Source: an uncultured Acidimicrobiia bacterium (GTDB lineage Bacteria; Actinomycetota; Acidimicrobiia; Spongiisociales; JAENVV01). Taken from it: a stretch of DNA of 64,000 nucleotides. Positions 1 to 64,000 of this stretch are shown piece after piece; within the stretch, counting starts at the first letter, position 1; each line of letters opens with the position of its first letter. Location of the stretch: the NCBI GenBank assembly GCA_963698385.1, contig CAVOQP010000006.1, positions 150,318 to 214,317 on the forward strand, written 5' to 3'. The position numbers and the translations under genes were made by a program. Below the pieces are notes generated by a model, which saw only the letters and a program-made list of their open reading frames with translations, was not told where the DNA came from and ran no database searches.

Positions 1-1
1 G

Positions 2-1783
2 GCTGACTGGGAGCGCACCAAGACGCGGGTCCGCAAGGAGGTGGCGGCCGTGGCTGAGCAGGTTGTATCACTTCACCGCCGGCGAGCGCGGGCCTCGGGG
101 CATCCGTTCGCTCCCGACACGCCCTGGCAGCGCGAAATGGAGGGCACCTTCCCGTTCGAGGAGACTCCCGACCAATTGACCGCGATCGAGGCCGTGAAAG
201 CTGACATGGAGACCGAGCAGCCCATGGACCGGCTGGTCTTCGGAGACGTCGGGTTTGGGAAGACCGAAGTGGCTGTACGGGCGGTCTTCAAGGCAGTGAT
301 GGAAGGCAAGCAGGCCGCTGTCCTGTGCCCGACGACCTTGCTGGCCCAACAACACACACAGGTGTTCTCCGATCGGTTCGCCGGGTACCCGGTGCGCGTA
401 GAGATGCTGTCGCGGTTCCTGACCCAGAAGGAACAGAGAGCGGTGACCGACGGCATGGCGAGTGGCGAGGTCGACGTCGTCATCGGCACCCACCGCCTGC
501 TCTCGGACGGCGTCGTCTTCAAGGATCTCGGACTCCTCGTCGTCGATGAAGAGCAGCGTTTCGGAGTGGCTGCCAAGGATCGGATCAAGCGCTTCAGGAT
601 CGGGGTCGACGTCCTGACACTCACCGCCACACCGATTCCCCGCACCCTGGAGATGGCCCTCACCGGCGTCCGGGACGTCAGCCACATCCGCACGGCCCCA
701 GGCGATCGTCACCCCATCCTCACCTATGTCGGGCCCTACGACGAGCGGTCCGTCTCGGCTGCGATCCGTCGTGAGCTCCTGCGAGAGGGCCAGGTCTTCT
801 ATGTCCACAACCGGGTCCAGTCGATCGAGCGGGCGGTGGCCCAGCTTCGGGACCTGGTCCCCGACGCGCGCTACGCGGTCGCCCACGGGCAGATGAGCGA
901 GGGAGAGTTGGAGCAGGTCATGCTGGACTTCTGGGCCGGCTCGTACGACGTGCTGGTGGCGACGACGATCATCGAGTCCGGGCTCGACCTCCCGTCCGTG
1001 AACACCCTCATCGTCGAGCGCGCCGAGATGCTCGGGCTCGGTCAGCTCTACCAACTCCGCGGCCGGGTGGGGCGCGGGACCCAGCGGGCGTACGCCTACC
1101 TCTTCCACCCCGAGGAGCAGTCGCTGTCCGAGGATGCCTTCCGCCGCTTGCAGGCGATCGGGGAAGCGACCCAACTCGGTTCAGGGTTCGACCTGGCTCG
1201 TCGGGACCTCGAGATACGGGGCGCCGGTTCGATGCTCGGCGAAGTGCAGTCCGGCCACATCGCAGCTGTGGGATTCGACCTCTACCTGGAACTGGTCAGT
1301 GAGGCGGTCGGTGAACTGGCCGGCACAGGGGTCGAGAAAGTGGCTCCGATCGAGGTGCGGATCGACCTGCCGGTGGATGCCCACCTCCCGGAGTCGTACG
1401 TCGCCGACCAGGCGGCCCGCCTCGAGGCCTACCGACGGTTGGCCTCGACCACGACCCACGAGAGCGTGGACGATGTGGTGGCCGAGTGGGCGGATCGATA
1501 CGGTGAGCTTCCGGCTGAGGCGGAGGCGCTGATCCGGATGGCTCGGCTCCGGGTGGAGGCGGTGCGGGTGGGGCTGAAGGAGATCGTAAAACTCCGCAAC
1601 GAGATCCGCCTGGGACCAGTCTCACTCACCGACTCCCAGGAGGTCCGCCTCCAGCGCCTCACCAAGCGGCGGGCCATCGTCAAGCGGCGGGAAGGCCTCG
1701 TGTTCATCCCCGCCCCTCTCCGGAATGTCGATGAGGCCCTTCACGACTTCCTCCGGGAGATGTGGCCGGCGCCTGAGATGTGA
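2..1783 (+). CDS. mfd: transcription-repair coupling factor Mfd, C-terminal ~580 aa (5' end lies upstream of window)
   Basis: Reading frame is open to the window edge. Translation shows SF2 helicase motifs (GFGKTEVA Walker A, VVDEEQRFGV DEAD/DEEQ box, QLRGRVGRG motif VI) followed by the TRCF C-terminal domain. The mfd-mazG gene order is conserved in actinobacteria. Confidence 0.85.
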   Translation, partial: ADWERTKTRVRKEVAAVAEQVVSLHRRRARASGHPFAPDTPWQREMEGTFPFEETPDQLTAIEAVKADMETEQPMDRLVFGDVGFGKTEVAVRAVFKAVMEGKQAAVLCPTTLLAQQHTQVFSDRFAGYPVRVEMLSRFLTQKEQRAVTDGMASGEVDVVIGTHRLLSDGVVFKDLGLLVVDEEQRFGVAAKDRIKRFRIGVDVLTLTATPIPRTLEMALTGVRDVSHIRTAPGDRHPILTYVGPYDERSVSAAIRRELLREGQVFYVHNRVQSIERAVAQLRDLVPDARYAVAHGQMSEGELEQVMLDFWAGSYDVLVATTIIESGLDLPSVNTLIVERAEMLGLGQLYQLRGRVGRGTQRAYAYLFHPEEQSLSEDAFRRLQAIGEATQLGSGFDLARRDLEIRGAGSMLGEVQSGHIAAVGFDLYLELVSEAVGELAGTGVEKVAPIEVRIDLPVDAHLPESYVADQAARLEAYRRLASTTTHESVDDVVAEWADRYGELPAEAEALIRMARLRVEAVRVGLKEIVKLRNEIRLGPVSLTDSQEVRLQRLTKRRAIVKRREGLVFIPAPLRNVDEALHDFLREMWPAPEM

Positions 1784-1786
1784 CAC

Positions 1787-2800
1787 GTGGTCCGGCGTAC
1801 GCCCGGCCCCGCGATACCATCTAGGAACCCCGATTCATCGCTTGGAGACCCTGTGCGCCGCTTCATCCCACTCCTCGCCGCCATGGCGTTGGCCCTCACT
1901 GCTTGCGCGGGAGGGTCGAACACGATCGTCGCCACGGTCAACGGTGTCGACATCTCCCTGAATGACGTGCGTGAACTCCGACCCGACACCGACTCGGTCG
2001 GCGCTGATCAATTCGCCAGTGACCTCCAGTTGCTCGTCGTGAACCAGATCGTGCGCGAGGGTGCCGGAGCACTCGGCATCACGGTCACCACCGAGGAGAT
2101 CGCCGAGGAGTTGGCATTGATCGTGGACCAGATCGAAGCACCAGATCCGTCCACGGGCGCGACGATGACGTTCGAGGAATTCATGTCGCAGCAGAACCTC
2201 TCCGACGCCATCGTCGACCTCGCCATCGAACAGCAGGTGCTCAACGAGGAGCTGGTCGCCCATTTCTCCGACACGATCGAGGTCTCCGAAGAGGAGATCG
2301 AGGCCCAGTTCAACATCGAGCAGCAGAGCCGCTCGGAAGTGTGTGCATCCCACATCCTCCTCGAGGATGAGGCGACCGCCGATGAGGTCCTCGAACTCGC
2401 GCTCGCAGACGGGGCCGATTTCAGCGCCCTTGCCAACGAGTACTCGACCGGCCCGACCGGTCCCACCGGTGGAGTGCTTGGATGCGCATCGCCCGCCAAC
2501 TACGTCCCCGAGTTCGGCATCGCCACCCTGCTCGCAGAACTCAACGTGCCGTACGGCCCGGTGCAGTCGGAGTTCGGGTTCCACATCATCCTCGTCACGG
2601 CCCGCGAGGTCCCGGTCCTCGAGGACATCAGGGCTGAACTAGCCGCCACCGTGCGGGCTGGGGCCGCCAACGGGGAAGTGAGCGCTTGGTTCATCAGCCT
2701 GGTGAACGAAGCCGCGGTCACGATCGAGGCCGAATACGGGTCCTGGGTGGACAGCGGCGGCGGAGTCCCCGGGGTCGTGGCCCCGGCCCCGAACGCGTAG
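1787..2800 (+). CDS. parvulin-type peptidyl-prolyl cis-trans isomerase lipoprotein (PrsA/SurA-like); true start probably the GTG near 1853 (VRRFIPLLAAMALALTACAGG)
   Basis: Signal peptide with lipobox LTAC. C-terminal half has PpiC/parvulin-like sequence (CASHILLEDEATADEVLELALADGADFSALANEYS...FGFHIILV). Confidence 0.6.
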   Translation: MVRRTPGPAIPSRNPDSSLGDPVRRFIPLLAAMALALTACAGGSNTIVATVNGVDISLNDVRELRPDTDSVGADQFASDLQLLVVNQIVREGAGALGITVTTEEIAEELALIVDQIEAPDPSTGATMTFEEFMSQQNLSDAIVDLAIEQQVLNEELVAHFSDTIEVSEEEIEAQFNIEQQSRSEVCASHILLEDEATADEVLELALADGADFSALANEYSTGPTGPTGGVLGCASPANYVPEFGIATLLAELNVPYGPVQSEFGFHIILVTAREVPVLEDIRAELAATVRAGAANGEVSAWFISLVNEAAVTIEAEYGSWVDSGGGVPGVVAPAPNA

Positions 2801-2893
2801 TGCTCCGCCCACCAAGCTCTGCGGCGTCCTGGTGGCCAGGATCACCCCTCGAACACTCATGGACACGGCATTAGCGACACATAGGGGGCGAGG

Positions 2894-4486
2894 ATGACGC
2901 ACCAGGCGCCTCGTACCCTCCACGTCGTCGGACTCGGTCCCGGTTCCCTCGACCGGGTGAGCGGGAGAACGCTGGAGCTCCTGTTGGACGCCGACTGCAC
3001 CGTGCTGCTCCGCACGACCGAGCACCCCGCCGCCGAGGAATTGTCAGCCCAGCGTGAGGTGCGTGGCTTCGACGAGGTCTATCAGCAGTCGGAGACCTTC
3101 GATGAGGTCTACGAGGAGATCGCTCGCCAGGTCGTGGCTCGGGCTTCCGAGGCATCGGTGGTCTATGCGGTCCCCGGCTCTCCCCTCGTCGGCGAACGGA
3201 CCGTCCCACTGATCAGGGCGCTGGCCTCGAAGGCCGGACTCACCATCGAGGTCCACCCGGCCGAGTCGTTCATCGATTGCTCGCTGGCCGCGGTCGGCCT
3301 GGACCCGCTGTTCAGCGGCCTCCAAGTGCTCGATGGACACGACCTGCCCGATCCGCTCGAACTGCACCTCCCCACCTTGATCGGGCATCTCACCCTCCCG
3401 ATCATCGTCGCCGACATCCTCGACCGTCTCCGTGGCCTCCTCCCCGATGACCAACCCGTCACCGTCCTGACGAACGTCGGTGGACCGGGCGAGACCGTGG
3501 AACTCACTGCGCTCACCGACCTGACCCCGGACCTGGCCGGCCTCAGGGTCTCCCTCTTCCTCGACCCGGGTCCGAACGGACTCCACGGAGCCATCACCAC
3601 GATGCGCAGGCTGCGGGTCGAATGCCCGTGGGATGCCGAGCAGACGCACCAGAGCATTCTTCCCAACCTCGTCGAGGAAGCCTTCGAGTTGTACGACGCG
3701 CTCGAGGCGGTGGGGGAGGGCGTGCCCGGCGAGGGAGTGGAGCCCGCCTGGGGCGCATACGGCGAGGTCGAGGAGGAACTCGGTGACGTGCTCCTCCAGG
3801 TCTTGTTCCACACCACCATGGGCGAGGAGATCGGCGGCGTCTCGCTCGACGGTGTGACAACCACTCTGCGGGAGAAGCTCGAGCGGCGCCACCCCCACGT
3901 CTTTGGTGACGTCGAAGCCGGCACGGCCGGGGAGACGCTCGATCGGTGGGAACGGATCAAGGCTGATGAGAAGCGGCGACAGTCCGCGCTCGACGGCGTG
4001 CCACGCTCCCTGCCGGCCATCCCGCGAGCGATGAAACTCCAGCAGCGGGCCGCCCGAGTCGGATTCGATTGGGACTCGGTCCCCCCGGTGCTCGCCAAGG
4101 TCCGCGAGGAGATCGGCGAGTTGGAGGAGGCGATCGGAACCGATCACGCGCCGCATGAGGTGGGCGACCTCATCTTTGCCGTCGTCAACCTCGCTCGGCA
4201 CCTCGGGATCGATCCCGAACTGGCAGCACGGCGGGCCGTGGATCGATTCGACTCCCGATTCCGGAGCGTCGAGGCCATGGCGGAGGGGCCGCTCGACGAG
4301 ATGACGCTCGACCAACTCGACGCCCTGTGGGAGCGGGCGAAGGAGTACGAAGTACGGAGTACGGAGAGGCAGAGAACGGAGAACGGGGAACGGAGCCAGA
4401 GGGACGACGGATGGGGGACGCGTGGAGGGAGTACGGAGTACGGAGAAAGAGGGCCCGAGCCAGGGCTGCGGGCTCCCGGCCCGTGA
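2894..4486 (+). CDS. mazG: MazG nucleoside triphosphate pyrophosphohydrolase, YabN-type with N-terminal tetrapyrrole-methylase-like domain; C-terminal ~45 aa encoded by tandem repeats
   Basis: N-terminus HVVGLGPGSLDRVS...LLLDADCTVLLRT resembles the TP-methylase fold. Two MazG/EEXXE-type repeats (EVEEELGDVLLQVLF... and EIGELEEAIG...EVGDLIFAVVNLARHLGIDPE). Immediately downstream of mfd, as is typical. Confidence 0.8.
   Translation: MTHQAPRTLHVVGLGPGSLDRVSGRTLELLLDADCTVLLRTTEHPAAEELSAQREVRGFDEVYQQSETFDEVYEEIARQVVARASEASVVYAVPGSPLVGERTVPLIRALASKAGLTIEVHPAESFIDCSLAAVGLDPLFSGLQVLDGHDLPDPLELHLPTLIGHLTLPIIVADILDRLRGLLPDDQPVTVLTNVGGPGETVELTALTDLTPDLAGLRVSLFLDPGPNGLHGAITTMRRLRVECPWDAEQTHQSILPNLVEEAFELYDALEAVGEGVPGEGVEPAWGAYGEVEEELGDVLLQVLFHTTMGEEIGGVSLDGVTTTLREKLERRHPHVFGDVEAGTAGETLDRWERIKADEKRRQSALDGVPRSLPAIPRAMKLQQRAARVGFDWDSVPPVLAKVREEIGELEEAIGTDHAPHEVGDLIFAVVNLARHLGIDPELAARRAVDRFDSRFRSVEAMAEGPLDEMTLDQLDALWERAKEYEVRSTERQRTENGERSQRDDGWGTRGGSTEYGERGPEPGLRAPGP
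4340..4486 (+). repeat. GA-rich short tandem repeat block (GTACGGAGTACGGAG / GAGAACGGAGAACGG units) forming the 3' tail of the mazG ORF
   Basis: Direct reading: gagtacgaagtacggagtacggagaggcagagaacggagaacggggaacggag ... gagtacggagtacggagaaagag. It encodes the low-complexity peptide YEVRSTERQRTENGERS...STEYGERG. Confidence 0.7.
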
Positions 4487-4498
4487 AACGAATCCGGG

Positions 4499-6130
4499 TT
4501 GGTGGGCCGGTGCTCCTACTCTGCCCGTGTGCTCATCGCACGCGATCTCCGCATCGAGGCCGGGGTCCGGGTTCTGCTCGACGAGGCCTCCTTCACCCTT
4601 CAAGCCGGCGACAAGGTCGGCCTCGTGGGGCGGAACGGCGCGGGCAAGACGACCTTGATGAAGACCCTTGGTGGGACCAGGGCACCTACAGGTGGGACGA
4701 TCACCCGTTCCGGCAGCCACGGCTACTTCTCCCAGGAAGCCCACATCCCCGACCCGCGTAGCCCGCACCTCACCGCGATCGAGCGCATCCTCCAGGCGCG
4801 GGGTATTGGCGAACTCTTCGTTCGCATGGAGGAGACCCGCCGTGCCCTCGAGCGGGTCTCGGACCCGGGGGAGATCGGGGCCTTCGTCCACCGCCTCGCC
4901 CGCCTGCAGGATCAACTCGACACCCAGGGCGGCTATGCCGCCGAGGCCGAGGCGAAGAAGATCGCGGCGGCTGTGGGGATCGCCAACGAGGACCTCGACC
5001 AGCCCATCACCACGATGTCGGGTGGCCAGCGTCGGCGGGTCGAACTGGCCCGCATCCTCTTCAGTGAGACGGAGGTGCTGCTCCTCGACGAACCCACCAA
5101 CCACCTCGACCTCGATGCCAAGGCCTGGCTGATGGAGTACCTCGCTGCCTACAAGGGTGGCTTGCTCGTGGTCAGCCACGATCTGCCGCTCCTCGACCAG
5201 TCGATCACGTCGGTGCTCGCCCTCGACAACGGGCACCTCGAGGCCTACAAGGGCAACTACTCCCACTTCCTCGATGAGCGAGAGCGTCGTCGCGAGCAGA
5301 GGGAACGGGAGCGCAAGCAGCAGGACCAGAAGATCGCCCAGTTGGAGTACACGATCAACAGGTTCCGTGGAACCACCGAGAAGATGGCCAAGAAGGCCAA
5401 GGCGATGGAGACTCGGGTCGATCGCATCAAGCGTGACCTCGTCGAGATCGAGACGAGGGGACGGGACACCAAGATCGCGTTCCCGCAGCCCGAGCCCTCC
5501 AACCGGATCCCGATCGAGGCATCCGGCCTCGCCAAGGCCTACGGCGACAACGTCGTGTTCGTCGACGTCGGTGTGGTCATCGACCGGGGCGAGACCTTCC
5601 TCATCATGGGACTGAACGGTGCCGGCAAGACCACACTCCTGCGGATCCTGGCCGGGGTCGAGTCCCACGATCTCGGCGTGGTGAACGTCGGCGGAAAGAC
5701 CACCCTCGGGTACTACGCCCAGGAGCACGAGCAGATCGACCCGACTCGGACCGTCTTTGCCCACGTCCGCGAGGTCTCCGACCTCCCCGATGTCACCATC
5801 CGCGGACTCCTCGGCAGGTTCCTGCTGGCCGACAAGGTCGACCAGGATGCCGGGACCCTGTCCGGCGGCGAGAAGACGAAGCTCGCCCTGGCCCAGGTGG
5901 TCCTCGCCCGGCCGAACGTGCTGCTCCTCGACGAGCCGACCAACAACCTCGACCCCCAGTCGAAGGAAGCGTTGCTCGAGGCACTCCACGAGTACCAGGG
6001 AACGATCATCCTCGTCAGCCACGACACCGACTTCGTCGCCCGCCTCCAACCCGACCGAGCCCTCCTCATGCCCGACGCAGAGGTCCGGTACTTCGACGAA
6101 GAGATGCTCGAACTCGTCTCGCTTGCCTGA
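4499..6130 (+). CDS. ABC-F family ATPase with duplicated ABC domains (EttA/Uup/YheS-like translation factor type); likely start at the GTG near 4526
   Basis: Two complete nucleotide-binding domains (GRNGAGKTT ... LSGGQRRRVELARIL ... LLLDEPTNHLD; GLNGAGKTT ... LSGGEKTKLALAQVV ... LLLDEPTNNLD) separated by a charged coiled-coil linker (RERRREQRERERKQQDQKIAQLE). No transmembrane domain. Confidence 0.8.
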   Translation: MVGRCSYSARVLIARDLRIEAGVRVLLDEASFTLQAGDKVGLVGRNGAGKTTLMKTLGGTRAPTGGTITRSGSHGYFSQEAHIPDPRSPHLTAIERILQARGIGELFVRMEETRRALERVSDPGEIGAFVHRLARLQDQLDTQGGYAAEAEAKKIAAAVGIANEDLDQPITTMSGGQRRRVELARILFSETEVLLLDEPTNHLDLDAKAWLMEYLAAYKGGLLVVSHDLPLLDQSITSVLALDNGHLEAYKGNYSHFLDERERRREQRERERKQQDQKIAQLEYTINRFRGTTEKMAKKAKAMETRVDRIKRDLVEIETRGRDTKIAFPQPEPSNRIPIEASGLAKAYGDNVVFVDVGVVIDRGETFLIMGLNGAGKTTLLRILAGVESHDLGVVNVGGKTTLGYYAQEHEQIDPTRTVFAHVREVSDLPDVTIRGLLGRFLLADKVDQDAGTLSGGEKTKLALAQVVLARPNVLLLDEPTNNLDPQSKEALLEALHEYQGTIILVSHDTDFVARLQPDRALLMPDAEVRYFDEEMLELVSLA

Positions 6131-6167
6131 CCGGGAACCACCCGGGCGTAGCCTTCGTCCAATCAGC

Positions 6168-6560
6168 ATGAGACTCGCCACTGCCCTCCTGGTCCTGTTG
6201 GCCGCTTGCACCTACCCGGGCGGCGAGCCGCCGACCACCGATGCCCCGCTGCCGACCGGCGACTTCATCACGGGGACCGTCTTCGTCGAGGGGACAGCCG
6301 TCTCGATCGCAGAATCCTTCCCCATGCAGCTCTTTCTGCAGGTGTTCGGGGAGCTGGCAACCCCGTGTGACGAACTCGTGTGGGACGTCGAGGAGTCCCC
6401 CGGCCGCTTCGACGTCACGCTCGAAAGCCGAATCGACCCGGCGGTGTCGTGTAGTGCCGTCACCGAGCCATTCGACGTGAACATCAAGCTCGGGGACACA
6501 GAGGGAGGGGTCTTCGAGATCTACCTCAATGGAGAGCTCGTCGAGACGATCGACGTCTAG
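6168..6560 (+). CDS. small secreted lipoprotein (130 aa), function unknown
   Basis: ATG at 6168 is in frame with the long track ORF 5757..6560, whose upstream part overlaps the ABC-F gene. The N-terminus MRLATALLVLLAACTYPG is a lipoprotein signal peptide. No recognisable catalytic motif. Confidence 0.4.
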   Translation: MRLATALLVLLAACTYPGGEPPTTDAPLPTGDFITGTVFVEGTAVSIAESFPMQLFLQVFGELATPCDELVWDVEESPGRFDVTLESRIDPAVSCSAVTEPFDVNIKLGDTEGGVFEIYLNGELVETIDV

Positions 6561-6636
6561 CGGTGTGTCTGCGGATTGATGGTGGCGTGCCCGTGGATCG
6601 ATGGCGACTCGACCCACTCAGCTCGAAGACACACCT

Positions 6637-7299
6637 CTAGCGAAGCGCTGCGCGGAGTTCCCGGACGGCGTCGGCCTTGCCCACGGGATGAGCGAGGATC
6701 GCCGATCCGGCGATGAAGTCCTCGGCGCCCGCCGCCCTCGCCGCCCCGATGGTGTGGGGTTTGATGCCACCGTCCACCTCGACACGCGTGGTCAGTCCGC
6801 GGGTGTCGATGAGCCGACGGGCTTCGCCGATCTTCCCCTCGACTTCCGGAAGATAGGCCTGGCCGGCGTAGCCGGGGTGGACAGTCATGAGGACGAGGAG
6901 GTCGATCCGCTCCCATGCCCCGTCGAGTACTGAGAGGGGAGTGCCCGGGTTGAGTGCAACCCCGGCCGCGGCCCCGACCGCGCGGACCTGGGTGAGCAGT
7001 CCGACGAGGTCGTGGACTGCCTCGACATGGAAGATGACCGTCTCGCAGCCGGCCTCGACGAAGTCGAGGACCGCCGTCTCAGGATGCTCGACCATGAGGT
7101 GTGCCTCGAACGGGAGTGTCGTGAGCGGGCGGGCTGCAGCCACGATGTCGGCCCCGAAGGTGATCGGAGGAACGAAGCTTCCGTCCATGACGTCCCACTG
7201 GATGCCATCGACCCCGGCGGACTCGAGATCGGCCACCTCGGTCGCGAGGTGCATGTAGTCGGCGCCGAGCACGGAGGCGATGATGCGGGCTGGGTGCAT
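6637..7299 (-). CDS. rpe: ribulose-phosphate 3-epimerase
   Basis: 220 aa. IIASVLGADYMHLATEVADLESAGVDGIQWDVMDGSFVP...HLMVEHPE...VDGG motif pattern typical of Rpe TIM-barrel. Confidence 0.85.
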   Translation of the reverse strand: MHPARIIASVLGADYMHLATEVADLESAGVDGIQWDVMDGSFVPPITFGADIVAAARPLTTLPFEAHLMVEHPETAVLDFVEAGCETVIFHVEAVHDLVGLLTQVRAVGAAAGVALNPGTPLSVLDGAWERIDLLVLMTVHPGYAGQAYLPEVEGKIGEARRLIDTRGLTTRVEVDGGIKPHTIGAARAAGAEDFIAGSAILAHPVGKADAVRELRAALR

Positions 7300-7318
7300 C
7301 AGCGCAGCCTATCTTGCC

Positions 7319-7344
7319 CTGCGTCTGCGTCTGCGTCTGCGTCT
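7319..7344. repeat. (CTGCGT)x4 hexanucleotide tandem repeat in the rpe/msiK divergent intergenic region
   Basis: Direct reading: ccctgcgtctgcgtctgcgtctgcgtcttg. Confidence 0.8.
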
Positions 7345-7506
7345 TGCATATGTCGGGGCCGGAAGCCCCACCTGGTACGGGCGGAGCGATCGGACTGCAA
7401 GCGCTTACATAGGCATGAAGGGGCAATTCTCGACGAATCAAGGGCATCTCACTGGAAACGCTTGCGGCCTTCGTATAGGTTGGACTCGACACGGAGAGGA
7501 TCCCAC

Positions 7507-8649
7507 ATGGCGAACATCACCTTCAGAGGCGTCGGGAAGGTCTACCCGGACGGCACCCGGGCGATCGAGGACGTGAGTTTCGAGATCGGCGATGGCGAGT
7601 TCGTCGTCCTCGTCGGCCCATCGGGGTGTGGGAAGTCGACCCTGCTCCGCATGGTGGCCGGCCTCGAGGAGATCACCGAGGGTGAAGTGGCGATCGGAGA
7701 GCGGGTCGTCAACGACATCCCGCCCAAGGACAGGGACATCGCCATGGTCTTCCAGAACTACGCGCTGTACCCCCACATGTCCGTCTACGACAACATGGCG
7801 TTCGGCCTCAAGCTGCGCAAGTTCGCCAAGGATGACATCGATCGGCGCGTCAAGGAGGCGGCCCGGGTCCTCGAGATCACCGAGTACCTCGAGCGCAAGC
7901 CCAAGGCGCTCTCCGGAGGCCAACGACAGCGGGTCGCCATGGGCCGGGCAATCGTCCGCGAGCCCTCAGCCTTCCTGATGGATGAGCCGCTCTCCAACCT
8001 CGACGCCAAGCTTCGTGTACAGATGCGATCCGAGCTCGGCCTCCTTCATGCTCGTCTCAAGACGACGACGCTCTATGTGACCCACGACCAGGTCGAGGCG
8101 ATGACCATGGGCGACCGGGTGGCGGTCATCCGCAAGGGTCTCCTCCAGCAGGTCGACGCTCCCCAGGCGCTGTATGAGTCGCCTCTCAACCTCTTCGTGG
8201 CCGGCTTCATCGGGAGCCCCGCCATGAACTTCATCGGGGGCCAGCTCGTCGGTGGTCGATTCGACTTCGGCATCGGCACGCTCGCCGTCAACCGCCAGGT
8301 GAAGGGTGCGACCGGTCGGCTGGTGGCCGGCATCCGTCCTGAGTCGTTCTTCGTCGCCGACAGCGGTACGCCGGACGACCAGGTCGTCGAGGCCCAGGTC
8401 GACCTGGTCGAGCAGCTCGGGTCGGACGCCTACATCCATTTCGAGCTGGACGTACCGCCGACCATCACTCCCGACATTCGGGAACTCCTCGCCGATCAAG
8501 GCGAGGACGCCTCCGCGATCGGGGAGAGGACCAAGATGGTTGCACGGGTCGACCCGCACCGGGCTCCCCGGGCCGGGGAGCGGGTCAGGCTGCGCATCGA
8601 GACCTCCAAGATGCACTTCTTCGACGAAGATGGGGGTGCGGCGCTGTAG
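7507..8649 (+). CDS. sugar ABC transporter ATP-binding protein, MalK/UgpC/MsiK family
   Basis: ATG at 7507 (MANITFRGVGKVY) is in frame with track ORF 7012..8649. Walker A GPSGCGKST, signature LSGGQRQRVAMGRAI, Walker B FLMDEPLSNLD, H-loop YVTHDQ. C-terminal TOBE/MalK regulatory domain is present. Confidence 0.8.
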   Translation: MANITFRGVGKVYPDGTRAIEDVSFEIGDGEFVVLVGPSGCGKSTLLRMVAGLEEITEGEVAIGERVVNDIPPKDRDIAMVFQNYALYPHMSVYDNMAFGLKLRKFAKDDIDRRVKEAARVLEITEYLERKPKALSGGQRQRVAMGRAIVREPSAFLMDEPLSNLDAKLRVQMRSELGLLHARLKTTTLYVTHDQVEAMTMGDRVAVIRKGLLQQVDAPQALYESPLNLFVAGFIGSPAMNFIGGQLVGGRFDFGIGTLAVNRQVKGATGRLVAGIRPESFFVADSGTPDDQVVEAQVDLVEQLGSDAYIHFELDVPPTITPDIRELLADQGEDASAIGERTKMVARVDPHRAPRAGERVRLRIETSKMHFFDEDGGAAL

Positions 8650-8667
8650 CTGTCGTCGCTTTCCTGG

Positions 8668-8695
8668 GAAGCCCCGGTCCGTCCACCGGGGCTTC
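8668..8695 (+). terminator. GC-rich hairpin downstream of the msiK-like gene (10-bp stem, 8-nt loop, no U-tract)
   Basis: gaagccccgg-tccgtcca-ccggggcttc, perfect inverted repeat starting 19 nt after the stop codon. Confidence 0.5.
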
Positions 8696-8837
8696 GTCGC
8701 GTCGGGATGGCATCCCGGGTTCGTATGCTTCAGTGACTGGCGGCCATGCAGTGGGGTCGGCATGCAACCGTTCACACACACCTGGGACGTGATGACGCTT
8801 CGGGCGTTGCGCTCCATGTACCTACAGGAGGAAGAAG

Positions 8838-10079
8838 ATGCGTCATCCTTGGTTGCCGTTTCTCGTCCTCGCTCTTGTCGCGACCGCGTGCTCCACGACC
8901 ACTGGCACCGAAGCGCCCCCTGAGACCGAGGCCGTCATCGCCACCGAGGCCCCGGCCACCGAGGCCCCGACCGAGACAGAGCCTCCCTTGACCGGTGTCG
9001 TCACCCTGTGGCATGGCTGGAACGAGAAGGAGATCGAGTCCCTTGACGACGTGATCGTCAGTTTCCATGCCGCGTACCCGGGCATCGTGGTCGAGTCGCT
9101 CTTCGTGCCGTTCGAGGATCTCGAGAGCGAAGCAATCGCCGGCTGGGGATCGGGGGGAGGTCCAACCGTCCTTCTCGGCGGCACGGATTGGGCTCCCGCC
9201 TTCGGCGCCGCCGACGTGATCTACGACATGTCTGAGGTGATCTCGGCTGACGTGATCGACGCCCTCGTTGAGAGTGGCATCGGCGCTGTCGAATTCGACG
9301 GCGTTCTTCTCGGCCTGCCCCACTCCCTCAATGGGGTGGTCATGTACCGCAACACGGCGCTCATGCCGGATGCTCCCGGCTCTCTCGCCGACATCATCGC
9401 CACTGGCGGTGCCGACCTCGAGCGAGGCTTCTTCTTCTCCGTGGGTCACCTCGTGACCGCGTGTGGTGGGGCCATCACCAACCCCGACGGTACCGCGGCG
9501 TTCGCCGGAGCCACCGGCGAGTGCTGGCTAGAGACCCTCGCCTCGTTCCCGGGTGTCGAGGGCGAGTACTACTCCGACAACGATGTCAGCCGGATGAAGG
9601 CCGGCGAGGTGTCGGTCATCATCGACGGCACCTGGAACCTCGCCGCGATCGTCGAGGCGATTGGTGAGGACAACGCTGCCATCGACCCGTGGCCCGCCAC
9701 GGCCAACGGCGCGATGTCGGGCGTCGTGAGGACCGAGTCGATCTACATTGCCAGCCTCGCCGTAGGGGGAGAGCTCGCAGCCGCCGTTGCGTTCGTCGAG
9801 TTCTTCCTCGGCGCCGAGGCCCAGTCGATCCTCGCCGATCCAGCCAAGGCCGGTCACATCCCGGTACTGGAGGGACTCGTCGTCGCCGGCAAGTTCCAAG
9901 CCCAGGCACTTGCCGCTTTCACGGGCGGCATCCCGCTGCCGCGCTTCGAAGCCTGCTATTGGGGCAACCTGGACACCGCACTCCAGGCCTACTTCGGTGG
10001 TTCGGTGGACGCTGGGACCGCGCTCGCCGATGCCGCTGCCGCGATTGACGCCGCGGTCGCCGATGGTGCGTGTGCCTAG
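8838..10079 (+). CDS. extracellular solute-binding lipoprotein, family 1 (maltose/maltodextrin-type carbohydrate ABC transporter substrate-binding protein)
   Basis: Lipobox LVATAC followed by a Thr/Glu/Ala/Pro-rich linker. The body (TLWHGWNEKEIESLDDVIVSFHAAYPGIVVESLFVPFEDL...) matches SBP_bac_1 architecture. Confidence 0.7.
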   Translation: MRHPWLPFLVLALVATACSTTTGTEAPPETEAVIATEAPATEAPTETEPPLTGVVTLWHGWNEKEIESLDDVIVSFHAAYPGIVVESLFVPFEDLESEAIAGWGSGGGPTVLLGGTDWAPAFGAADVIYDMSEVISADVIDALVESGIGAVEFDGVLLGLPHSLNGVVMYRNTALMPDAPGSLADIIATGGADLERGFFFSVGHLVTACGGAITNPDGTAAFAGATGECWLETLASFPGVEGEYYSDNDVSRMKAGEVSVIIDGTWNLAAIVEAIGEDNAAIDPWPATANGAMSGVVRTESIYIASLAVGGELAAAVAFVEFFLGAEAQSILADPAKAGHIPVLEGLVVAGKFQAQALAAFTGGIPLPRFEACYWGNLDTALQAYFGGSVDAGTALADAAAAIDAAVADGACA

Positions 10080-10100
10080 TGCCCACACGAGGGATCTGAG

Positions 10101-13100
10101 ATGAGCATCGAGCCCGAGCATCGAGCCCGGACTCGCGCGGTCGCTGTCGCGCTCGTATTGGTCGCATGCACGGCCGGGACCCCCACCCCGGCACCGGACG
10201 TTCCGGAGGTCGCCCCGACCGAGGTGGATGTAGACGTAGACGTCGAACGCGATCCCTCCTTCCAACTCATGCTGCTCTGGCATCAACACCAGCCCTTCTA
10301 CCCCAAGGACGATGAGGGAGTTGTCACCCGCCCGTGGGTGCGAGTCCATGCCACCAAGGACTACGTCGACACGGCCACGCTCCTCGAGCAGTACCCCGAC
10401 GTCCACGCCACCATCAACCTCACCCCGGTGCTCATGCTGCAGCTCGAGGAGCTCCAAGCAGGCGTGCGCGACAGCTACTGGGTCCACTCCGAGATCCCGG
10501 CCGACGACCTGGATGATGACGAGAAGCGGTTCCTCCTGACCCGCCTCTTCGATGTCAACGCCCGGGTCATCGACCGCTTCCCCCGCTACCGGGAGCTCGC
10601 CGACCGGCGCACGGAAGCCGGCGGAGGCGAAGCCAACCTCGGAGTATTCACCACCGCCGAGTACCGCGACCTCCAAGTGCTCTTCAACCTCGCGTGGACC
10701 GACCCCGACTTCCTGACCGTGGCACCGCTCGCAGCGCTGGTCGCCAAGGGACGGGATTTCACCGAGGAGGACAAGGCTGTGCTCCTGGCCGAGCATGAGC
10801 GGATTGTTGGCGAAGTGTTCGAAGTGCACCGTCGGATGTGGGACGCCGGCCAGATCGAGGTCATCACCACCCCATTGGCGCATCCCATCCTCCCCCTCGT
10901 GATCGACACCTCGGTGGCGCTCGTCGGTGACCCGACCGCTGTCATGCCGGACGGAAGGTTCAACGAACCCGACGATGCCGTCGAACAGGTGGAGCGTGGG
11001 CTCGATGTCGCCGAACGCCTCCTCGGGCGCCGGCCAGTGGGGATGTGGCCGGGTGAGGGGGCCGTGAGCCAACCTGCCGCGGCAGTGATGTCGCGCGCCG
11101 GCATCCAGTGGATCGCCACCGGGGAGCCGGTGCTCGCCGCCTCGCTCGGCCGCGGAAGCGGATTCGCCCGAGGGGAGAACGGCGTCCCCGACGATGCGGA
11201 GCTTCTCTACCGCCCGTGGTCGGCGACCTTCGGCCGGAACCCGGATCTCCCCATCTTCTTCCGGGACCTCCGCCTCTCCGACCTCGTCGGCTTCGAGTAC
11301 TCGGGCATGAGCGGGGAGGACGCGGCGCAGGACTTCATGGACCGCCTGGCAGCCATCAAGGCGGCGCTCGGCCCGGCCGACCCGGGGCAGCCCTGGGTGG
11401 TGAGCGTGGTGCTCGACGGCGAGAACGCCTGGGAGCAGGACGACGACGACGGCAAGGACTTCTTCCACGCCCTCTACTCCAAGCTCTCCGGGGCCGACTG
11501 GCTGACGACCACGACACCGTCGGCCTACCTGGCCGCCCACGATCCACCGCAGGCACTCCCCGGTGAGGTGTTCCCTTCGTCATGGTTCCAGGCCAACTAC
11601 GCCACTTGGATCGGGGAGGACGAAGAGGCAGCCGCCTGGGACTACCTCATCGAGGCCCGTACCGACCTCACAGCCGCAGGCACCACCGGGGCGTATACCG
11701 ACGCGCAGTTGGCCGCTGCCCGCGAGGCGATCCTCTTCGCCGAGGGATCCGACTGGTTCTGGTGGTATGGCGCCGACCGGTGGTCGGGAGACGACGGCTA
11801 CTTCGACACAGCGTTCCGAGCGTGGCTCGCCCGCATGTACCGCGCCCTCGGACAGGAGGTACCCGGGTACGTGGACGTGCCGATCGTCGCTTCCGCCCCT
11901 TCCGAACCGTCGGCGACCAGCTCGGAGGTCATCACCCCCGTCATCGACGGAGTCCAATCCGAGGGGGAGTGGGCGGCTGCCACCGTCTACGGGTTCACCG
12001 ACGCCACTCCATCCCTCGTCGCCCTCGGCTTCGACACAGCCTCCCTCCATCTGCTCATCGACGGCTTCGGCCATCCGATCACGATCGAGCTGGGCGTCCC
12101 GTCGGGCATGGCCACCCGGGGCAGGACCATCGACGGCGCCCCCGTCGGATTCGGGGTGACCCACCAGCTCCAGGTGAGCGACGACCAAGCGTGCCTCCGC
12201 CCCGCAACCGAGGACGGCTCCCCCGACCTCACCTGCTCCCCGGCAGCGTGGAATTCGGGCCTGTGGGAGGCATCGATCCCGGTGACCGACATCGGGTTCC
12301 CTGGAGGCCGGGCGACCGGGTCCTGTTCCGGATAGTGGCCCCCGAAGGGCTCCTTCCCGAGTTCGCCCCCGGCTACGTCCAAGTCCCGGACAGCTCGACC
12401 GTTGACGTTCGTTTCGCGGCCATCGACCCGACTGGGGACGACACAGGGATCGGGACCTACACCTACGCCAAGGACGCGGTGTTCGGCTCCGGGTCGTACG
12501 ACCTCACCCGGTTCACGGCAGGCATCGATGGTGAGGATGTCGTTTTCACGGTCGAGGTCAACGCCCCGATCCGCAACCCGTGGGGGAGCGCAGTCGGCCT
12601 CTCCATCCAGACCTTCGACATCTACCTCGACACCGACCCGGGAGCCGGGACCGGCGCCCGCCTCCTCATCCCTGGGCGAAACGCCGCGCTCGCCGCCGGC
12701 AATGGGTGGGAGTACGCGGTCACCGTCGAGGGGTGGGACCCGTCCATGTACATCGCCGCGGCCGACGGCACGATCGAGGAGACGAAGCCGACCTTCAAGA
12801 CAGTCGTCCTCGGCGACAAGGGGAAGGTGCTCATTCGCATTCCAGCTCAACTCCTCGGCGGAGGCGACCCGGCGGACTGGGGCTACGTCGTTGCCCTCCT
12901 CGGCCAAGAGGGATACCCGTCTGGCGGAGTGCGTCGGGTCCGGGACGTCAACCCGGCAGCGGAGCAGTGGCGGTTCGGAGGTGCCCCCGAAGGCACGACC
13001 AACCACACCCGCATCATGGACCTCATCTGGCCCGAGGAGGGAGGGGTGCAGGGTGGAATCGGTGCCCAGGCAGGGTTCCTGTCCGGCTTCCCCCGCCTCG

Positions 13101-13171
13101 ATGTGTCGACCGACGACCTGACGGCCGACGACGTCGCGCAACTCCCGCTGCTGGTGGAGGGAGGAGAGTGA
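10101..13171 (+). CDS. glycoside hydrolase family 57 (alpha-amylase/amylopullulanase-like) lipoprotein with C-terminal glucodextranase-like beta-sandwich domain; reading frame broken by an apparent frameshift near 12300-12335
   Basis: Lipobox ALVLVACTAG. GH57 signature LLWHQHQPFYP with ...ATKDYVD.... Track ORF 10101..12335 stops at GSCSG*. The overlapping track ORF 11582..13171 continues the same protein in another frame (LFRIVAPEGLLPEFAPGYVQVPDSSTVDVRF...) through a C-terminal domain typical of GH57 amylopullulanases. Confidence 0.65.
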
Positions 13172-13173
13172 CG

Positions 13174-14757
13174 ATGCAGTCGGTACGACCCGTCGGTAGC
13201 CGGTGGTGGGAGACCGCCGTGGGCTATGAGGTGTACATCCGTTCCTTCGCCGACGGCAACGGGGACGGGATAGGCGATTTCGTCGGCCTCACCGCCCGCC
13301 TCGACCACCTGGCATGGCTCGGCGTCGACACCGTGTGGGTGACTCCGTTCTACCCGTCGCCGCAGCGCGACTTCGGCTACGACGTCGCCGACTACTGCGA
13401 TGTGGCGCCGGAGTACGGCACCCTCGAGGACTTCGACCGTTTCGTCGTCCGGTGCCGGGAGTTGGGCCTGCGGGTGATGGTCGACATCGTCCCCAACCAC
13501 TGCTCGTCGGACCACCCCTGGTTCCTGGAGGCACTCTCGGATCCTTCGAGCCCGAAACGGGACTACTTCATCTGGAAGGACCCGGCCGCCGGTGGAGGTC
13601 CCCCGAACAACTGGCTGGCCATCTTCGGTGGTTCGGCATGGGCGCTCGACGAGGTGTCGGGGCAGTACTGGATGCACCTGTTTCTCCCCGAGCAACCTGA
13701 CCTCAACTGGGAGAACCCGGCGGTCAGGGACGAGTTCGAGGACATCCTCCGCTTCTGGCTCGACCGGGGTGTCGACGGGTTCCGGATCGATGTCGCCCAC
13801 TCCCTCGTGAAGGACCGGTCGTTCGCCGACAATGTCGTCCGACCGGGTCTCGACGTTGCCCACGAATTCGGTGACTTCTCAGTTCATCACGACATCGACC
13901 AGGACGGCGTGTTCGAGATCTACGAGGCCTGGTCGCGGATCGCCGCCGAGTACGACGCCGTGCTCCTCGGCGAGGCGTGGGAGAAGCCAACCCGGATCTG
14001 GGAGTACACCCGTCCCGGTCGGCTCGACCATTCGTTCTACTTCGGCCTCATGAACCGGGAGTGGGACCCGGTCGACTTTGCGGTCGATGTGCGACACGCC
14101 ATTGCCGGCGTCCCCGACGGGCACGCGTGGGTGCATGGCTCCCACGACGAGAGCCGGTGTGCCACCCGCTTCGGCGGGGGAGCCCTGGGATTCGAGCGAT
14201 CGCTGGCGCTGTGGGTGGGCATGATGGGGCTCCCGGGCGTCCCTTTCCTCTACCAAGGGGACGAGCTCGGCCTCGAGGACGGATACGTGGCACCGGCCGA
14301 CGTCCAGGACCCGGTCGGTCTTCGCGACCCGGATGATGGCCGCGACCCTTGCCGAACCCCGATCCCTTGGGAGGCGGGCATCCCACACTCCGGGTTCACA
14401 ACTGGTGAACGGGCCTGGCTGCGCTCAAGGCCGCGACTTCCCGAGGAGTCGGTGTCGTTCCAACGAGGCGACGCGACCTCGCCACTGCATCGCACACGCG
14501 CGCTCCTGATGACCCGCCGCGCCCTGGCCGGCGCCCGGGTGGACCCGGTGGAGTGGCTCCCCGCCCCGGCCGGGGTCCTGCTCTACCGGCGGGGAACCAC
14601 CATCCATGCCGCGAACCTCCTCGATGAGTCCGTTCGCTGCGCTATCCCCGCTGGGGCTTGGGGGACCGCCCACGCAACGAACGGCGGGCGACTGGAGGAT
14701 GGCAGGACGGTTGTCCTGCCCGGACCGGGCGGCGTCATTCTGAAGGAGACGTCATGA
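13174..14757 (+). CDS. GH13 alpha-glucosidase / oligo-1,6-glucosidase / trehalose-synthase-like enzyme
   Basis: ATG at 13174 is in frame with track ORF 12580..14757. RWWETAVGYEVYIRSFADGNGDGIGDFVGL...GVDTVWVTPFYPSPQRDFGYDVADY...MVDIVPNHCS...GFRIDVAHSL are the canonical GH13 regions I-II. Overlaps the upstream stop (GTGACGATG). Confidence 0.8.
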   Translation: MQSVRPVGSRWWETAVGYEVYIRSFADGNGDGIGDFVGLTARLDHLAWLGVDTVWVTPFYPSPQRDFGYDVADYCDVAPEYGTLEDFDRFVVRCRELGLRVMVDIVPNHCSSDHPWFLEALSDPSSPKRDYFIWKDPAAGGGPPNNWLAIFGGSAWALDEVSGQYWMHLFLPEQPDLNWENPAVRDEFEDILRFWLDRGVDGFRIDVAHSLVKDRSFADNVVRPGLDVAHEFGDFSVHHDIDQDGVFEIYEAWSRIAAEYDAVLLGEAWEKPTRIWEYTRPGRLDHSFYFGLMNREWDPVDFAVDVRHAIAGVPDGHAWVHGSHDESRCATRFGGGALGFERSLALWVGMMGLPGVPFLYQGDELGLEDGYVAPADVQDPVGLRDPDDGRDPCRTPIPWEAGIPHSGFTTGERAWLRSRPRLPEESVSFQRGDATSPLHRTRALLMTRRALAGARVDPVEWLPAPAGVLLYRRGTTIHAANLLDESVRCAIPAGAWGTAHATNGGRLEDGRTVVLPGPGGVILKETS

Positions 14758-14966
14758 GCGGCACCATCACGGGATGTCGCCCGTGAGCGGGCCGCCCGGG
14801 GCGCCGGGTGGGTCGGGATTCTCCACGCTCCGTCAATCGGCTGTGGGGGCCGTCGCCCAACTCCTCCGCGACCTCCCCAGCGGAGCCGCGGTCGGCGAAG
14901 TCCTCCATGGCCACGAACTGATCGTCCGCTCCACGTCGCGCTGAGTAGCCGGCGGCCTCTCAACCC

Positions 14967-16277
14967 GTGTTGGCGGCCGGGGGTGGAGAAGGCCCCCTAC
15001 ACTCCCCGTTCGTGCGGAGACACCTCTTCCTCGTGATCGTGGTCGGCATCGTGGCCGCCACCGTCATGCCTGCGCTGGCCTCGGGCGAGACCATCCAGGG
15101 GGTGCTCGAGAGCATCGACGGAGGAGTGAAGACCCCGGTGGAGGGGGCCCGCGTGACCGTTCTCCTCGGCGAGGAGGTGGTCGGAGAAGGGGTGTCCGGG
15201 CCCGATGGGGCGTTCGTCGTCCCCGTGCCCGGTGCGGAGACCTACAGCGTGATGATCGATCCGTCGTCCTTCCCGTCTGGGGTGGCGCTCACCGACCCCG
15301 AGAAGACGAGCCTGCCAGCAGTCCGTGTCCGCGACGGACAGCAGAAGACGGTCCTTTTCCAGCTCGGCCCCGGGCGGGTGGTGGAGGTCGACCTGTGGAA
15401 GCGGATCGGCGAACTGACGATTCTCGGCCTCAAACTCGGCGCGATCATCGCGCTGAGTGCCATCGGCCTCAGCCTCATCTTCGGCGTCACCGGCCTCGTC
15501 AACTTCGCGCATGGTGAACTCGTCACGTTGGGGGCGATGCTCACCTGGTATTTCAACGCAACCTTCGGCTTGCATCTCTTCGTGGCGGCGATACCCGGAG
15601 TGGCGATCGTCGCACTCTTCGGCGGGGTGCAGGAGCGCTGGCTGTGGCGTCCGCTGCGGGCGAGAAAGACCGGGAACATCGCCATGATCGTGATCGCCAT
15701 CGGCCTCTCACTGTTGCTCCGCTACGGTGCGATCCTCGTCCCGTTCGGTGGATTGCCCCGTCCCTTCCGGCAGTTCGTGATCCAGACCCCGATCGAGATA
15801 CTCGGTCTCTCCATCATCCCCAAGAACCTCATCATCATCGGGGCCACAGCCGCCATCCTCACCGCGGTCGGCCTCATGCTGCAGAAGACACAGATCGGCA
15901 TGGCGATGCGAGCGGTGGCCGACAACACCGATCTCGCACGATCATCGGGGATCGACGTCGACAAGGTCGTACTCACGACGTGGATAGTCGGGGCAGGACT
16001 CGCCGCCCTCGGTGGCGTGTTCTTCGGGGTGTCCGAGATCGTCGAGTGGGAGATGGGCTTCAAGATGCTCCTCCTCATCTTCTCCGGGGTGGTGCTCGGC
16101 GGCCTCGGCACCGCCTACGGCGCGATGCTCGGCGGGTTCCTCATCGGGCTCGCAGTCGAGCTCTCGACGCTGGTCCTTCCGGTCGAGTTCAAGCACGTCG
16201 TGGCCCTCCTCGCCCTGGTCGCGATGCTGCTGTTCCGGCCGCAGGGCCTCCTGGGACGAAAGGAGCGGATCGGCTGA
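14967..16277 (+). CDS. livH: branched-chain amino acid ABC transporter permease LivH with an N-terminal signal peptide plus ~120-aa secreted beta-sandwich (carboxypeptidase-regulatory-like) extension; probable start GTG ~15012
   Basis: C-terminal ~290 aa is LivH-like (LTILGLKLGAIIALSAIGLSLIFGVTGLVNFAHGE ... EAA-like loop). N-terminal part is VMPALASGETIQGVLESIDGGVKTPVEGARVTVLLGEEVVGEGVSGPDGAFVVPVPG-ETYSVMIDP, resembling CarboxypepD_reg/Cna-B type folds. Confidence 0.75.
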   Translation: MLAAGGGEGPLHSPFVRRHLFLVIVVGIVAATVMPALASGETIQGVLESIDGGVKTPVEGARVTVLLGEEVVGEGVSGPDGAFVVPVPGAETYSVMIDPSSFPSGVALTDPEKTSLPAVRVRDGQQKTVLFQLGPGRVVEVDLWKRIGELTILGLKLGAIIALSAIGLSLIFGVTGLVNFAHGELVTLGAMLTWYFNATFGLHLFVAAIPGVAIVALFGGVQERWLWRPLRARKTGNIAMIVIAIGLSLLLRYGAILVPFGGLPRPFRQFVIQTPIEILGLSIIPKNLIIIGATAAILTAVGLMLQKTQIGMAMRAVADNTDLARSSGIDVDKVVLTTWIVGAGLAALGGVFFGVSEIVEWEMGFKMLLLIFSGVVLGGLGTAYGAMLGGFLIGLAVELSTLVLPVEFKHVVALLALVAMLLFRPQGLLGRKERIG

Positions 16278-17263
16278 TGGACTTCCTCAAGATCATCATC
16301 GACGCCCTTCGGGCTGCGGTCGGAGTCCCCGCCGCGGCCTATGCCCTCACCTCCGTGGGATTGAACCTGCAGTTCGGGTACACCGGCCTGCTCAACTTCG
16401 GCCACGTTGCTTCGATGCTGATGGGAGCGTACGGGCTCGCAATTACCGTGGAGCGCGGGGGCTCCATGTGGCTCGGAGTGCTTGTCGGCATCCTCGCTGC
16501 CGTGCTGCTTGGCATCCTCTGGGGCTTCCCGACCGTCCGGCTCCGTGCCGACTACCTCGCCATCACCACCATCGGAGCGGCCGAGATCATTCGTTTCCTC
16601 GTCCGTTCGAACTGGGCCCGACCGTTCACGAAGGGGGTTTTCGGGATCCAGGCGTTCGCCCATGGCTTCTTCGATCGCAACCCCATACCGCGGGGTACCT
16701 ATGGCCTCGGCACATTCCGTTTCGACCAGCGGCAGCTGTGGGTGATGGCCTTGGGCTGGACCCTGGTCGTGGTGTCGGTGCTCCTGGTGGGGCGCCTCAT
16801 CCGCAGCCCCTGGGGCCGGGTGATCAGGGCGATCCGGGAGGATGAGGACGCGGTGGCGTCCCTCGGGAAGAACGTCTTTCTCTACAAGCTGCAGTCACTC
16901 ATGTTGGGTGGGGCGATCGGGGCCCTCGCCGGCATGGTGCTGGCGATCGACCAACAAAACGTCTCGCCCGACTTCTTCCTCCCGCTCATCACGTTCTACG
17001 CCTACACGATCGTCATCATGGGTGGCCCTGCAACGGTGTGGGGACCGGTCGCCGGCGGAGTGTTCTTCTGGTTCCTGTTCGAATTCCTCGACGGCTTCGT
17101 CGGACAAGCGGTCGCTCTCGGCTGGACCGGCGACCTGCTGGACTCGACGGACGTGGGTCCGATCCGCTTCGCGATCGTCGGCCTCGGACTCATGCTCCTG
17201 ATGATCTTCCGACCCCAGGGCATGTTCGGATCGCGAGAGGAGATCCTCGTCGATGACCGCTGA
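16277..17263 (+). CDS. livM: branched-chain amino acid ABC transporter permease LivM
   Basis: ATG at 16277 overlaps livH stop (ATGA). In frame with track ORF 15644..17263. LNLQFGYTGLLNFGHVASMLMGAYG motif typical of LivM. Confidence 0.8.
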   Translation: MDFLKIIIDALRAAVGVPAAAYALTSVGLNLQFGYTGLLNFGHVASMLMGAYGLAITVERGGSMWLGVLVGILAAVLLGILWGFPTVRLRADYLAITTIGAAEIIRFLVRSNWARPFTKGVFGIQAFAHGFFDRNPIPRGTYGLGTFRFDQRQLWVMALGWTLVVVSVLLVGRLIRSPWGRVIRAIREDEDAVASLGKNVFLYKLQSLMLGGAIGALAGMVLAIDQQNVSPDFFLPLITFYAYTIVIMGGPATVWGPVAGGVFFWFLFEFLDGFVGQAVALGWTGDLLDSTDVGPIRFAIVGLGLMLLMIFRPQGMFGSREEILVDDR

Positions 17264-18077
17264 ACACCTCTCGTCCCTCACCCCCCGACCGGGAGTCGTG
17301 AAACCCGACCCCATCCTCGAAGTGACCGACATGGTGCGCAACTTCGGGGGCCTGAAGGCGGTCGACGTCGACCGCCTCTCCATCCAACGGGGCACCATTA
17401 CTTCACTCATCGGTCCCAACGGGGCAGGCAAGACGACACTCTTCAACCTCCTGACCGCCTTCGACCAACCCGACTCGGGAGAGTGGCACCTCAACCAAGC
17501 GACACTGGTGGGGATCCCATCGTTCCGAGTCGCCCGCAGGGGCATGGTTCGTACCTTCCAGCTCACGAAGTCCCTGGCCCGGCTGACGGTCCTCGAAAAC
17601 GTCCAGCTGGCTGGGACCGGGCAGTCGGGAGAGCGGATGCTTCGGGGGCTCCTGGGCGGATGGAAGGCGGAGGAACGGGCGGGGGAGGTGGCCTCAATGG
17701 CCCTCCTCGAGCGTTTCGGCCTCGCCCACATGCGGGATGAGTACGCCGGATCGCTGTCGGGTGGCCAGCGCAAGCTGTTGGAGATGGCCAGGGCCCTGCG
17801 CGCCGAGCCGGACCTCATCATGCTCGACGAGCCCATGGCCGGCGTGAACCCAGCCCTCACCGAGTCGCTCCTCACGCACATCAAGGCACTCCGCGATGAG
17901 GAGGACAAGACGGTGATCTTCATCGAGCATGACATGGATGTCGTGATGGAGATCTCCGACTGGGTTGTCTGCCTTGCCCAGGGATCGGTCATCAGTGAGG
18001 GTCCTCCGCGCCACGTAGCGTCCGACCCGGCAGTGATCGATGCCTACCTCGGCTCTACGCACGGTGAGCGCGCATGA
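17253..18077 (+). CDS. livG: branched-chain amino acid ABC transporter ATP-binding protein LivG
   Basis: GPNGAGKTTLFNLLT, LSGGQRKLLEMARAL, LIMLDEPMAGVNP. Confidence 0.85.
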   Translation: MTAEHLSSLTPRPGVVKPDPILEVTDMVRNFGGLKAVDVDRLSIQRGTITSLIGPNGAGKTTLFNLLTAFDQPDSGEWHLNQATLVGIPSFRVARRGMVRTFQLTKSLARLTVLENVQLAGTGQSGERMLRGLLGGWKAEERAGEVASMALLERFGLAHMRDEYAGSLSGGQRKLLEMARALRAEPDLIMLDEPMAGVNPALTESLLTHIKALRDEEDKTVIFIEHDMDVVMEISDWVVCLAQGSVISEGPPRHVASDPAVIDAYLGSTHGERA

Positions 18078-18802
18078 CCGAGCCGATCCTCGCGGCCGAG
18101 AGCCTTGTCGCCGGCTACCTGCCGGGGGTCGACATCCTCCGTGGCTGCAGCATCGAAGTGGGCCTCGGCGAGCTGGTCGGGATCATCGGCCCGAACGGTG
18201 CGGGCAAGTCGACCCTCGTGAAGGCGGTCTTCGGGCTCGTGTCGGTGCGATCCGGACGGGTGACACTCAACGGTGAGGACATAACCTCCCTGCCCGCCCA
18301 CAAGCTGGTGGCGGCCGGGGTGGGATACGTTCCGCAACGCGAGAACGTCTTCGGGACGCTCACGGTGGAGGAGAACCTCCGGATGGGCCTCTACCTTCGC
18401 CCGGCGGCGTGGGACGAGCGGTGGGCCTTCGTGACCGAGATGTTCCCGCGCCTCGGCGAACGGCGGGACCAGCGGGCGGGCTTCCTCTCGGGAGGGGAGC
18501 GCCAGATGCTGGCGGTGGCCCGGGCCCTCATGATGGACCCCTCGGTGCTGTTGCTCGACGAGCCGTCCGCGGGGCTCTCACCCGGCAACCAGGACATGAT
18601 CTTCGAGCGTGTACGTGGGATCTGCGGCACGGGGGTCTCCATCCTCATGGTGGAGCAGAACGCGCGTCGGTGCCTCCAGATCTGTGACCGTGCCTATGTC
18701 CTCGACCAAGGGGTGGACGCCCACACCGGGGCCGGCCACGACTTGCTTCATGACCCGAAAGTGGTCGAGTTGTACCTCGGAGCGCTCGGCAAGGTGGACT
18801 GA
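18074..18802 (+). CDS. livF: branched-chain amino acid ABC transporter ATP-binding protein LivF
   Basis: GPNGAGKSTLVKAVFG, LSGGERQMLAVARAL, LLLDEPSAGLSP. Overlaps livG stop. Confidence 0.85.
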   Translation: MTEPILAAESLVAGYLPGVDILRGCSIEVGLGELVGIIGPNGAGKSTLVKAVFGLVSVRSGRVTLNGEDITSLPAHKLVAAGVGYVPQRENVFGTLTVEENLRMGLYLRPAAWDERWAFVTEMFPRLGERRDQRAGFLSGGERQMLAVARALMMDPSVLLLDEPSAGLSPGNQDMIFERVRGICGTGVSILMVEQNARRCLQICDRAYVLDQGVDAHTGAGHDLLHDPKVVELYLGALGKVD

Positions 18803-18849
18803 TCCCCACGCGGGAGTAACTCCGGTGCCACAACTACGCTCCCCGGGGT

Positions 18850-19686
18850 ATGGAACACGTGACGTGGGACTACCGGCCGACGTTGATCGACCCGGTCGCA
18901 TTCATCGCCTATTCGGGGTGGAACGACGGTGGTGAGGCCGCGACGAGTGCCATCGAGCACATGATCGACGTGCTCGGCGCCGAGCAGGTCGCAGGCATCG
19001 ACCACGAGGACTTCGCAGACTTCCAGGTGACCCGCCCGATGATCGTTCACGAGGAGGACGGAACCCGCCAGGTCACGTGGCCGGAGACCAGCGTCTTCGT
19101 GGCCTCCTCCCTCGGACGGGACATCGTCCTCATCGTCGGGGAGGAACCGCGGCTGCGCTGGAAGGCGTATTGCCGGGTGGTGGCCGGGGTCCTGAAGGAC
19201 CTCGACGTGGCCCGGTGCGTGACCTTCGGTGCGTTCCTCGGACAGGTCGCGCACACCTCCGAGCCCCCGATCGTCGGGGTGGCCTCCCCGGCGGTACAGG
19301 TGGCCCACGACCTGCTCTCGAGCTCCTATGAGGGGCCCACCGGCATCGTCGGGGTGCTCACCTCGGTCCTCGGCGACTTCGACCTCGACGTCACGAGCCT
19401 GTGGGCCGCCACACCCCACTACCTCGCAGGGACTGACAACCCCAAGGCCGCCCGAGCATTGATTGCCAAGGCGGAGCAGGTGTTCGGCCTCGAACTGGGC
19501 TCAGCCACGCTCGACGAGGCTGTCGAGGAGTGGGAGCAGCGGATAGAGGAGGCCGTGCTGGGCTCCGATGACCTGCAGGACTACGTCGAGCGCCTGCAGG
19601 AGGTCCATACCGAGATCGAAGGAACCGGCGGCAGGCTCGTGGAGGAGATCGAACGCTTCCTGCGGGACGACGGACCCGTCGAGTGA
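18850..19686 (+). CDS. PAC2 (proteasome assembly chaperone 2-like) family protein
   Basis: N-terminal PVAFIAYSGWNDGGEAATSAIEHM matches the actinobacterial PAC2 signature (V.AFEGWNDAG.AA). Confidence 0.6.
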   Translation: MEHVTWDYRPTLIDPVAFIAYSGWNDGGEAATSAIEHMIDVLGAEQVAGIDHEDFADFQVTRPMIVHEEDGTRQVTWPETSVFVASSLGRDIVLIVGEEPRLRWKAYCRVVAGVLKDLDVARCVTFGAFLGQVAHTSEPPIVGVASPAVQVAHDLLSSSYEGPTGIVGVLTSVLGDFDLDVTSLWAATPHYLAGTDNPKAARALIAKAEQVFGLELGSATLDEAVEEWEQRIEEAVLGSDDLQDYVERLQEVHTEIEGTGGRLVEEIERFLRDDGPVE

Positions 19687-20609
19687 GACCCGGCGTCGTC
19701 GTCGACACGCCGCGCCTCGACCGATGGCTTCCGGCCATCGCATCCCGCCTCCCCGAAGCCCATGTGACCTCCATCCCGGCCTGCGTCGACCCGTCGCAGG
19801 TGGTCGCAGCCCTCGTCTGGAAACCCGGCAGGGGTTCGCTTGTCCCCTTCCCGAACCTCCGACTCATCCAGTCGTTCGGTCACGGTGCCGACGCGCTGGT
19901 CCGAGATGACTCCCTTCCGCCCGTTCCCGTCGCACGTCTCGTCGACCCCGAGTTGGCCCGGGCGATGGCTCGCTACGTCCTCCACGCGGCGCTTCACCAC
20001 CTCCTCGAGGTCGACTCCTATCGGGAGGGCCAGGCGGCGGGTGAATGGAGGTCGCGACGACCCCGGTTCGCCTCTCGGTTCCCGGTGACCGTCCTGGGGT
20101 TGGGTGCCATCGGCGGTGAGGTGGCCAAGGTCGCCGCCGCGGCCGGGTTCCCGGTGCGGGGCTGGAGTCGAACGCCGAAGGACGCGCCCCACCCCATGTT
20201 CCACGGCAGGTCAGGCCTGGCCGGGGCAGTCGAAGGAGCCGGGATCGTCGTGAACGTGCTTCCCCTGACATCGGAGACGGAGGGACTGTGCGACGACACC
20301 TTCTTCCGGCTCTTCCGCGGTCGAGACACGCTGTTCGTGAACGTCGGCCGGGGAGCGACCGTCGACGAGGAAGCCCTTATCCGGGCCCTCGACGCGGATT
20401 CCGTCGGACACGCCACCCTCGACGTCACCCGTGAGGAGCCGCTCCCTCGGGCCAGCCCGCTCTGGAGTCACCCGCGGGTCACGATCACACCCCATGTCTC
20501 GGGACCCACCGAGATCGACTCGGCCGCCGACATCCTCGCGGCCAATCTGCGGCGGGCCATCGAGGGCGGGACGCCCGAGCACCTGGTCGACCGGGCGCGG
20601 GGGTACTGA
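19683..20609 (+). CDS. D-isomer-specific 2-hydroxyacid dehydrogenase family protein (glyoxylate/hydroxypyruvate reductase A-like)
   Basis: NAD-binding VTVLGLGAIGGEVAKVAAAAGFPVRGWSR. Catalytic region FVNVGRGATVDEEALIRAL...TPHVSG. Start overlaps PAC2 stop. Confidence 0.75.
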   Translation: MRPGVVVDTPRLDRWLPAIASRLPEAHVTSIPACVDPSQVVAALVWKPGRGSLVPFPNLRLIQSFGHGADALVRDDSLPPVPVARLVDPELARAMARYVLHAALHHLLEVDSYREGQAAGEWRSRRPRFASRFPVTVLGLGAIGGEVAKVAAAAGFPVRGWSRTPKDAPHPMFHGRSGLAGAVEGAGIVVNVLPLTSETEGLCDDTFFRLFRGRDTLFVNVGRGATVDEEALIRALDADSVGHATLDVTREEPLPRASPLWSHPRVTITPHVSGPTEIDSAADILAANLRRAIEGGTPEHLVDRARGY

Positions 20610-20635
20610 GGGCCGCAGCGCGGCCCAGTTCGACG

Positions 20636-20726
20636 TCCCAAGTCCCAAGTTCAAGATGTGCTGGCTGCGGGGCTGGGTGGTCCGTCGTCCGTCGTCCTCT
20701 GTCCTCTGTCCTCGGTCCTCGGTCCC
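20636..20726. repeat. short tandem repeat block: (GTCCCAA)x2 then heptamer series GTCCGTC x2, GTCCTCT x2, GTCCTCG x2
   Basis: Direct reading: gtcccaagtcccaagttcaag ... gtccgtcgtccgtcgtcctctgtcctctgtcctcggtcctcggtcc. Confidence 0.8.
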
Positions 20727-20734
20727 CCCACGCG

Positions 20735-20768
20735 GTCCGGCCCGGGGTGGAAGCCCCGGGCCGGACGG
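20735..20768. terminator. perfect 13-bp-stem hairpin between convergent genes (bidirectional terminator candidate)
   Basis: gtccggcccgggg-tggaag-ccccgggccggac. Lies between the stop of the 2-hydroxyacid dehydrogenase (+) and the stop of the livK-type gene (-). Confidence 0.6.
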
Positions 20769-20806
20769 TCAACTGGCGAGACGCCAGTGCATGGGGACGG
20801 CTTGGA

Positions 20807-22132
20807 TCAGCCGCCGTAGATCACCTGTTCGAGGGTCTGGGCAGCACCCTCGGCGTCGTAGATGTAGACGTCGTAGCTGCCGACTCCGGGCTCACCGACC
20901 TCGTTGAAGTCGAGTGGACCAGAGGCCCCGTCGTAGTCGATGTCCGTGCCCGCGGCGATGAGTGCGTGGCAGGCCTCGTAGGAGGTGCACTTCTCACCGC
21001 CGGTGGTGACGGAGATCATGTTGGCCTGGATGGTCGGGCCGTCGGCAGCTCCGCCCTGCTCGGCGGCGAGCACGATGATCATCAGGCAGTCGTAGGACTG
21101 GCTGGAGAAGATCGTGGGCACGTCGGGTGCGAAGGCCGCGAACCGGGCTGGGAACGTTGCCTCGCCGGACGCGGGAGCAGCGGACGGTGCCGTGCCCTTC
21201 ACACCTTCGAGGGCGGCCGGGTTGTCAGGATCGACGTCGGCTGCAGCGACGGAGTCCTTGAACCCATCGGTGACGTAGATGGCGACGTCGGCCGGGCCGA
21301 CTCCCGCCTCGATCATGGCCTGCATCACTGCGGCACCTTCGGAGAAGGAGACGACGACGATCGCGTCAGGAGCGGCATCGGCGAGCTGGGCGACTTCGGC
21401 GTCGAAGGTCGTCCCAGCCGGGTCGTACGCCACCGACGCCGCGACGGTGAGACCCGAGTCCTGGAGGCCCGCAGACAGGACATCGTTGAAACCGGATCCG
21501 TACTCGTCGTTGCGGTAGATCACGCCGACCGTGGTCATGCCGTCATCGGCGATGACGTCGGCGAGGGCCGGGCCCTGCAGCACATCGGAAGGGGCGGTGC
21601 GGAAGTAGTAGCCACCGTCGTCGTAGTTGGTGAGGTTCGTGCCCGTGTTCGACGGCGAGCACTGCACGACCTCGGAGCCGGTGATCTTGTCGATCACGGC
21701 CAGGGAGACGCCGGACGCAGCCGCACCGATGATGGCGGGGACGCCTTCATTCAGGAGCTGGTCCACTGTCACTGATGCGACGGCGGGGTCGGTGCCCGAG
21801 TCACCCGGGATGAGCGTCACGGAGCCGCCGGCGGCGTTGATCTCCGCCACGGCCATCTCGATCGGCTTCACGAGGGCGTCGATGATGACTGCCAGACCGC
21901 CGGTCTGGGGCAGCAGGTAGCCAACCACGATGTCCAGGGGCGCCATCTCCATCGGGGCTTCGGTCTCCATAGGAGCTTCGGTGGCGGGGGGTTCGGTCGC
22001 CGGGGCTTCGGTCGGGGCGACCGTCGCCGCAGGTTCGGTGTCAGCGGTCTCCGCCGCACACGCCGCTGTGATCAGGGCGAGTACGACGATCAGCACGCCG
22101 AACTTCATGAGTTGTTTCACTGTTTCCTCCAT
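20807..22132 (-). CDS. livK: branched-chain amino acid ABC transporter substrate-binding lipoprotein (LivK/LivJ type, periplasmic binding protein type I); likely start at the internal Met (MKFGVL, ~22108)
   Basis: Lipobox LITAAC plus a Thr/Glu/Ala/Pro linker. DIVVGYLLPQTGGLAVIIDALVKPIEMAVAEINAAGG... is typical of Leu/Ile/Val-binding proteins. Only 2 kb from livHMGF but on the opposite strand. Confidence 0.7.
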   Translation of the reverse strand: MEETVKQLMKFGVLIVVLALITAACAAETADTEPAATVAPTEAPATEPPATEAPMETEAPMEMAPLDIVVGYLLPQTGGLAVIIDALVKPIEMAVAEINAAGGSVTLIPGDSGTDPAVASVTVDQLLNEGVPAIIGAAASGVSLAVIDKITGSEVVQCSPSNTGTNLTNYDDGGYYFRTAPSDVLQGPALADVIADDGMTTVGVIYRNDEYGSGFNDVLSAGLQDSGLTVAASVAYDPAGTTFDAEVAQLADAAPDAIVVVSFSEGAAVMQAMIEAGVGPADVAIYVTDGFKDSVAAADVDPDNPAALEGVKGTAPSAAPASGEATFPARFAAFAPDVPTIFSSQSYDCLMIIVLAAEQGGAADGPTIQANMISVTTGGEKCTSYEACHALIAAGTDIDYDGASGPLDFNEVGEPGVGSYDVYIYDAEGAAQTLEQVIYGG

Positions 22133-22141
22133 TGTGAGAAC

Positions 22142-22160
22142 GCTCGATCATCGATCGAGC
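22142..22160. promoter_or_regulatory. perfect palindrome gctcgatc-atc-gatcgagc ~35 bp upstream of the livK-type gene start; candidate operator
   Basis: Direct reading of 8-bp inverted repeat with 3-nt spacer in the 5' region of the minus-strand binding-protein gene. Confidence 0.35.
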
Positions 22161-22245
22161 GCCCCATCAGCATAGAGTCGCGCTGGGCTATTCGGTCGGA
22201 ACCGACCTCACAATCCTCGAAACTCCAAACGCATCGAGAGTGGGG

Positions 22246-22767
22246 TCAGCCGGCGAGGAGGAGGTCGCGCCAGGCTCGGCACACCGTGGCGAAGGGTTCG
22301 TCGAGGCGTTCGAGTGCCACGGCCAGTTCGGCAGCGGTCGCCCGCGCCTTGTCGACCCACAATGGCGGGTAGTCGAGGCGGTCCTTGTGCAGGAGGAACT
22401 CGTCCTCATCGTCGAGGAGCACTTCCCCGTCCTGGTTGCGAATGACGTCCAGGTCGAGGTCGACCATCGTCACGACCCCTTCGGTGATGACGGCGGGGGT
22501 CACCACGTCGATGTAGTGGGTGAGGTCGCGGTCGTCCCCGTTGAAGATGAGCGACCACCATCCGCCGGGGACGATGAGCTGGACAAACGGTGCTGTGCAG
22601 AAGAAGCCGCGCTCGTGGAGTGTCACAGGGATCGGCACTTCGCCCTTCTTGAGCCAGGTCTTCTCGTTGGCGCCGAGCCACAGCCCATGTTCATCCTCCC
22701 CGAGCGGGAGCATGGGATCGTGACGCCAGTGGGGCGTGCCGGGGTGCTTGAGATACTGAATGCGCAT
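22246..22767 (-). CDS. DUF402-family protein (FomD / nucleoside di- and triphosphatase-like)
   Basis: 173 aa. YIDVVTPAVITEGVVTMVDLDLDVIRNQDGEVLLDDEDEF resembles the conserved DUF402 core with paired DLDLDV acidic motif. Confidence 0.5.
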   Translation of the reverse strand: MRIQYLKHPGTPHWRHDPMLPLGEDEHGLWLGANEKTWLKKGEVPIPVTLHERGFFCTAPFVQLIVPGGWWSLIFNGDDRDLTHYIDVVTPAVITEGVVTMVDLDLDVIRNQDGEVLLDDEDEFLLHKDRLDYPPLWVDKARATAAELAVALERLDEPFATVCRAWRDLLLAG

Positions 22768-22809
22768 GATGGTTGCGGGTTCGCGGGCTGTGATCCGGCA
22801 GGTGTCGTG

Positions 22810-23820
22810 CTACTCGACGGTCCACGTACCGAGGCTGCGGACCAGCTTTGCAAGGTCGCCGGGACCCCGCTTCTCCTGCACCTCGGCGAGTTGGCGATTC
22901 AAGGCGTCGTCGTACGCTTCGCGTGGCGTGTCGAGGAAGACCCCCAGCGGTGCAGGTCCGCTGGGGCCCTGGTTGAGGCGACTGAGGGCGAAAGCCTGGC
23001 TGCGCGAGTACGACGTCTCGTCATGGACGAGGATGCGGTCCATGGCGACCGATGCCGTCTCGACGATCTTGGCCTCGGCACCATCGAGCATGACCGCATA
23101 CTCACCGTCGGGTCCGAAGATGAGCGGCTCGCCGTGGCGCATGTAGATGCGGTTGTGGGCCCGCTCCTCCTTGCCGGTGAGCTTGATGAATGCCTTGTCG
23201 TTGAACACGTTGCAGTTCTGGTAGATCTCGATGAAGGCCGTGCCCCGGTGGGCGTGGGCTCGTTCGAGCATCTCGACGGTGTGGCCCGGGTCGGAGTCGA
23301 GAGTCCGGGCAACGAACGTGGCTTCGGCCCCGAGGGCGAGGCTGATCGGGTTGAACGGGTAGTCCAAGGATCCGACCGGCGACGACTTCGTTTTCTTCCC
23401 CTGCTCGGAGGTGGGGGAGTACTGGCCCTTGGTGAGTCCGTAGATCTGGTTGTTGAACAGCAGGATCTTGAGGTTGACGTTGCGTCGCAGGGCGTGGATG
23501 AGGTGATTGCCGCCGATCGACAGGGCGTCGCCGTCCCCGGTGATGACCCAGACGTCGAGGTCGGGTCGGGACGATGCGAGGCCGGTGGCGATGGCCGGTG
23601 CTCGCCCGTGGATCGAGTGCATCCCGTAGGTGTTCATGTAGTAGGGGAAGCGGCTCGAACAGCCGATGCCGGAGATGAAGACGATCTTCTCCCTGGCGAC
23701 GCCCATTTCTGCCATGTACCGCTGGACGCTGGAGAGGATCGTGTAGTCGCCACACCCGGGGCACCAGCGGGGCTCCTGGTCGGTCTGGAAGTCCGCCCGT
23801 GTGTAGTTGAGCGTCGTCAT
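22810..23820 (-). CDS. korB: 2-oxoglutarate:ferredoxin oxidoreductase beta subunit (TPP-binding)
   Basis: WCPGCGDYTILSS...FISGIGCSSRFPYY...ITGDGDALSIGGNHLIHALRRNVNLKILLFNNQIYGLTKGQ matches the KorB TPP-binding fold. Start overlaps korA stop. Confidence 0.8.
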   Translation of the reverse strand: MTTLNYTRADFQTDQEPRWCPGCGDYTILSSVQRYMAEMGVAREKIVFISGIGCSSRFPYYMNTYGMHSIHGRAPAIATGLASSRPDLDVWVITGDGDALSIGGNHLIHALRRNVNLKILLFNNQIYGLTKGQYSPTSEQGKKTKSSPVGSLDYPFNPISLALGAEATFVARTLDSDPGHTVEMLERAHAHRGTAFIEIYQNCNVFNDKAFIKLTGKEERAHNRIYMRHGEPLIFGPDGEYAVMLDGAEAKIVETASVAMDRILVHDETSYSRSQAFALSRLNQGPSGPAPLGVFLDTPREAYDDALNRQLAEVQEKRGPGDLAKLVRSLGTWTVE

Positions 23821-25685
23821 GCCGTCATCTCCAGGATCTTGTCGCGTATCTCCGAGATCTTGAATGGCTCGGCAGCGACTTTGTTGAGGCCCTCGGTGGG
23901 AACCAGGAACTCGGCCCGGAGGATGTAGCGGAGTTGGCCGCTGTTCAGTTCGGGGACGAGGATCTTCTTGTAGGAACCCAAGACCTCACCGAGGTTCCTC
24001 GGGAACGGGTTGAGGTACCGGAGGTGGGCGCGAGCGACCTTGGTCCCGCGGTTCCGGCGGAGATTGTTGACCGCCGCCTTGATGGGCGGGAAGGTCGACC
24101 CCCAGCCGAGCACCAGCACGTCGGCCCCGTCGGGGTCATCCACCTCGAGGTCGGGTATGTCATTGGCGATACCGGCGATCTTGGCGGCACGGGCATCGGT
24201 CATGACTTGGTGGTTGGTGGTGTCGTAGGAGACGTTGCCGGTGACCGACTCGCTCTCGAGGCCGCCGATGCGGTGTTCGAGGCCCGCCGTACCCGGGATG
24301 GCCCAAGGGCGCGCCAGGGTGACGGAGTCGCGGAGGTAGGGGAGGAATGTCCCGTCCGGGGAGTTGGGGGCCGTCGCGTACCCGCCCGTGAGGTCCGGCA
24401 GTTCGTCGATGTCGGGGATGGCCCACGGTTCGGAGCCGTTCGCGACGTTGTTGTCCGAGAGCAGGATCACCGGGGTCATGAACTTGAGGGCGATCCGCGC
24501 CGCCTCGATCGCCACATCGAAGGCGTCCGACGGCGATGCAGCAGCGATGATCGGGAGCGGCGACTCCCCGTGGCGGCCGAAGAGCGCGAAGAGGAGGTCG
24601 GACTGCTCGGGCTTGGTCGGGAGACCCGTGGAAGGCCCGCCGCGCTGGACGTCGACGATGATCATCGGGAGTTCGGTCATCACGGCCAGGCTGATCGCCT
24701 CGCTCTTGAGAGCGAGACCGGGTCCCGACGTGCCGGTGATGGCGAGGCTGCCTCCGAACGCGGCGCCGATGACCGAACCGATGGCGGCGATCTCGTCCTC
24801 CGCCTGGAAGGTCCGAACTCCGAAATTCTTGTGCTTCGCCAGTTCGTGGAGGATGTCGGTGGCGGGTGTGATCGGGTACGAACCGTAGAAGACGGGGAGA
24901 TTCGCTTGCTGACCGGCGGCGATGAGGCCCCAGGCCAGCGCCATGTTCCCGCTGATGTTCGTGTAGGTGCCCGGGCGGAGTTGGGCTGGCTGAACGTGGA
25001 AGGTGGTCTTGAACGCCTCGGTCGTGAGTCCGAAGTTGTATCCACCGCGCAGGGCACCGATGTTGGCATCGACCACGGTGGGGTTGCTGGCGAACTTCGT
25101 CCTCACCCAGTCGATGGACGGCTCGAGGGGGCGGTTGAAGAGCCAGGCGAGGAGTCCGACTGCAAGCATGTTCTTCGACCGCAATGCCTCGCGACCGGAG
25201 ACACCGCTGTTGACGACCGCTTCCTTGGTGAGCTTCTCCATCGGTACTTCGATGACGCGGTATCCCTCGAGATCACCGTTCTCCAAGGGGTTGTGGTCCC
25301 ACTCGGCCTTCTCCAGGTTCCGTTCGGTGAAGGCGTCGGTGTTGACGATGATCGTGCCGTTCTTGCGAACGTCGGCCAGGTTGGCCTTGAGGGCGGCCGG
25401 GTTCATGGCTACCAGTACGTCGGGTTCGTCCCCAGCGGTGAGGATGTCGAAGTCGGCGATCTGGACCTGGTAGGAGCTCACCCCGGCGATCGTGCCTTGG
25501 GGCGCCCGGATCTCGGCCGGGAAGGAGGGGAGGGTTGCGAGGTCGTTGCCGAACAGGGCGGAGGCTTCGGTGAAGCGCGAGCCGGCGACCTGCATTCCGT
25601 CTCCGGAGTCGCCGGCGAAGCGGATGATCACCTTTTCGAGGTGCTCTGCTTCTACCCCATCGGGGAGGGTTCTTGTGTCAGACAC
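23817..25685 (-). CDS. korA: 2-oxoglutarate:ferredoxin oxidoreductase alpha subunit
   Basis: 622 aa. Pyruvate/2-oxoacid:ferredoxin oxidoreductase domain order gamma-like N-term + alpha core (AGYPITPATDILHELAKH). Confidence 0.8.
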   Translation of the reverse strand: MSDTRTLPDGVEAEHLEKVIIRFAGDSGDGMQVAGSRFTEASALFGNDLATLPSFPAEIRAPQGTIAGVSSYQVQIADFDILTAGDEPDVLVAMNPAALKANLADVRKNGTIIVNTDAFTERNLEKAEWDHNPLENGDLEGYRVIEVPMEKLTKEAVVNSGVSGREALRSKNMLAVGLLAWLFNRPLEPSIDWVRTKFASNPTVVDANIGALRGGYNFGLTTEAFKTTFHVQPAQLRPGTYTNISGNMALAWGLIAAGQQANLPVFYGSYPITPATDILHELAKHKNFGVRTFQAEDEIAAIGSVIGAAFGGSLAITGTSGPGLALKSEAISLAVMTELPMIIVDVQRGGPSTGLPTKPEQSDLLFALFGRHGESPLPIIAAASPSDAFDVAIEAARIALKFMTPVILLSDNNVANGSEPWAIPDIDELPDLTGGYATAPNSPDGTFLPYLRDSVTLARPWAIPGTAGLEHRIGGLESESVTGNVSYDTTNHQVMTDARAAKIAGIANDIPDLEVDDPDGADVLVLGWGSTFPPIKAAVNNLRRNRGTKVARAHLRYLNPFPRNLGEVLGSYKKILVPELNSGQLRYILRAEFLVPTEGLNKVAAEPFKISEIRDKILEMTA

Positions 25686-25833
25686 GGTTCACTTTCCTGG
25701 GGCTGGACAGGTCTAGCGGCACCTGCAATGGCCAATTGTCCCACAGACGCCGGGCTTGTCTGGAGCATTGGAGTCTCCGCGGGGGCCGGGGTGCCTCGCT
25801 ACCGGCCACATGTCCGTGCGGTACCCTCCCGGG

Positions 25834-27045
25834 ATGAGCGAAGTCTTCATCGTCGATGCCTGCCGGACGCCGATCGGGAAGCTGGGAGGCGTGCTGGCCC
25901 ACGTCCGCCCGGACGACCTGGCGGCCCACATCCTCGACCGCCTCATGCAGCGGAATCCGACGGTCGATCCGTCCCTGGTCGAGGACGTTGTGTGGGGTGC
26001 GGCGAACCAGGCCGGGGAGGACAACCGCGACGTTGCCCGGATCGCCGCCCTCCTCGCAGGCTTCCCGGTGGAGGTGGCCGGCGTGACCGTCAATCGGCTG
26101 TGTGGCTCCAGCCTGCAGGCGACCATCCAAGCCGGGCAGGCCCTCAAGGACGGCTGGGGCTCGTTCATGATCGCCGGCGGGTCGGAGTCGATGAGCCGTG
26201 CGCCTCTCGTGATGATGACGAAGCCGCAGTCAGCCTTCCGGCCCGGGATCCCCGAGGTTGCCGACACAACGCTCGGTTGGCGCCTCGTCAACCCCCGCTG
26301 GCCCGATGTCCACAGGGCGCTCAGCATGGGTGAGACCGCCGAAGAGGTGGCCGAGCGGTTCCGGGTCTCCCGCGACGACCAGGACGCGTTCGCTCTGGAA
26401 TCCCATCGTCGGGCGGTGGCGGCGATGGATGGGGGTCGTCTCGCTGGTCAGATCGAGGCCATCGAAGCCCCCCAGGATGCCCGGGGACGGCAGGTCGTCC
26501 GGGTGACCGAGGACGAGGGCCCGCGTCGGGAGGCCAACCTGGAGTCGATGGCCAGGCTGAAGCCGGTGTTCCGTGACGGCGGGACCGTCACGGCGGGGAA
26601 TGCCTCCCAGATGAACGATGGGGCCGCCGCCGTCCTGCTGGCAACGGGGGCCGCCGTCGAGCGGCACGGCCTGCAGCCGATGGCTCGCATCGTCTCGGGG
26701 GCCGCGGTGGGGGTGCATCCCGACATCATGGGGATCGGGCCGGTGCCTGCCAGTCGCAAGGCCCTCGAACGGGCGGGCCTGGCCATCGAGGACGTCGGTC
26801 TTGCGGAGCTCAATGAGGCATTTGCCTCCCAGGCGATCGCCTGCGTGCGGGAGCTCGGTCTCGACCCCGAGATCGTGAACACGAACGGCGGTGCCATCGC
26901 CAACGGGCACCCGTTGGGGGCGTCTGGGGCGAAGATCCTGACCACCCTCCTCCATGAGATGCAGGCGCGGGACGTCCGGTATGGGTTGGCGTCGATGTGT
27001 ATCGGGGTTGGCCAGGGAGTGGCGATCGTGGTGGAGAAGGTCTAG
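25834..27045 (+). CDS. acetyl-CoA C-acyltransferase (thiolase II family)
   Basis: MSEVFIVDACRTPIGK...NRLCGSSLQA (active Cys)...NGGAIANGHPLGASGA...CIGVGQGVA. ATG 25834 is in frame with track ORF 25756..27045. Confidence 0.85.
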   Translation: MSEVFIVDACRTPIGKLGGVLAHVRPDDLAAHILDRLMQRNPTVDPSLVEDVVWGAANQAGEDNRDVARIAALLAGFPVEVAGVTVNRLCGSSLQATIQAGQALKDGWGSFMIAGGSESMSRAPLVMMTKPQSAFRPGIPEVADTTLGWRLVNPRWPDVHRALSMGETAEEVAERFRVSRDDQDAFALESHRRAVAAMDGGRLAGQIEAIEAPQDARGRQVVRVTEDEGPRREANLESMARLKPVFRDGGTVTAGNASQMNDGAAAVLLATGAAVERHGLQPMARIVSGAAVGVHPDIMGIGPVPASRKALERAGLAIEDVGLAELNEAFASQAIACVRELGLDPEIVNTNGGAIANGHPLGASGAKILTTLLHEMQARDVRYGLASMCIGVGQGVAIVVEKV

Positions 27046-27145
27046 GGCGAGCCGCCCGAGCACGAGCATGAACCCGAGCCGGAGTCCGAACCGGACTCCG
27101 AGTTTGAGCCCGAGTCCGAGCGTGAATCCGAGCACGAGCCCGAGC
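27046..27145. repeat. degenerate tandem repeat block (GAGCCCGAG / GAGCACGAGC units) in the convergent thiolase/amidase intergenic region
   Basis: Direct reading: cccgagcacgagcatgaacccgagccggagtccgaaccggactccgagtttgagcccgagtccgagcgtgaatccgagcacgagcccgagc. The same GCCCGAGCACGAGCC core recurs at 29645-29735. Confidence 0.75.
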
Positions 27146-28519
27146 TCAGCTGAAGGGCGGTGGGCGGAATCCGAAGGTGCCGGCGGCCTCGGCCCTCCTC
27201 GACACTCCCAGCAGCAGGGCCTCGGCTCCCCATGGGGCGATGAGCTGGATCGAGTGGGGGAGGCCGGTGCCCTCGGTGAGGGGGGCCGTCAGGGCTGGGG
27301 TTTGCATGTGGTTGACGAGTGAGGCGAACCAGGCCAGGGCGATGCGGTACGGGTGATCGATGTCGTCGACGGTGATCATCGGCTGGCCGATCACCTTGCG
27401 ATTTGCACCGACGGCGGGCGTTGCCAGTATGTCAACCGAGTCGAACGCCCGCTCGGTGGCGGACTTCAAGGAGGCCTGCCAAGCGAGAGCGTCGACGAGT
27501 TGGTCGGACGTGATGCCGAGAGCGAGCAGGAGGCGCTCTTCGACCTCGGGGCCGTACTCCATGGTCGGGTCTTCCAGCCAGTCGCGGTGGACGGAGGCGG
27601 CTTGTGCTCCCATCAGCACGTTGAGCTCGCCCCACGGGGCGAGGGTGGGGGCGCTGATCTCCGTCACGGTCGCTCCGCTGTCGGCCAACTGGTCGAGTGT
27701 CCTGTGGAATGCCGCGGAGATGCCAGCATCGAGAGGTGCACTGGCGAGCCACTCGGCAGGCACGCCGATGCGGAGCGGCCAGCGGTCGACCGCTTCCGGA
27801 CGGTTCGGGATGCTCCAAGGATCCAACGGGTCGTACCCCTTCATGACCTCGAACACGGTGGCGAGATCGGCCGACGTACGTGCAAATGGGCCGACAGTGT
27901 CGACGGAGGCGGCGAGTGGGAAGACACCGGTGAGCGGGACCCGCCCGTGGGTGACCTTGAGGCCGAAGGTCCCCGTGAGGGCCGCAGGGACCCGCACGCT
28001 CCCGCCGGTGTCGGTGCCAATCCCGATCGGTGCGAGACCGCCGGCGACTGCGGCCGCCGAGCCACCCGACGAACCTCCGGGTGACGTCGTGAGGTCCCAT
28101 GGGTTCCTCACCGGACCGAACCAGTGGTTCTCGGAGGAGAAGCCGTACGCGAATTCATGGAGGTTGGTACGCCCCACGATCACGGTCCCCGCGTCTTCGA
28201 GCCTCTGGACGACTGTCGCCGAGACGGACGGCGTCTGGCGGTGGAAACCGGACCCGCAGGTCGTCACCTCCCCGGCCTGGTCGATGAGGTCCTTGAGGGC
28301 CACGGGGACACCGGTGAGGGGTCCCGGGTCGTCACCGGCTGCGAGCCGAGCGTCGAGGTCGGCCGCTCGGGCCATGACCCGATCCTCGGGGACGGAGGTG
28401 AAGGCGTTGAGCTGTGAGCCACGGATGCGGTCCAGGTGGGAACGCGCCACGGCGGTCACCGTCGTCTCGCCGGCCTTGACAGCGGCGGTGATGTCGGCTG
28501 CGGTCGACCCGACTACCAC
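27146..28519 (-). CDS. amidase signature (AS) family amidase (GatA-like)
   Basis: GGSSGGSAAAVAGGLAPIGIGTDTGGSVRVPAALTGTFGLKVTHGRV is the AS signature with catalytic Ser. Likely GTG start at 28519 rather than the track ORF start 28735, which overlaps the upstream gene. Confidence 0.8.
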   Translation of the reverse strand: MVVGSTAADITAAVKAGETTVTAVARSHLDRIRGSQLNAFTSVPEDRVMARAADLDARLAAGDDPGPLTGVPVALKDLIDQAGEVTTCGSGFHRQTPSVSATVVQRLEDAGTVIVGRTNLHEFAYGFSSENHWFGPVRNPWDLTTSPGGSSGGSAAAVAGGLAPIGIGTDTGGSVRVPAALTGTFGLKVTHGRVPLTGVFPLAASVDTVGPFARTSADLATVFEVMKGYDPLDPWSIPNRPEAVDRWPLRIGVPAEWLASAPLDAGISAAFHRTLDQLADSGATVTEISAPTLAPWGELNVLMGAQAASVHRDWLEDPTMEYGPEVEERLLLALGITSDQLVDALAWQASLKSATERAFDSVDILATPAVGANRKVIGQPMITVDDIDHPYRIALAWFASLVNHMQTPALTAPLTEGTGLPHSIQLIAPWGAEALLLGVSRRAEAAGTFGFRPPPFS

Positions 28520-29601
28520 GTGACCTCTCGGCCGTTGGGGAAGATCGCAACCCAGAGCTTGCCCGGGGGCACCTGGAGTGCAGCGCCGGAGGCATCCGTG
28601 AGATCGAACACCTTCGAGGTCGACGACCGTGACCACGTCCCCTTGGCGACGGCCCCGTTCGAGAAGACGAACGCATTGCCGGACCCGACGGTGTCCATGG
28701 CGGGGACGCAGGACCCCTGGTCGGCGGGTGGGCACTTGGAGTATCGATCGGCGAAGAGCACCACGATGGTCTGGGCCGTGATCGTCTCCTCAGTGGTCGT
28801 GTCTCCCTTGTCCGGGAAGACCGTGTGGGGCTTGGTGCCAGCGAAGCGGAGGTACCCCGACCCGTCGAAGTGCCAGGTGACGTCTTCCATGTCGTCGGAC
28901 CAATCGAACGTGATGGCGAGGGCCGGTTCGGTTCCCCGCAGGGGCCCGAAGTCGAAGAATCGGGGTGGGGGGTCGTCCTCGTAGCCTCGCCTGTCGGCTA
29001 TCTCCCGGAGGAGGGTGGTGTCGACATAGAGGTTGTGGGGTGCCGAGCGGTGGGAGACGCGGAACGCAGCCGGAGGCTCCTCCCCGATGAGGTGGACGTC
29101 GAGGCTGCGGATGAGCGACTGCACCCATGCCTGTGCCCCCGAGATCGTGAACGTGGCTCCGAGTGGGGCCAGGAGGGTCGGGTCTGTGGGTCGCCCTGAG
29201 CGGTTCGGGCCGAGGTAGTCGGTGTCGGACTGGAGGAAGAGGGCGATGAACCGAGTGAGACCTGCTTCGACGAGCATCTCATAGACGGCGTCGGCGTCCT
29301 CCAGGCCGGACTGTGGCCTTGCGTTCCAGTGATTGTCGACCTTCACGGCCATCACCCGGCGGTTGATCGAGTCTTCATCGGCGACGAACAGGCCGTTGAG
29401 GGGTGACTCGAACCCCGCCGGTGGTTCGGTGGTCGTGGTCGTCAGGATGGTCGTGGCAGGGATCGTGGCCCGGGGTTCGGTGGAGCCCTGGGTGGATTGT
29501 GGGGTGTCTGTGGGAGCGGATGTCCCCGTGGTGTCGTCGCCACCACAGGCGGCGACGACCAACAGGAGCGTCAGCAGGAACGCGATGAATCGGATGCGCA
29601 T
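28513..29601 (-). CDS. DUF3048 (YerB-like) lipoprotein
   Basis: ATG at 29601 is in frame with the track ORF. MRIRFIAFLLTLLLVVAACGG lipobox. VMAVKVDNHWNARPQSGLEDADAVYEMLVEAGLTRFIALF matches the DUF3048 N-domain. The upstream part of the track ORF (LVLVWLVLVLV) is simply the translated tandem repeat. Confidence 0.6.
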   Translation of the reverse strand: MRIRFIAFLLTLLLVVAACGGDDTTGTSAPTDTPQSTQGSTEPRATIPATTILTTTTTEPPAGFESPLNGLFVADEDSINRRVMAVKVDNHWNARPQSGLEDADAVYEMLVEAGLTRFIALFLQSDTDYLGPNRSGRPTDPTLLAPLGATFTISGAQAWVQSLIRSLDVHLIGEEPPAAFRVSHRSAPHNLYVDTTLLREIADRRGYEDDPPPRFFDFGPLRGTEPALAITFDWSDDMEDVTWHFDGSGYLRFAGTKPHTVFPDKGDTTTEETITAQTIVVLFADRYSKCPPADQGSCVPAMDTVGSGNAFVFSNGAVAKGTWSRSSTSKVFDLTDASGAALQVPPGKLWVAIFPNGREVTW

Positions 29602-29644
29602 GAGATGGCGCAGGATAGGGGGAGGGGCGTTATCGGCGGTCACA

Positions 29645-29735
29645 CGCCCGAGCACGAGCCAGACAAGCACGAGCACGAGCACGAGCCAGACAAGCACGAG
29701 CCAGACAAGCCCGAGCACGAGCCAGAGCGCGTTGT
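29645..29735. repeat. tandem repeat block (CACGAGC / CAGACAAG units) sharing the GCCCGAGCACGAGCC core with the 27046-27145 block
   Basis: Direct reading: gcccgagcacgagccagacaagcacgagcacgagcacgagccagacaagcacgagccagacaagcccgagcacgagccagagcgc. Confidence 0.8.
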
Positions 29736-29826
29736 GGGACTGCGCCACCACCCACGGCCCCCTACCCCGCACGAGTCCTTGCTGCGCTCGGCCGATGCGG
29801 GGGCCCCTTCCCCCCGCCTGCGGCGA

Positions 29827-29866
29827 GGGGACAGACATGTGTTGCGACGATGCGTTGTCTGTCCCC
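29827..29866 (-). terminator. 11-bp perfect-stem hairpin ~100 nt downstream of sodN, followed by a second 7-bp hairpin (ccccagc-gaa-gctgggg); candidate sodN terminator
   Basis: ggggacagaca-(18 nt)-tgtctgtcccc read directly. No U-tract, as is usual in high-GC genomes. Confidence 0.4.
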
Positions 29867-29967
29867 CCAGCGAAGCTGGGGGGAAGGTCCTGCCCCGGAG
29901 CGAAGCGAAGGGGGAGGTAGGGGGGAACGCGCGGGCCGAGCCTTCTGCCCCCGTGTCTGAACTCGCG

Positions 29968-30384
29968 CTAGCCGGGCGGATACACCCCGACGTTGGCCGA
30001 TTCGGCGGTCTGCCAGAAGATGTCCGCGATCTCATCGATGAGGCGAACCAGTTCCTCGGAGACTGCCGGGTCCATCGACTTCTTGGCGTCTCCGGCCTGC
30101 TTGATCGCTTTCCAGAACGTGTCGTGGAGTTGGGGGAACGCTTCGAGGTGGTGGGGCTTGAAGAAGTCCGTCCATAGGACCGACAGGTGGTGCTTCACCA
30201 ATTCGGCACGCTCCTCCTTGATCGAGATGGCCCTGGCACGGAAGACGTCATCCTCGGAGGCGTGGTACTTGTTGGCGCATTGAAGGACCGACTTGGCCTC
30301 GATCATCGCCTGGGCGGGGTCGTAGACGCCACAGAAGAGATCGCAATGGGCATGGGCGACGGTGGGTGGACGGAAGAGGCGCAT
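29968..30384 (-). CDS. sodN: nickel-containing superoxide dismutase precursor
   Basis: 138 aa. Pro-peptide MRLFRPPTVAHA followed by the Ni-hook HCDLFCGVYDPAQA. Overall similarity to Streptomyces SodN (..IKEERAELVKHHLSVLWTDFFKP..IFWQT). Position 5 of the hook is Phe (ttc) rather than the usual Pro. Confidence 0.85.
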   Translation of the reverse strand: MRLFRPPTVAHAHCDLFCGVYDPAQAMIEAKSVLQCANKYHASEDDVFRARAISIKEERAELVKHHLSVLWTDFFKPHHLEAFPQLHDTFWKAIKQAGDAKKSMDPAVSEELVRLIDEIADIFWQTAESANVGVYPPG

Positions 30385-30430
30385 GGGTGGCTCCTGGGGG
30401 TGGCTGACCTGCTGAAGATACACTCCCCGG

Positions 30431-30841
30431 GTGTCGAAGCGATGGGGACTCTTCCAAGTAGCCGAACACTCCATGGCGCCCGCCCTCCGATCGGGTGACC
30501 GAGTGGTGGCGATCCATCGTCCACTCGCGGCCGGTGTAATCGTGGTGTTCGAGGCCGCCGATGGGATGGTCATGGTGAAGCGAGTCGTCGGGCTCCCCGG
30601 GGACACCGTCACGATCGGCCACGGGATGGTGTTGGTCAACGGGACGCCACGCGAGGATGTCCTCGACACACCCGGTGAAGGGTCGTGGAGCATCGGTCCG
30701 GGGGAGTGCTTCGTGCTCTCCGATGCCAGGGACTTGACCTTGGCCGACAGTCGTACGTTCGGCCCGATCGACGTCTCGTCGATCCTGGGCACCGTCGCGT
30801 TCCGCTATCGACCGCTCTCCCGGATGGGACGCCCTCGCTGA
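30431..30841 (+). CDS. sodX: S26 signal-peptidase-like NiSOD maturation protease
   Basis: Divergent from sodN with a 46-bp gap. EHSMAPALRSGDRVV (S26 catalytic Ser box) and VKRVVGLPGDTVTI box. 136 aa, as for SodX. Confidence 0.65.
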   Translation: MSKRWGLFQVAEHSMAPALRSGDRVVAIHRPLAAGVIVVFEAADGMVMVKRVVGLPGDTVTIGHGMVLVNGTPREDVLDTPGEGSWSIGPGECFVLSDARDLTLADSRTFGPIDVSSILGTVAFRYRPLSRMGRPR

Positions 30842-30866
30842 CGCCTGCGATCCGCAGTGTTGGTGC

Positions 30867-31855
30867 CTACCAGCTGGCGATCGTGCGGATGTAGTTGGCG
30901 CGTTCGTAGGCGGCAGGGTCCGGCGAGTTCTTCTGCGAGAGGCTGCCCCGGGCCTGGTCGATCGAGACGTAGTCCCGCTCGTCAAACCAGTCGGTGACCC
31001 CCGTGAGGACCGTTGCCAGGTACTCGGGTCCGTGGAGGAGGAGCGCCGATGCCATTCCAACCGCGTCGGCCCCCGCCAGGAGAAGCTTCACGGCTCCCGC
31101 GGCGTCGTGCACACCGGTTGATGCGCAGAGCGAACCGGGGACCCGGCCGTGAAGGATCGCCATCCACCGCAGGACGTGGCGCATCTCGGCCGGGTCCGAG
31201 AGAACCAGGTTCGGCTCCACCCGCATCGTGCCGAGGTTGATGTCGGGCTGGTAGAAGCGGTTGAAGAGCACCAGGCCGTCGGCGCCAGCTTCGAAGACTC
31301 GTCGAGCCATGTCGGGGAGCGAGGAGAATGCCGGCCCCAGCTTGACCGCGAGCGGGATCTCGATCTCGGACCGCAGACCGTCGATGAGAGCGATGTACCG
31401 GGTCTCCAACTCCGTCGAGGTCGTCTCCGGGTCAGCAGCGACGAAGTAGATGTTGAGCTCGATCGCGTCGGCACCGGCGTCTTGTAGTTGGTGGGCGAAC
31501 CGCACCCAGCCGCCTTCGGTGTACCCGTTGATGGACGGGATGATCGGCATCGACACCGCCTCCTTCGCCTCCGCCAGGTGCCGGAGGTACTCGTCCGGCC
31601 CGGTGTTGTAATCATCCATCTCGGGGAAGTACCCGGTGGCGGCCTCTGCGAAGACCCCTGCCCCGAGTTCCAGCCCGTGGTGGATCGACATCGCGTCATG
31701 CTCGATCTGCTCCTCGAACAACGACGGGAGCACCGCCGCCCCGGCCCCGGCTTGTTCGAGCTTGCGCAGGCCACTGACCGTGCCGGTGACCGGTGAGGCC
31801 GTGGCGATGATCGGGCTCGAGAGTGAGAGCCCGAGGTAGCTCGTTGTTGTATCGA

Positions 31856-31859
<4 letters not shown>
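30867..31859 (-). CDS. dihydroorotate-dehydrogenase-like (DHOD family) protein of the type co-encoded with pyruvate:ferredoxin oxidoreductase
   Basis: TIM-barrel PyrD-like sequence (LSLSSPIIATASPVTGTVSGLRKL...INGYTE...ELNIY...VKLGP...). Start overlaps the PFOR stop (translational coupling). Confidence 0.6.
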
Positions 31860-35425
<3,566 letters not shown>

Positions 35426-35460
35426 GAATCGAGGTTCTTGACAAAGCTACGCGATCTCGG

Positions 35461-35530
35461 CCCGGGCCCGAGCCCCGAGTCCCGAGCCCCGAGTCCCGAG
35501 CAAGCGGAAGATCGTCCGTCGTCCGTCGTT
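35461..35530. repeat. tandem repeats (CCCGAGC/CCCGAGT)x4 followed by (GTCCGTC)x2-3 in the PFOR/metG intergenic region
   Basis: Direct reading: cccgggcccgagccccgagtcccgagccccgagtcccgagcaagcggaagatcgtccgtcgtccgtcgttcg. Confidence 0.8.
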
Positions 35531-35534
35531 CGCC

Positions 35535-37286
35535 CTACCCCATCCGGTCGGTGATGGCCTCCGGGTCGAGCTTCTCGAACAACGGTTGGATCGCGCCGAA
35601 CGGACGGCCCGGGGCGAGCTCCGAAGGTTCCCAGGCGGAGGTGGCGGGGCTGTGGTCGTAGCGGAGAACCAGGTGCTCGCCGCGTTCATCAGGGACGAGT
35701 TCGGTGTACTGCCGCCCGAAGAGATCCCCCGCGTAGCCGAGCATCGCGTGGATTGACTGGGCGGCGTGGGGCAGGATCGGCGACCAGAGGGTCTTGAGCC
35801 AGTCGATGGCCTGTAGCGCCACCCACACCGCGGTCGCCGCGGCGTCGGGGTCGGTCTTGATGAGTGTCCAGGGTGCCTTCTCGTTGAGGTACTGGTTCAC
35901 GCGCTGGGAGAGGCGGCGGCACTCGACGAGGGCGGCCCGCAATTGCACTGCGTCGTAGCGGGCCGCGACCGAGTCGAACCCGGCGCGAACGTCGTCGAGG
36001 AGGGCTTGGTCCACTGCGTCCAAGGCGCCTGGGCCCGGGACCGCCCCTTCGAAGCGCTTGTCCGCGAAGCCGACGACCCGGTTGACGAGGTTCCCGAAGT
36101 TGGCAACGAGCTCGTTGTTCACCCGCTCGACGAAGTCGTCCCACGTGAACTCCACGTCGTTGCCCTCGGGAGCCAGGGCCGTCAGGACGTAGCGCCACGC
36201 GTCGGGCTGGAATGCCTCGAGGACCGCGTTGAAGCCGATCACCCGTCCCCGACTGGTGGAGAACTGCTCACCGCCCAGGTTGAGGTACTCGTTGGCAGGA
36301 ACGTCGTAGGGGAGGTTGAGTCGGGTATCACCGTCCGAGTACCCGAGGAGCATCCCGGGCCAAATGATCGTGTGGAATGGGATGTTGTCCTTGCCGATGA
36401 AGTTGTAGATGTGCGTGTCAGGACCCCGGTCGGCGTCCCAGTACCGCTGCCATTTCAGATCGTCGCCGGTGAGATGTGCCCACTCCCTGGCGGCCGACAG
36501 GTACCCGATGACCGCGTCGTACCAGACGTAGATCCGCTTGTCCGGGTAACCGTCGACGGGAATGGTGACTCCCCAATCGATGTCCCGCGTGATGGCCCTG
36601 CCCCGCAGCTCCTGGAGGGCGAGCTGGCTGCGGGTGAAGTTGAGGACGTTGGGCCGCCAGTGGTCCTTGTCGTGCTCGATCCAGTCGAGGAGGGGCTGGT
36701 TCATCTTCGCCATGTCGAGGTAGAAGTGCTCCGTGGACCGCACCTCGAGGTCGGTGGTGCCGGTCAGCTTGGAGCGCGGGTTCTTCAACTCCAGCGCGTC
36801 AAACAGGCGACCACAGTTGTCGCATTGGTCGCCGCGGGCGCCGTCGTAGTCGCAGTAGGGGCAGCTGCCCTCGACGTAGCGGTCCGGAAGGAAGCGACCG
36901 GCGATGGGGTCGAAGAGGTGGTCCTGGGAGTCCGTGTAGAGGTACCCCGTCTCGAGGTGCCGGAGGAACATCTCGTGGGTCGTATCCCAGTGGATCTGGG
37001 TGTCGGTGTGGGTGTAGAGGTCAAAGGTGAGGCCCATGGCGAGGCAGCCGTCCACGAACATGGCGTGGTACTTCTCCACCACTTCCATGGGGGCAACGCC
37101 CAGCTCCTCGGCTGCGAGGGTGATGGGAGTCCCATGCGTGTCCGAGCCGCTGACCATCAGGACTTCGTGGCCGCGCATGCGCTGGTACCGGGCGAAGATG
37201 TCGGGCGGGAGGTAGGCGCCGGCGATCTGGCCGATGTGCTTCTCGCCGTTCGGGTATGGCCAGGCGACGCCGACGAGGATGTGCAT
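35535..37286 (-). CDS. metG: methionyl-tRNA synthetase
   Basis: ATG at 37286 ([20 protein letters not shown] = HIGH region). Zinc knuckle [23 protein letters not shown]-class features. Collinear with E. coli MetG. The upstream ~100 codons of the track ORF are unlikely to be coding. Confidence 0.85.
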
Positions 37287-37467
37287 GTCCGGGAGCCTAG
37301 GGCGGGCAGGCACCGACCCCCACCGGATTCTCGATCGTGTCGACCACTCCATGGAATGTCGCTTGCCGGGGACGTGCCTCGGCATGGGCTTGTAGGATCG
37401 AAGCCCAAGGGGACCCACACCCGGAAGCAGACTCGGCCCGGAAGGGCGGGGGTCTCGGTCATCGGCA

Positions 37468-38271
37468 TTGGCGAACCTCCCTGGATGTGACATGGTGGAG
37501 AACGAAGAGCTGTGGCGGAAGATGTTCTCGGAAGGGAACGCCGTTCTCGATAGAGGACGAGCTCTCTTCGGGATCATCCCGTCCGACCCCCGATGCATGT
37601 TCTGCCATGGTCCCTTTGCGGGACCCGGCCGTCACCTCATGGCGATGTTGGGGAGAGGGCAGTCGCGCGAGGACCCGCGAATCTGCAATTCGTGCATACG
37701 GCACGGCCAGGAGCACCCGGGGGGCGCTCATGTGGACATCGCAACCGTGTTCGCCGACATGAGGGGATCGACGCCGACTGCTCAACGCATTGGTGATCGT
37801 GCCTTCGGTGAGCTGATCGATCGGTTCTTCCAGACCTCTTCCAAGGTGCTCATCGACAAGGGTGCCCTGCTCGGCCGGTTGGCGGGGGACGAAGCAATCG
37901 GGTACTTCGTCCCAGGTGTTGCCGGGCGCGACTATGCCAAAGCTGCCCTGGACAGCGCATTGGAGCTTCTCCGCGCCACCGGACACACGAACCCCGACGG
38001 GCCGTGGATACCGCTGGGCGTGGGCGTCCATGCAGGCAACGCCTACGTCGGGTTGCTGGGCAAGAAAGGGAGAGCAACCGAGCTGACCGCCCTGGGCGAC
38101 GACGTGAACATCGGGGCACGACTGGCCGATTCCGCCGGGGTGGGAGAGGTCCTGGCAAGCCTGCAACTCACCCGGAAGATCGGGTTGAACACCGACGATC
38201 TCGAGCATCGGACCCTCGACCTCAAGGGCAAGGAAGCGCCCTTCGATGTGGTCGTCATCAAGCCGGACTGA
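37468..38271 (+). CDS. class III adenylate/guanylate cyclase with N-terminal zinc-ribbon-like CxxC...CxxC module
   Basis: Cyclase homology domain ([14 protein letters not shown]...AGDEAIGYF...[14 protein letters not shown]...DVNIGARL). Cys pairs CMFCHGPF...CNSCIRHG. Confidence 0.7.
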
Positions 38272-38425
38272 CCGATTCGGCCGGCGGGGGTGGTGCGCGG
38301 ATCGGGCCACCGGCCAGCCGGGAGACGTTGGCCCGGCGACCCCCCACGCGCTCCCGCGAAGGTCGACTCCCGGGGCAGGCATGGGTGGTAACAGCCCTGA
38401 GCGGAACGGCGAATTGCCACTCAGG

Positions 38426-38893
38426 TCAGCTTGTCTCCTCCGTGTAGAGCCATTCGGCGGTGAAAGCGTCGAGCACGACGAAGGCGAACCGGACGAGTCC
38501 ACCTTCGGCAGGGGTCCCGTCCGCAGTCATCGGACCGCTGGAGGAGATCGAGAGGCCCGAGTACCGCACCAACCAGACGGGACGCTCCTCGACGAGGGCG
38601 CCCGGGTCGGTGAGCGTCACCAGGAAAGCGTCGACCTCACCGCCTTGGTAGCGCTGGCCATACTCGGCGTCGACGGTCGCCAGCGCTCGTTCCTCGGAGA
38701 TGGCACCTTCCCCGGTGAAGGGAGTTGCCACGGCTCCGGCCGGCAGGGCGTCGGTGGGCAGTTCCATGGCACTCACCGGTGTCGGTGGTGGATCCATCCG
38801 CGGACCATCGGTGGCGCCTCCTCCGCACCCGGTCACGAGTAGGGCCAGCGCCACCTGTGCCGCTGCCACACGAGTGCCCTGCCCGTATCTCAT
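38426..38893 (-). CDS. small lipoprotein, function unknown
   Basis: Lipobox LLVTGCGGG. 155 aa, no recognisable motif. Confidence 0.4.
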   Translation of the reverse strand: MRYGQGTRVAAAQVALALLVTGCGGGATDGPRMDPPPTPVSAMELPTDALPAGAVATPFTGEGAISEERALATVDAEYGQRYQGGEVDAFLVTLTDPGALVEERPVWLVRYSGLSISSSGPMTADGTPAEGGLVRFAFVVLDAFTAEWLYTEETS

Positions 38894-38973
38894 GGTGATG
38901 GGACGTTACCCACGGTCCAAGGTTCCGTTGCGGGGAGGGACCGCCCGGAGGTCGGTGGTACGTTTCCTTCATC

Positions 38974-39375
38974 GTGCGCTTCGTCATTGACGCCCCCACC
39001 CTGCTGCAGCTTGTCGACGGCGATCTGAATGTCGATCCCATCCATCAGCTGGTAGCACCACACTCGATCCGGTCGGAAGCGCTGGGGCTCTTGCTGCGCG
39101 ACGTCCGAGACGGCACCCGCACAGAGAAGGCCGCGCTGGAGGCGCAGGAGCGGCTGACGCAGGTGAAGATGCGGCTGCTCGGTGATCGAGCGTCACGCGG
39201 CTTGGCGTGGCGGATCGCGCGGCAAGACGACCGGACCACGATCCGCGACGCGGAGTACCTGGCGATCGTCCGGCTGCAGGCCGACGCGTTGGTCACGGTG
39301 GACCCCGACCTCGCTGCCAGGGCCCAGGGCGTCGTCGAGGTCGCTCCCCTCCGAGCTCTTCTCGCGAGCGCCTAG
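38974..39375 (+). CDS. PIN-domain-like protein (VapC-like fold), solitary
   Basis: 133 aa. N-terminal FVIDAPTL with Asp6. C-terminal DALVTVDPDLAARAQGVVEV resembles the PIN LVT.D.DF motif. Four acidic residues at PIN-like spacing. No adjacent antitoxin-sized ORF. Confidence 0.35.
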   Translation: MRFVIDAPTLLQLVDGDLNVDPIHQLVAPHSIRSEALGLLLRDVRDGTRTEKAALEAQERLTQVKMRLLGDRASRGLAWRIARQDDRTTIRDAEYLAIVRLQADALVTVDPDLAARAQGVVEVAPLRALLASA

Positions 39376-39467
39376 CAGGGGCGAGTTCAGGCCTGTACCT
39401 CGGCTCCATCACGCCATACCCGGCGCTCGCGACCCCTCACCGCCCACTCGCTACTACCTTCGCACCG

Positions 39468-40133
39468 ATGCAGACCCTTGTCGCCCTCATCGCGGCGCTC
39501 GTCGCCACCTGGTTCGCGGTCGAGATCGGCCGCGACGCGGTGGGACGACCGCGGCCCCACGTCATCGCCTACGCGTTGGGCGTCGGGGCATTCGCGTTGG
39601 CAACCTGGGCGCTGTTGGTCGGGATCGCCTTCGGATGGGGAGAGGCCTCGTACAAGGTCTTCTTCCTCTTTGGGGCGATCCTCAACGTCCCGTTCCTCGC
39701 GCTCGGCTCGGCATTCCTCGTGGCTCCGGCCCTCGCCAAACCGATGCTCGGACTCGTTGTCCCGTTCAGTTTCTTTGCGGCGATGGTGATCCTCCCCCAG
39801 AAGCTGAGGGTGACGGAGTTCGCAGCCGGTGAGATCCCCGAGCGTGCTGCGACCTTCCTCTACGAGACCCTTCCCCGAGTGCTGGCGATCATCGCTGGAG
39901 CAGCCGGTTCCGTGATCCTCGTCGTCTTGGCACTCATCTCCATCCGGAAGTTCTGGAAGCTGAACCGCAGCGTGGTCACGGGCTCGGCCCTGATCCTGGC
40001 CGGGACGTTCTCGGCCGCGTCGGGGGGGACGCTGCTCGGTCTCGGCCTTGGACAGGCGGGCTTCAGCCTCAGCCTGTTGGTGGCCGTGGTCCTCATCTAC
40101 CTGGGCTACCGGACGGCGTCCGGTTCTCGCTGA
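39468..40133 (+). CDS. integral membrane protein (~6 predicted hydrophobic segments), function unknown
   Basis: ATG 39468 is in frame with track ORF 39207..40133. Highly hydrophobic throughout (LVALIAALVATWFAV..., YALGVGAFALATWALLVGIAF...). Confidence 0.4.
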   Translation: MQTLVALIAALVATWFAVEIGRDAVGRPRPHVIAYALGVGAFALATWALLVGIAFGWGEASYKVFFLFGAILNVPFLALGSAFLVAPALAKPMLGLVVPFSFFAAMVILPQKLRVTEFAAGEIPERAATFLYETLPRVLAIIAGAAGSVILVVLALISIRKFWKLNRSVVTGSALILAGTFSAASGGTLLGLGLGQAGFSLSLLVAVVLIYLGYRTASGSR

Positions 40134-40216
40134 GCCGGGAGCGGTTGGCGGCCTTCGGGTGCACGGGTGGTGGCGGTTCATCACCCACAGTGGCCGAGTC
40201 CCCGTAGCATCCCCCC

Positions 40217-41101
40217 GTGCTGCAGATGTTGGAGCTGTCGAAGTCCTACGGCGCGGTCCGGGCGATGGACCGGGTCACGCTCGACGTTGGCCGCGGACGA
40301 ATGCTCGGATTCATCGGACCGAACGGTGCCGGGAAGACCACGACGATGCGGGTCCTGTTCGGTTTGGTTCTGCCCGAGTCGGGGAGCGCTGCGTGGAACG
40401 GACGGCCCATCGACTCGCACGTGCGCAAGCGTTTCGGCTACATGCCCGAACAGAGAGGTCTCTACCCCCGGATGCGGGTCGGTGACCACCTCCGGTACAT
40501 CGCCCGCCTTCACGGACTCGATCGCAGGAGCGCCACCACCGCAGTCGACGCGTGGCTGAAGCGGTTTGGTCTTGCGGATCGGGCCGACGACAAGGTCGAA
40601 CAGCTGTCGCACGGCAACCAGCAGCGGATCCAGCTCGCAGCCGCCCTCGTCCACGGCCCGGACCTGCTCGTGCTCGACGAACCGTTCAGTGGCCTCGATC
40701 CCAACGGGGTCGATGAAATGACCGAGATCCTGCACGAGCAGACCGCGAGGGGTGCTTCGGTTCTGTTCTCGTCGCATCAGCTCGAACTCGTGGAGGGGGT
40801 CTGCGAGGACGTCGCGATCATCCGCGATGGTCGGATCGTCCTCCACGGCGACGTCACCGACCTCACCGAGGCATCGCCACTCCGCAGGGTCGAGGTGGGC
40901 GGCGACCTGCCGGCGGGTTGGTACCGGGCTCTGACGGGGGTGGAGCAGGCCCGACCCCGGAACGGCAGAACCATTCTCCTCGTCGACCGTCGTGTCGAGC
41001 CGTCCGATGTGCTGGCTGCCGCCGAGGCGGCCGGCCGGGTTCGCCACTTCTCGTACACACCACCGTCGCTCACCGACCTGTTCCGGGAGTCGGTTCGATG
41101 A
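40217..41101 (+). CDS. ABC transporter ATP-binding protein, ABC-2 (DrrA/NatA-like) exporter type
   Basis: GPNGAGKTTTMRVLFG, LSHGNQQRIQLAAAL, LLVLDEPFSGLDP. C-terminal extension typical of DrrA-like ATPases. Confidence 0.8.
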   Translation: MLQMLELSKSYGAVRAMDRVTLDVGRGRMLGFIGPNGAGKTTTMRVLFGLVLPESGSAAWNGRPIDSHVRKRFGYMPEQRGLYPRMRVGDHLRYIARLHGLDRRSATTAVDAWLKRFGLADRADDKVEQLSHGNQQRIQLAAALVHGPDLLVLDEPFSGLDPNGVDEMTEILHEQTARGASVLFSSHQLELVEGVCEDVAIIRDGRIVLHGDVTDLTEASPLRRVEVGGDLPAGWYRALTGVEQARPRNGRTILLVDRRVEPSDVLAAAEAAGRVRHFSYTPPSLTDLFRESVR

Positions 41102-42300
41102 CCCCGACCCAGGAGGTCCTGGCCGTTGCCCGGCGCGAGTTCACGGAGCGCCTCCGCTCGAAGGCGTTCCTTGTCTCGACGATCGCCACCACCCTCGTGG
41201 CTGCCCTGCTCCTCGCCCTCCCAAGCCTGATCGAGGAACGCATCGACCAGGTCGAGCTCGGTGCCCACCCGGATGCCTCCGGCCTGGTGGCTGCCCTCGA
41301 CCAGGTGGCCCTCGAGCTCGGCGTCACGATCCTCTTTCGTACGGTCCGCACGGCCGAGGACGTCGAAGCTGCCTTGGCCGACGGTGACATAGACCTCGTT
41401 CTGCTGGCGGATCACTCGATCGTGGTCGAGTCCTCGCTCCGCCAAGCGAGCGGTTTTGAACTGGTGAACGCCGCGCATCGGCTCCTCGTATTGAGGGAAG
41501 CGGCGGACGCGGTAGGGGTCGATGATGAACGCCTGGGTGATCTCCTCGCGCTTGAACTGGCCGTCGAGAGCGTCGGGGTGACGGGGGGTGGCGACGAAGC
41601 CCGGACATCGATAGCCACCGGTGGCCTCATCCTCACCTACATGGCCATCCTCATGTACGGTGCCTGGACCCTCATGGGCGTCACCGAGGAGAAGAGCAGC
41701 CGGGTGGTCGAGCTCATCCTCGCAACCATCCGCCCCCGCCACCTCTTGGCGGGAAAGGTGCTCGGCATCGGCAGCCTGGCGGTTGGCCAGATGCTCCTCA
41801 TTGCCGGGGTCCTCATCGGCGTCGGGATGGGGGTGGGAACCATGGGGACGGTCGAGACCGTCTCGGGGGTGAACGTCTCCACCGTCCCGTTCGATGTGAT
41901 CGGGATCCTCCTCGCCTGGTTCATCGCCGGCTTCGCCCTCTACAACGCCATGTTCGCCGCGGTGGGGAGCCTGATCTCGCGGATCGAGGACGCGCAGTCG
42001 GTGAACCTCCCGATCGCCCTCGGGGTGGTTGCCAGCGTCGCCATCAGCTTCTTCGTGCTTGAGCGTCCCGCCAGCCCGGTCGGGGTGATCGCCACCTTCG
42101 TGCCGTTCTCGGCGCCATTCGTGGCCCCCGTTCGCTTCGCGCTCGGGGTGTTGCCGGCCTGGCAGCTAGTTGTGGCCATGGTCATCACCGTGGGGTTCAC
42201 ATGGGTGATGGTGCGGGTGGCTGGGAGGATCTACCAGGGGGCGATCCTGCGGGTGGGCGGCAAGGTTCCGCTCCGCCAGGCGTGGCGCGGCCTCGAGTAA
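41098..42300 (+). CDS. ABC-2 family transporter permease (NatB-like)
   Basis: ATG 41098 overlaps the ATPase stop. N-terminal TM, large extracytoplasmic loop, then 5 clustered TM helices (LILTYMAILMYGAWTLMGV...). Confidence 0.6.
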   Translation: MTPTQEVLAVARREFTERLRSKAFLVSTIATTLVAALLLALPSLIEERIDQVELGAHPDASGLVAALDQVALELGVTILFRTVRTAEDVEAALADGDIDLVLLADHSIVVESSLRQASGFELVNAAHRLLVLREAADAVGVDDERLGDLLALELAVESVGVTGGGDEARTSIATGGLILTYMAILMYGAWTLMGVTEEKSSRVVELILATIRPRHLLAGKVLGIGSLAVGQMLLIAGVLIGVGMGVGTMGTVETVSGVNVSTVPFDVIGILLAWFIAGFALYNAMFAAVGSLISRIEDAQSVNLPIALGVVASVAISFFVLERPASPVGVIATFVPFSAPFVAPVRFALGVLPAWQLVVAMVITVGFTWVMVRVAGRIYQGAILRVGGKVPLRQAWRGLE

Positions 42301-42315
42301 CGAGGTCGTTGGCGA

Positions 42316-45204
42316 TCAGGCCTTGCCAGACTCCAGTGCCTGGTCGGCCAGCACCTGTGAGAAGATGTGGTCGGGGATGGCCGCGGCCGCCATCGGGCGG
42401 GCCATGAAGTATCCCTGGCCGGTGTTGCACCCGAGGTCGCGGAGGAAGGCGGCGTGCTGACTCTCCTCGATGCCCTCGGCGATGACCTCGAGGCCCAAAC
42501 CCTCGGCCAGCCGCACGGTGGCCTCGACGATCGACGCCGACGTGGCCGAGTTGAGCAAGTCCTTCACGAACTCCTGGGCGACCTTGATCCGGTTGACCTG
42601 GAACTGTTTGAGGTAGAGCAGCGACGAGTAGCCGGTGCCGAAGTCGTCGATCGCCAACCGGATCCCTGCCGACCGAAGGGAGGCAAGCACGTCCGTGTTG
42701 CCCGGGTCGGCCGAGAGCAGGGCGGCTTCCGTGAGCTCCAGTTCGATTCGATCGAGCTCGATCGGACAGGAGGAGAACTCGGCGAGGATCGTGTCGGCGA
42801 ACGTCGGGTCCTGCAGTTCCATGGGCGAGAGATTGACCCCGACCAGGGGAACCCGGAGCCCGGCGTCCTCCCACCGCTTGGCCTGCGCGAACGCCTCGGT
42901 CCGGACCCAACGTCCGATGGGGCGCATCAGGCCGTGGTCCTCCGCGACCCCTATGAAGAGGCCCGGAGGGACGATCCCGCGCGACGGATGGTCCCACCGA
43001 ATGAGCGCCTCGACGCCGGTGAGCTCCCCCGTGGTCAGGTTGTACTGGGGTTGGTAGTGGAGGAGGAACTGGTTGTGGGTGATGGCTTCCCGGAGTTCCT
43101 GGGCGATCTGGAGGTCGACCTTGAGCTGACGTCCCAGCTCCTCGTTGAACCAGACGGCGGTGTTGCGGCCGAGGTGCTTGGCTTGATAGAGCGCCACGTC
43201 GGCTTCATCGATCAGTTCGTCGGGCGCCTTTTCCCCCACCGAAGTCGTGATCCCGATGCTCGTCGAGATCTGGACCTCGCTCCCCATGAGCGTGAAGGGC
43301 TCACGCATCGAATCGAGGATCCGCTCGGCCAAGCGGTTCGCTTCTTCGGTGGTGGCGCCCTCGGTCAGGATGGCGAACTCGTCGCCGCCGAGCCGAGCGA
43401 CGACATCGACCTCGCGGACGATCGACTTGAAGCGGTTGCCGGCCTTCCGGATGAGTTGGTCGCCGGCCGGGTGCCCGAACGTGTCGTTGACGTTCTTGAA
43501 CCGGTCGAGGTCGAGGAACATGAGGTGGAGAGGTTCGCCGGTGCGTCGCGACCTCGCCAGGGAGAAGTCGAGGAGTTCGCGCAGGATGCGCCGGTTGGGG
43601 AGGCCGGTGAGGTCGTCGTGGGTGGCGAGGTAGTGGATTCGCTCCTCAGCCCTCAGTTGGTGGGTGATGTTCTCGATGACGGCGACGAGGTTCGCCACCT
43701 CGCCGTCGGGGTCCCTCACGGACGACATGGCCACTTCCGCTGTGATCGGGCGGCGGTTGAGGCCTTGGATCTCCAGGCGACCGGACCACGATCCGCTGTT
43801 GGCCGCCTGGTAGATCTCATCCCAGTTCGTCGTGTGGTCCTCGGTGTCGAGGATCGAGAGTGGTTTGCCCTGTGCGAGGAGGTTGGGGAAGCCGGTCATC
43901 GACGAGAACGCGGCGTTCGTCCACTCGATCTCGCCCTCGGGGGAGGTGACTGCCACCGCTGCCACGGTGGAGTTGAAGGCCGCAGTGATCACCTCCAGCC
44001 GTCGCATGTGGTCCTTGAGGTCCGTGATGTCGCGCCCCACCTCGACCGCCCCGACCGGGCGATCACCGGTGCCGGGGATCAGGAACGCAGATGCGATGAT
44101 GTCTCGTTCTCCCTTGGGGGTCGTGACCTTCAGTTCGAGCCCGGGGCCGAAGGCGCGGTCGTCGGCGATCACGGCAGCCTCGTTGAACACCTCTTCGAGG
44201 GGGGCGATCGCTTCCAGGCGCCACTCCTCGGCGAGGCGGTTCGCGAATCGGGCACCGGTCTCGAACGAGTGGGCGACGATCCCGTCCCCGGTGGCGTTGA
44301 GGATCGCCTCGAGGAACCGCTCGGTGTGTGAGAGGGTTGACGACACGGTTCGGAGTTCGGTGACGTCGGCCCAGACCGAGACTGCCCCGATCTGTCGGTG
44401 GAACGAGTTGTAGAGGGGGCGGGCGCTGGCTTCGAACTGTGTGGGGCCTTCCCTGCAGTCGATGGACAGGCGGGCGGAACGGACGATCTCCCCGCGGTGG
44501 GCCCGCGCCAACGGCAGGTCGGGCTGAGGGACGTCTCGGCCGGTGGAGTCCCTTGCCCGCAGGATGGTGCCGTCCCAAGCCTCGTCGGTGAACCGGGCGA
44601 AGTAGTTCCGGGCTGCGGCGTTGGTGGTGGTGATCCTCCCACGCATGTCGATGGCGATGATGGCCTCGGCGGTTGCGTCCATCACGCTTTCGAGGAGCAC
44701 CTGGTCGTCGCTGAGGGCGGTGATCGTCTGGTCACGTTCGGTCACGTCCTGGGCGACCAGGAGGACGCGCTCTCCGTCGGCCGGGGTGAGGGCCACGTCG
44801 TACGTCCGCACGTCTCCCGCGGCACCGCGGAGGCGGATGGCCCCGTACTCGAGGTCGCGGCTGGCCAGGGCCCGCGAAAGGAGGGGCGGGAGCGAGGGCG
44901 GCACGAGTTCGTCGAGGACTTCGTGGAGGAGGTCGACGAGGGGCTTGCCTGCACCGTCGGCCGGAGGGACACCCGCCACCGCCCACAGGCTGGGGTTGGC
45001 GTACTCGACCAACCCGGACGCGTCGACGACCGCGATGAGAGCCTCCTGCTCGGCGAGGAGTGCGAGGACGACCGCCAACTCGCTCTCGATTCGTTGCGGC
45101 TCCACTGCGGCTCCTGGTCGGCGGCTGATCACGGTGGCTGCCAACGGAGTTGAATCGCCCGATCCCGCGCTTGAGAACGAGCGTTCAAGCCTCCCTGTGG
45201 CCAC
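42316..45204 (-). CDS. multi-PAS sensor diguanylate cyclase/phosphodiesterase (PAS x3-4, GGDEF, EAL)
   Basis: GGDEF domain with intact RLGGDEFAIL. EAL domain with EALIRW...DDFGTGYSSL...KVAQEF. Several PAS/PAC repeats N-terminal. Confidence 0.85.
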   Translation of the reverse strand: MATGRLERSFSSAGSGDSTPLAATVISRRPGAAVEPQRIESELAVVLALLAEQEALIAVVDASGLVEYANPSLWAVAGVPPADGAGKPLVDLLHEVLDELVPPSLPPLLSRALASRDLEYGAIRLRGAAGDVRTYDVALTPADGERVLLVAQDVTERDQTITALSDDQVLLESVMDATAEAIIAIDMRGRITTTNAAARNYFARFTDEAWDGTILRARDSTGRDVPQPDLPLARAHRGEIVRSARLSIDCREGPTQFEASARPLYNSFHRQIGAVSVWADVTELRTVSSTLSHTERFLEAILNATGDGIVAHSFETGARFANRLAEEWRLEAIAPLEEVFNEAAVIADDRAFGPGLELKVTTPKGERDIIASAFLIPGTGDRPVGAVEVGRDITDLKDHMRRLEVITAAFNSTVAAVAVTSPEGEIEWTNAAFSSMTGFPNLLAQGKPLSILDTEDHTTNWDEIYQAANSGSWSGRLEIQGLNRRPITAEVAMSSVRDPDGEVANLVAVIENITHQLRAEERIHYLATHDDLTGLPNRRILRELLDFSLARSRRTGEPLHLMFLDLDRFKNVNDTFGHPAGDQLIRKAGNRFKSIVREVDVVARLGGDEFAILTEGATTEEANRLAERILDSMREPFTLMGSEVQISTSIGITTSVGEKAPDELIDEADVALYQAKHLGRNTAVWFNEELGRQLKVDLQIAQELREAITHNQFLLHYQPQYNLTTGELTGVEALIRWDHPSRGIVPPGLFIGVAEDHGLMRPIGRWVRTEAFAQAKRWEDAGLRVPLVGVNLSPMELQDPTFADTILAEFSSCPIELDRIELELTEAALLSADPGNTDVLASLRSAGIRLAIDDFGTGYSSLLYLKQFQVNRIKVAQEFVKDLLNSATSASIVEATVRLAEGLGLEVIAEGIEESQHAAFLRDLGCNTGQGYFMARPMAAAAIPDHIFSQVLADQALESGKA

Positions 45205-45269
45205 TCAGCCGATTATACCCAGAAGGCGCGTACGGTGGGTGAATAGCTACGCAAGGTGGCGAGGAACAC

Positions 45270-46517
45270 TCACTGCGGTGGGCGATCGGCGAGGAGCAGT
45301 CCGGGTTCACTCGTCCAGCCGGCGAGGAGGGAGAGGAAGCGTGATGCCTCGGTGCCGTCGGCGACCCGGTGGTCGAAGGCCAGGCTGAGGTTGAGGGTCG
45401 GACGTACGACGACCACGCCGGCCTCCACCACGGCCCGGTCCCGGATCGCGCCCATTCCGAGGATCGCCACGTCTGGATGGTTGATGAGAGGGATCCCGCC
45501 ATCGACCCCGAGTGCGCCGAAGTTGGTGATCGTGAATGTGGACCCCACCAGGTCCGAGGGCGTCAGCGCGTTGGCCCGGGCTCCGTCGGCGAGACGGGCC
45601 AACTCGGCCGAGAGTTCGCGGATGGTGAGCGTCTGGGCGTTCCGCACCACCGGCACGATGAGTCCCCGGTCGGTGGCCGTTGCCACGCCGAGGTGGATTT
45701 CGCCGAGCAGCGTGATCTCCTCCGCCGTGTAGCGGGCATTGAGATGGGGAACCGCCCTCAGGCCCTCGACCACCAAGCGGCAGAGGATGGAGAGTGCGGT
45801 GATGCGCTCATCGGGGTGTTGTGCCTTGAGTGCCTTGCGCAGGCTCTGGAGGCCGGACGCGTCCGCCTCGAGCCACGCCGCGGCGGCAGGAATCGTGTGG
45901 GAGACCTCCATGTGGTGGGCGATGGTGCGTCGAACGCCGCGAACGGGGATGGTCGACCCGGGCGTCGGGGGAGGTGCCGGGCGCGTGCTGCTTCTGGGAG
46001 CGGACGGGCTGTCTGCTGCCCGCAGCACGTCGTCACGGCTCACCGTGCCCTGGGGCCCGGTGGCGGAGACCGTGGCGAGGTCGATGCCGAGCTCCTTGGC
46101 GAGCTTGCGAACGGGTGGCTTCACCAACGGTTTCGCCGGGGTCCGGAGCTCCGGTTCCCGGGCGGGGGACGTGGGGCGGCGGCGGCGTTGCTGGCCCTCC
46201 TCGGACGTTGCCCCGTACCCCACGAGGTTGGGGACTCGCTCCTCGTCGGGCGGGGCGGGGGCGCTCGTTCCTTCCCCACCGACCTCGGAGAAGGTGATGA
46301 GGGGTGTACCGACCTCCACCATGTCTCCGGCTGATGCATGGAGCTCCTCGACGACCCCGGCGAATGGCGATGGGATGATCACCGAGGCCTTGGCCGTCTC
46401 GACCTCGACGATGTCCTGGTCCTGGGCGACGTCGTCGCCGACCGCCACTTTCCATTCGACGATCTCGGCCTCCGTGAGGCCTTCGCCGAGGTCGGGGAGG
46501 TTGAAGGTCCTGGGCAT
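45270..46517 (-). CDS. dihydrolipoamide acyltransferase E2 of a branched-chain alpha-keto acid dehydrogenase complex
   Basis: ATG at 46517. Lipoyl domain VEVETAKASVIIPSPFAG. E3-binding domain PAKPLVKPPVRKLAKELGIDL. Catalytic domain with DHRVADG. Confidence 0.8.
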   Translation of the reverse strand: MPRTFNLPDLGEGLTEAEIVEWKVAVGDDVAQDQDIVEVETAKASVIIPSPFAGVVEELHASAGDMVEVGTPLITFSEVGGEGTSAPAPPDEERVPNLVGYGATSEEGQQRRRRPTSPAREPELRTPAKPLVKPPVRKLAKELGIDLATVSATGPQGTVSRDDVLRAADSPSAPRSSTRPAPPPTPGSTIPVRGVRRTIAHHMEVSHTIPAAAAWLEADASGLQSLRKALKAQHPDERITALSILCRLVVEGLRAVPHLNARYTAEEITLLGEIHLGVATATDRGLIVPVVRNAQTLTIRELSAELARLADGARANALTPSDLVGSTFTITNFGALGVDGGIPLINHPDVAILGMGAIRDRAVVEAGVVVVRPTLNLSLAFDHRVADGTEASRFLSLLAGWTSEPGLLLADRPPQ

Positions 46518-47488
46518 CAGTACTCCAGGGTCCGCTCGACGGCGTCGAGGATGCGATCGACCGAGGGAAGGTGATACTTCTCGAGCAACGCCGGGGGGTA
46601 GGGGATGTCGAACCCGGTCACCCGCTGCACGGGAGCCTCGAGGGAGTAGAACGCGTGCTCCTGGACGAGGGCCGCCACCTCGGCCGACACCCCGAGGGTG
46701 CCGGACGCCTCGTGGACGACGACGAGACGCCCGGTGTGTTGCACCGACTCGACGAGCGTGTGATGGTCGAGCGGGCTGAGCGAGCGCAAGTCCACGACCT
46801 CGAGCGACCAACCATGCTCCTTGGCCACCCGGGCCGCCTCGAGGCAGGTTCGCACGGTGGGGCCGTAGGTGGCGATGGTGGCCGTCTCACCCCGCGTCCG
46901 GTAGGCGGCTCTCTCGAACTCGGCCGCCTTGGTGGGCATGTCGCCGTCGGACTTCTCGTAGTAGCGGCGCTTCGGTTCGAGGAAGATCACGGGGTCGTCG
47001 CTCTCGACGGCGGCGCGGAGGAGGCCATAGGCGTCCTCGGGCGTCCCGGGAGTGATGACGCGGAGGCCCGCCGTGTGCACGAAGTAGCTCTCCGGGCTCT
47101 CGGAGTGATGCTCGACCGCCCCGATGCCGCCTCCATACGGGATTCGGACGACCAGGGGGACCCGCACCTTTCCATTCGTCCGGCTGTGGTACTTGGCAAC
47201 GTGGGAGACGATTTGGTCGAAGGCCGGGAACATGAAGCCGTCGAACTGGATCTCGACCACGGGTCGGAAACCGTTCATGGCGAACCCGAGGGCGGTCCCG
47301 ACGATCCCTGACTCGGCGAGGGGGGTATCGAAGCACCGGCGGTTCCCGAACTCGGCCTGGAGGCCGGCGGTGATTCGGAACACCCCGCCGAGCTGGCCGA
47401 CATCCTCCCCGAAGACAATCACCCGTTCGTCCGCCTCCATGGCGTCGTGCAGTGCCCGGTTGAGGCCTTCGGCGAGTGTGAAGCTCAT
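46517..47488 (-). CDS. 2-oxoisovalerate/pyruvate dehydrogenase E1 beta subunit
   Basis: Transketolase-like pyrimidine-binding domain (VIVFGEDVGQLGGVFRITAGLQAEFG). ATGA overlap with E2 start. Confidence 0.85.
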   Translation of the reverse strand: MSFTLAEGLNRALHDAMEADERVIVFGEDVGQLGGVFRITAGLQAEFGNRRCFDTPLAESGIVGTALGFAMNGFRPVVEIQFDGFMFPAFDQIVSHVAKYHSRTNGKVRVPLVVRIPYGGGIGAVEHHSESPESYFVHTAGLRVITPGTPEDAYGLLRAAVESDDPVIFLEPKRRYYEKSDGDMPTKAAEFERAAYRTRGETATIATYGPTVRTCLEAARVAKEHGWSLEVVDLRSLSPLDHHTLVESVQHTGRLVVVHEASGTLGVSAEVAALVQEHAFYSLEAPVQRVTGFDIPYPPALLEKYHLPSVDRILDAVERTLEY

Positions 47489-48573
47489 CCCTCCACCTCA
47501 GCCATCTCGGCGATGAGGAAGCGTTTCTGTGCCTCGAGCTGTGCCGTCGGTCGGGTGAACACCGCGTCGAACAAGCGCTCGACCGGTGGAGCGGTGGCGC
47601 TCACGATCTCCTCGCGTACGGCATTCGCCTCCTCGGTGGCCGCCGCCCGGATCTCCTCCGCGAGTACGTCGTCGAGGAGGTTGCGGGACCGAAGGAACCG
47701 GTCGAAGCGCAGGATCGGGCTCTTCTCGGACCACTCGTCGACTTCCTCGCGGGACCGGTAGCGGGTGTCATCGTCCGCCGTGGTGTGCGGCTGCATCCGA
47801 TAGGTGAGGGCCTCGATGATCGAAGGCCCGAGCCCCGCCTTGGCCCGGTCGAGAGCTGCCTTGGTGACGAAGTAGGTGGCGATGATGTCGTTGCCATCGA
47901 CGAGGTAGCCCTGGGCGCCGTACCCGACTCCCTTGTGGGCGATGGTTGGCGCGGCATTCTGGTGGGCCCGTGGGAGGGAGATCGCGAAATGGTTGTTCTG
48001 GATGAAGAAGACCACCGGTGCCTGGTAGACGGCGGCGTAGTTGACCGCTTCGTGGAAGTCGCCCTCGGAGGTGCCACCCTCGCCGGTGAAGGTGATGACG
48101 GCGTTGAGTTCACCCTTGAACTTGGAGGCGGTGGCGAAGCCGGTCGCGTGGAGGAGTTGGGTCGATATGGGGATCGAGTGCGGGGCAACCTTGTGGTCGT
48201 ACGGGTTGTACCCGCCATGCCAAACGCCCTTGTACTGGGTGAGGAGACCGGTGAACGGCACCCCGCGGACGAGTGTCACGCCATGGTCGCGGTACCCGGG
48301 GAAGATCCAGTCATCAGGCGAGAGCGCTTTGGCGCAACCGACCTGGGCTCCCTCCTGGCCGCGGCAGGAAGCCCAGACTCCGAGCTGGCCCTGCCGTTGG
48401 AGGGAGACCGCCAGGGTGTCGAGGGTCCGGGTCCGGATCATGTCGCGGTACATGCCGACGAGGTCGGCGTCCGAGAGACCGATGTGGGGGGTGTCGGGGG
48501 AGAGGGTGCCGTCGGGGGCGAGGAACGAGATGGGCTCGGCCGAGGGGAGGAGTACGTTGGGGTCGGCGTTCAT
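47485..48573 (-). CDS. 2-oxoisovalerate/pyruvate dehydrogenase E1 alpha subunit (TPP-dependent)
   Basis: ATG at 48573. TPP motif GEGGTSEGDFHEAVNYAAVYQAPVVFFIQNNHFAIS. Confidence 0.85.
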   Translation of the reverse strand: MNADPNVLLPSAEPISFLAPDGTLSPDTPHIGLSDADLVGMYRDMIRTRTLDTLAVSLQRQGQLGVWASCRGQEGAQVGCAKALSPDDWIFPGYRDHGVTLVRGVPFTGLLTQYKGVWHGGYNPYDHKVAPHSIPISTQLLHATGFATASKFKGELNAVITFTGEGGTSEGDFHEAVNYAAVYQAPVVFFIQNNHFAISLPRAHQNAAPTIAHKGVGYGAQGYLVDGNDIIATYFVTKAALDRAKAGLGPSIIEALTYRMQPHTTADDDTRYRSREEVDEWSEKSPILRFDRFLRSRNLLDDVLAEEIRAAATEEANAVREEIVSATAPPVERLFDAVFTRPTAQLEAQKRFLIAEMAEVEG

Positions 48574-48724
48574 CGGGACTCCTTCGGACGAGCAGCCAGT
48601 AGGTGCATCGTACGTCGAAACGGCAGGAGAATGATTGCGTAATGAGCGTCCTGATGGGGTTGTACGCAACCTGATGGCGCGCTGGCGTCGATTCGTGTGC
48701 TGAGATTGCTACTACACTCCGATC

Positions 48725-49195
48725 ATGCGTAGCAGTAGCCGCCTCGATGCGATCGATCGGCACATCCTCGGGATCCTGCAGGAGGAGGGACGGCTGGCGA
48801 ACCAGGAGCTGGCCGATCGGGTCGGTCTCTCGCCCTCACCCTGTCTCAGGCGGGTGCGGCGACTCGAACAGGACGGCTACATCGACCGCTACGTGGCGCT
48901 CGTCGACCCCGACCTTGTCGACCGGGGCCTGGACGTGTTCGTGCAGGTGAGGCTGGAACGGCAGAACCTCCGCGCCGTCGAGCGGTTCGAGTCGGAGGTG
49001 GTCGGACTGCCCGAGGTCCAGGCCTGCTTCAGGATGGTCGGGGACATCGACTTCCTTCTCCATCTGGTGCTCCCGGACCTCCACGGCTGGGACACCTTCT
49101 ACATGCGGCACCTCGGGGAGATCTCGGGCGTGGCGGGCCTGACGTCGATGATCGCCATGCGTCGCACGAAATATACGACCGCTGTCCCCGTGTAG
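48725..49195 (+). CDS. Lrp/AsnC family transcriptional regulator (BkdR-like), divergent from the E1/E2 operon
   Basis: HTH (DAIDRHILGILQEEGRLANQELADRVGLSPSPCLRRVRRLE) followed by a RAM/AsnC_trans_reg domain. Confidence 0.8.
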   Translation: MRSSSRLDAIDRHILGILQEEGRLANQELADRVGLSPSPCLRRVRRLEQDGYIDRYVALVDPDLVDRGLDVFVQVRLERQNLRAVERFESEVVGLPEVQACFRMVGDIDFLLHLVLPDLHGWDTFYMRHLGEISGVAGLTSMIAMRRTKYTTAVPV

Positions 49196-49253
49196 GGGCT
49201 CCTCGTCCCGGGGTCGTTTCGGCGCGCTGGGAGTCAGACGATCCCGAGACGGA

Positions 49254-50255
49254 CTAACTCCTCGGACGGGCGATGTCGCGCACGCCGAGTCCGACGAGGT
49301 AGAAGGACGCCGAGAACAGCGTGATGGCGATCGATGCCGAGCCGATCGCCTCCCAAGGGATCCCGGCCCGGTTGGCGGGGGGGAGCGAGAGCGAGAAGAA
49401 GATGATCGTTCCCCAGTTGAGTCGGGTATCGGAGAAGCCGAGGAACGACACGAACCCATCGGCGACGATCGCCCCGCTCACACCCAAGAGCATGTAGAGG
49501 GCGGCGACCGGGACGAGGTGAGGGAGGAGGTGGTTGAGGATGATCTGGCGTGGTCCGGCCCCGGCCACCTTGGCCGCGTCGATGAAGGGGCGGGAGAGGA
49601 TCGACAGCGCTTGGCTGCGCAGCACGATCGCTGCTGCCCCCGCACCGGAGACCACCCCGTACAGGACCCCGAAGACGAGCGGTGTCAGGTAGTCCCGGAG
49701 TGGCCCTGCCCCGAGGATGACCATGAGCAGGGGCGCCGGGAGAACGAGGAGCGCGTCGGAGACCTGGGTGAGCACCGCATCGGTTGATCGTCGGAAGTAG
49801 GCCCCGAGCGTCGCCACCACCACGCCGACGATCGCGGTCACGACGGCCGCCGACAGCCCGACCACGAATGACGGTGCGGTGGCCGCCAACACCATCGAGA
49901 GCACGTCGCGGCCGATGTTGTCGACCCCGAGTGGGTGCTCCTTGGTGAATGACTTGGGCTGTGTCACCTGGACGAACGTGTCACCCGGCTTGTAGAAGGG
50001 GTTCTGCATCCGGGCGTGCATGACGTCGATCTGGGTGTCGGGGTCGGTGACGACCTCGACGATCTCCAGCTCCTTCTCCACGTCGTCGTGTCCGAAGATC
50101 GGGTGATAGGTGGCGCGATCCCAGACCGTGGCCATCAGGATCGGATGGCTGATGGCGGCCACCAGGAACAGTCCGATCAGGAAGATCCCGAGCATGGCGA
50201 GCTTGTTCGCTCGGAACTTCTCCCACGCCTCACCGAGCCAGGATCGCCGCCTCAC
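49254..50255 (-). CDS. peptide/nickel-type ABC transporter permease (DppC/OppC-like)
   Basis: BPD_transp_1 EAA-region. N-terminal LAMLGIFLIGLFLVAAI typical of DppC. Confidence 0.7.
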   Translation of the reverse strand: MRRRSWLGEAWEKFRANKLAMLGIFLIGLFLVAAISHPILMATVWDRATYHPIFGHDDVEKELEIVEVVTDPDTQIDVMHARMQNPFYKPGDTFVQVTQPKSFTKEHPLGVDNIGRDVLSMVLAATAPSFVVGLSAAVVTAIVGVVVATLGAYFRRSTDAVLTQVSDALLVLPAPLLMVILGAGPLRDYLTPLVFGVLYGVVSGAGAAAIVLRSQALSILSRPFIDAAKVAGAGPRQIILNHLLPHLVPVAALYMLLGVSGAIVADGFVSFLGFSDTRLNWGTIIFFSLSLPPANRAGIPWEAIGSASIAITLFSASFYLVGLGVRDIARPRS

Positions 50256-51487
50256 AGGATCACCGTCGTTTCGGTCTCTATCCCATACCGGATTCGTGGG
50301 TCGAGCGCGGCGTGGAGGACGTCAATGACGATCCGAGCCCCGATCGAGATCATGCCGATGAAGAGGAGGCCGCCCATCACCAGGGGGAAGTCCCGTGCCT
50401 CGAGAGCGCGGAAGAGGACGATCGACAACCCAGGGAAGTAGAGGCTGGCGCCGTAGTGGGAGGGAACCGTGAACGCGAACTCCACGATGACGAGGCCGGT
50501 CAGGACGAACGGAAGGGAGACCACGAATTTCGAGAGGGCCGGGAGCAACGCCACTCGGGCGGCATGGTGGTCGCGGACGTCGCGCTCCCGGAGGCCCTTG
50601 GCGCGGGCCGCCAGGATGTACTGCTCACCGCGCACGCCGTCCATCGCGGACTCGACCACGAGCGCGATCTCCCCAAACGCCAGGATCGCGACGGCCAGCA
50701 TCGGGAGGGACAGCAGCGCCAGTATGTCGAGAGCCTTGGCTTGGTGGCCGAGCAAGGACCAGAACCAGAGGTTCCCCCCCGCCCACAGGCCGAGCAGCAC
50801 GAAGCCGGGGAGTCGACGCCGCAGCAGGCGGCGGTAGCCCCAGCCGATCCCCATGGAGAGGACCCCGATGACGACGATCCCGAGGATCATCGCCCACAGG
50901 AGTCCTTCTTGTCCTTCCGGGACGCTGATCGCGGTCCGACCGAGTCGGAACCCGCCGGGGTCGACATCCTCCACCCGCTGGAGTGCGGCCCAGGCCTGGT
51001 CGGAGAACGCCCATCCGAACATCACGGCGAGCACGAAGGTGAGGATCGGGGGGAACGCGGTGTGGGCGGTGACGGCGGCGAAACGGACGACGCCTTTGAC
51101 GACGCGACTGCGACTCCAGCCGATCAACCTGCCGAGCCAGTGGCCGAAGAGGAAGGCCAGGGTGATGGAGAGCGTGAAGATCAGCATCGTCCAGGGAAGG
51201 AGCATCATCATGATCTCGATGATCGGCTGCCCCGTGTTCGAGATCCCGAACTCCCCCTTGAGGAAGCTGGTCATGAACCGAAGCCACTGCCCCCACAGCG
51301 AACGATCGAGGCCCAGTTGCTCGCGGAGGACCTCACGTTGGGCGCCGAGTCCGGGCATGAAGTTGTTCGTGAAGTCGCCCGGCATGAGCGCGCTCGCCAG
51401 GAAGAACACGAAGGTTGCGAAGACGATGAGTGTGATCGCGGACGAGATCACCCGTCTGACGAGGAAGCGGCGCACGGCCCGGAGCAT
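50252..51487 (-). CDS. peptide/nickel-type ABC transporter permease (DppB/OppB-like)
   Basis: MLRAVRRFLVRRVISSAITLIVFATFVFFL is the typical DppB N-terminus. Overlaps dppC-like start. Confidence 0.7.
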   Translation of the reverse strand: MLRAVRRFLVRRVISSAITLIVFATFVFFLASALMPGDFTNNFMPGLGAQREVLREQLGLDRSLWGQWLRFMTSFLKGEFGISNTGQPIIEIMMMLLPWTMLIFTLSITLAFLFGHWLGRLIGWSRSRVVKGVVRFAAVTAHTAFPPILTFVLAVMFGWAFSDQAWAALQRVEDVDPGGFRLGRTAISVPEGQEGLLWAMILGIVVIGVLSMGIGWGYRRLLRRRLPGFVLLGLWAGGNLWFWSLLGHQAKALDILALLSLPMLAVAILAFGEIALVVESAMDGVRGEQYILAARAKGLRERDVRDHHAARVALLPALSKFVVSLPFVLTGLVIVEFAFTVPSHYGASLYFPGLSIVLFRALEARDFPLVMGGLLFIGMISIGARIVIDVLHAALDPRIRYGIETETTVIL

Positions 51488-51537
51488 AGGTTGGAAGCTC
51501 GGGCCTGTCCGGACAGCCTCCAGCTACCGTCTCCCCG

Positions 51538-52719
51538 ATGGGAATGCTCGAAGGTATCCGGGTGCTCGATTTCGGCCGCTTCATCGCCGGCCCGTTCTGT
51601 GCCACGCTGCTGGGCGACCTGGGCGCGGAGGTGATCCGGGTGGAGAAGGTCGACGGTGGTGAGGACCGGTTCCTCTCACCGGTGGCGGACGACGGGACCG
51701 GGGCCACCCACCTCAACCTGGGCCGGAACAAGAAGGGGATGACCCTCAACCCCCGGCGGCCGGCCGGGGCCGAGATCCTCGGCCGTCTCGTCACCACCGC
51801 CGACGTGGTGGTGGCCAACCTTCCCCGCAGGGGTCTCGAGGCTATGGGAGTCGACTACCCGAGCCTCACCGCCATCCGCCCGGACATCATCCTCACCAGC
51901 GTCGATGCCTATGGCGACGAGGGGCCGTATGCCGATCGGGTCGGCTTCGACGGGGTTGGCCAGGCAATGGCAGCCAACGCCTGGCTCTCCGGACCCGAGG
52001 GATCCCCAACGCGCTCCTACACCCCGTATGTCGACTTCGGTACCGCCAGCCTGGCCGCCTACGCGACCATGGCTGCCCTCTGGCATCGGGAGCGGACCGG
52101 GGAGGGCCAGCACGTCCAGGCGGCGCTCCTCCGGACGGCGCTCCAGTTCAACTCGTTCACGATGACCGAGCAGGCCGTAAGGGACAAGAACCGGGTCTCC
52201 ACCTGGAACCGGGGCCAGACCTCGGGACCAACTGACATCTTCAGGGCCCAGGACGGGTTCTTGGTCGTGCAAGTGGTCGGTGCCCCGCTGTTCGGCCGCA
52301 TCGCCCGGCTCATGGGCCGGGCTGACTGGATCGACGACCCGCGTTTCCGTTCCGACGACGGCCGCGGCGAGCACAGCCTCGAGTTGTCGGAGGTGATCGG
52401 GGCCTGGGTGGCAGAACGAACGGTGGAGCAGGCGATCCGCGACTTCAACGAGGCAGGGGTGCCCTCGGCGCCCGTGCTCGATGCCCAGGGCGTCCTCGAC
52501 GACCCGCATGTGGTCGCAACGTCGATGTTCGTCGACCTGCCCTACCCGGGTGCGTCCTCGGTTCCCCCGATCGCCGGCCTCCCAGTGCAGTTGTCCAGGA
52601 CCCCGACCGAACTGCGCCATCGGGCACCGCAGTTGGGGGAGCACACCGACGAGATCCTCGCCGAACTCGGGTACGCCCCCGAGGAGATCACCGGCTTTCG
52701 GCGCAACCGCGTCGTGTGA
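51538..52719 (+). CDS. family III CoA-transferase (CaiB/BaiF-like)
   Basis: LEGIRVLDFGRFIAGPFCATLLGDLGAEVIRVE. Catalytic Asp region VDFGTASLA. 393 aa. Confidence 0.8.
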   Translation: MGMLEGIRVLDFGRFIAGPFCATLLGDLGAEVIRVEKVDGGEDRFLSPVADDGTGATHLNLGRNKKGMTLNPRRPAGAEILGRLVTTADVVVANLPRRGLEAMGVDYPSLTAIRPDIILTSVDAYGDEGPYADRVGFDGVGQAMAANAWLSGPEGSPTRSYTPYVDFGTASLAAYATMAALWHRERTGEGQHVQAALLRTALQFNSFTMTEQAVRDKNRVSTWNRGQTSGPTDIFRAQDGFLVVQVVGAPLFGRIARLMGRADWIDDPRFRSDDGRGEHSLELSEVIGAWVAERTVEQAIRDFNEAGVPSAPVLDAQGVLDDPHVVATSMFVDLPYPGASSVPPIAGLPVQLSRTPTELRHRAPQLGEHTDEILAELGYAPEEITGFRRNRVV

Positions 52720-52751
52720 TGCGTCGTGGGGTCGTTTGATCGTGGCGGGGG

Positions 52752-53507
52752 TCAGGGGCGGCCGGGGGTGGGTCGCTGGGAGAAACGGACGGCAGCGGCC
52801 TGGACCTCTCGACCGAGGGCTGCTTCCCGACCCGGTTCGGGGAAGCGATAGCTCGGACCGTGCACGTGAATCGCGCCGAGCACCTGCCCACCGAGATCGA
52901 AGACAGCCGACGCGACCGACGTGATCCCCTCGGCGTACTCCTCCTCGATCCAGAAGAACCCCTGGGCCCGGATGGCCTCGAGTCGATCCCGGATCGTCGA
53001 CGGATCGGTGACGGTGCGCGGCGTGAAGGACTCGAGATCGCGTGACAGGTATCGGTCGATCTCGGCCGCTGGCCAGTTGGCCATGATGCACAGCCCGGAC
53101 GGGCCGACGTGCATCGGCACCCGGAGGCCGCTGTAGTCGCGGACCTGCACCGCGTTCGGCCCTTCGGCCTGCACCAGATAGTGCGTCGAGTACCCGACCG
53201 GTACCGAGAAGCCAGCGGTCTCGCCGAGGTGTTCGGCGAGGTGGGCCAGGTGGGGGCGAACCGCCATGATGAGCGAGTCGGACGCGTCGACGGAACCAGC
53301 CAGCTCGCCGATGGACTTCCCGATCCGGTAGTCGGAGGAGTCGTCGGCTCGTTCGACCGCCCCAACCTGTTCGAGTGTGGAGAGCATGCGGGCCACCGTG
53401 GACTTGGGCAGTGCGACCCGGGAGGCGATCTCCGAGACCCCGGCAGGTCCGACCGCCAGGCTCTGGAGGATCGAGAAGGCTCTCTCTATCGATTGGATGG
53501 ACGACAT
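52752..53507 (-). CDS. IclR family transcriptional regulator
   Basis: N-terminal HTH (IERAFSILQSLAVGPAGVSEIASRVALPKSTVARMLSTLE) plus C-terminal IclR effector domain. Confidence 0.8.
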   Translation of the reverse strand: MSSIQSIERAFSILQSLAVGPAGVSEIASRVALPKSTVARMLSTLEQVGAVERADDSSDYRIGKSIGELAGSVDASDSLIMAVRPHLAHLAEHLGETAGFSVPVGYSTHYLVQAEGPNAVQVRDYSGLRVPMHVGPSGLCIMANWPAAEIDRYLSRDLESFTPRTVTDPSTIRDRLEAIRAQGFFWIEEEYAEGITSVASAVFDLGGQVLGAIHVHGPSYRFPEPGREAALGREVQAAAVRFSQRPTPGRP

Positions 53508-53516
53508 GTGCTCTCC

Positions 53517-54356
53517 TCACTGCCCCGAGTCGGGGCCGTGGGTGGCGTCCCTCAGCGCAGCCTCGAACCACGCGACCGTGTCCTCGACTTGGTTGAAGGT
53601 GAAGATGTGAAGCCCGCGAATCCCGAGCGTGGGATCGAGGCCGGCGATGTCGTCGAGGAGGTCGTCGGGAGTGAACAGGCCGGGACGAATCATCCTGGCG
53701 ATCACGCGTCGGTTCTTCGTGAGGTAGCGGAGGGAGGCACCGACCCCGATCCGGGCTCCGATTGCCATCAGCTTGAGGGTGTCGGAGGCCCCGGGCACCC
53801 CGACCATGACCGGGAGGTCGATCCCGGCTGCTCGGATGTCCCGGATCCACTGCTCGATCGGGCCGGCGTCGAGGCACATCTGGGTGGTCACGTGTCCCGC
53901 CAGGGGCGACTTGTCTGAGAGGGCCGTCATCAGGGCGTCCGGTTGGATGAACGGGTGTCCTTCCGGGTACCCGGCGATGCCGATCTCGGCGAAGGGGTGG
54001 GACATCGTGGCCAGTGCGGAGAGCAGCGCCCCGGCGTCGGGGAATTCCCCGTGGTCGGTCGCATCACCGCCGACGACGAAGGCCCGAGTGATCCCGGCCG
54101 ATCCGAGGCGATCCACGATCGAGGCGAGGTCGCCCGTCGATGGGATCATCCTTGCCGCGAGGTGGGCCACCACGTCGTAGCCGTGCGATGCCAGGTGCGC
54201 GCACAACTCGACGGTCGCTTCCATCCCCTTGGTCGGTGACGCCGTCACCGAGACCGTCGCCCCGGTTGGGAGTCCCAGCGCCCGCTCGGCGGTGGACTTC
54301 ATGGGGATCACCTCGAAGATCGAGTGGTCCAGGAGGTCGAGGAGTCGCTCGTTCAT
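53517..54356 (-). CDS. metF: methylenetetrahydrofolate reductase (MetF-like, short type)
   Basis: 279 aa TIM-barrel with MetF-like blocks (FEVIPMKS...VVAHLAAR...AFVVGGD...IGIAGYPEGHP...MVGVPGA). Lies at the distal end of the methyltransferase operon. Confidence 0.65.
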   Translation of the reverse strand: MNERLLDLLDHSIFEVIPMKSTAERALGLPTGATVSVTASPTKGMEATVELCAHLASHGYDVVAHLAARMIPSTGDLASIVDRLGSAGITRAFVVGGDATDHGEFPDAGALLSALATMSHPFAEIGIAGYPEGHPFIQPDALMTALSDKSPLAGHVTTQMCLDAGPIEQWIRDIRAAGIDLPVMVGVPGASDTLKLMAIGARIGVGASLRYLTKNRRVIARMIRPGLFTPDDLLDDIAGLDPTLGIRGLHIFTFNQVEDTVAWFEAALRDATHGPDSGQ

Positions 54357-54359
54357 GGG

Positions 54360-55886
54360 TCAGAGGTCCGAGTCCGGGTAGGACGCTCGGCGGACATCGA
54401 TCCACTCGCGGAGCTCGGCGTCCTTCGCCTCGTCGAACGCGGGGAGCACGTACTCGGCGAGCATCTCCTTCCACCGTTTGTTGGCCATCATCTCGGCATC
54501 CGGTGCGCCCTCCGATTCCCACTGCTCGAAGCTGTTGTTGTCGGACAGGCCCGACGTCCAGAACGCTGTTTCGAAGTTGGCGAGGGTGTGTGGGGAGCCG
54601 AGATAGTGCTGCCCGGGATCGTTCTCGAGCATGGCATCGAGGGCAAGCCCGTTCTCACTGAGGTCGATGCCCCCCATGAGCTTGCCGGCCATTCCTGACC
54701 TGTCGGCATCGAGTACGAACTTCTCGTACCCCATGGTCAGGCCGCCTTCGAGCCACCCCGCAGCGTGGAGGACGAAGTTGGTGCCGGCTTGCATCGTGGA
54801 CATGAACGAGACGGCGCTCTCGTACGCAGCCTGGTAGTCGGACGTCTTGGATGATGTGAGGTTGCCGCCGCTCCGGAACGGGACCCCGAGTCGGCGGGCG
54901 AGTGCTGCAACCGTGTAGAGCACCATGCTGGGTTCGGGTGTCCCGAATGTCGGGGCGCCCGACTGCATGGACATCGACGAGGCGAACGAGCCGAAGATCA
55001 CCGGGGATCCCGGCCGGACGATCTGGCAGAACGCCATTCCGGCCAGCGCTTCGGCGAGGGTCTGGGTTGCGGCCGCAGCCGGGGTCACCGGCGACATCGC
55101 CCCGGTGAGGATGAAGGGGGTGATGAGGCTGGCCTGGTTGTTCTCGGCGTAGACCTTCGCCGAACCGAGCATGCTGAAGTCCCACGACATCGGCGAGTTG
55201 GCGTTGATCAGGCTTGTCAGCACCGTGTTCTGGTCGACGAATTCCTCGCCGAACACGATCCTGGCCATGTCGACGGAGTCCTGGGCACGACTCGGGTGGG
55301 TCACCGATCCCATGAACGGTTTGTCGGAATACGTGATGTGGCTGTAGAGCATCTCGAAGTGCCGCTTGTTGACAGGGAGGTCCACGGGCTCGCACAGCGT
55401 GCCGCCCGAGTGGTGCATGGCGGGGGCGAGGTAGGCCAGTTTCACGAAATTCCGGAAGTCCTCGATGGTCGCGTAGCGCCTCCCACGGTCGAGGTCTCGC
55501 ACGAAGGGCGACCCGTAGGCCGGAGCGAAGACGAGGTGCGGGTCACCGATGCGGACCGACCGCGCAGGGTTCCGGGCGTGCTGGGTGAAGACGGCAGGTG
55601 CAGAGTCGGTGATGAGGCCCCGGCACAGGCCCCGGGGGAAGCGAACGCGCGTGCCGCGCACGTCTGCACCGGCCGAGGCGAAGATCTCGAGGGCTTCTGG
55701 ATAGCCACCGATCTCGACGCCGACGCTCTCGAGCAGGGTGTCGGCGTGCTGCTCGATGAGCGAGAGGCCCTCCTCGCTGATCACCTCGAGGGGTGCCAGC
55801 GTCCTGGTGAGGAAGGGGATGGTGTCGATGGACCGGGCGGTCCGTTCGGCCTGGCGGGCTGCGCGCCCACGTCGTGCGTCGCTCAT
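54360..55886 (-). CDS. MttB-superfamily (trimethylamine methyltransferase family, non-pyrrolysine) quaternary amine:corrinoid methyltransferase, substrate unknown (glycine betaine plausible)
   Basis: 508 aa, collinear with MttB/MtgB proteins (FVDQNTVLTSLINANSPMSWDFSMLGSAKVYAENNQASLITPFILTGAMSPVTPAAA). No in-frame UAG. Confidence 0.8.
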   Translation of the reverse strand: MSDARRGRAARQAERTARSIDTIPFLTRTLAPLEVISEEGLSLIEQHADTLLESVGVEIGGYPEALEIFASAGADVRGTRVRFPRGLCRGLITDSAPAVFTQHARNPARSVRIGDPHLVFAPAYGSPFVRDLDRGRRYATIEDFRNFVKLAYLAPAMHHSGGTLCEPVDLPVNKRHFEMLYSHITYSDKPFMGSVTHPSRAQDSVDMARIVFGEEFVDQNTVLTSLINANSPMSWDFSMLGSAKVYAENNQASLITPFILTGAMSPVTPAAAATQTLAEALAGMAFCQIVRPGSPVIFGSFASSMSMQSGAPTFGTPEPSMVLYTVAALARRLGVPFRSGGNLTSSKTSDYQAAYESAVSFMSTMQAGTNFVLHAAGWLEGGLTMGYEKFVLDADRSGMAGKLMGGIDLSENGLALDAMLENDPGQHYLGSPHTLANFETAFWTSGLSDNNSFEQWESEGAPDAEMMANKRWKEMLAEYVLPAFDEAKDAELREWIDVRRASYPDSDL

Positions 55887-57865
55887 GTCGTCTCCTGGTC
55901 TGCCGTCCGTCGGCGGCGGTCGCGGGTTCGGGTGATGCGGGGGGCTGGGAGGGTGACCATCGCCCCAAGTCGTCGGTAGGGGTCCTTGGCGTGGGGGATC
56001 GACATGGCGGCGACGAAGTGCTCCTGGAACGCCGGCTCGGTCGCCGTCTCGATCTTTTCGATGGTGCGAGCCACGGACTCGACCTCGCGGCGGGACACGC
56101 CGGAAAGGAGAGCCATGAGGGCCCCGGTGCCGGCCGCGTTGCCCGCCGCCGAGACCCGCGTAGGGTCGATGTCGGGCACCAGGCCCAGCACCAGGGCGTG
56201 CATCGGGTCGATGTGGCTCCCGAAGGCACCGGCGAGTCGGATCGAGTCGACCTCTCTCACTCCCAAACGCTCCATCAGCAGGACGCAGCCGGCATGGAGG
56301 GCCGCCTTGGCGAGTTGAACTGCCCTGACGTCGTTCTGGGTCACCTCGACGATGGGGTCATCCCACAGCCGGTAGGAGAAGGTCCGCCCGTTACCGACGA
56401 CGCGTGCGGCAGCCGGGTCCTCGGCGATGACGCCGTCACTGGACAGGACCCCGGCCAGGTACATCTCTGCGACGGCCTCGATGATGCCGGAGCCACAGAT
56501 GCCGGTGACGCCCGTGGAATGCACCGAGTCAGCGAAACCGGGATCGTCCGACCACACTTCGGATCCGATCACCGTGAAGCGCGGCTCCTTGGTGTCGGGG
56601 TCGACCCGGACCCGCTCGATGGCCCCCGGGGTGGCTCGCTGCCCTGACGAGATGGCCGCCCCCTCGAACGCGGGGCCGGTGGGGGAGGAGGCTGCCATGA
56701 GTCGGTGACGGTTGCCGAGGATGATCTCGGCATTGGTGCCGATATCCACCAGCAACGTGACGGCCTCGCCGCGGTGGGGCCCCTCTGAGAGCGTCATGGC
56801 GGCAGCGTCGGCGCCCACATGCCCGGCGATGCACGGGAGTGCGTACACCGTGGCCCCGGGGTGCACCGAGAGGCCCAGTTCGGTTGCCCCGGTCTCCACG
56901 GCCTCGTCCGTGGCCAAGGCAAAGGGGGCGGTGCCCAGCGGAGTGGGATCGATCCCGAGGACGAGGTGGTGCATGATCGGGTTGCCGACGAACGTCAACT
57001 CGATGATGTCCTGCCGTGCGGTGTCGGCGTCGGTGCAGAGGTCGCCGATGAGGTCGTTCATTGCCTCCCGGACCCGGGCGGTGAGGATGGCCCGTCCCCC
57101 GGGGTTGAGCATCACGTAGGAGACCCGGCTCATGAGGTCCTCACCGAAGGCGATCTGGGGGTTCATGCGGCCGGCGGATGCCAGGATCGCACCCGAGGTG
57201 AGGTCGCAGAGGTGCCCGGCGAGGGTGGTGGATCCGACGTCGAACCCGACGCCGAGGATACGATCCCTGAAGCCCGGGAAGACCCCGACCAACGCTTTGT
57301 CGTGGCGAAGGGCGACAGTCACTGCCCACTGTCCGTCCCGGAGTGCGGATTGAACGGTGCCGAGCACCGAGGAGTGGACCGTCGCGACGGTGAGGCCCCA
57401 CTGGTCGACCAGGGCCGCCCGGAGCCGTTCCAGGTCACCGGATGGGGACGCCAAGTCGGGTTCCGGCACGGTGACGTAGTACAAGCGGACGACGGGGTCG
57501 ACAGCGATCGCATCGACATCGGCCCGCTTGCGGATGACCTGGCGATGGATCTGGCTTTCCGGCGGAACATCGATGACGACGTCCATCATCGCCTGGGCGG
57601 CGCAGCCAAGCCGGTGCCCCGCTCCCAGCGGGCGTCGCCCCCGGTAGTCGACCTCGATCGGTCCCGGCGCCGACAGGGAGGTGTGGTCCACCGGTACCCC
57701 GGACCGTGATCCAAGTGTCACTTGGCACCGGCCGCATATCCCGCGACCACCGCACACGGTGTCGAGGTCGACGCCCAACTCCCGGGCAGCGGCGAGCAGG
57801 TCGGTCCCGGTCGGGAACCTTCCCCGCCGGCCGGACGGGGCGAACGCGATCTCGACGGTCGACAC
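55883..57865 (-). CDS. corrinoid activation/regeneration protein (RamA/RACo-type reductive activase: N-terminal 2Fe-2S ferredoxin + ASKHA/DUF4445 ATPase)
   Basis: Ferredoxin motif CGGRGICGRCQV...C. Large ASKHA-like body with glycine-rich loops (GFDVGSTT, VDIGTNAEI, GICGSGIIEAV). Confidence 0.75.
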   Translation of the reverse strand: MSTVEIAFAPSGRRGRFPTGTDLLAAARELGVDLDTVCGGRGICGRCQVTLGSRSGVPVDHTSLSAPGPIEVDYRGRRPLGAGHRLGCAAQAMMDVVIDVPPESQIHRQVIRKRADVDAIAVDPVVRLYYVTVPEPDLASPSGDLERLRAALVDQWGLTVATVHSSVLGTVQSALRDGQWAVTVALRHDKALVGVFPGFRDRILGVGFDVGSTTLAGHLCDLTSGAILASAGRMNPQIAFGEDLMSRVSYVMLNPGGRAILTARVREAMNDLIGDLCTDADTARQDIIELTFVGNPIMHHLVLGIDPTPLGTAPFALATDEAVETGATELGLSVHPGATVYALPCIAGHVGADAAAMTLSEGPHRGEAVTLLVDIGTNAEIILGNRHRLMAASSPTGPAFEGAAISSGQRATPGAIERVRVDPDTKEPRFTVIGSEVWSDDPGFADSVHSTGVTGICGSGIIEAVAEMYLAGVLSSDGVIAEDPAAARVVGNGRTFSYRLWDDPIVEVTQNDVRAVQLAKAALHAGCVLLMERLGVREVDSIRLAGAFGSHIDPMHALVLGLVPDIDPTRVSAAGNAAGTGALMALLSGVSRREVESVARTIEKIETATEPAFQEHFVAAMSIPHAKDPYRRLGAMVTLPAPRITRTRDRRRRTADQETT

Positions 57866-57869
57866 GGAC

Positions 57870-58769
57870 TCAGCCCCGACGCCGGTTGCCCCGGCGAGCC
57901 CGGTGGGCGTCCCCCGCCCCGAGGTCGACGGCCCGATGGTGGCGGATCCACGTCTCGCAGTTGGGATCGTGCCCTGCGAGCACGTCGGCAGCCATGATCG
58001 ACCGCGTGATCTCGGTCTCCAGGGGATTGGTGATCGCGGAGGTCAATCCGGACGCGACCGCCATGGCGAGGAAGGCGGCGTTGATCCCCGGGCGATTCGG
58101 GAGCCCGAAACTGACGTTGGATGCTCCGCACGTCGTGTTGACCCGGAGTTCGTCACGGAGGCGACCGAGCAGATGGAAGACCTGTCGCCCGGCGGTTCCC
58201 ATGGCCCCGATGGGCATGACCAGGGGGTCGACAACGATGTCCTCCTTGGGGATGCCGTGGTCGGCGGCGCGATTGACGATCCTGCGGGCGACCTCGAACC
58301 GCACGTCAGGATCCTCGGAGATCCCGGTCTCGTCGTTGCTGATGGCGACGACTGCCGCTCCGTACTTCTTGATCAGCGGGAACACGGCCTCCATGCGGTC
58401 CTCCTCACCGGTGACTGAATTGACGAGTGCCTTGCCCTTGTACACGGCAAGGCCGGCTGCCAACGCCTCGACGATCGAGCTGTCGAGGGAGAGCGGCACA
58501 TCGACCAACCCTTGGACCAACAGTACGGTCTGGGCCAGGATCGTCGGCTCGTCGGCGAGTGGGATCCCGGCGTTCACGTCCAACATGCGGGCGCCGGCCT
58601 CGACCTGGGCGACGGCGTCGGTCTCCACCCGGCTGAAGTCGCCTTCCTTCATCTCGGCCGCGAGGAGCTTGCGGCCGGTGGGGTTGATGCGCTCCCCGAT
58701 GATGACGAAGGGGCGGTCGAAACCGATCACTACCTCCCGGGTGGGTGAGCTGACGTACGTGTCGGTCAT
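57870..58769 (-). CDS. pterin-binding methyltransferase (methylcobalamin:tetrahydrofolate methyltransferase, MtgA/MtrH/AcsE-like)
   Basis: ATG at 58769 with upstream ggag RBS. Dihydropteroate-synthase-like barrel (FVIIGERINPTGRKLLAAEMKEGDFS...MLDVNAG...ALVNSV...TCGASNVSFGLPNR). Confidence 0.65.
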   Translation of the reverse strand: MTDTYVSSPTREVVIGFDRPFVIIGERINPTGRKLLAAEMKEGDFSRVETDAVAQVEAGARMLDVNAGIPLADEPTILAQTVLLVQGLVDVPLSLDSSIVEALAAGLAVYKGKALVNSVTGEEDRMEAVFPLIKKYGAAVVAISNDETGISEDPDVRFEVARRIVNRAADHGIPKEDIVVDPLVMPIGAMGTAGRQVFHLLGRLRDELRVNTTCGASNVSFGLPNRPGINAAFLAMAVASGLTSAITNPLETEITRSIMAADVLAGHDPNCETWIRHHRAVDLGAGDAHRARRGNRRRG

Positions 58770-59095
58770 TGGTTCTCCGGGCCGTCGTGGCCGCCGGCCA
58801 TGGCCAATCGGCCGAGGGTATCCGGGGTGAACTCGAGTTCGAGGCGCGTCGCGGCCTCCTCGACGGCAGCCTCGAGGTCGATGGTGCATGGCGCCGTCGT
58901 CCGCCGCCATTCGCCGAGGTATTCGTCGGTGCCGAAGAGGCCGGCCTCCATGGCGGCCCGATCGATGGCAGCCTGGAAGCGGGGAGAAAGCTCGCGTCGC
59001 GCTGTCTCGCTTCCGGCCCGAGCGGTGACCTGGGCGGGGATGGCACGCCAGGAGATGACCGTGAGAGTGGGAGAAGCCCCCGAGCGTTCCCTCAT
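58766..59095 (-). CDS. small acidic protein (109 aa) of unknown function, translationally coupled between DUF1638 and the pterin methyltransferase
   Basis: ATGA overlaps at both ends. No recognisable motif. Confidence 0.3.
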   Translation of the reverse strand: MRERSGASPTLTVISWRAIPAQVTARAGSETARRELSPRFQAAIDRAAMEAGLFGTDEYLGEWRRTTAPCTIDLEAAVEEAATRLELEFTPDTLGRLAMAGGHDGPENQ

Positions 59096-59688
59096 GCCCG
59101 GAGCTCCGCCACCGCAGCTTCCAGGTCGCCGTAGCCGACGTGCCTGTGCCGGAACGCCAGGCCGAGCCTGTTGGCCGCTGCCTCGGCCCGCGAGACGAGT
59201 GTGGGATCGTCCACCTGGGAGAGGTAGACGAGTTGGCGGTAGTTGCCGAAGTAGGTGTCAAGGAGCTGGGGGTGGCGGTCGAGACCCAGCCCACTCCAGA
59301 CGAGGCGATCGAAGTGTCGAGCGAGGTAGTCGGTGAGATAGAAGGTGCGCGGCTCTTCGTCGTGCAACGACGCAAAGACGGAACCTCCACTGAAGAATTC
59401 GTAGCAGTGGGCGCCGGGGAGGCGTTCCACACCGTGCTTGGCGAGCACGGCGTCGAGTTGGCCCCCGGTCCCGCAGTCGGCGTAGCCGACGTAGATCGTG
59501 TCGTAGTCGTCCTTTGCCCGGACGATCCGTTCCTCGACTGCCGCGGGGATCCGATCCGGATGGTTGTGGTACGAGGCGGGAAGGCACTCGACCCGCAGTT
59601 GGGTGAGGTTGGTGCGGCGCACCACTTCGAGGAGCTCGCGGGCGATGGCGCCGCAGGCGATGATGAGGGTCCGGGGGTGCTCGGTCAA
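59092..59688 (-). CDS. DUF1638 domain protein (family recurrently encoded beside MttB-family/corrinoid methyltransferase genes)
   Basis: 198 aa, TTG start per track. TLIIACGAIARELLEVV...YVGYADCGTGGQLDAVL pattern matches the DUF1638 Cys-containing core. Confidence 0.5.
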   Translation of the reverse strand: MTEHPRTLIIACGAIARELLEVVRRTNLTQLRVECLPASYHNHPDRIPAAVEERIVRAKDDYDTIYVGYADCGTGGQLDAVLAKHGVERLPGAHCYEFFSGGSVFASLHDEEPRTFYLTDYLARHFDRLVWSGLGLDRHPQLLDTYFGNYRQLVYLSQVDDPTLVSRAEAAANRLGLAFRHRHVGYGDLEAAVAELRA

Positions 59689-59697
59689 CGCCTCACC

Positions 59698-60384
59698 TCA
59701 CATCGATCGCCTGGCCAGCACGAGGGCCTCTGCGGTCTGGGCGGCGACGGCCGCGTCGCGGCAGTAGGCGTCGGCGCCGACTGCCTTGCCGAACTCCTCG
59801 TTGAGTGGTGCACCCCCGACCAGCACGATGTACTGGTCGCGGAGGTTCCGGGCGATGAGGGTGTCGATCACCACCTTCATGTAGGGCATCGTCGTGGTGA
59901 GCAAGGCAGACATGCCGAGGATGTCCGGCTGGTGTTCCTCGAGGGCTGCGAGGAACTCCTCGGCATCGGTGTTGATGCCGAGGTCGATCACCTCGAAGCC
60001 GGCGCCTTCCAGCATCATCCCGACGAGGTTCTTGCCGATGTCGTGGATGTCGCCCTTGACGGTGCCCAGCACCACCTTGCCGATGGTGGATGCCCCGGTC
60101 TCGGCGAGGAGTGGGCGGAGGAGGCTCATGCCCGCCTTCATGGCGTTGGCCGAGAGCAGCACCTCGGGCACGAAGAGGATGCCGTCGCGGAAGTCGATGC
60201 CGACGATGCGCATCCCTTCGACGAGGGCCTCGCTGAGCACCCGTTGGGGATCCCAGCCCCGGCCGAGGAGGATCCGTGTTCCCTCGGCGATCTCATCGGC
60301 GAGGCCGTCGTAGAGGTCGTCGTGCATCTGGGGGACGAGGTCGTCGTCGGGGAGCGTGGAGAGGTCGAGGTTGTCGTCAGCCAT
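59698..60384 (-). CDS. cobalamin-binding corrinoid protein (MtgC/MtbC-like)
   Basis: B12-binding motif GTVKGDIHDIGKNLV (DxHxxG) with Rossmann-like domain and N-terminal helical cap. 228 aa. Confidence 0.8.
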   Translation of the reverse strand: MADDNLDLSTLPDDDLVPQMHDDLYDGLADEIAEGTRILLGRGWDPQRVLSEALVEGMRIVGIDFRDGILFVPEVLLSANAMKAGMSLLRPLLAETGASTIGKVVLGTVKGDIHDIGKNLVGMMLEGAGFEVIDLGINTDAEEFLAALEEHQPDILGMSALLTTTMPYMKVVIDTLIARNLRDQYIVLVGGAPLNEEFGKAVGADAYCRDAAVAAQTAEALVLARRSM

Positions 60385-60417
60385 GGCAGGCTCCTGGAGG
60401 GGTTGTCACGCACTGGC

Positions 60418-60434
60418 ATTCCACGATGTGGAAT
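60418..60434. promoter_or_regulatory. perfect palindrome attccac-gat-gtggaat ~35-50 bp upstream of the corrinoid-protein gene; candidate operator for the adjacent GntR regulator
   Basis: Direct reading: cattccacgatgtggaatcg, in the 185-bp leader of the methyltransferase operon. Confidence 0.35.
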
Positions 60435-60569
60435 CGTCTTGCGATATGGAACAAACGATAGCTCACGCCCCGCTCGTCGTCCATCAATCCCGCGGGGATT
60501 TCGCAATGGTGCGTCGCTCCGAGCGCGCCTCCTGACAGGAGGTGGACTCGTCCGATTCGGGGGTGGTCG

Positions 60570-61226
60570 TCAGATGATCGAGCGGACGGCGCGTTCAAAG
60601 CCGCGCACGTGCCGTCTCGCCACCGCGCGGGACCGGGTGGCATCACCGGCGAGCACTGCGTCGATGAGTTCCACGTGCTCCTCCACATGGCTGGAGATGT
60701 CGGGGAGGCGCTCGATGAAGAGGTGCCAGATCCGGAGCGCCAGGTTGTGGTACATCGTGGCGGTGGCCGTGAGGAACCGGTTGTGGGCGGCGGCATAGAT
60801 CGCCCGGTGGACCTCGGTGTCGACGCGGATCTGGGCGGCGATGGTCGTGGCCCGGAGCGTTGGGGTGAGGGCCTCGAGGGCCACCCGATCGGTATCGGTG
60901 GCTCGCCCGGCGGCCGATGCAGCGGCGTGCCCCTCCAACTCCTCGCGCAGGTCGGTGATCAGGGCGAGGTCGGCGATGTTGATGTCGGCTGCGAAGGTGC
61001 CCCGCCTCGGGTAGACCCTGACCAGTTGCTCACCCTCGAGGCGATGGACCGCCTCCCGCAAGGGTGTGCGGCCGACCCCGATCCGCTCCATGAGCTCGGC
61101 TTCCGGCAGCGGGGCGCCCGGCGGGATACCGAGCGTGATCAGCAGGTCCCGCAGCTCTTCGTAGGCCTCGTCGGCCCGGGAGACGTTTCCCCGTTGGAGT
61201 GCATGCACTGACATCCTGATCACCAA
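60570..61226 (-). CDS. GntR family transcriptional regulator (FadR-like C-terminal domain)
   Basis: wHTH (AYEELRDLLITLGIPPGAPLPEAELMERIGVGRTPLREAVHRLEGEQLVRV) plus all-helical FCD domain. Confidence 0.8.
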   Translation of the reverse strand: MVIRMSVHALQRGNVSRADEAYEELRDLLITLGIPPGAPLPEAELMERIGVGRTPLREAVHRLEGEQLVRVYPRRGTFAADINIADLALITDLREELEGHAAASAAGRATDTDRVALEALTPTLRATTIAAQIRVDTEVHRAIYAAAHNRFLTATATMYHNLALRIWHLFIERLPDISSHVEEHVELIDAVLAGDATRSRAVARRHVRGFERAVRSII

Positions 61227-61295
61227 TCATACACATCTGATATATTTCAAGCCACCACCCGTAGGGTGGGCAGTCCACGAGCGGAGGCATGACCC

Positions 61296-63821
61296 ATGAG
61301 CGAATTCCCGTCACAGGCCAGGGTGGTCATCATCGGGGCCGGGATCGTCGGCAACAGCCTGCTCGGACACCTGGCAGACCTCGGGTGGGATGACATGGTC
61401 CTCATCGACAAGGGCCCTCTCCCGAACCCCGGGGGGTCGACCGGCCACGCCTCGAACTTCATCTTCCCCACGGACCACAACAAGGAGATGGCCTTCCTCA
61501 CGGTCGAGAGCCAGCGCCAATACGAGGTCGCCGGGTTCAACACGGTGTGTGGCGGTATCGAGGTGGCTCGCACCCCCGAGCGCATGGAGGAGTTCCGTCG
61601 CCGGATGACCTCGGCCAAGTCGTACGGCATCGAATCCGAGCTGCTGACCCCCGCCGAGGTGAAGGAGTTGGTCCCATTCATCACCGAGGATGTGATCCTC
61701 GGGGGATTCCACACCCCGAGCGTCAGCGTCGTCGACTCGCTCGGCTATGGCACTTTCATGCGCGACCGGGCGAAGAACGCCGGCGCCGCCCAGGTGTTCG
61801 CCAACACCGAGGTGCTCGACCTCGAAACGGAACCCACCCCCTACGGACGACCCCGGGTCACGGCCGTGGTGACCGACCGCGGCCGAATCGAGGTGGAGCA
61901 TGTCGTGGTCGCGTGTGGCGTGTGGAGTCCCCGGATTGCGGCCATGGCCGGAGCAACGATCCCCCTCACGCCGGCCGTGCACCAGATGGCGGACGTCGGG
62001 CCGATCGATGTGCTGGCGGCCACCGGCAACGAGATCGGGTACCCGATCGTCAGGGACATGGACACATTCATGTACGAGCGTCAATCCGCCGGGTCGATGG
62101 AGGTCGGGTCGTACGCCCACCGCCCGATCTTCGTCCACCCGGATGAGATCCCCTCCAATGACGAAGCCGCACTCTCACCGACCGAGATGCCCTTCACCCC
62201 CGACGACTTCGACGACCAGATGGAGGATGCGCTGGAGCTCATGGGCGACATCCTCGAGACCGCCGAGATCCGATACGCCATCAACGGCCTGCTGTCGCTC
62301 ACACCCGATGCCATGCCGGTCCTGGGAGAGACGGTGGAGGTGGCGAACCTCTGGTCCGCTGCGGCCGTATGGATCAAGGAGGGCCCGGGGATCGCCCAGA
62401 TGATCGCCGAGTGGATGACCCACGGGTATCCACACATGTGTGACCCGCACGGCTCCGACATTGCCCGCCTCTACCCGCACGAACGCTCGGAGTCCCACAT
62501 CAATGCCCGATGCGCCGAGCACTTCAACAAGACGTACGGCATCGTCCATCCCCGTGAGCAATGGGCCAGTCGCCGTGGCCTCAAGCGATCGCCATTCCAC
62601 GCCCGCGAGGAGGCGCTCGGGGCCGCCTTCTACGACGCCCGGGGCTGGGAGCGGCCCCAGTGGTATGAGACCAACACCGACCTCGTTGAACGGTACGGGG
62701 TCGAGGATCGTCCCCACGAGTGGGACCGCCGCTGGTGGTCGCCGATCATCAACGCCGAACACCTCCACCTCCGAGAGAAGGTGGGCATGGTCGACCTCAC
62801 CGCCTTCCAGGTCTTCGAAGTCACCGGGCCCGGGGTGGTCGACTACATGCAGAAGATGACGGTCAACAGCGTGGAGGTGGCCGTGGGCCGGTCCGTCTAC
62901 ACACCGGTACTCACCGAACATGGCGGATTCAGATCGGACCTCACGGTGCTGCGTCTCGGAGCCGACCGGTATCGGATCGTCACCGGAGCCTTCGACGGCG
63001 GGCGGGACGAGTACTGGTTCCGCCGCAACCTCCCTGGTGATGGTTCCGTGCAGTTCGAGAACCGAACGTCGAGCCTCACGACCATCGGCGTCTGGGGACC
63101 CGACGCCCGTCGGGTGGTCGAAGTCGCCGCCGAAGGCGACGTCTCCGAGGAGGCAATCCCCTACGGGTCGGTCAGGGACGTGCTGATCGCCGGCGTCCCT
63201 TGCACACTCTTCCGCATCTCCTACGTCGGTGACCTCGGGTTCGAGATCTACACCGCGATGGAGTACGGCCTCGGCGTGTGGGACGCCCTGGCGGAGGCGG
63301 GCCGCGCCTTCGACATCCGGCCGGTGGGGATCGGCGTATATGGCACCACGGGTCGGCTCGAGAAGGGGTACCGCCTCATGGGTGCCGAGCTCGAGTCCGA
63401 ATACACGCCGGTCGAGGCCGGACTCGCCCGACCCCGAGTGAAGGCGGCGGACTTCATCGGCAAGGAGGCGTACCTGGCAGCCCGCGAAGAGGACCCGGTG
63501 GCGATCCTGTGCACGTTGACCATGGACTCCCACGAGGATGCGTCCGGGGTGAGGCGGTATCCGACTGGGGGAAACGAGCCGATCCTCACTCTCGACGGAG
63601 ACCGGATCGTCGATGCGAAAGGCCGTGTCTCCAGGGTCACCTCCGCCGGTGCCGGGCCGTCCCTCGGGGCGTACCTGTTGTTGGCCTACCTGCCTCCCGA
63701 CCACGCCGTGGAGGGTGCGAAGCTGCAGGTCATGTACATGAACGAGTGTTTCCCGGTGACGGTTGCCCGGGTCGGGAGCGAGCCCCTGTTCGACCCGGAC
63801 GACAGTCGGATGAAGTCCTGA
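61296..63821 (+). CDS. dimethylglycine/sarcosine dehydrogenase family enzyme (FAD-dependent oxidoreductase fused to GcvT-like tetrahydrofolate-binding aminomethyltransferase domain)
   Basis: N-terminal FAD fold VVIIGAGIVGNSLLGHLADLGW. C-terminal GcvT-like domains (MVDLTAFQVFEVTGPG...YVGDLGFEIY). 841 aa. Confidence 0.8.
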   Translation: MSEFPSQARVVIIGAGIVGNSLLGHLADLGWDDMVLIDKGPLPNPGGSTGHASNFIFPTDHNKEMAFLTVESQRQYEVAGFNTVCGGIEVARTPERMEEFRRRMTSAKSYGIESELLTPAEVKELVPFITEDVILGGFHTPSVSVVDSLGYGTFMRDRAKNAGAAQVFANTEVLDLETEPTPYGRPRVTAVVTDRGRIEVEHVVVACGVWSPRIAAMAGATIPLTPAVHQMADVGPIDVLAATGNEIGYPIVRDMDTFMYERQSAGSMEVGSYAHRPIFVHPDEIPSNDEAALSPTEMPFTPDDFDDQMEDALELMGDILETAEIRYAINGLLSLTPDAMPVLGETVEVANLWSAAAVWIKEGPGIAQMIAEWMTHGYPHMCDPHGSDIARLYPHERSESHINARCAEHFNKTYGIVHPREQWASRRGLKRSPFHAREEALGAAFYDARGWERPQWYETNTDLVERYGVEDRPHEWDRRWWSPIINAEHLHLREKVGMVDLTAFQVFEVTGPGVVDYMQKMTVNSVEVAVGRSVYTPVLTEHGGFRSDLTVLRLGADRYRIVTGAFDGGRDEYWFRRNLPGDGSVQFENRTSSLTTIGVWGPDARRVVEVAAEGDVSEEAIPYGSVRDVLIAGVPCTLFRISYVGDLGFEIYTAMEYGLGVWDALAEAGRAFDIRPVGIGVYGTTGRLEKGYRLMGAELESEYTPVEAGLARPRVKAADFIGKEAYLAAREEDPVAILCTLTMDSHEDASGVRRYPTGGNEPILTLDGDRIVDAKGRVSRVTSAGAGPSLGAYLLLAYLPPDHAVEGAKLQVMYMNECFPVTVARVGSEPLFDPDDSRMKS

Positions 63822-63824
63822 GAT

Positions 63825-64000
63825 GAGGGTCCTCGTCTGTATCAAGCGGGTTCCGGCGTCCGGTGCCCGCATCAACGTCACAGAGGACGGCATGGCGGTG
63901 GACACCTCCCATCTCGGCTTCACCATGAGTCCCCACGAGGAGTGTGCGGTGGAGGAGGCGGTTCGCATCGTCGAACGGGAAGGCGGCAGCGCCACCGTGC
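63825..64000 (+). CDS. etfB: electron transfer flavoprotein beta subunit, N-terminal fragment (3' end outside window)
   Basis: MRVLVCIKRVPASGARINVTEDGMAVDTSHLGFTMSPHEECAVEEAVRIVE matches the conserved EtfB N-terminus. Starts 4 nt after the dehydrogenase stop. Confidence 0.6.

Follow-up and report, generated by a model that had tools for sequence, protein, structure and literature searches.

The closest described counterpart of the locus analysed here is the aerobic MtgBCD(E)/split methionine synthase system of Ruegeria pomeroyi and Phaeobacter inhibens (Mausz 2025, PMC12478193; Price 2018, PMC5764234), which is built from the same protein families. [quoted passage not shown] In R. pomeroyi, DUF1638 was induced approximately 16-fold on glycine betaine, with similar induction of MtgC and RamA (PMC12478193). 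The RamA-activated MtgB/MtgC/MtgA systems of Desulfitobacterium hafniense and methanogens (cited in PMC12478193), which move a methyl group from glycine betaine to tetrahydrofolate, follow the same three-component logic of a substrate methyltransferase, a corrinoid protein and a second methyltransferase.

The window, i.e., the whole analysed stretch of 64,000 nucleotides, contained a compact cluster of genes on the minus strand, flanked upstream by a regulator and a divergently oriented gene:

61296..63821, plus strand: dimethylglycine-oxidase-like FAD/folate enzyme (PF01266, PF16350, PF01571, PF08669)
60570..61226, minus strand: GntR/FCD regulator, 185 nt upstream of the operon (PF07729, PF00392)
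59698..60384, minus strand: stand-alone corrinoid protein, MtgC-like (PF02310, PF02607)
59092..59688, minus strand: DUF1638 protein, 198 aa, TTG start (PF07796, E 1.3e-29)
58766..59095, minus strand: PF13769 ('Virulence_fact') protein, 109 aa, pI 4.86, ATG start (PF13769, E 5e-16)
57870..58769, minus strand: methyl-tetrahydrofolate:corrinoid methyltransferase (pterin-binding), MtgD-like (PF00809; NF005719)
55883..57865, minus strand: RACo/RamA-like ATP-dependent reductive activator of corrinoid proteins (PF14574, PF17651, PF17650)
54360..55886, minus strand: MttB-superfamily methyltransferase (non-pyrrolysine), MtgB-like substrate:corrinoid methyltransferase (PF06253, E 8e-214)
53517..54356, minus strand: divergent MTHFR-like protein, MetF2-like (PF02219, E 4e-10)
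52752..53507, minus strand: IclR-family regulator, final gene of the tight cluster (PF01614, PF09339)

The operon thus runs from the corrinoid protein through DUF1638, PF13769, the methyl-tetrahydrofolate (methyl-THF):corrinoid methyltransferase, the RACo/RamA-like activase, the MttB-family protein and the MTHFR-like protein to IclR, and the domains of all its genes agree with the description of both small ORFs, in the sequence-only reading, as embedded in a corrinoid methyltransferase operon. The corrinoid protein consisted of a B12 cap and a B12-binding domain, with GDIHDIG (the DxHxxG motif) in its translation. The pterin methyltransferase matched NF005719 with 361.7 bits (cut-off 259), and the MttB-family gene was an uninterrupted ORF of 508 aa without an in-frame stop (PF06253, 710.6 bits). 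In the activase, the linker, middle and ASKHA (RACo_C_ter) domains were found, while the AcsV and RamA models scored below cut-off; its N-terminal region aligned with the [2Fe-2S] N-termini of RACo homologues and with nqrF/GbcB models, and a Pfam search yielded no Fer2 match for the protein. The MTHFR-like gene occupied the same position in 41 of 80 related loci. Homologues of the dimethylglycine-oxidase-like gene, which is encoded on the plus strand just beyond the GntR/FCD gene that precedes the operon, were present at 36 of the 80; this enzyme would perform the next demethylation step. MtgE (homocysteine S-methyltransferase) was not found in the operon or in the neighbouring genes from 31.8 kb onward. 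Rfam indicated neither a cobalamin riboswitch nor any other RNA family in the window, and no internal promoter or terminator rose above background within the operon.

By its gene content, the operon appears to be an Acidimicrobiia-like version (by nearest homologues) of the published aerobic MtgBCD/RamA/DUF1638 system. Both share an MttB-family protein, a stand-alone corrinoid protein, a pterin-binding methyltransferase and RamA/RACo. In both, DUF1638 adjoins the corrinoid gene, a reductase of the MetF2 type is present and genes for dimethylglycine degradation lie close by. Whereas the parts are dispersed in roseobacters, they form one compact operon in the high-GC, Acidimicrobiia-like window, and the PF13769 gene stands outside the published roseobacter model. 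ATP-dependent reductive activation is also common to the window and the D. hafniense and methanogen systems; unlike the latter, which are anaerobic, the window encoded a corrinoid protein that scored under the cut-offs of its best NCBIfam matches, the MtgC models (205.7 versus 370).

Both small ORFs are real genes and not chance ORFs of a 66.7% GC genome, because of their Pfam E-values, their contrast in GC3 (0.84 for DUF1638 and 0.80 for the 109-aa protein, versus 0.43–0.71 for overlapping alternative or antisense ORFs) and their hundreds of homologues (42–80% identity). They had been placed together at 58766–59688, which translates exactly into the two minus-strand genes listed above. Overlaps of 4 nt had been claimed on both sides of both; this held for DUF1638/109-aa and 109-aa/pterin methyltransferase, where stop and start share ATGA, but not for the corrinoid/DUF1638 junction. 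There, the corrinoid-protein stop TGA (59700–59698) is followed by a GAGG-rich spacer of 9 nt, GGTGAGGCG, and the DUF1638 TTG at 59688. From the corrinoid protein to IclR, the eight genes were spaced by +9, −4, −4, +4, −4, +3 and +9 nt; tight spacing is a property of the whole cluster and not special to the DUF1638 and PF13769 genes. With the PF13769 reading frame placed by motif anchoring across loci, its 4-nt overlap with the pterin methyltransferase was kept in 43 of 54 loci, and the DUF1638 stop lay 11–38 nt before the invariant Trp16 codon of PF13769 in 57 of 65. This layout shows two genes that are predicted to be co-transcribed with the methyl-transfer system and are packed tightly against its genes. 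Their stoichiometric production, which the sequence-only reading had deduced from the coupling, goes beyond this arrangement, and Rhodobacterales-type loci place the two genes in different operons.

The DUF1638 protein matched PF07796 with 103.6 bits (cut-off 27) over profile positions 1–160 of 161, and all 47 aligned homologues matched the family as well. Invariant residues were Cys12, Cys72, Cys95, His41, His94, Asp71, Asp79 and Asp120. The motifs IIACGAIA and YADCGTGG were located at residues 9–16 and 69–76, and the idea that this Cys-rich core could bind a metal or cofactor seems reasonable, the three Cys and two His residues being invariant from Actinomycetota to Proteobacteria in the homologue alignment. 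A fourth cysteine, Cys35, was 85–95% conserved only and missing in two homologues (P0297 and P0164). The AF2 model (pLDDT 92.4) was a two-lobed alpha/beta structure whose strands carry the invariant Cys, His and Asp residues at their C-terminal ends. Its nearest solved folds were the Asp/Glu/hydantoin racemase superfamily and type I periplasmic binding proteins, with which it shares two Rossmann-like lobes and a ligand cleft; in the racemases, this cleft holds catalytic Cys residues. No sequence or fold match to the Asp/Glu racemase superfamily was significant, and Pfam searches with the protein and the 47 homologues gave no Fe–S, flavin or NAD(P) family. The 109-aa protein, correctly described as acidic but said to have no recognisable domain, matched PF13769 with 59.3 bits (cut-off 25) over profile positions 2–80 of 81. 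PDB sequence searches with the profiles of both families returned chance matches only, and neither protein has a relative of solved structure. The description of both proteins as uncharacterised was accurate in that no biochemical role is assigned to either, but DUF1638 has a mutant phenotype (PMC5764234) and induction data (PMC12478193).

Gene neighbourhoods were compared at 80 genome loci seeded with PF13769, from Acidimicrobiia, Thermoleophilia, Chloroflexota, Gamma-, Alpha- and Betaproteobacteria and Rhodothermales, i.e., at least five phyla. Genes are abbreviated as C (corrinoid protein), D (DUF1638), V (PF13769), P (pterin methyltransferase), R (RACo), B (MttB) and F (MTHFR-like), and the 73 loci counted for DUF1638 are those with room for the gene. 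The order C-D-V-P-R(-B-F) was nearly universal: DUF1638 lay immediately upstream of PF13769 in 65 of 73 loci; of the other genes, C occurred in 60/67, P in 75/78, R in 65/68 and B in 49/60. PF13769 is a constant companion of the methyl-transfer system in at least five phyla, although its immediate neighbour varied (D, P, MetV, MetF2 or RACo). The sequence-only reading had set as its own refutation that homologues of the two ORFs would show no association with corrinoid methyltransferase loci elsewhere; this is clearly not the case, the association being very strong across phyla.

Several clusters were rearranged or split. Azoarcus KH32C had the order C-D-V-MetV-MetF-P-RACo with glycine-betaine ABC transporter genes on its flanks, S. 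meliloti had C..D separate from V-MetV-MetF-P-x-RACo, and the Paracoccus aminovorans replicon with C-D-MetV-MetF-P-RACo lacked a PF13769 gene. At 80 Rhodobacterales-type loci from marine metagenomes, V led a V-MetF2-MtgD(-RACo) operon, with the MetF2-like gene directly after V in 69 of the 71 loci that had downstream sequence; neither a corrinoid protein nor DUF1638 was encoded within 10 kb of V at these 80 loci. One V-RACo pair was located beside a canonical metH, with DUF1638 not nearby. When clusters are split, DUF1638 keeps with the corrinoid-protein gene and not with RACo, and PF13769 keeps with MtgD, MetF2 and RACo, apart from the corrinoid protein and DUF1638.

Some candidate observations were set aside. 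A profile search retrieved D-V (P0297), V-Fer2-RACo (P0295) and V-pterin (P0341) proteins, but this fusion ('Rosetta stone') evidence was not used, P0341 being frameshifted and P0295, P0297 and P0241 being singleton clusters; likewise not used were the V-RACo proteins P0390 and P0391, from long-read MAG contigs with most genes broken by indels. In S. meliloti, the hypothetical protein of 112 aa encoded between mtgD and RACo was not a PF13769 paralogue (hhalign probability 0.05), and a 234-aa 'ferredoxin'/hypothetical gene adjoining mttB, seen in S. meliloti and Paracoccus, was not core because it occurred in 1/80 loci only. An intersubunit metal site via Cys70 of PF13769 was dropped, since S. 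meliloti, P0097 and P0241 lack this residue. When all ORFs of the loci were grouped by single linkage to look for further conserved neighbours, they merged into one cluster, because stop-to-stop segments in high-GC DNA cross genes.

Other systems have dedicated helpers through which a methyltransferase gets its cobalamin loaded, processed or reduced again: RACo-CoFeSP, the MetH reactivation domain with flavodoxin or methionine synthase reductase, and the eukaryotic cobalamin chaperones CblC/CblD. In CblD and BtuM, a cysteine thiolate is the cobalt ligand. The likeness of DUF1638 and PF13769 to RACo-CoFeSP, MetH reactivation and CblC/CblD is one of functional analogy, no sequence or fold relation to these proteins or to BtuM having been detected. 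In in vitro reconstitutions of MtgB/C/A-type systems from anaerobes by the Ferguson and Krzycki laboratories, RamA or a chemical reductant alone reportedly sufficed; as these contained neither DUF1638 nor PF13769, neither protein would be part of the catalytic core.

Both ORFs are very likely members of an MtgBCD/RamA-type cobalamin methyl-transfer system. Such a system would demethylate a quaternary amine and hand the methyl group to tetrahydrofolate; the substrate is most likely glycine betaine, to which the genomic context points, with the adjoining dimethylglycine-oxidase-like gene and the betaine transporter genes flanking the Azoarcus cluster. The MtgC-specific NCBIfam models scored below their cut-offs. 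The best explanation overall, towards which the balance of probability tips slightly, is that both proteins are accessory parts of an aerobic-type MtgB/MtgC/MtgD and RamA cobalamin-dependent system. DUF1638, whose gene nearly always directly follows the corrinoid gene, would act on the stand-alone corrinoid protein, using the Cys/His-lined cleft between its two alpha/beta lobes to bring or hold the cobalamin in a usable state. It could do so by loading or processing the cofactor, or by repairing it once oxidised, at a step before the ATP-dependent RACo reductase or jointly with it. Its role as a cofactor-maintenance factor is fairly probable, while a specific loading or thiolate-ligand mechanism is a speculative refinement. 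PF13769 is placed with the MtgD/MetF2/RACo half because it keeps with that half in split clusters; it may be a small, cofactor-free subunit or adaptor in this methyl-THF/reactivation half, and its assignment as an adaptor of MtgD/RACo is tentative. A bolder and rather doubtful extension is that DUF1638, PF13769 and RACo together form an unrecognised cobalamin loading/repair machine for oxygen-sensitive corrinoid methyltransferases in aerobes. DUF1638 would then be a new B12 chaperone or processing enzyme that holds cobalamin in the Cys/His cleft and either delivers it to the stand-alone corrinoid protein or repairs it there, and PF13769 a new-fold adaptor docking this process to the MtgD/RACo half.

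For activases of the RACo type in aerobes, no physiological reductant is known, and DUF1638, alone or with PF13769, might instead be the missing electron-input module for RACo. A metal or Fe–S centre, or a thiol/disulfide relay, formed from Cys12, Cys72, Cys95 and His41/His94 would carry electrons from cellular reductants to the [2Fe-2S] cluster of RACo, which would then reduce Co(II) to Co(I) in an ATP-driven reaction. The position of the three invariant Cys and two invariant His residues on loops at the C-terminal edge of the parallel sheet would suit such a centre, and DUF1638 shares its phyletic pattern and methionine auxotrophy with the RamA-like protein (PMC5764234). However, DUF1638 matched no family of Fe–S, flavin or NAD(P) proteins, the fourth cysteine, Cys35, is incompletely conserved, and split clusters keep DUF1638 with the corrinoid-protein gene rather than with RACo (also seen in the locus tags of PMC12478193), so that we regard this explanation as unlikely. 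The structural neighbours of DUF1638 suggest a further activity, that of a thiol-dependent racemase/isomerase-type enzyme acting on a betaine- or C1-pathway metabolite and not on the corrinoid; its best neighbours are Asp/Glu racemase-family proteins with paired catalytic cysteines in the inter-lobe cleft, and we consider this highly improbable.

For PF13769, the split clusters also bring to mind an accessory subunit of the reductase that oxidises methyl-THF (MetF2 or MetF-MetV), outside the corrinoid machinery and with DUF1638 a functionally unrelated neighbour in the window. V is followed by the MetF2-like gene in the marine loci (69/71) and by MetV-MetF in Azoarcus and S. meliloti, but in the window and most of the 80 genome loci it abuts the pterin methyltransferase, with the MTHFR-like gene four genes off or missing, and V-RACo and C-D-V-RACo arrangements occur without any MTHFR gene nearby; this role is improbable. 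That the 109-aa ORF encodes a genuine virulence factor or an unrelated hitch-hiker is suggested by the Pfam and NCBI name only and is almost certainly wrong. The bacteria that carry PF13769 are free-living Actinomycetota, Chloroflexota and Proteobacteria from soil and sea, and at 158 of 160 loci (78/80 genome and 80/80 marine) the gene is embedded in a B12 methyltransferase operon of such a bacterium; the other two of the 80 genome loci are unrelated contexts. No paper supporting a virulence role was found in the literature, nor any searchable paper that mentions PF13769 or connects the family with B12 enzymes. The label 'virulence factor' is a misnomer.

The genetic link of DUF1638 with the system was known before; one of PF13769 with B12 enzymes was not found in the searchable literature. 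Cobalamin-dependent demethylation of the MtgBCD type is a recently recognised major aerobic route by which glycine betaine is turned over and methionine is made, both in the ocean and in soil. In the MtgBCD/RamA system, DUF1638 is genetically required, as known for P. inhibens only, without a proposed mechanism. The published model does not include PF13769, which genome annotations throughout call a 'virulence factor'. The two families are concrete, testable targets, including the likely PF13769 orthologues of R. pomeroyi and P. inhibens just upstream of metF2-mtgD, and the findings argue for a correction of the misleading PF13769 annotation.

The two ORFs were shown to be conserved parts of an MtgBCD/RamA-type operon, tightly packed and with overlaps kept across phyla. 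The 198-aa protein matched DUF1638 (PF07796, E 1.3e-29). The 109-aa protein, in which the sequence-only reading had seen no recognisable domain, matched almost the whole PF13769 'Virulence_fact' profile (E 5e-16). No NCBIfam model was found for either protein, and the nearest homologues of both were in Acidimicrobiia MAGs. Based on GC3 (0.84 for DUF1638 and 0.80 for PF13769, versus 0.43-0.71 in overlapping alternative ORFs) and on Pfam scores far over threshold, both are true genes and not chance ORFs of high-GC DNA. Two long ORFs, 57870-59432 (-, 520 aa) and 59140-60798 (+, 552 aa), were rejected as spurious; such ORFs, passing through genuine genes or lying antisense to them, are typical of DNA with 67% GC. 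The true start of the pterin methyltransferase gene is 58769, not 59432.

Genes of the cluster and its flanks, with the letters used for gene orders
Dimethylglycine-oxidase-like gene, opposite strand (+), just past the upstream GntR/FCD regulator gene
GntR/FCD regulator (-), first of the flanking genes, before the corrinoid protein; domain search
C, corrinoid protein (-); B12 cap, B12-binding domain, GDIHDIG motif
D, 59092-59688 (-), DUF1638 protein, 198 aa, TTG start
V, 58766-59095 (-), PF13769 protein, 109 aa, ATG start
P, pterin-binding methyl-THF:corrinoid methyltransferase (-); NF005719, over cut-off
R, RACo/RamA-type ATP-dependent corrinoid activase (-); domain search
B, non-pyrrolysine MttB-family methyltransferase (-); PF06253, 711 bits
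F, 53517-54356 (-), divergent MTHFR-like protein, 279 aa; weak PF02219 match (39.9 bits, residues 30-187)
IclR regulator (-), after the MTHFR-like gene; domain search

In the DNA, ATGA at 59092-59095 is common to the DUF1638 stop and the PF13769 start, and ATGA at 58766-58769 to the PF13769 stop and the ATG of the pterin methyltransferase gene. The corrinoid-protein TGA (59700-59698) is followed by nine Shine-Dalgarno-like bases, GGTGAGGCG, and then by the DUF1638 TTG at 59688. Because of these nine separating bases, only three of the four 4-nt overlaps claimed for the two ORFs are real, the corrinoid protein/DUF1638 junction being a 9-nt gap. With these two factual errors, one junction and the missed domain, the earlier observation was largely correct. 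Close packing is a feature of the entire cluster, with spacings of +9, -4, -4, +4, -4, +3 and +9 nt between its eight genes (60384 to 52752). Promoter- or terminator-like sites inside the cluster did not exceed the shuffled expectation, and an Rfam search gave no match, e.g. no cobalamin riboswitch. The operon's last enzyme, the MTHFR-like protein, appears to be a divergent reductase of the MetF2 type; in its place, proteobacterial clusters contained MetF and a MetV-like PF12225 protein.

Elsewhere in the window, a 1189-aa single-polypeptide pyruvate:ferredoxin/flavodoxin oxidoreductase was encoded at 31856-35425 (-); it might supply low-potential electrons in this Acidimicrobiia-like, high-GC genome. 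The product of 42316-45204 (-), a 962-aa cyclic-di-GMP signalling protein with the domains PAS-PAS-GGDEF-EAL, had no relation to the two ORFs.

Rather than a new kind of system, the operon is a compact, Acidimicrobiia-like new member of one reported between 2018 and 2025, the aerobic MtgBCD/RamA/DUF1638 system; its putative substrate is assigned by context. DUF1638 is an in vivo requirement of the MtgC/MtgD-dependent methionine synthase: in Phaeobacter inhibens, the DUF1638 gene adjoining the corrinoid-protein gene was needed for growth without methionine and was cofit with the three pieces of the split B12 methionine synthase and a RamA-like protein, whose phyletic pattern it shares; the authors had 'no specific proposal' on its function (Price et al. 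2018, PMC5764234). In Ruegeria pomeroyi, MtgC and MtgD, the same corrinoid protein and pterin methyltransferase, demethylate glycine betaine aerobically with the MttB-family MtgB. On betaine, log2 induction was 3.95 for DUF1638 (SPO2162), 4.23 for MtgC and 4.23 for RamA, and DUF1638 was labelled 'B12-reactivation' by inference (Mausz et al. 2025, PMC12478193). The published model lacks PF13769, whereas here it was a near-constant extra component. This link is an annotation-level, comparative observation, and the function of the protein is putative.

At 50% identity, a profile built from 29 PF13769 homologues retrieved 1273 clusters, of which 690 had E<=1e-10; nearly all were stand-alone proteins of ~100 aa. 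A singleton cluster (P0241, 214 aa, from a 5103-bp ENA contig) held two complete PF13769 domains in tandem, a duplication which hints that the family may work as a dimer. Scanning one genome per species gave >450 confirmed loci, of which the best 80 (Acidimicrobiia, Thermoleophilia/Gaiellales, Chloroflexota, Gamma-, Alpha- and Betaproteobacteria, Rhodothermales) were analysed with the window's proteins as queries against the ORFs of all six frames. The great majority had the order C-D-V-P-R(-B-F). Exceptional orders were C-P-R-V, C-P-R-D-V, C-D-P-R-B-F-V and C-D-V-R, and the neighbours were unrelated in 2/80 loci.

Homologues at PF13769 loci: raw co-occurrence among the best 80, then a second count limited to loci with enough flanking DNA (denominators vary by feature)
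DUF1638: 71/80; directly upstream of V, 65/73
Pterin methyltransferase: 77/80; any position, 75/78
Corrinoid protein: 72/80; <=1.2 kb upstream of V, 60/67
RACo: 73/80; any position, 65/68
MttB: 54/80; any position, 49/60

The interpretation of the ORFs as coupled genes within a methyltransferase operon is partly supported; the association was strongly confirmed, and stoichiometric production and metal binding are putative. The tight D/V and V/P junctions are conserved: V and P overlapped by 4 nt in 43/54 loci, a canonical V start lay -13 to +14 nt from the DUF1638 stop in 55/65, and this stop preceded the invariant Trp16 codon of V by 11-38 nt in 57/65. In five loci from Gaiellales/Gaiellaceae MAGs (L017, L026, L030, L038 and L039, ~position 10000), the stretch from the in-frame stop ahead of V to its conserved core contained no ATG, GTG or TTG. 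Their sole candidate start was a CTG overlapping the DUF1638 stop by 4-8 nt, which suggests a CTG start or termination-reinitiation coupling.

The layouts that follow lead to the conclusion that, in split clusters, V goes with the methyl-THF/reactivation half (MtgD/MetF2/RACo) and DUF1638 with the stand-alone corrinoid protein. Azoarcus KH32C had C-D-V-MetV-MetF-P-RACo amid glycine-betaine ABC transporter, ETF and FAD-oxidoreductase genes. In S. meliloti, C and DUF1638 were together, and V, ~2.4 kb off, headed V-MetV-MetF-P-x-RACo; Pseudorhodobacter had V-MetF2-MtgD. A metagenome scan seeded with this alphaproteobacterial V type gave 80 loci, with V as the first gene in all 80. V was followed by MetF2-like and pterin methyltransferase genes in 69 of the 71 with downstream sequence (marine loci), and RACo came next in 11. 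Neither a corrinoid protein nor DUF1638 was found in the DNA examined at any of the 80, 49 of which had >=2 kb upstream of V. At L084 (5691-11202, a contig full of frameshifts), V lay directly ahead of RACo; a canonical metH with several domains, among them a reactivation domain of its own, was adjacent and divergently oriented. Neither DUF1638 nor a separate corrinoid protein was found nearby, and RACo and V may serve classical MetH too.

Synteny with the 69 marine loci makes SPO1861, which is uncharacterised and lies upstream of SPO1862 (MetF2) and SPO1863 (MtgD), the probable V of R. pomeroyi; the P. inhibens genes upstream of PGA1_c16040 were flagged for the same synteny. SPO1861 was detected with 7 peptides and significantly induced (log2 3.0 on carnitine, 4.0 on succinate+betaine; Dataset S1, PMC12478193). 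The protein is not universal. Paracoccus aminovorans plasmid IV (L082, 7115-13531) carried a full C-DUF1638-MetV-MetF-MtgD-RACo cluster with a divergent MttB gene and no detectable V in that replicon; with just 186 nt between DUF1638 and MetV, some aerobes either do not need V or have its gene at another place. A conserved ~234-aa protein adjoined the MttB gene in S. meliloti (L083, 5074-5778, -) and Paracoccus (L082, 4561-5268, -); it had no Pfam match, is annotated 'ferredoxin' in S. meliloti and was present in 1/80 genome loci.

The DUF1638 model was confident (pLDDT 92.4, pTM 0.83) and alternated strands and helices in two alpha/beta lobes; Foldseek gave no match at E<=1e-3, and Pfam at E up to 10 no family but DUF1638. 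Invariant from Actinomycetota to Proteobacteria were Cys12-Gly13 (end of strand 1), His41, Tyr69-x-Asp71-Cys72-Gly-Thr-x-Gly76 (after strand 3), Asp79, Arg89, His94-Cys95, Thr119-Asp120 and Gln158. Cys35 was 85-95% conserved, and the window protein had exactly four cysteines (Cys12, Cys35, Cys72, Cys95). From the topology, the conserved residues would edge the C-terminal side of the sheets, a putative place for a ligand in the cleft. Using this Cys/His cleft, DUF1638 would act on the cobalamin that the stand-alone corrinoid protein carries, in cofactor loading or processing, or in repair of oxidised cofactor with RACo. A part in cofactor maintenance is fairly probable; any specific chemistry is at best unlikely. 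Unlikely rival readings make DUF1638 an electron-input module feeding RACo or a thiol enzyme acting on a small molecule.

The V model (pLDDT 85.8) was strand-strand-strand-helix-helix-strand-helix-helix, a fold without a solved relative. Its invariant residues (Trp16, Arg17, Ile19, Pro20, Gln22, Arg39, Phe40, Asp45, Tyr59, Trp63) point to a specific surface for binding. The protein has no cofactor motif, and Cys70 was missing in several lineages. V would serve the methyl-THF/reactivation half as a small subunit or adaptor, the adaptor role being tentative. Among its rivals, a subunit of MetF2 would fit the marine gene order and sit less easily with L084, where its neighbour is RACo. A true virulence factor is what the database name proposes. 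That name is misleading; combined literature searches found no tie between a 'virulence factor' gene and these operons, and no mention of PF13769 was found in the searchable literature.

DUF1638 was shown to be tied to the corrinoid-protein gene and V to the MtgD/MetF2/RACo genes, and both ORFs very likely belong to this system: a known one with two helper proteins that are still unexplained, one of them effectively unnoticed.
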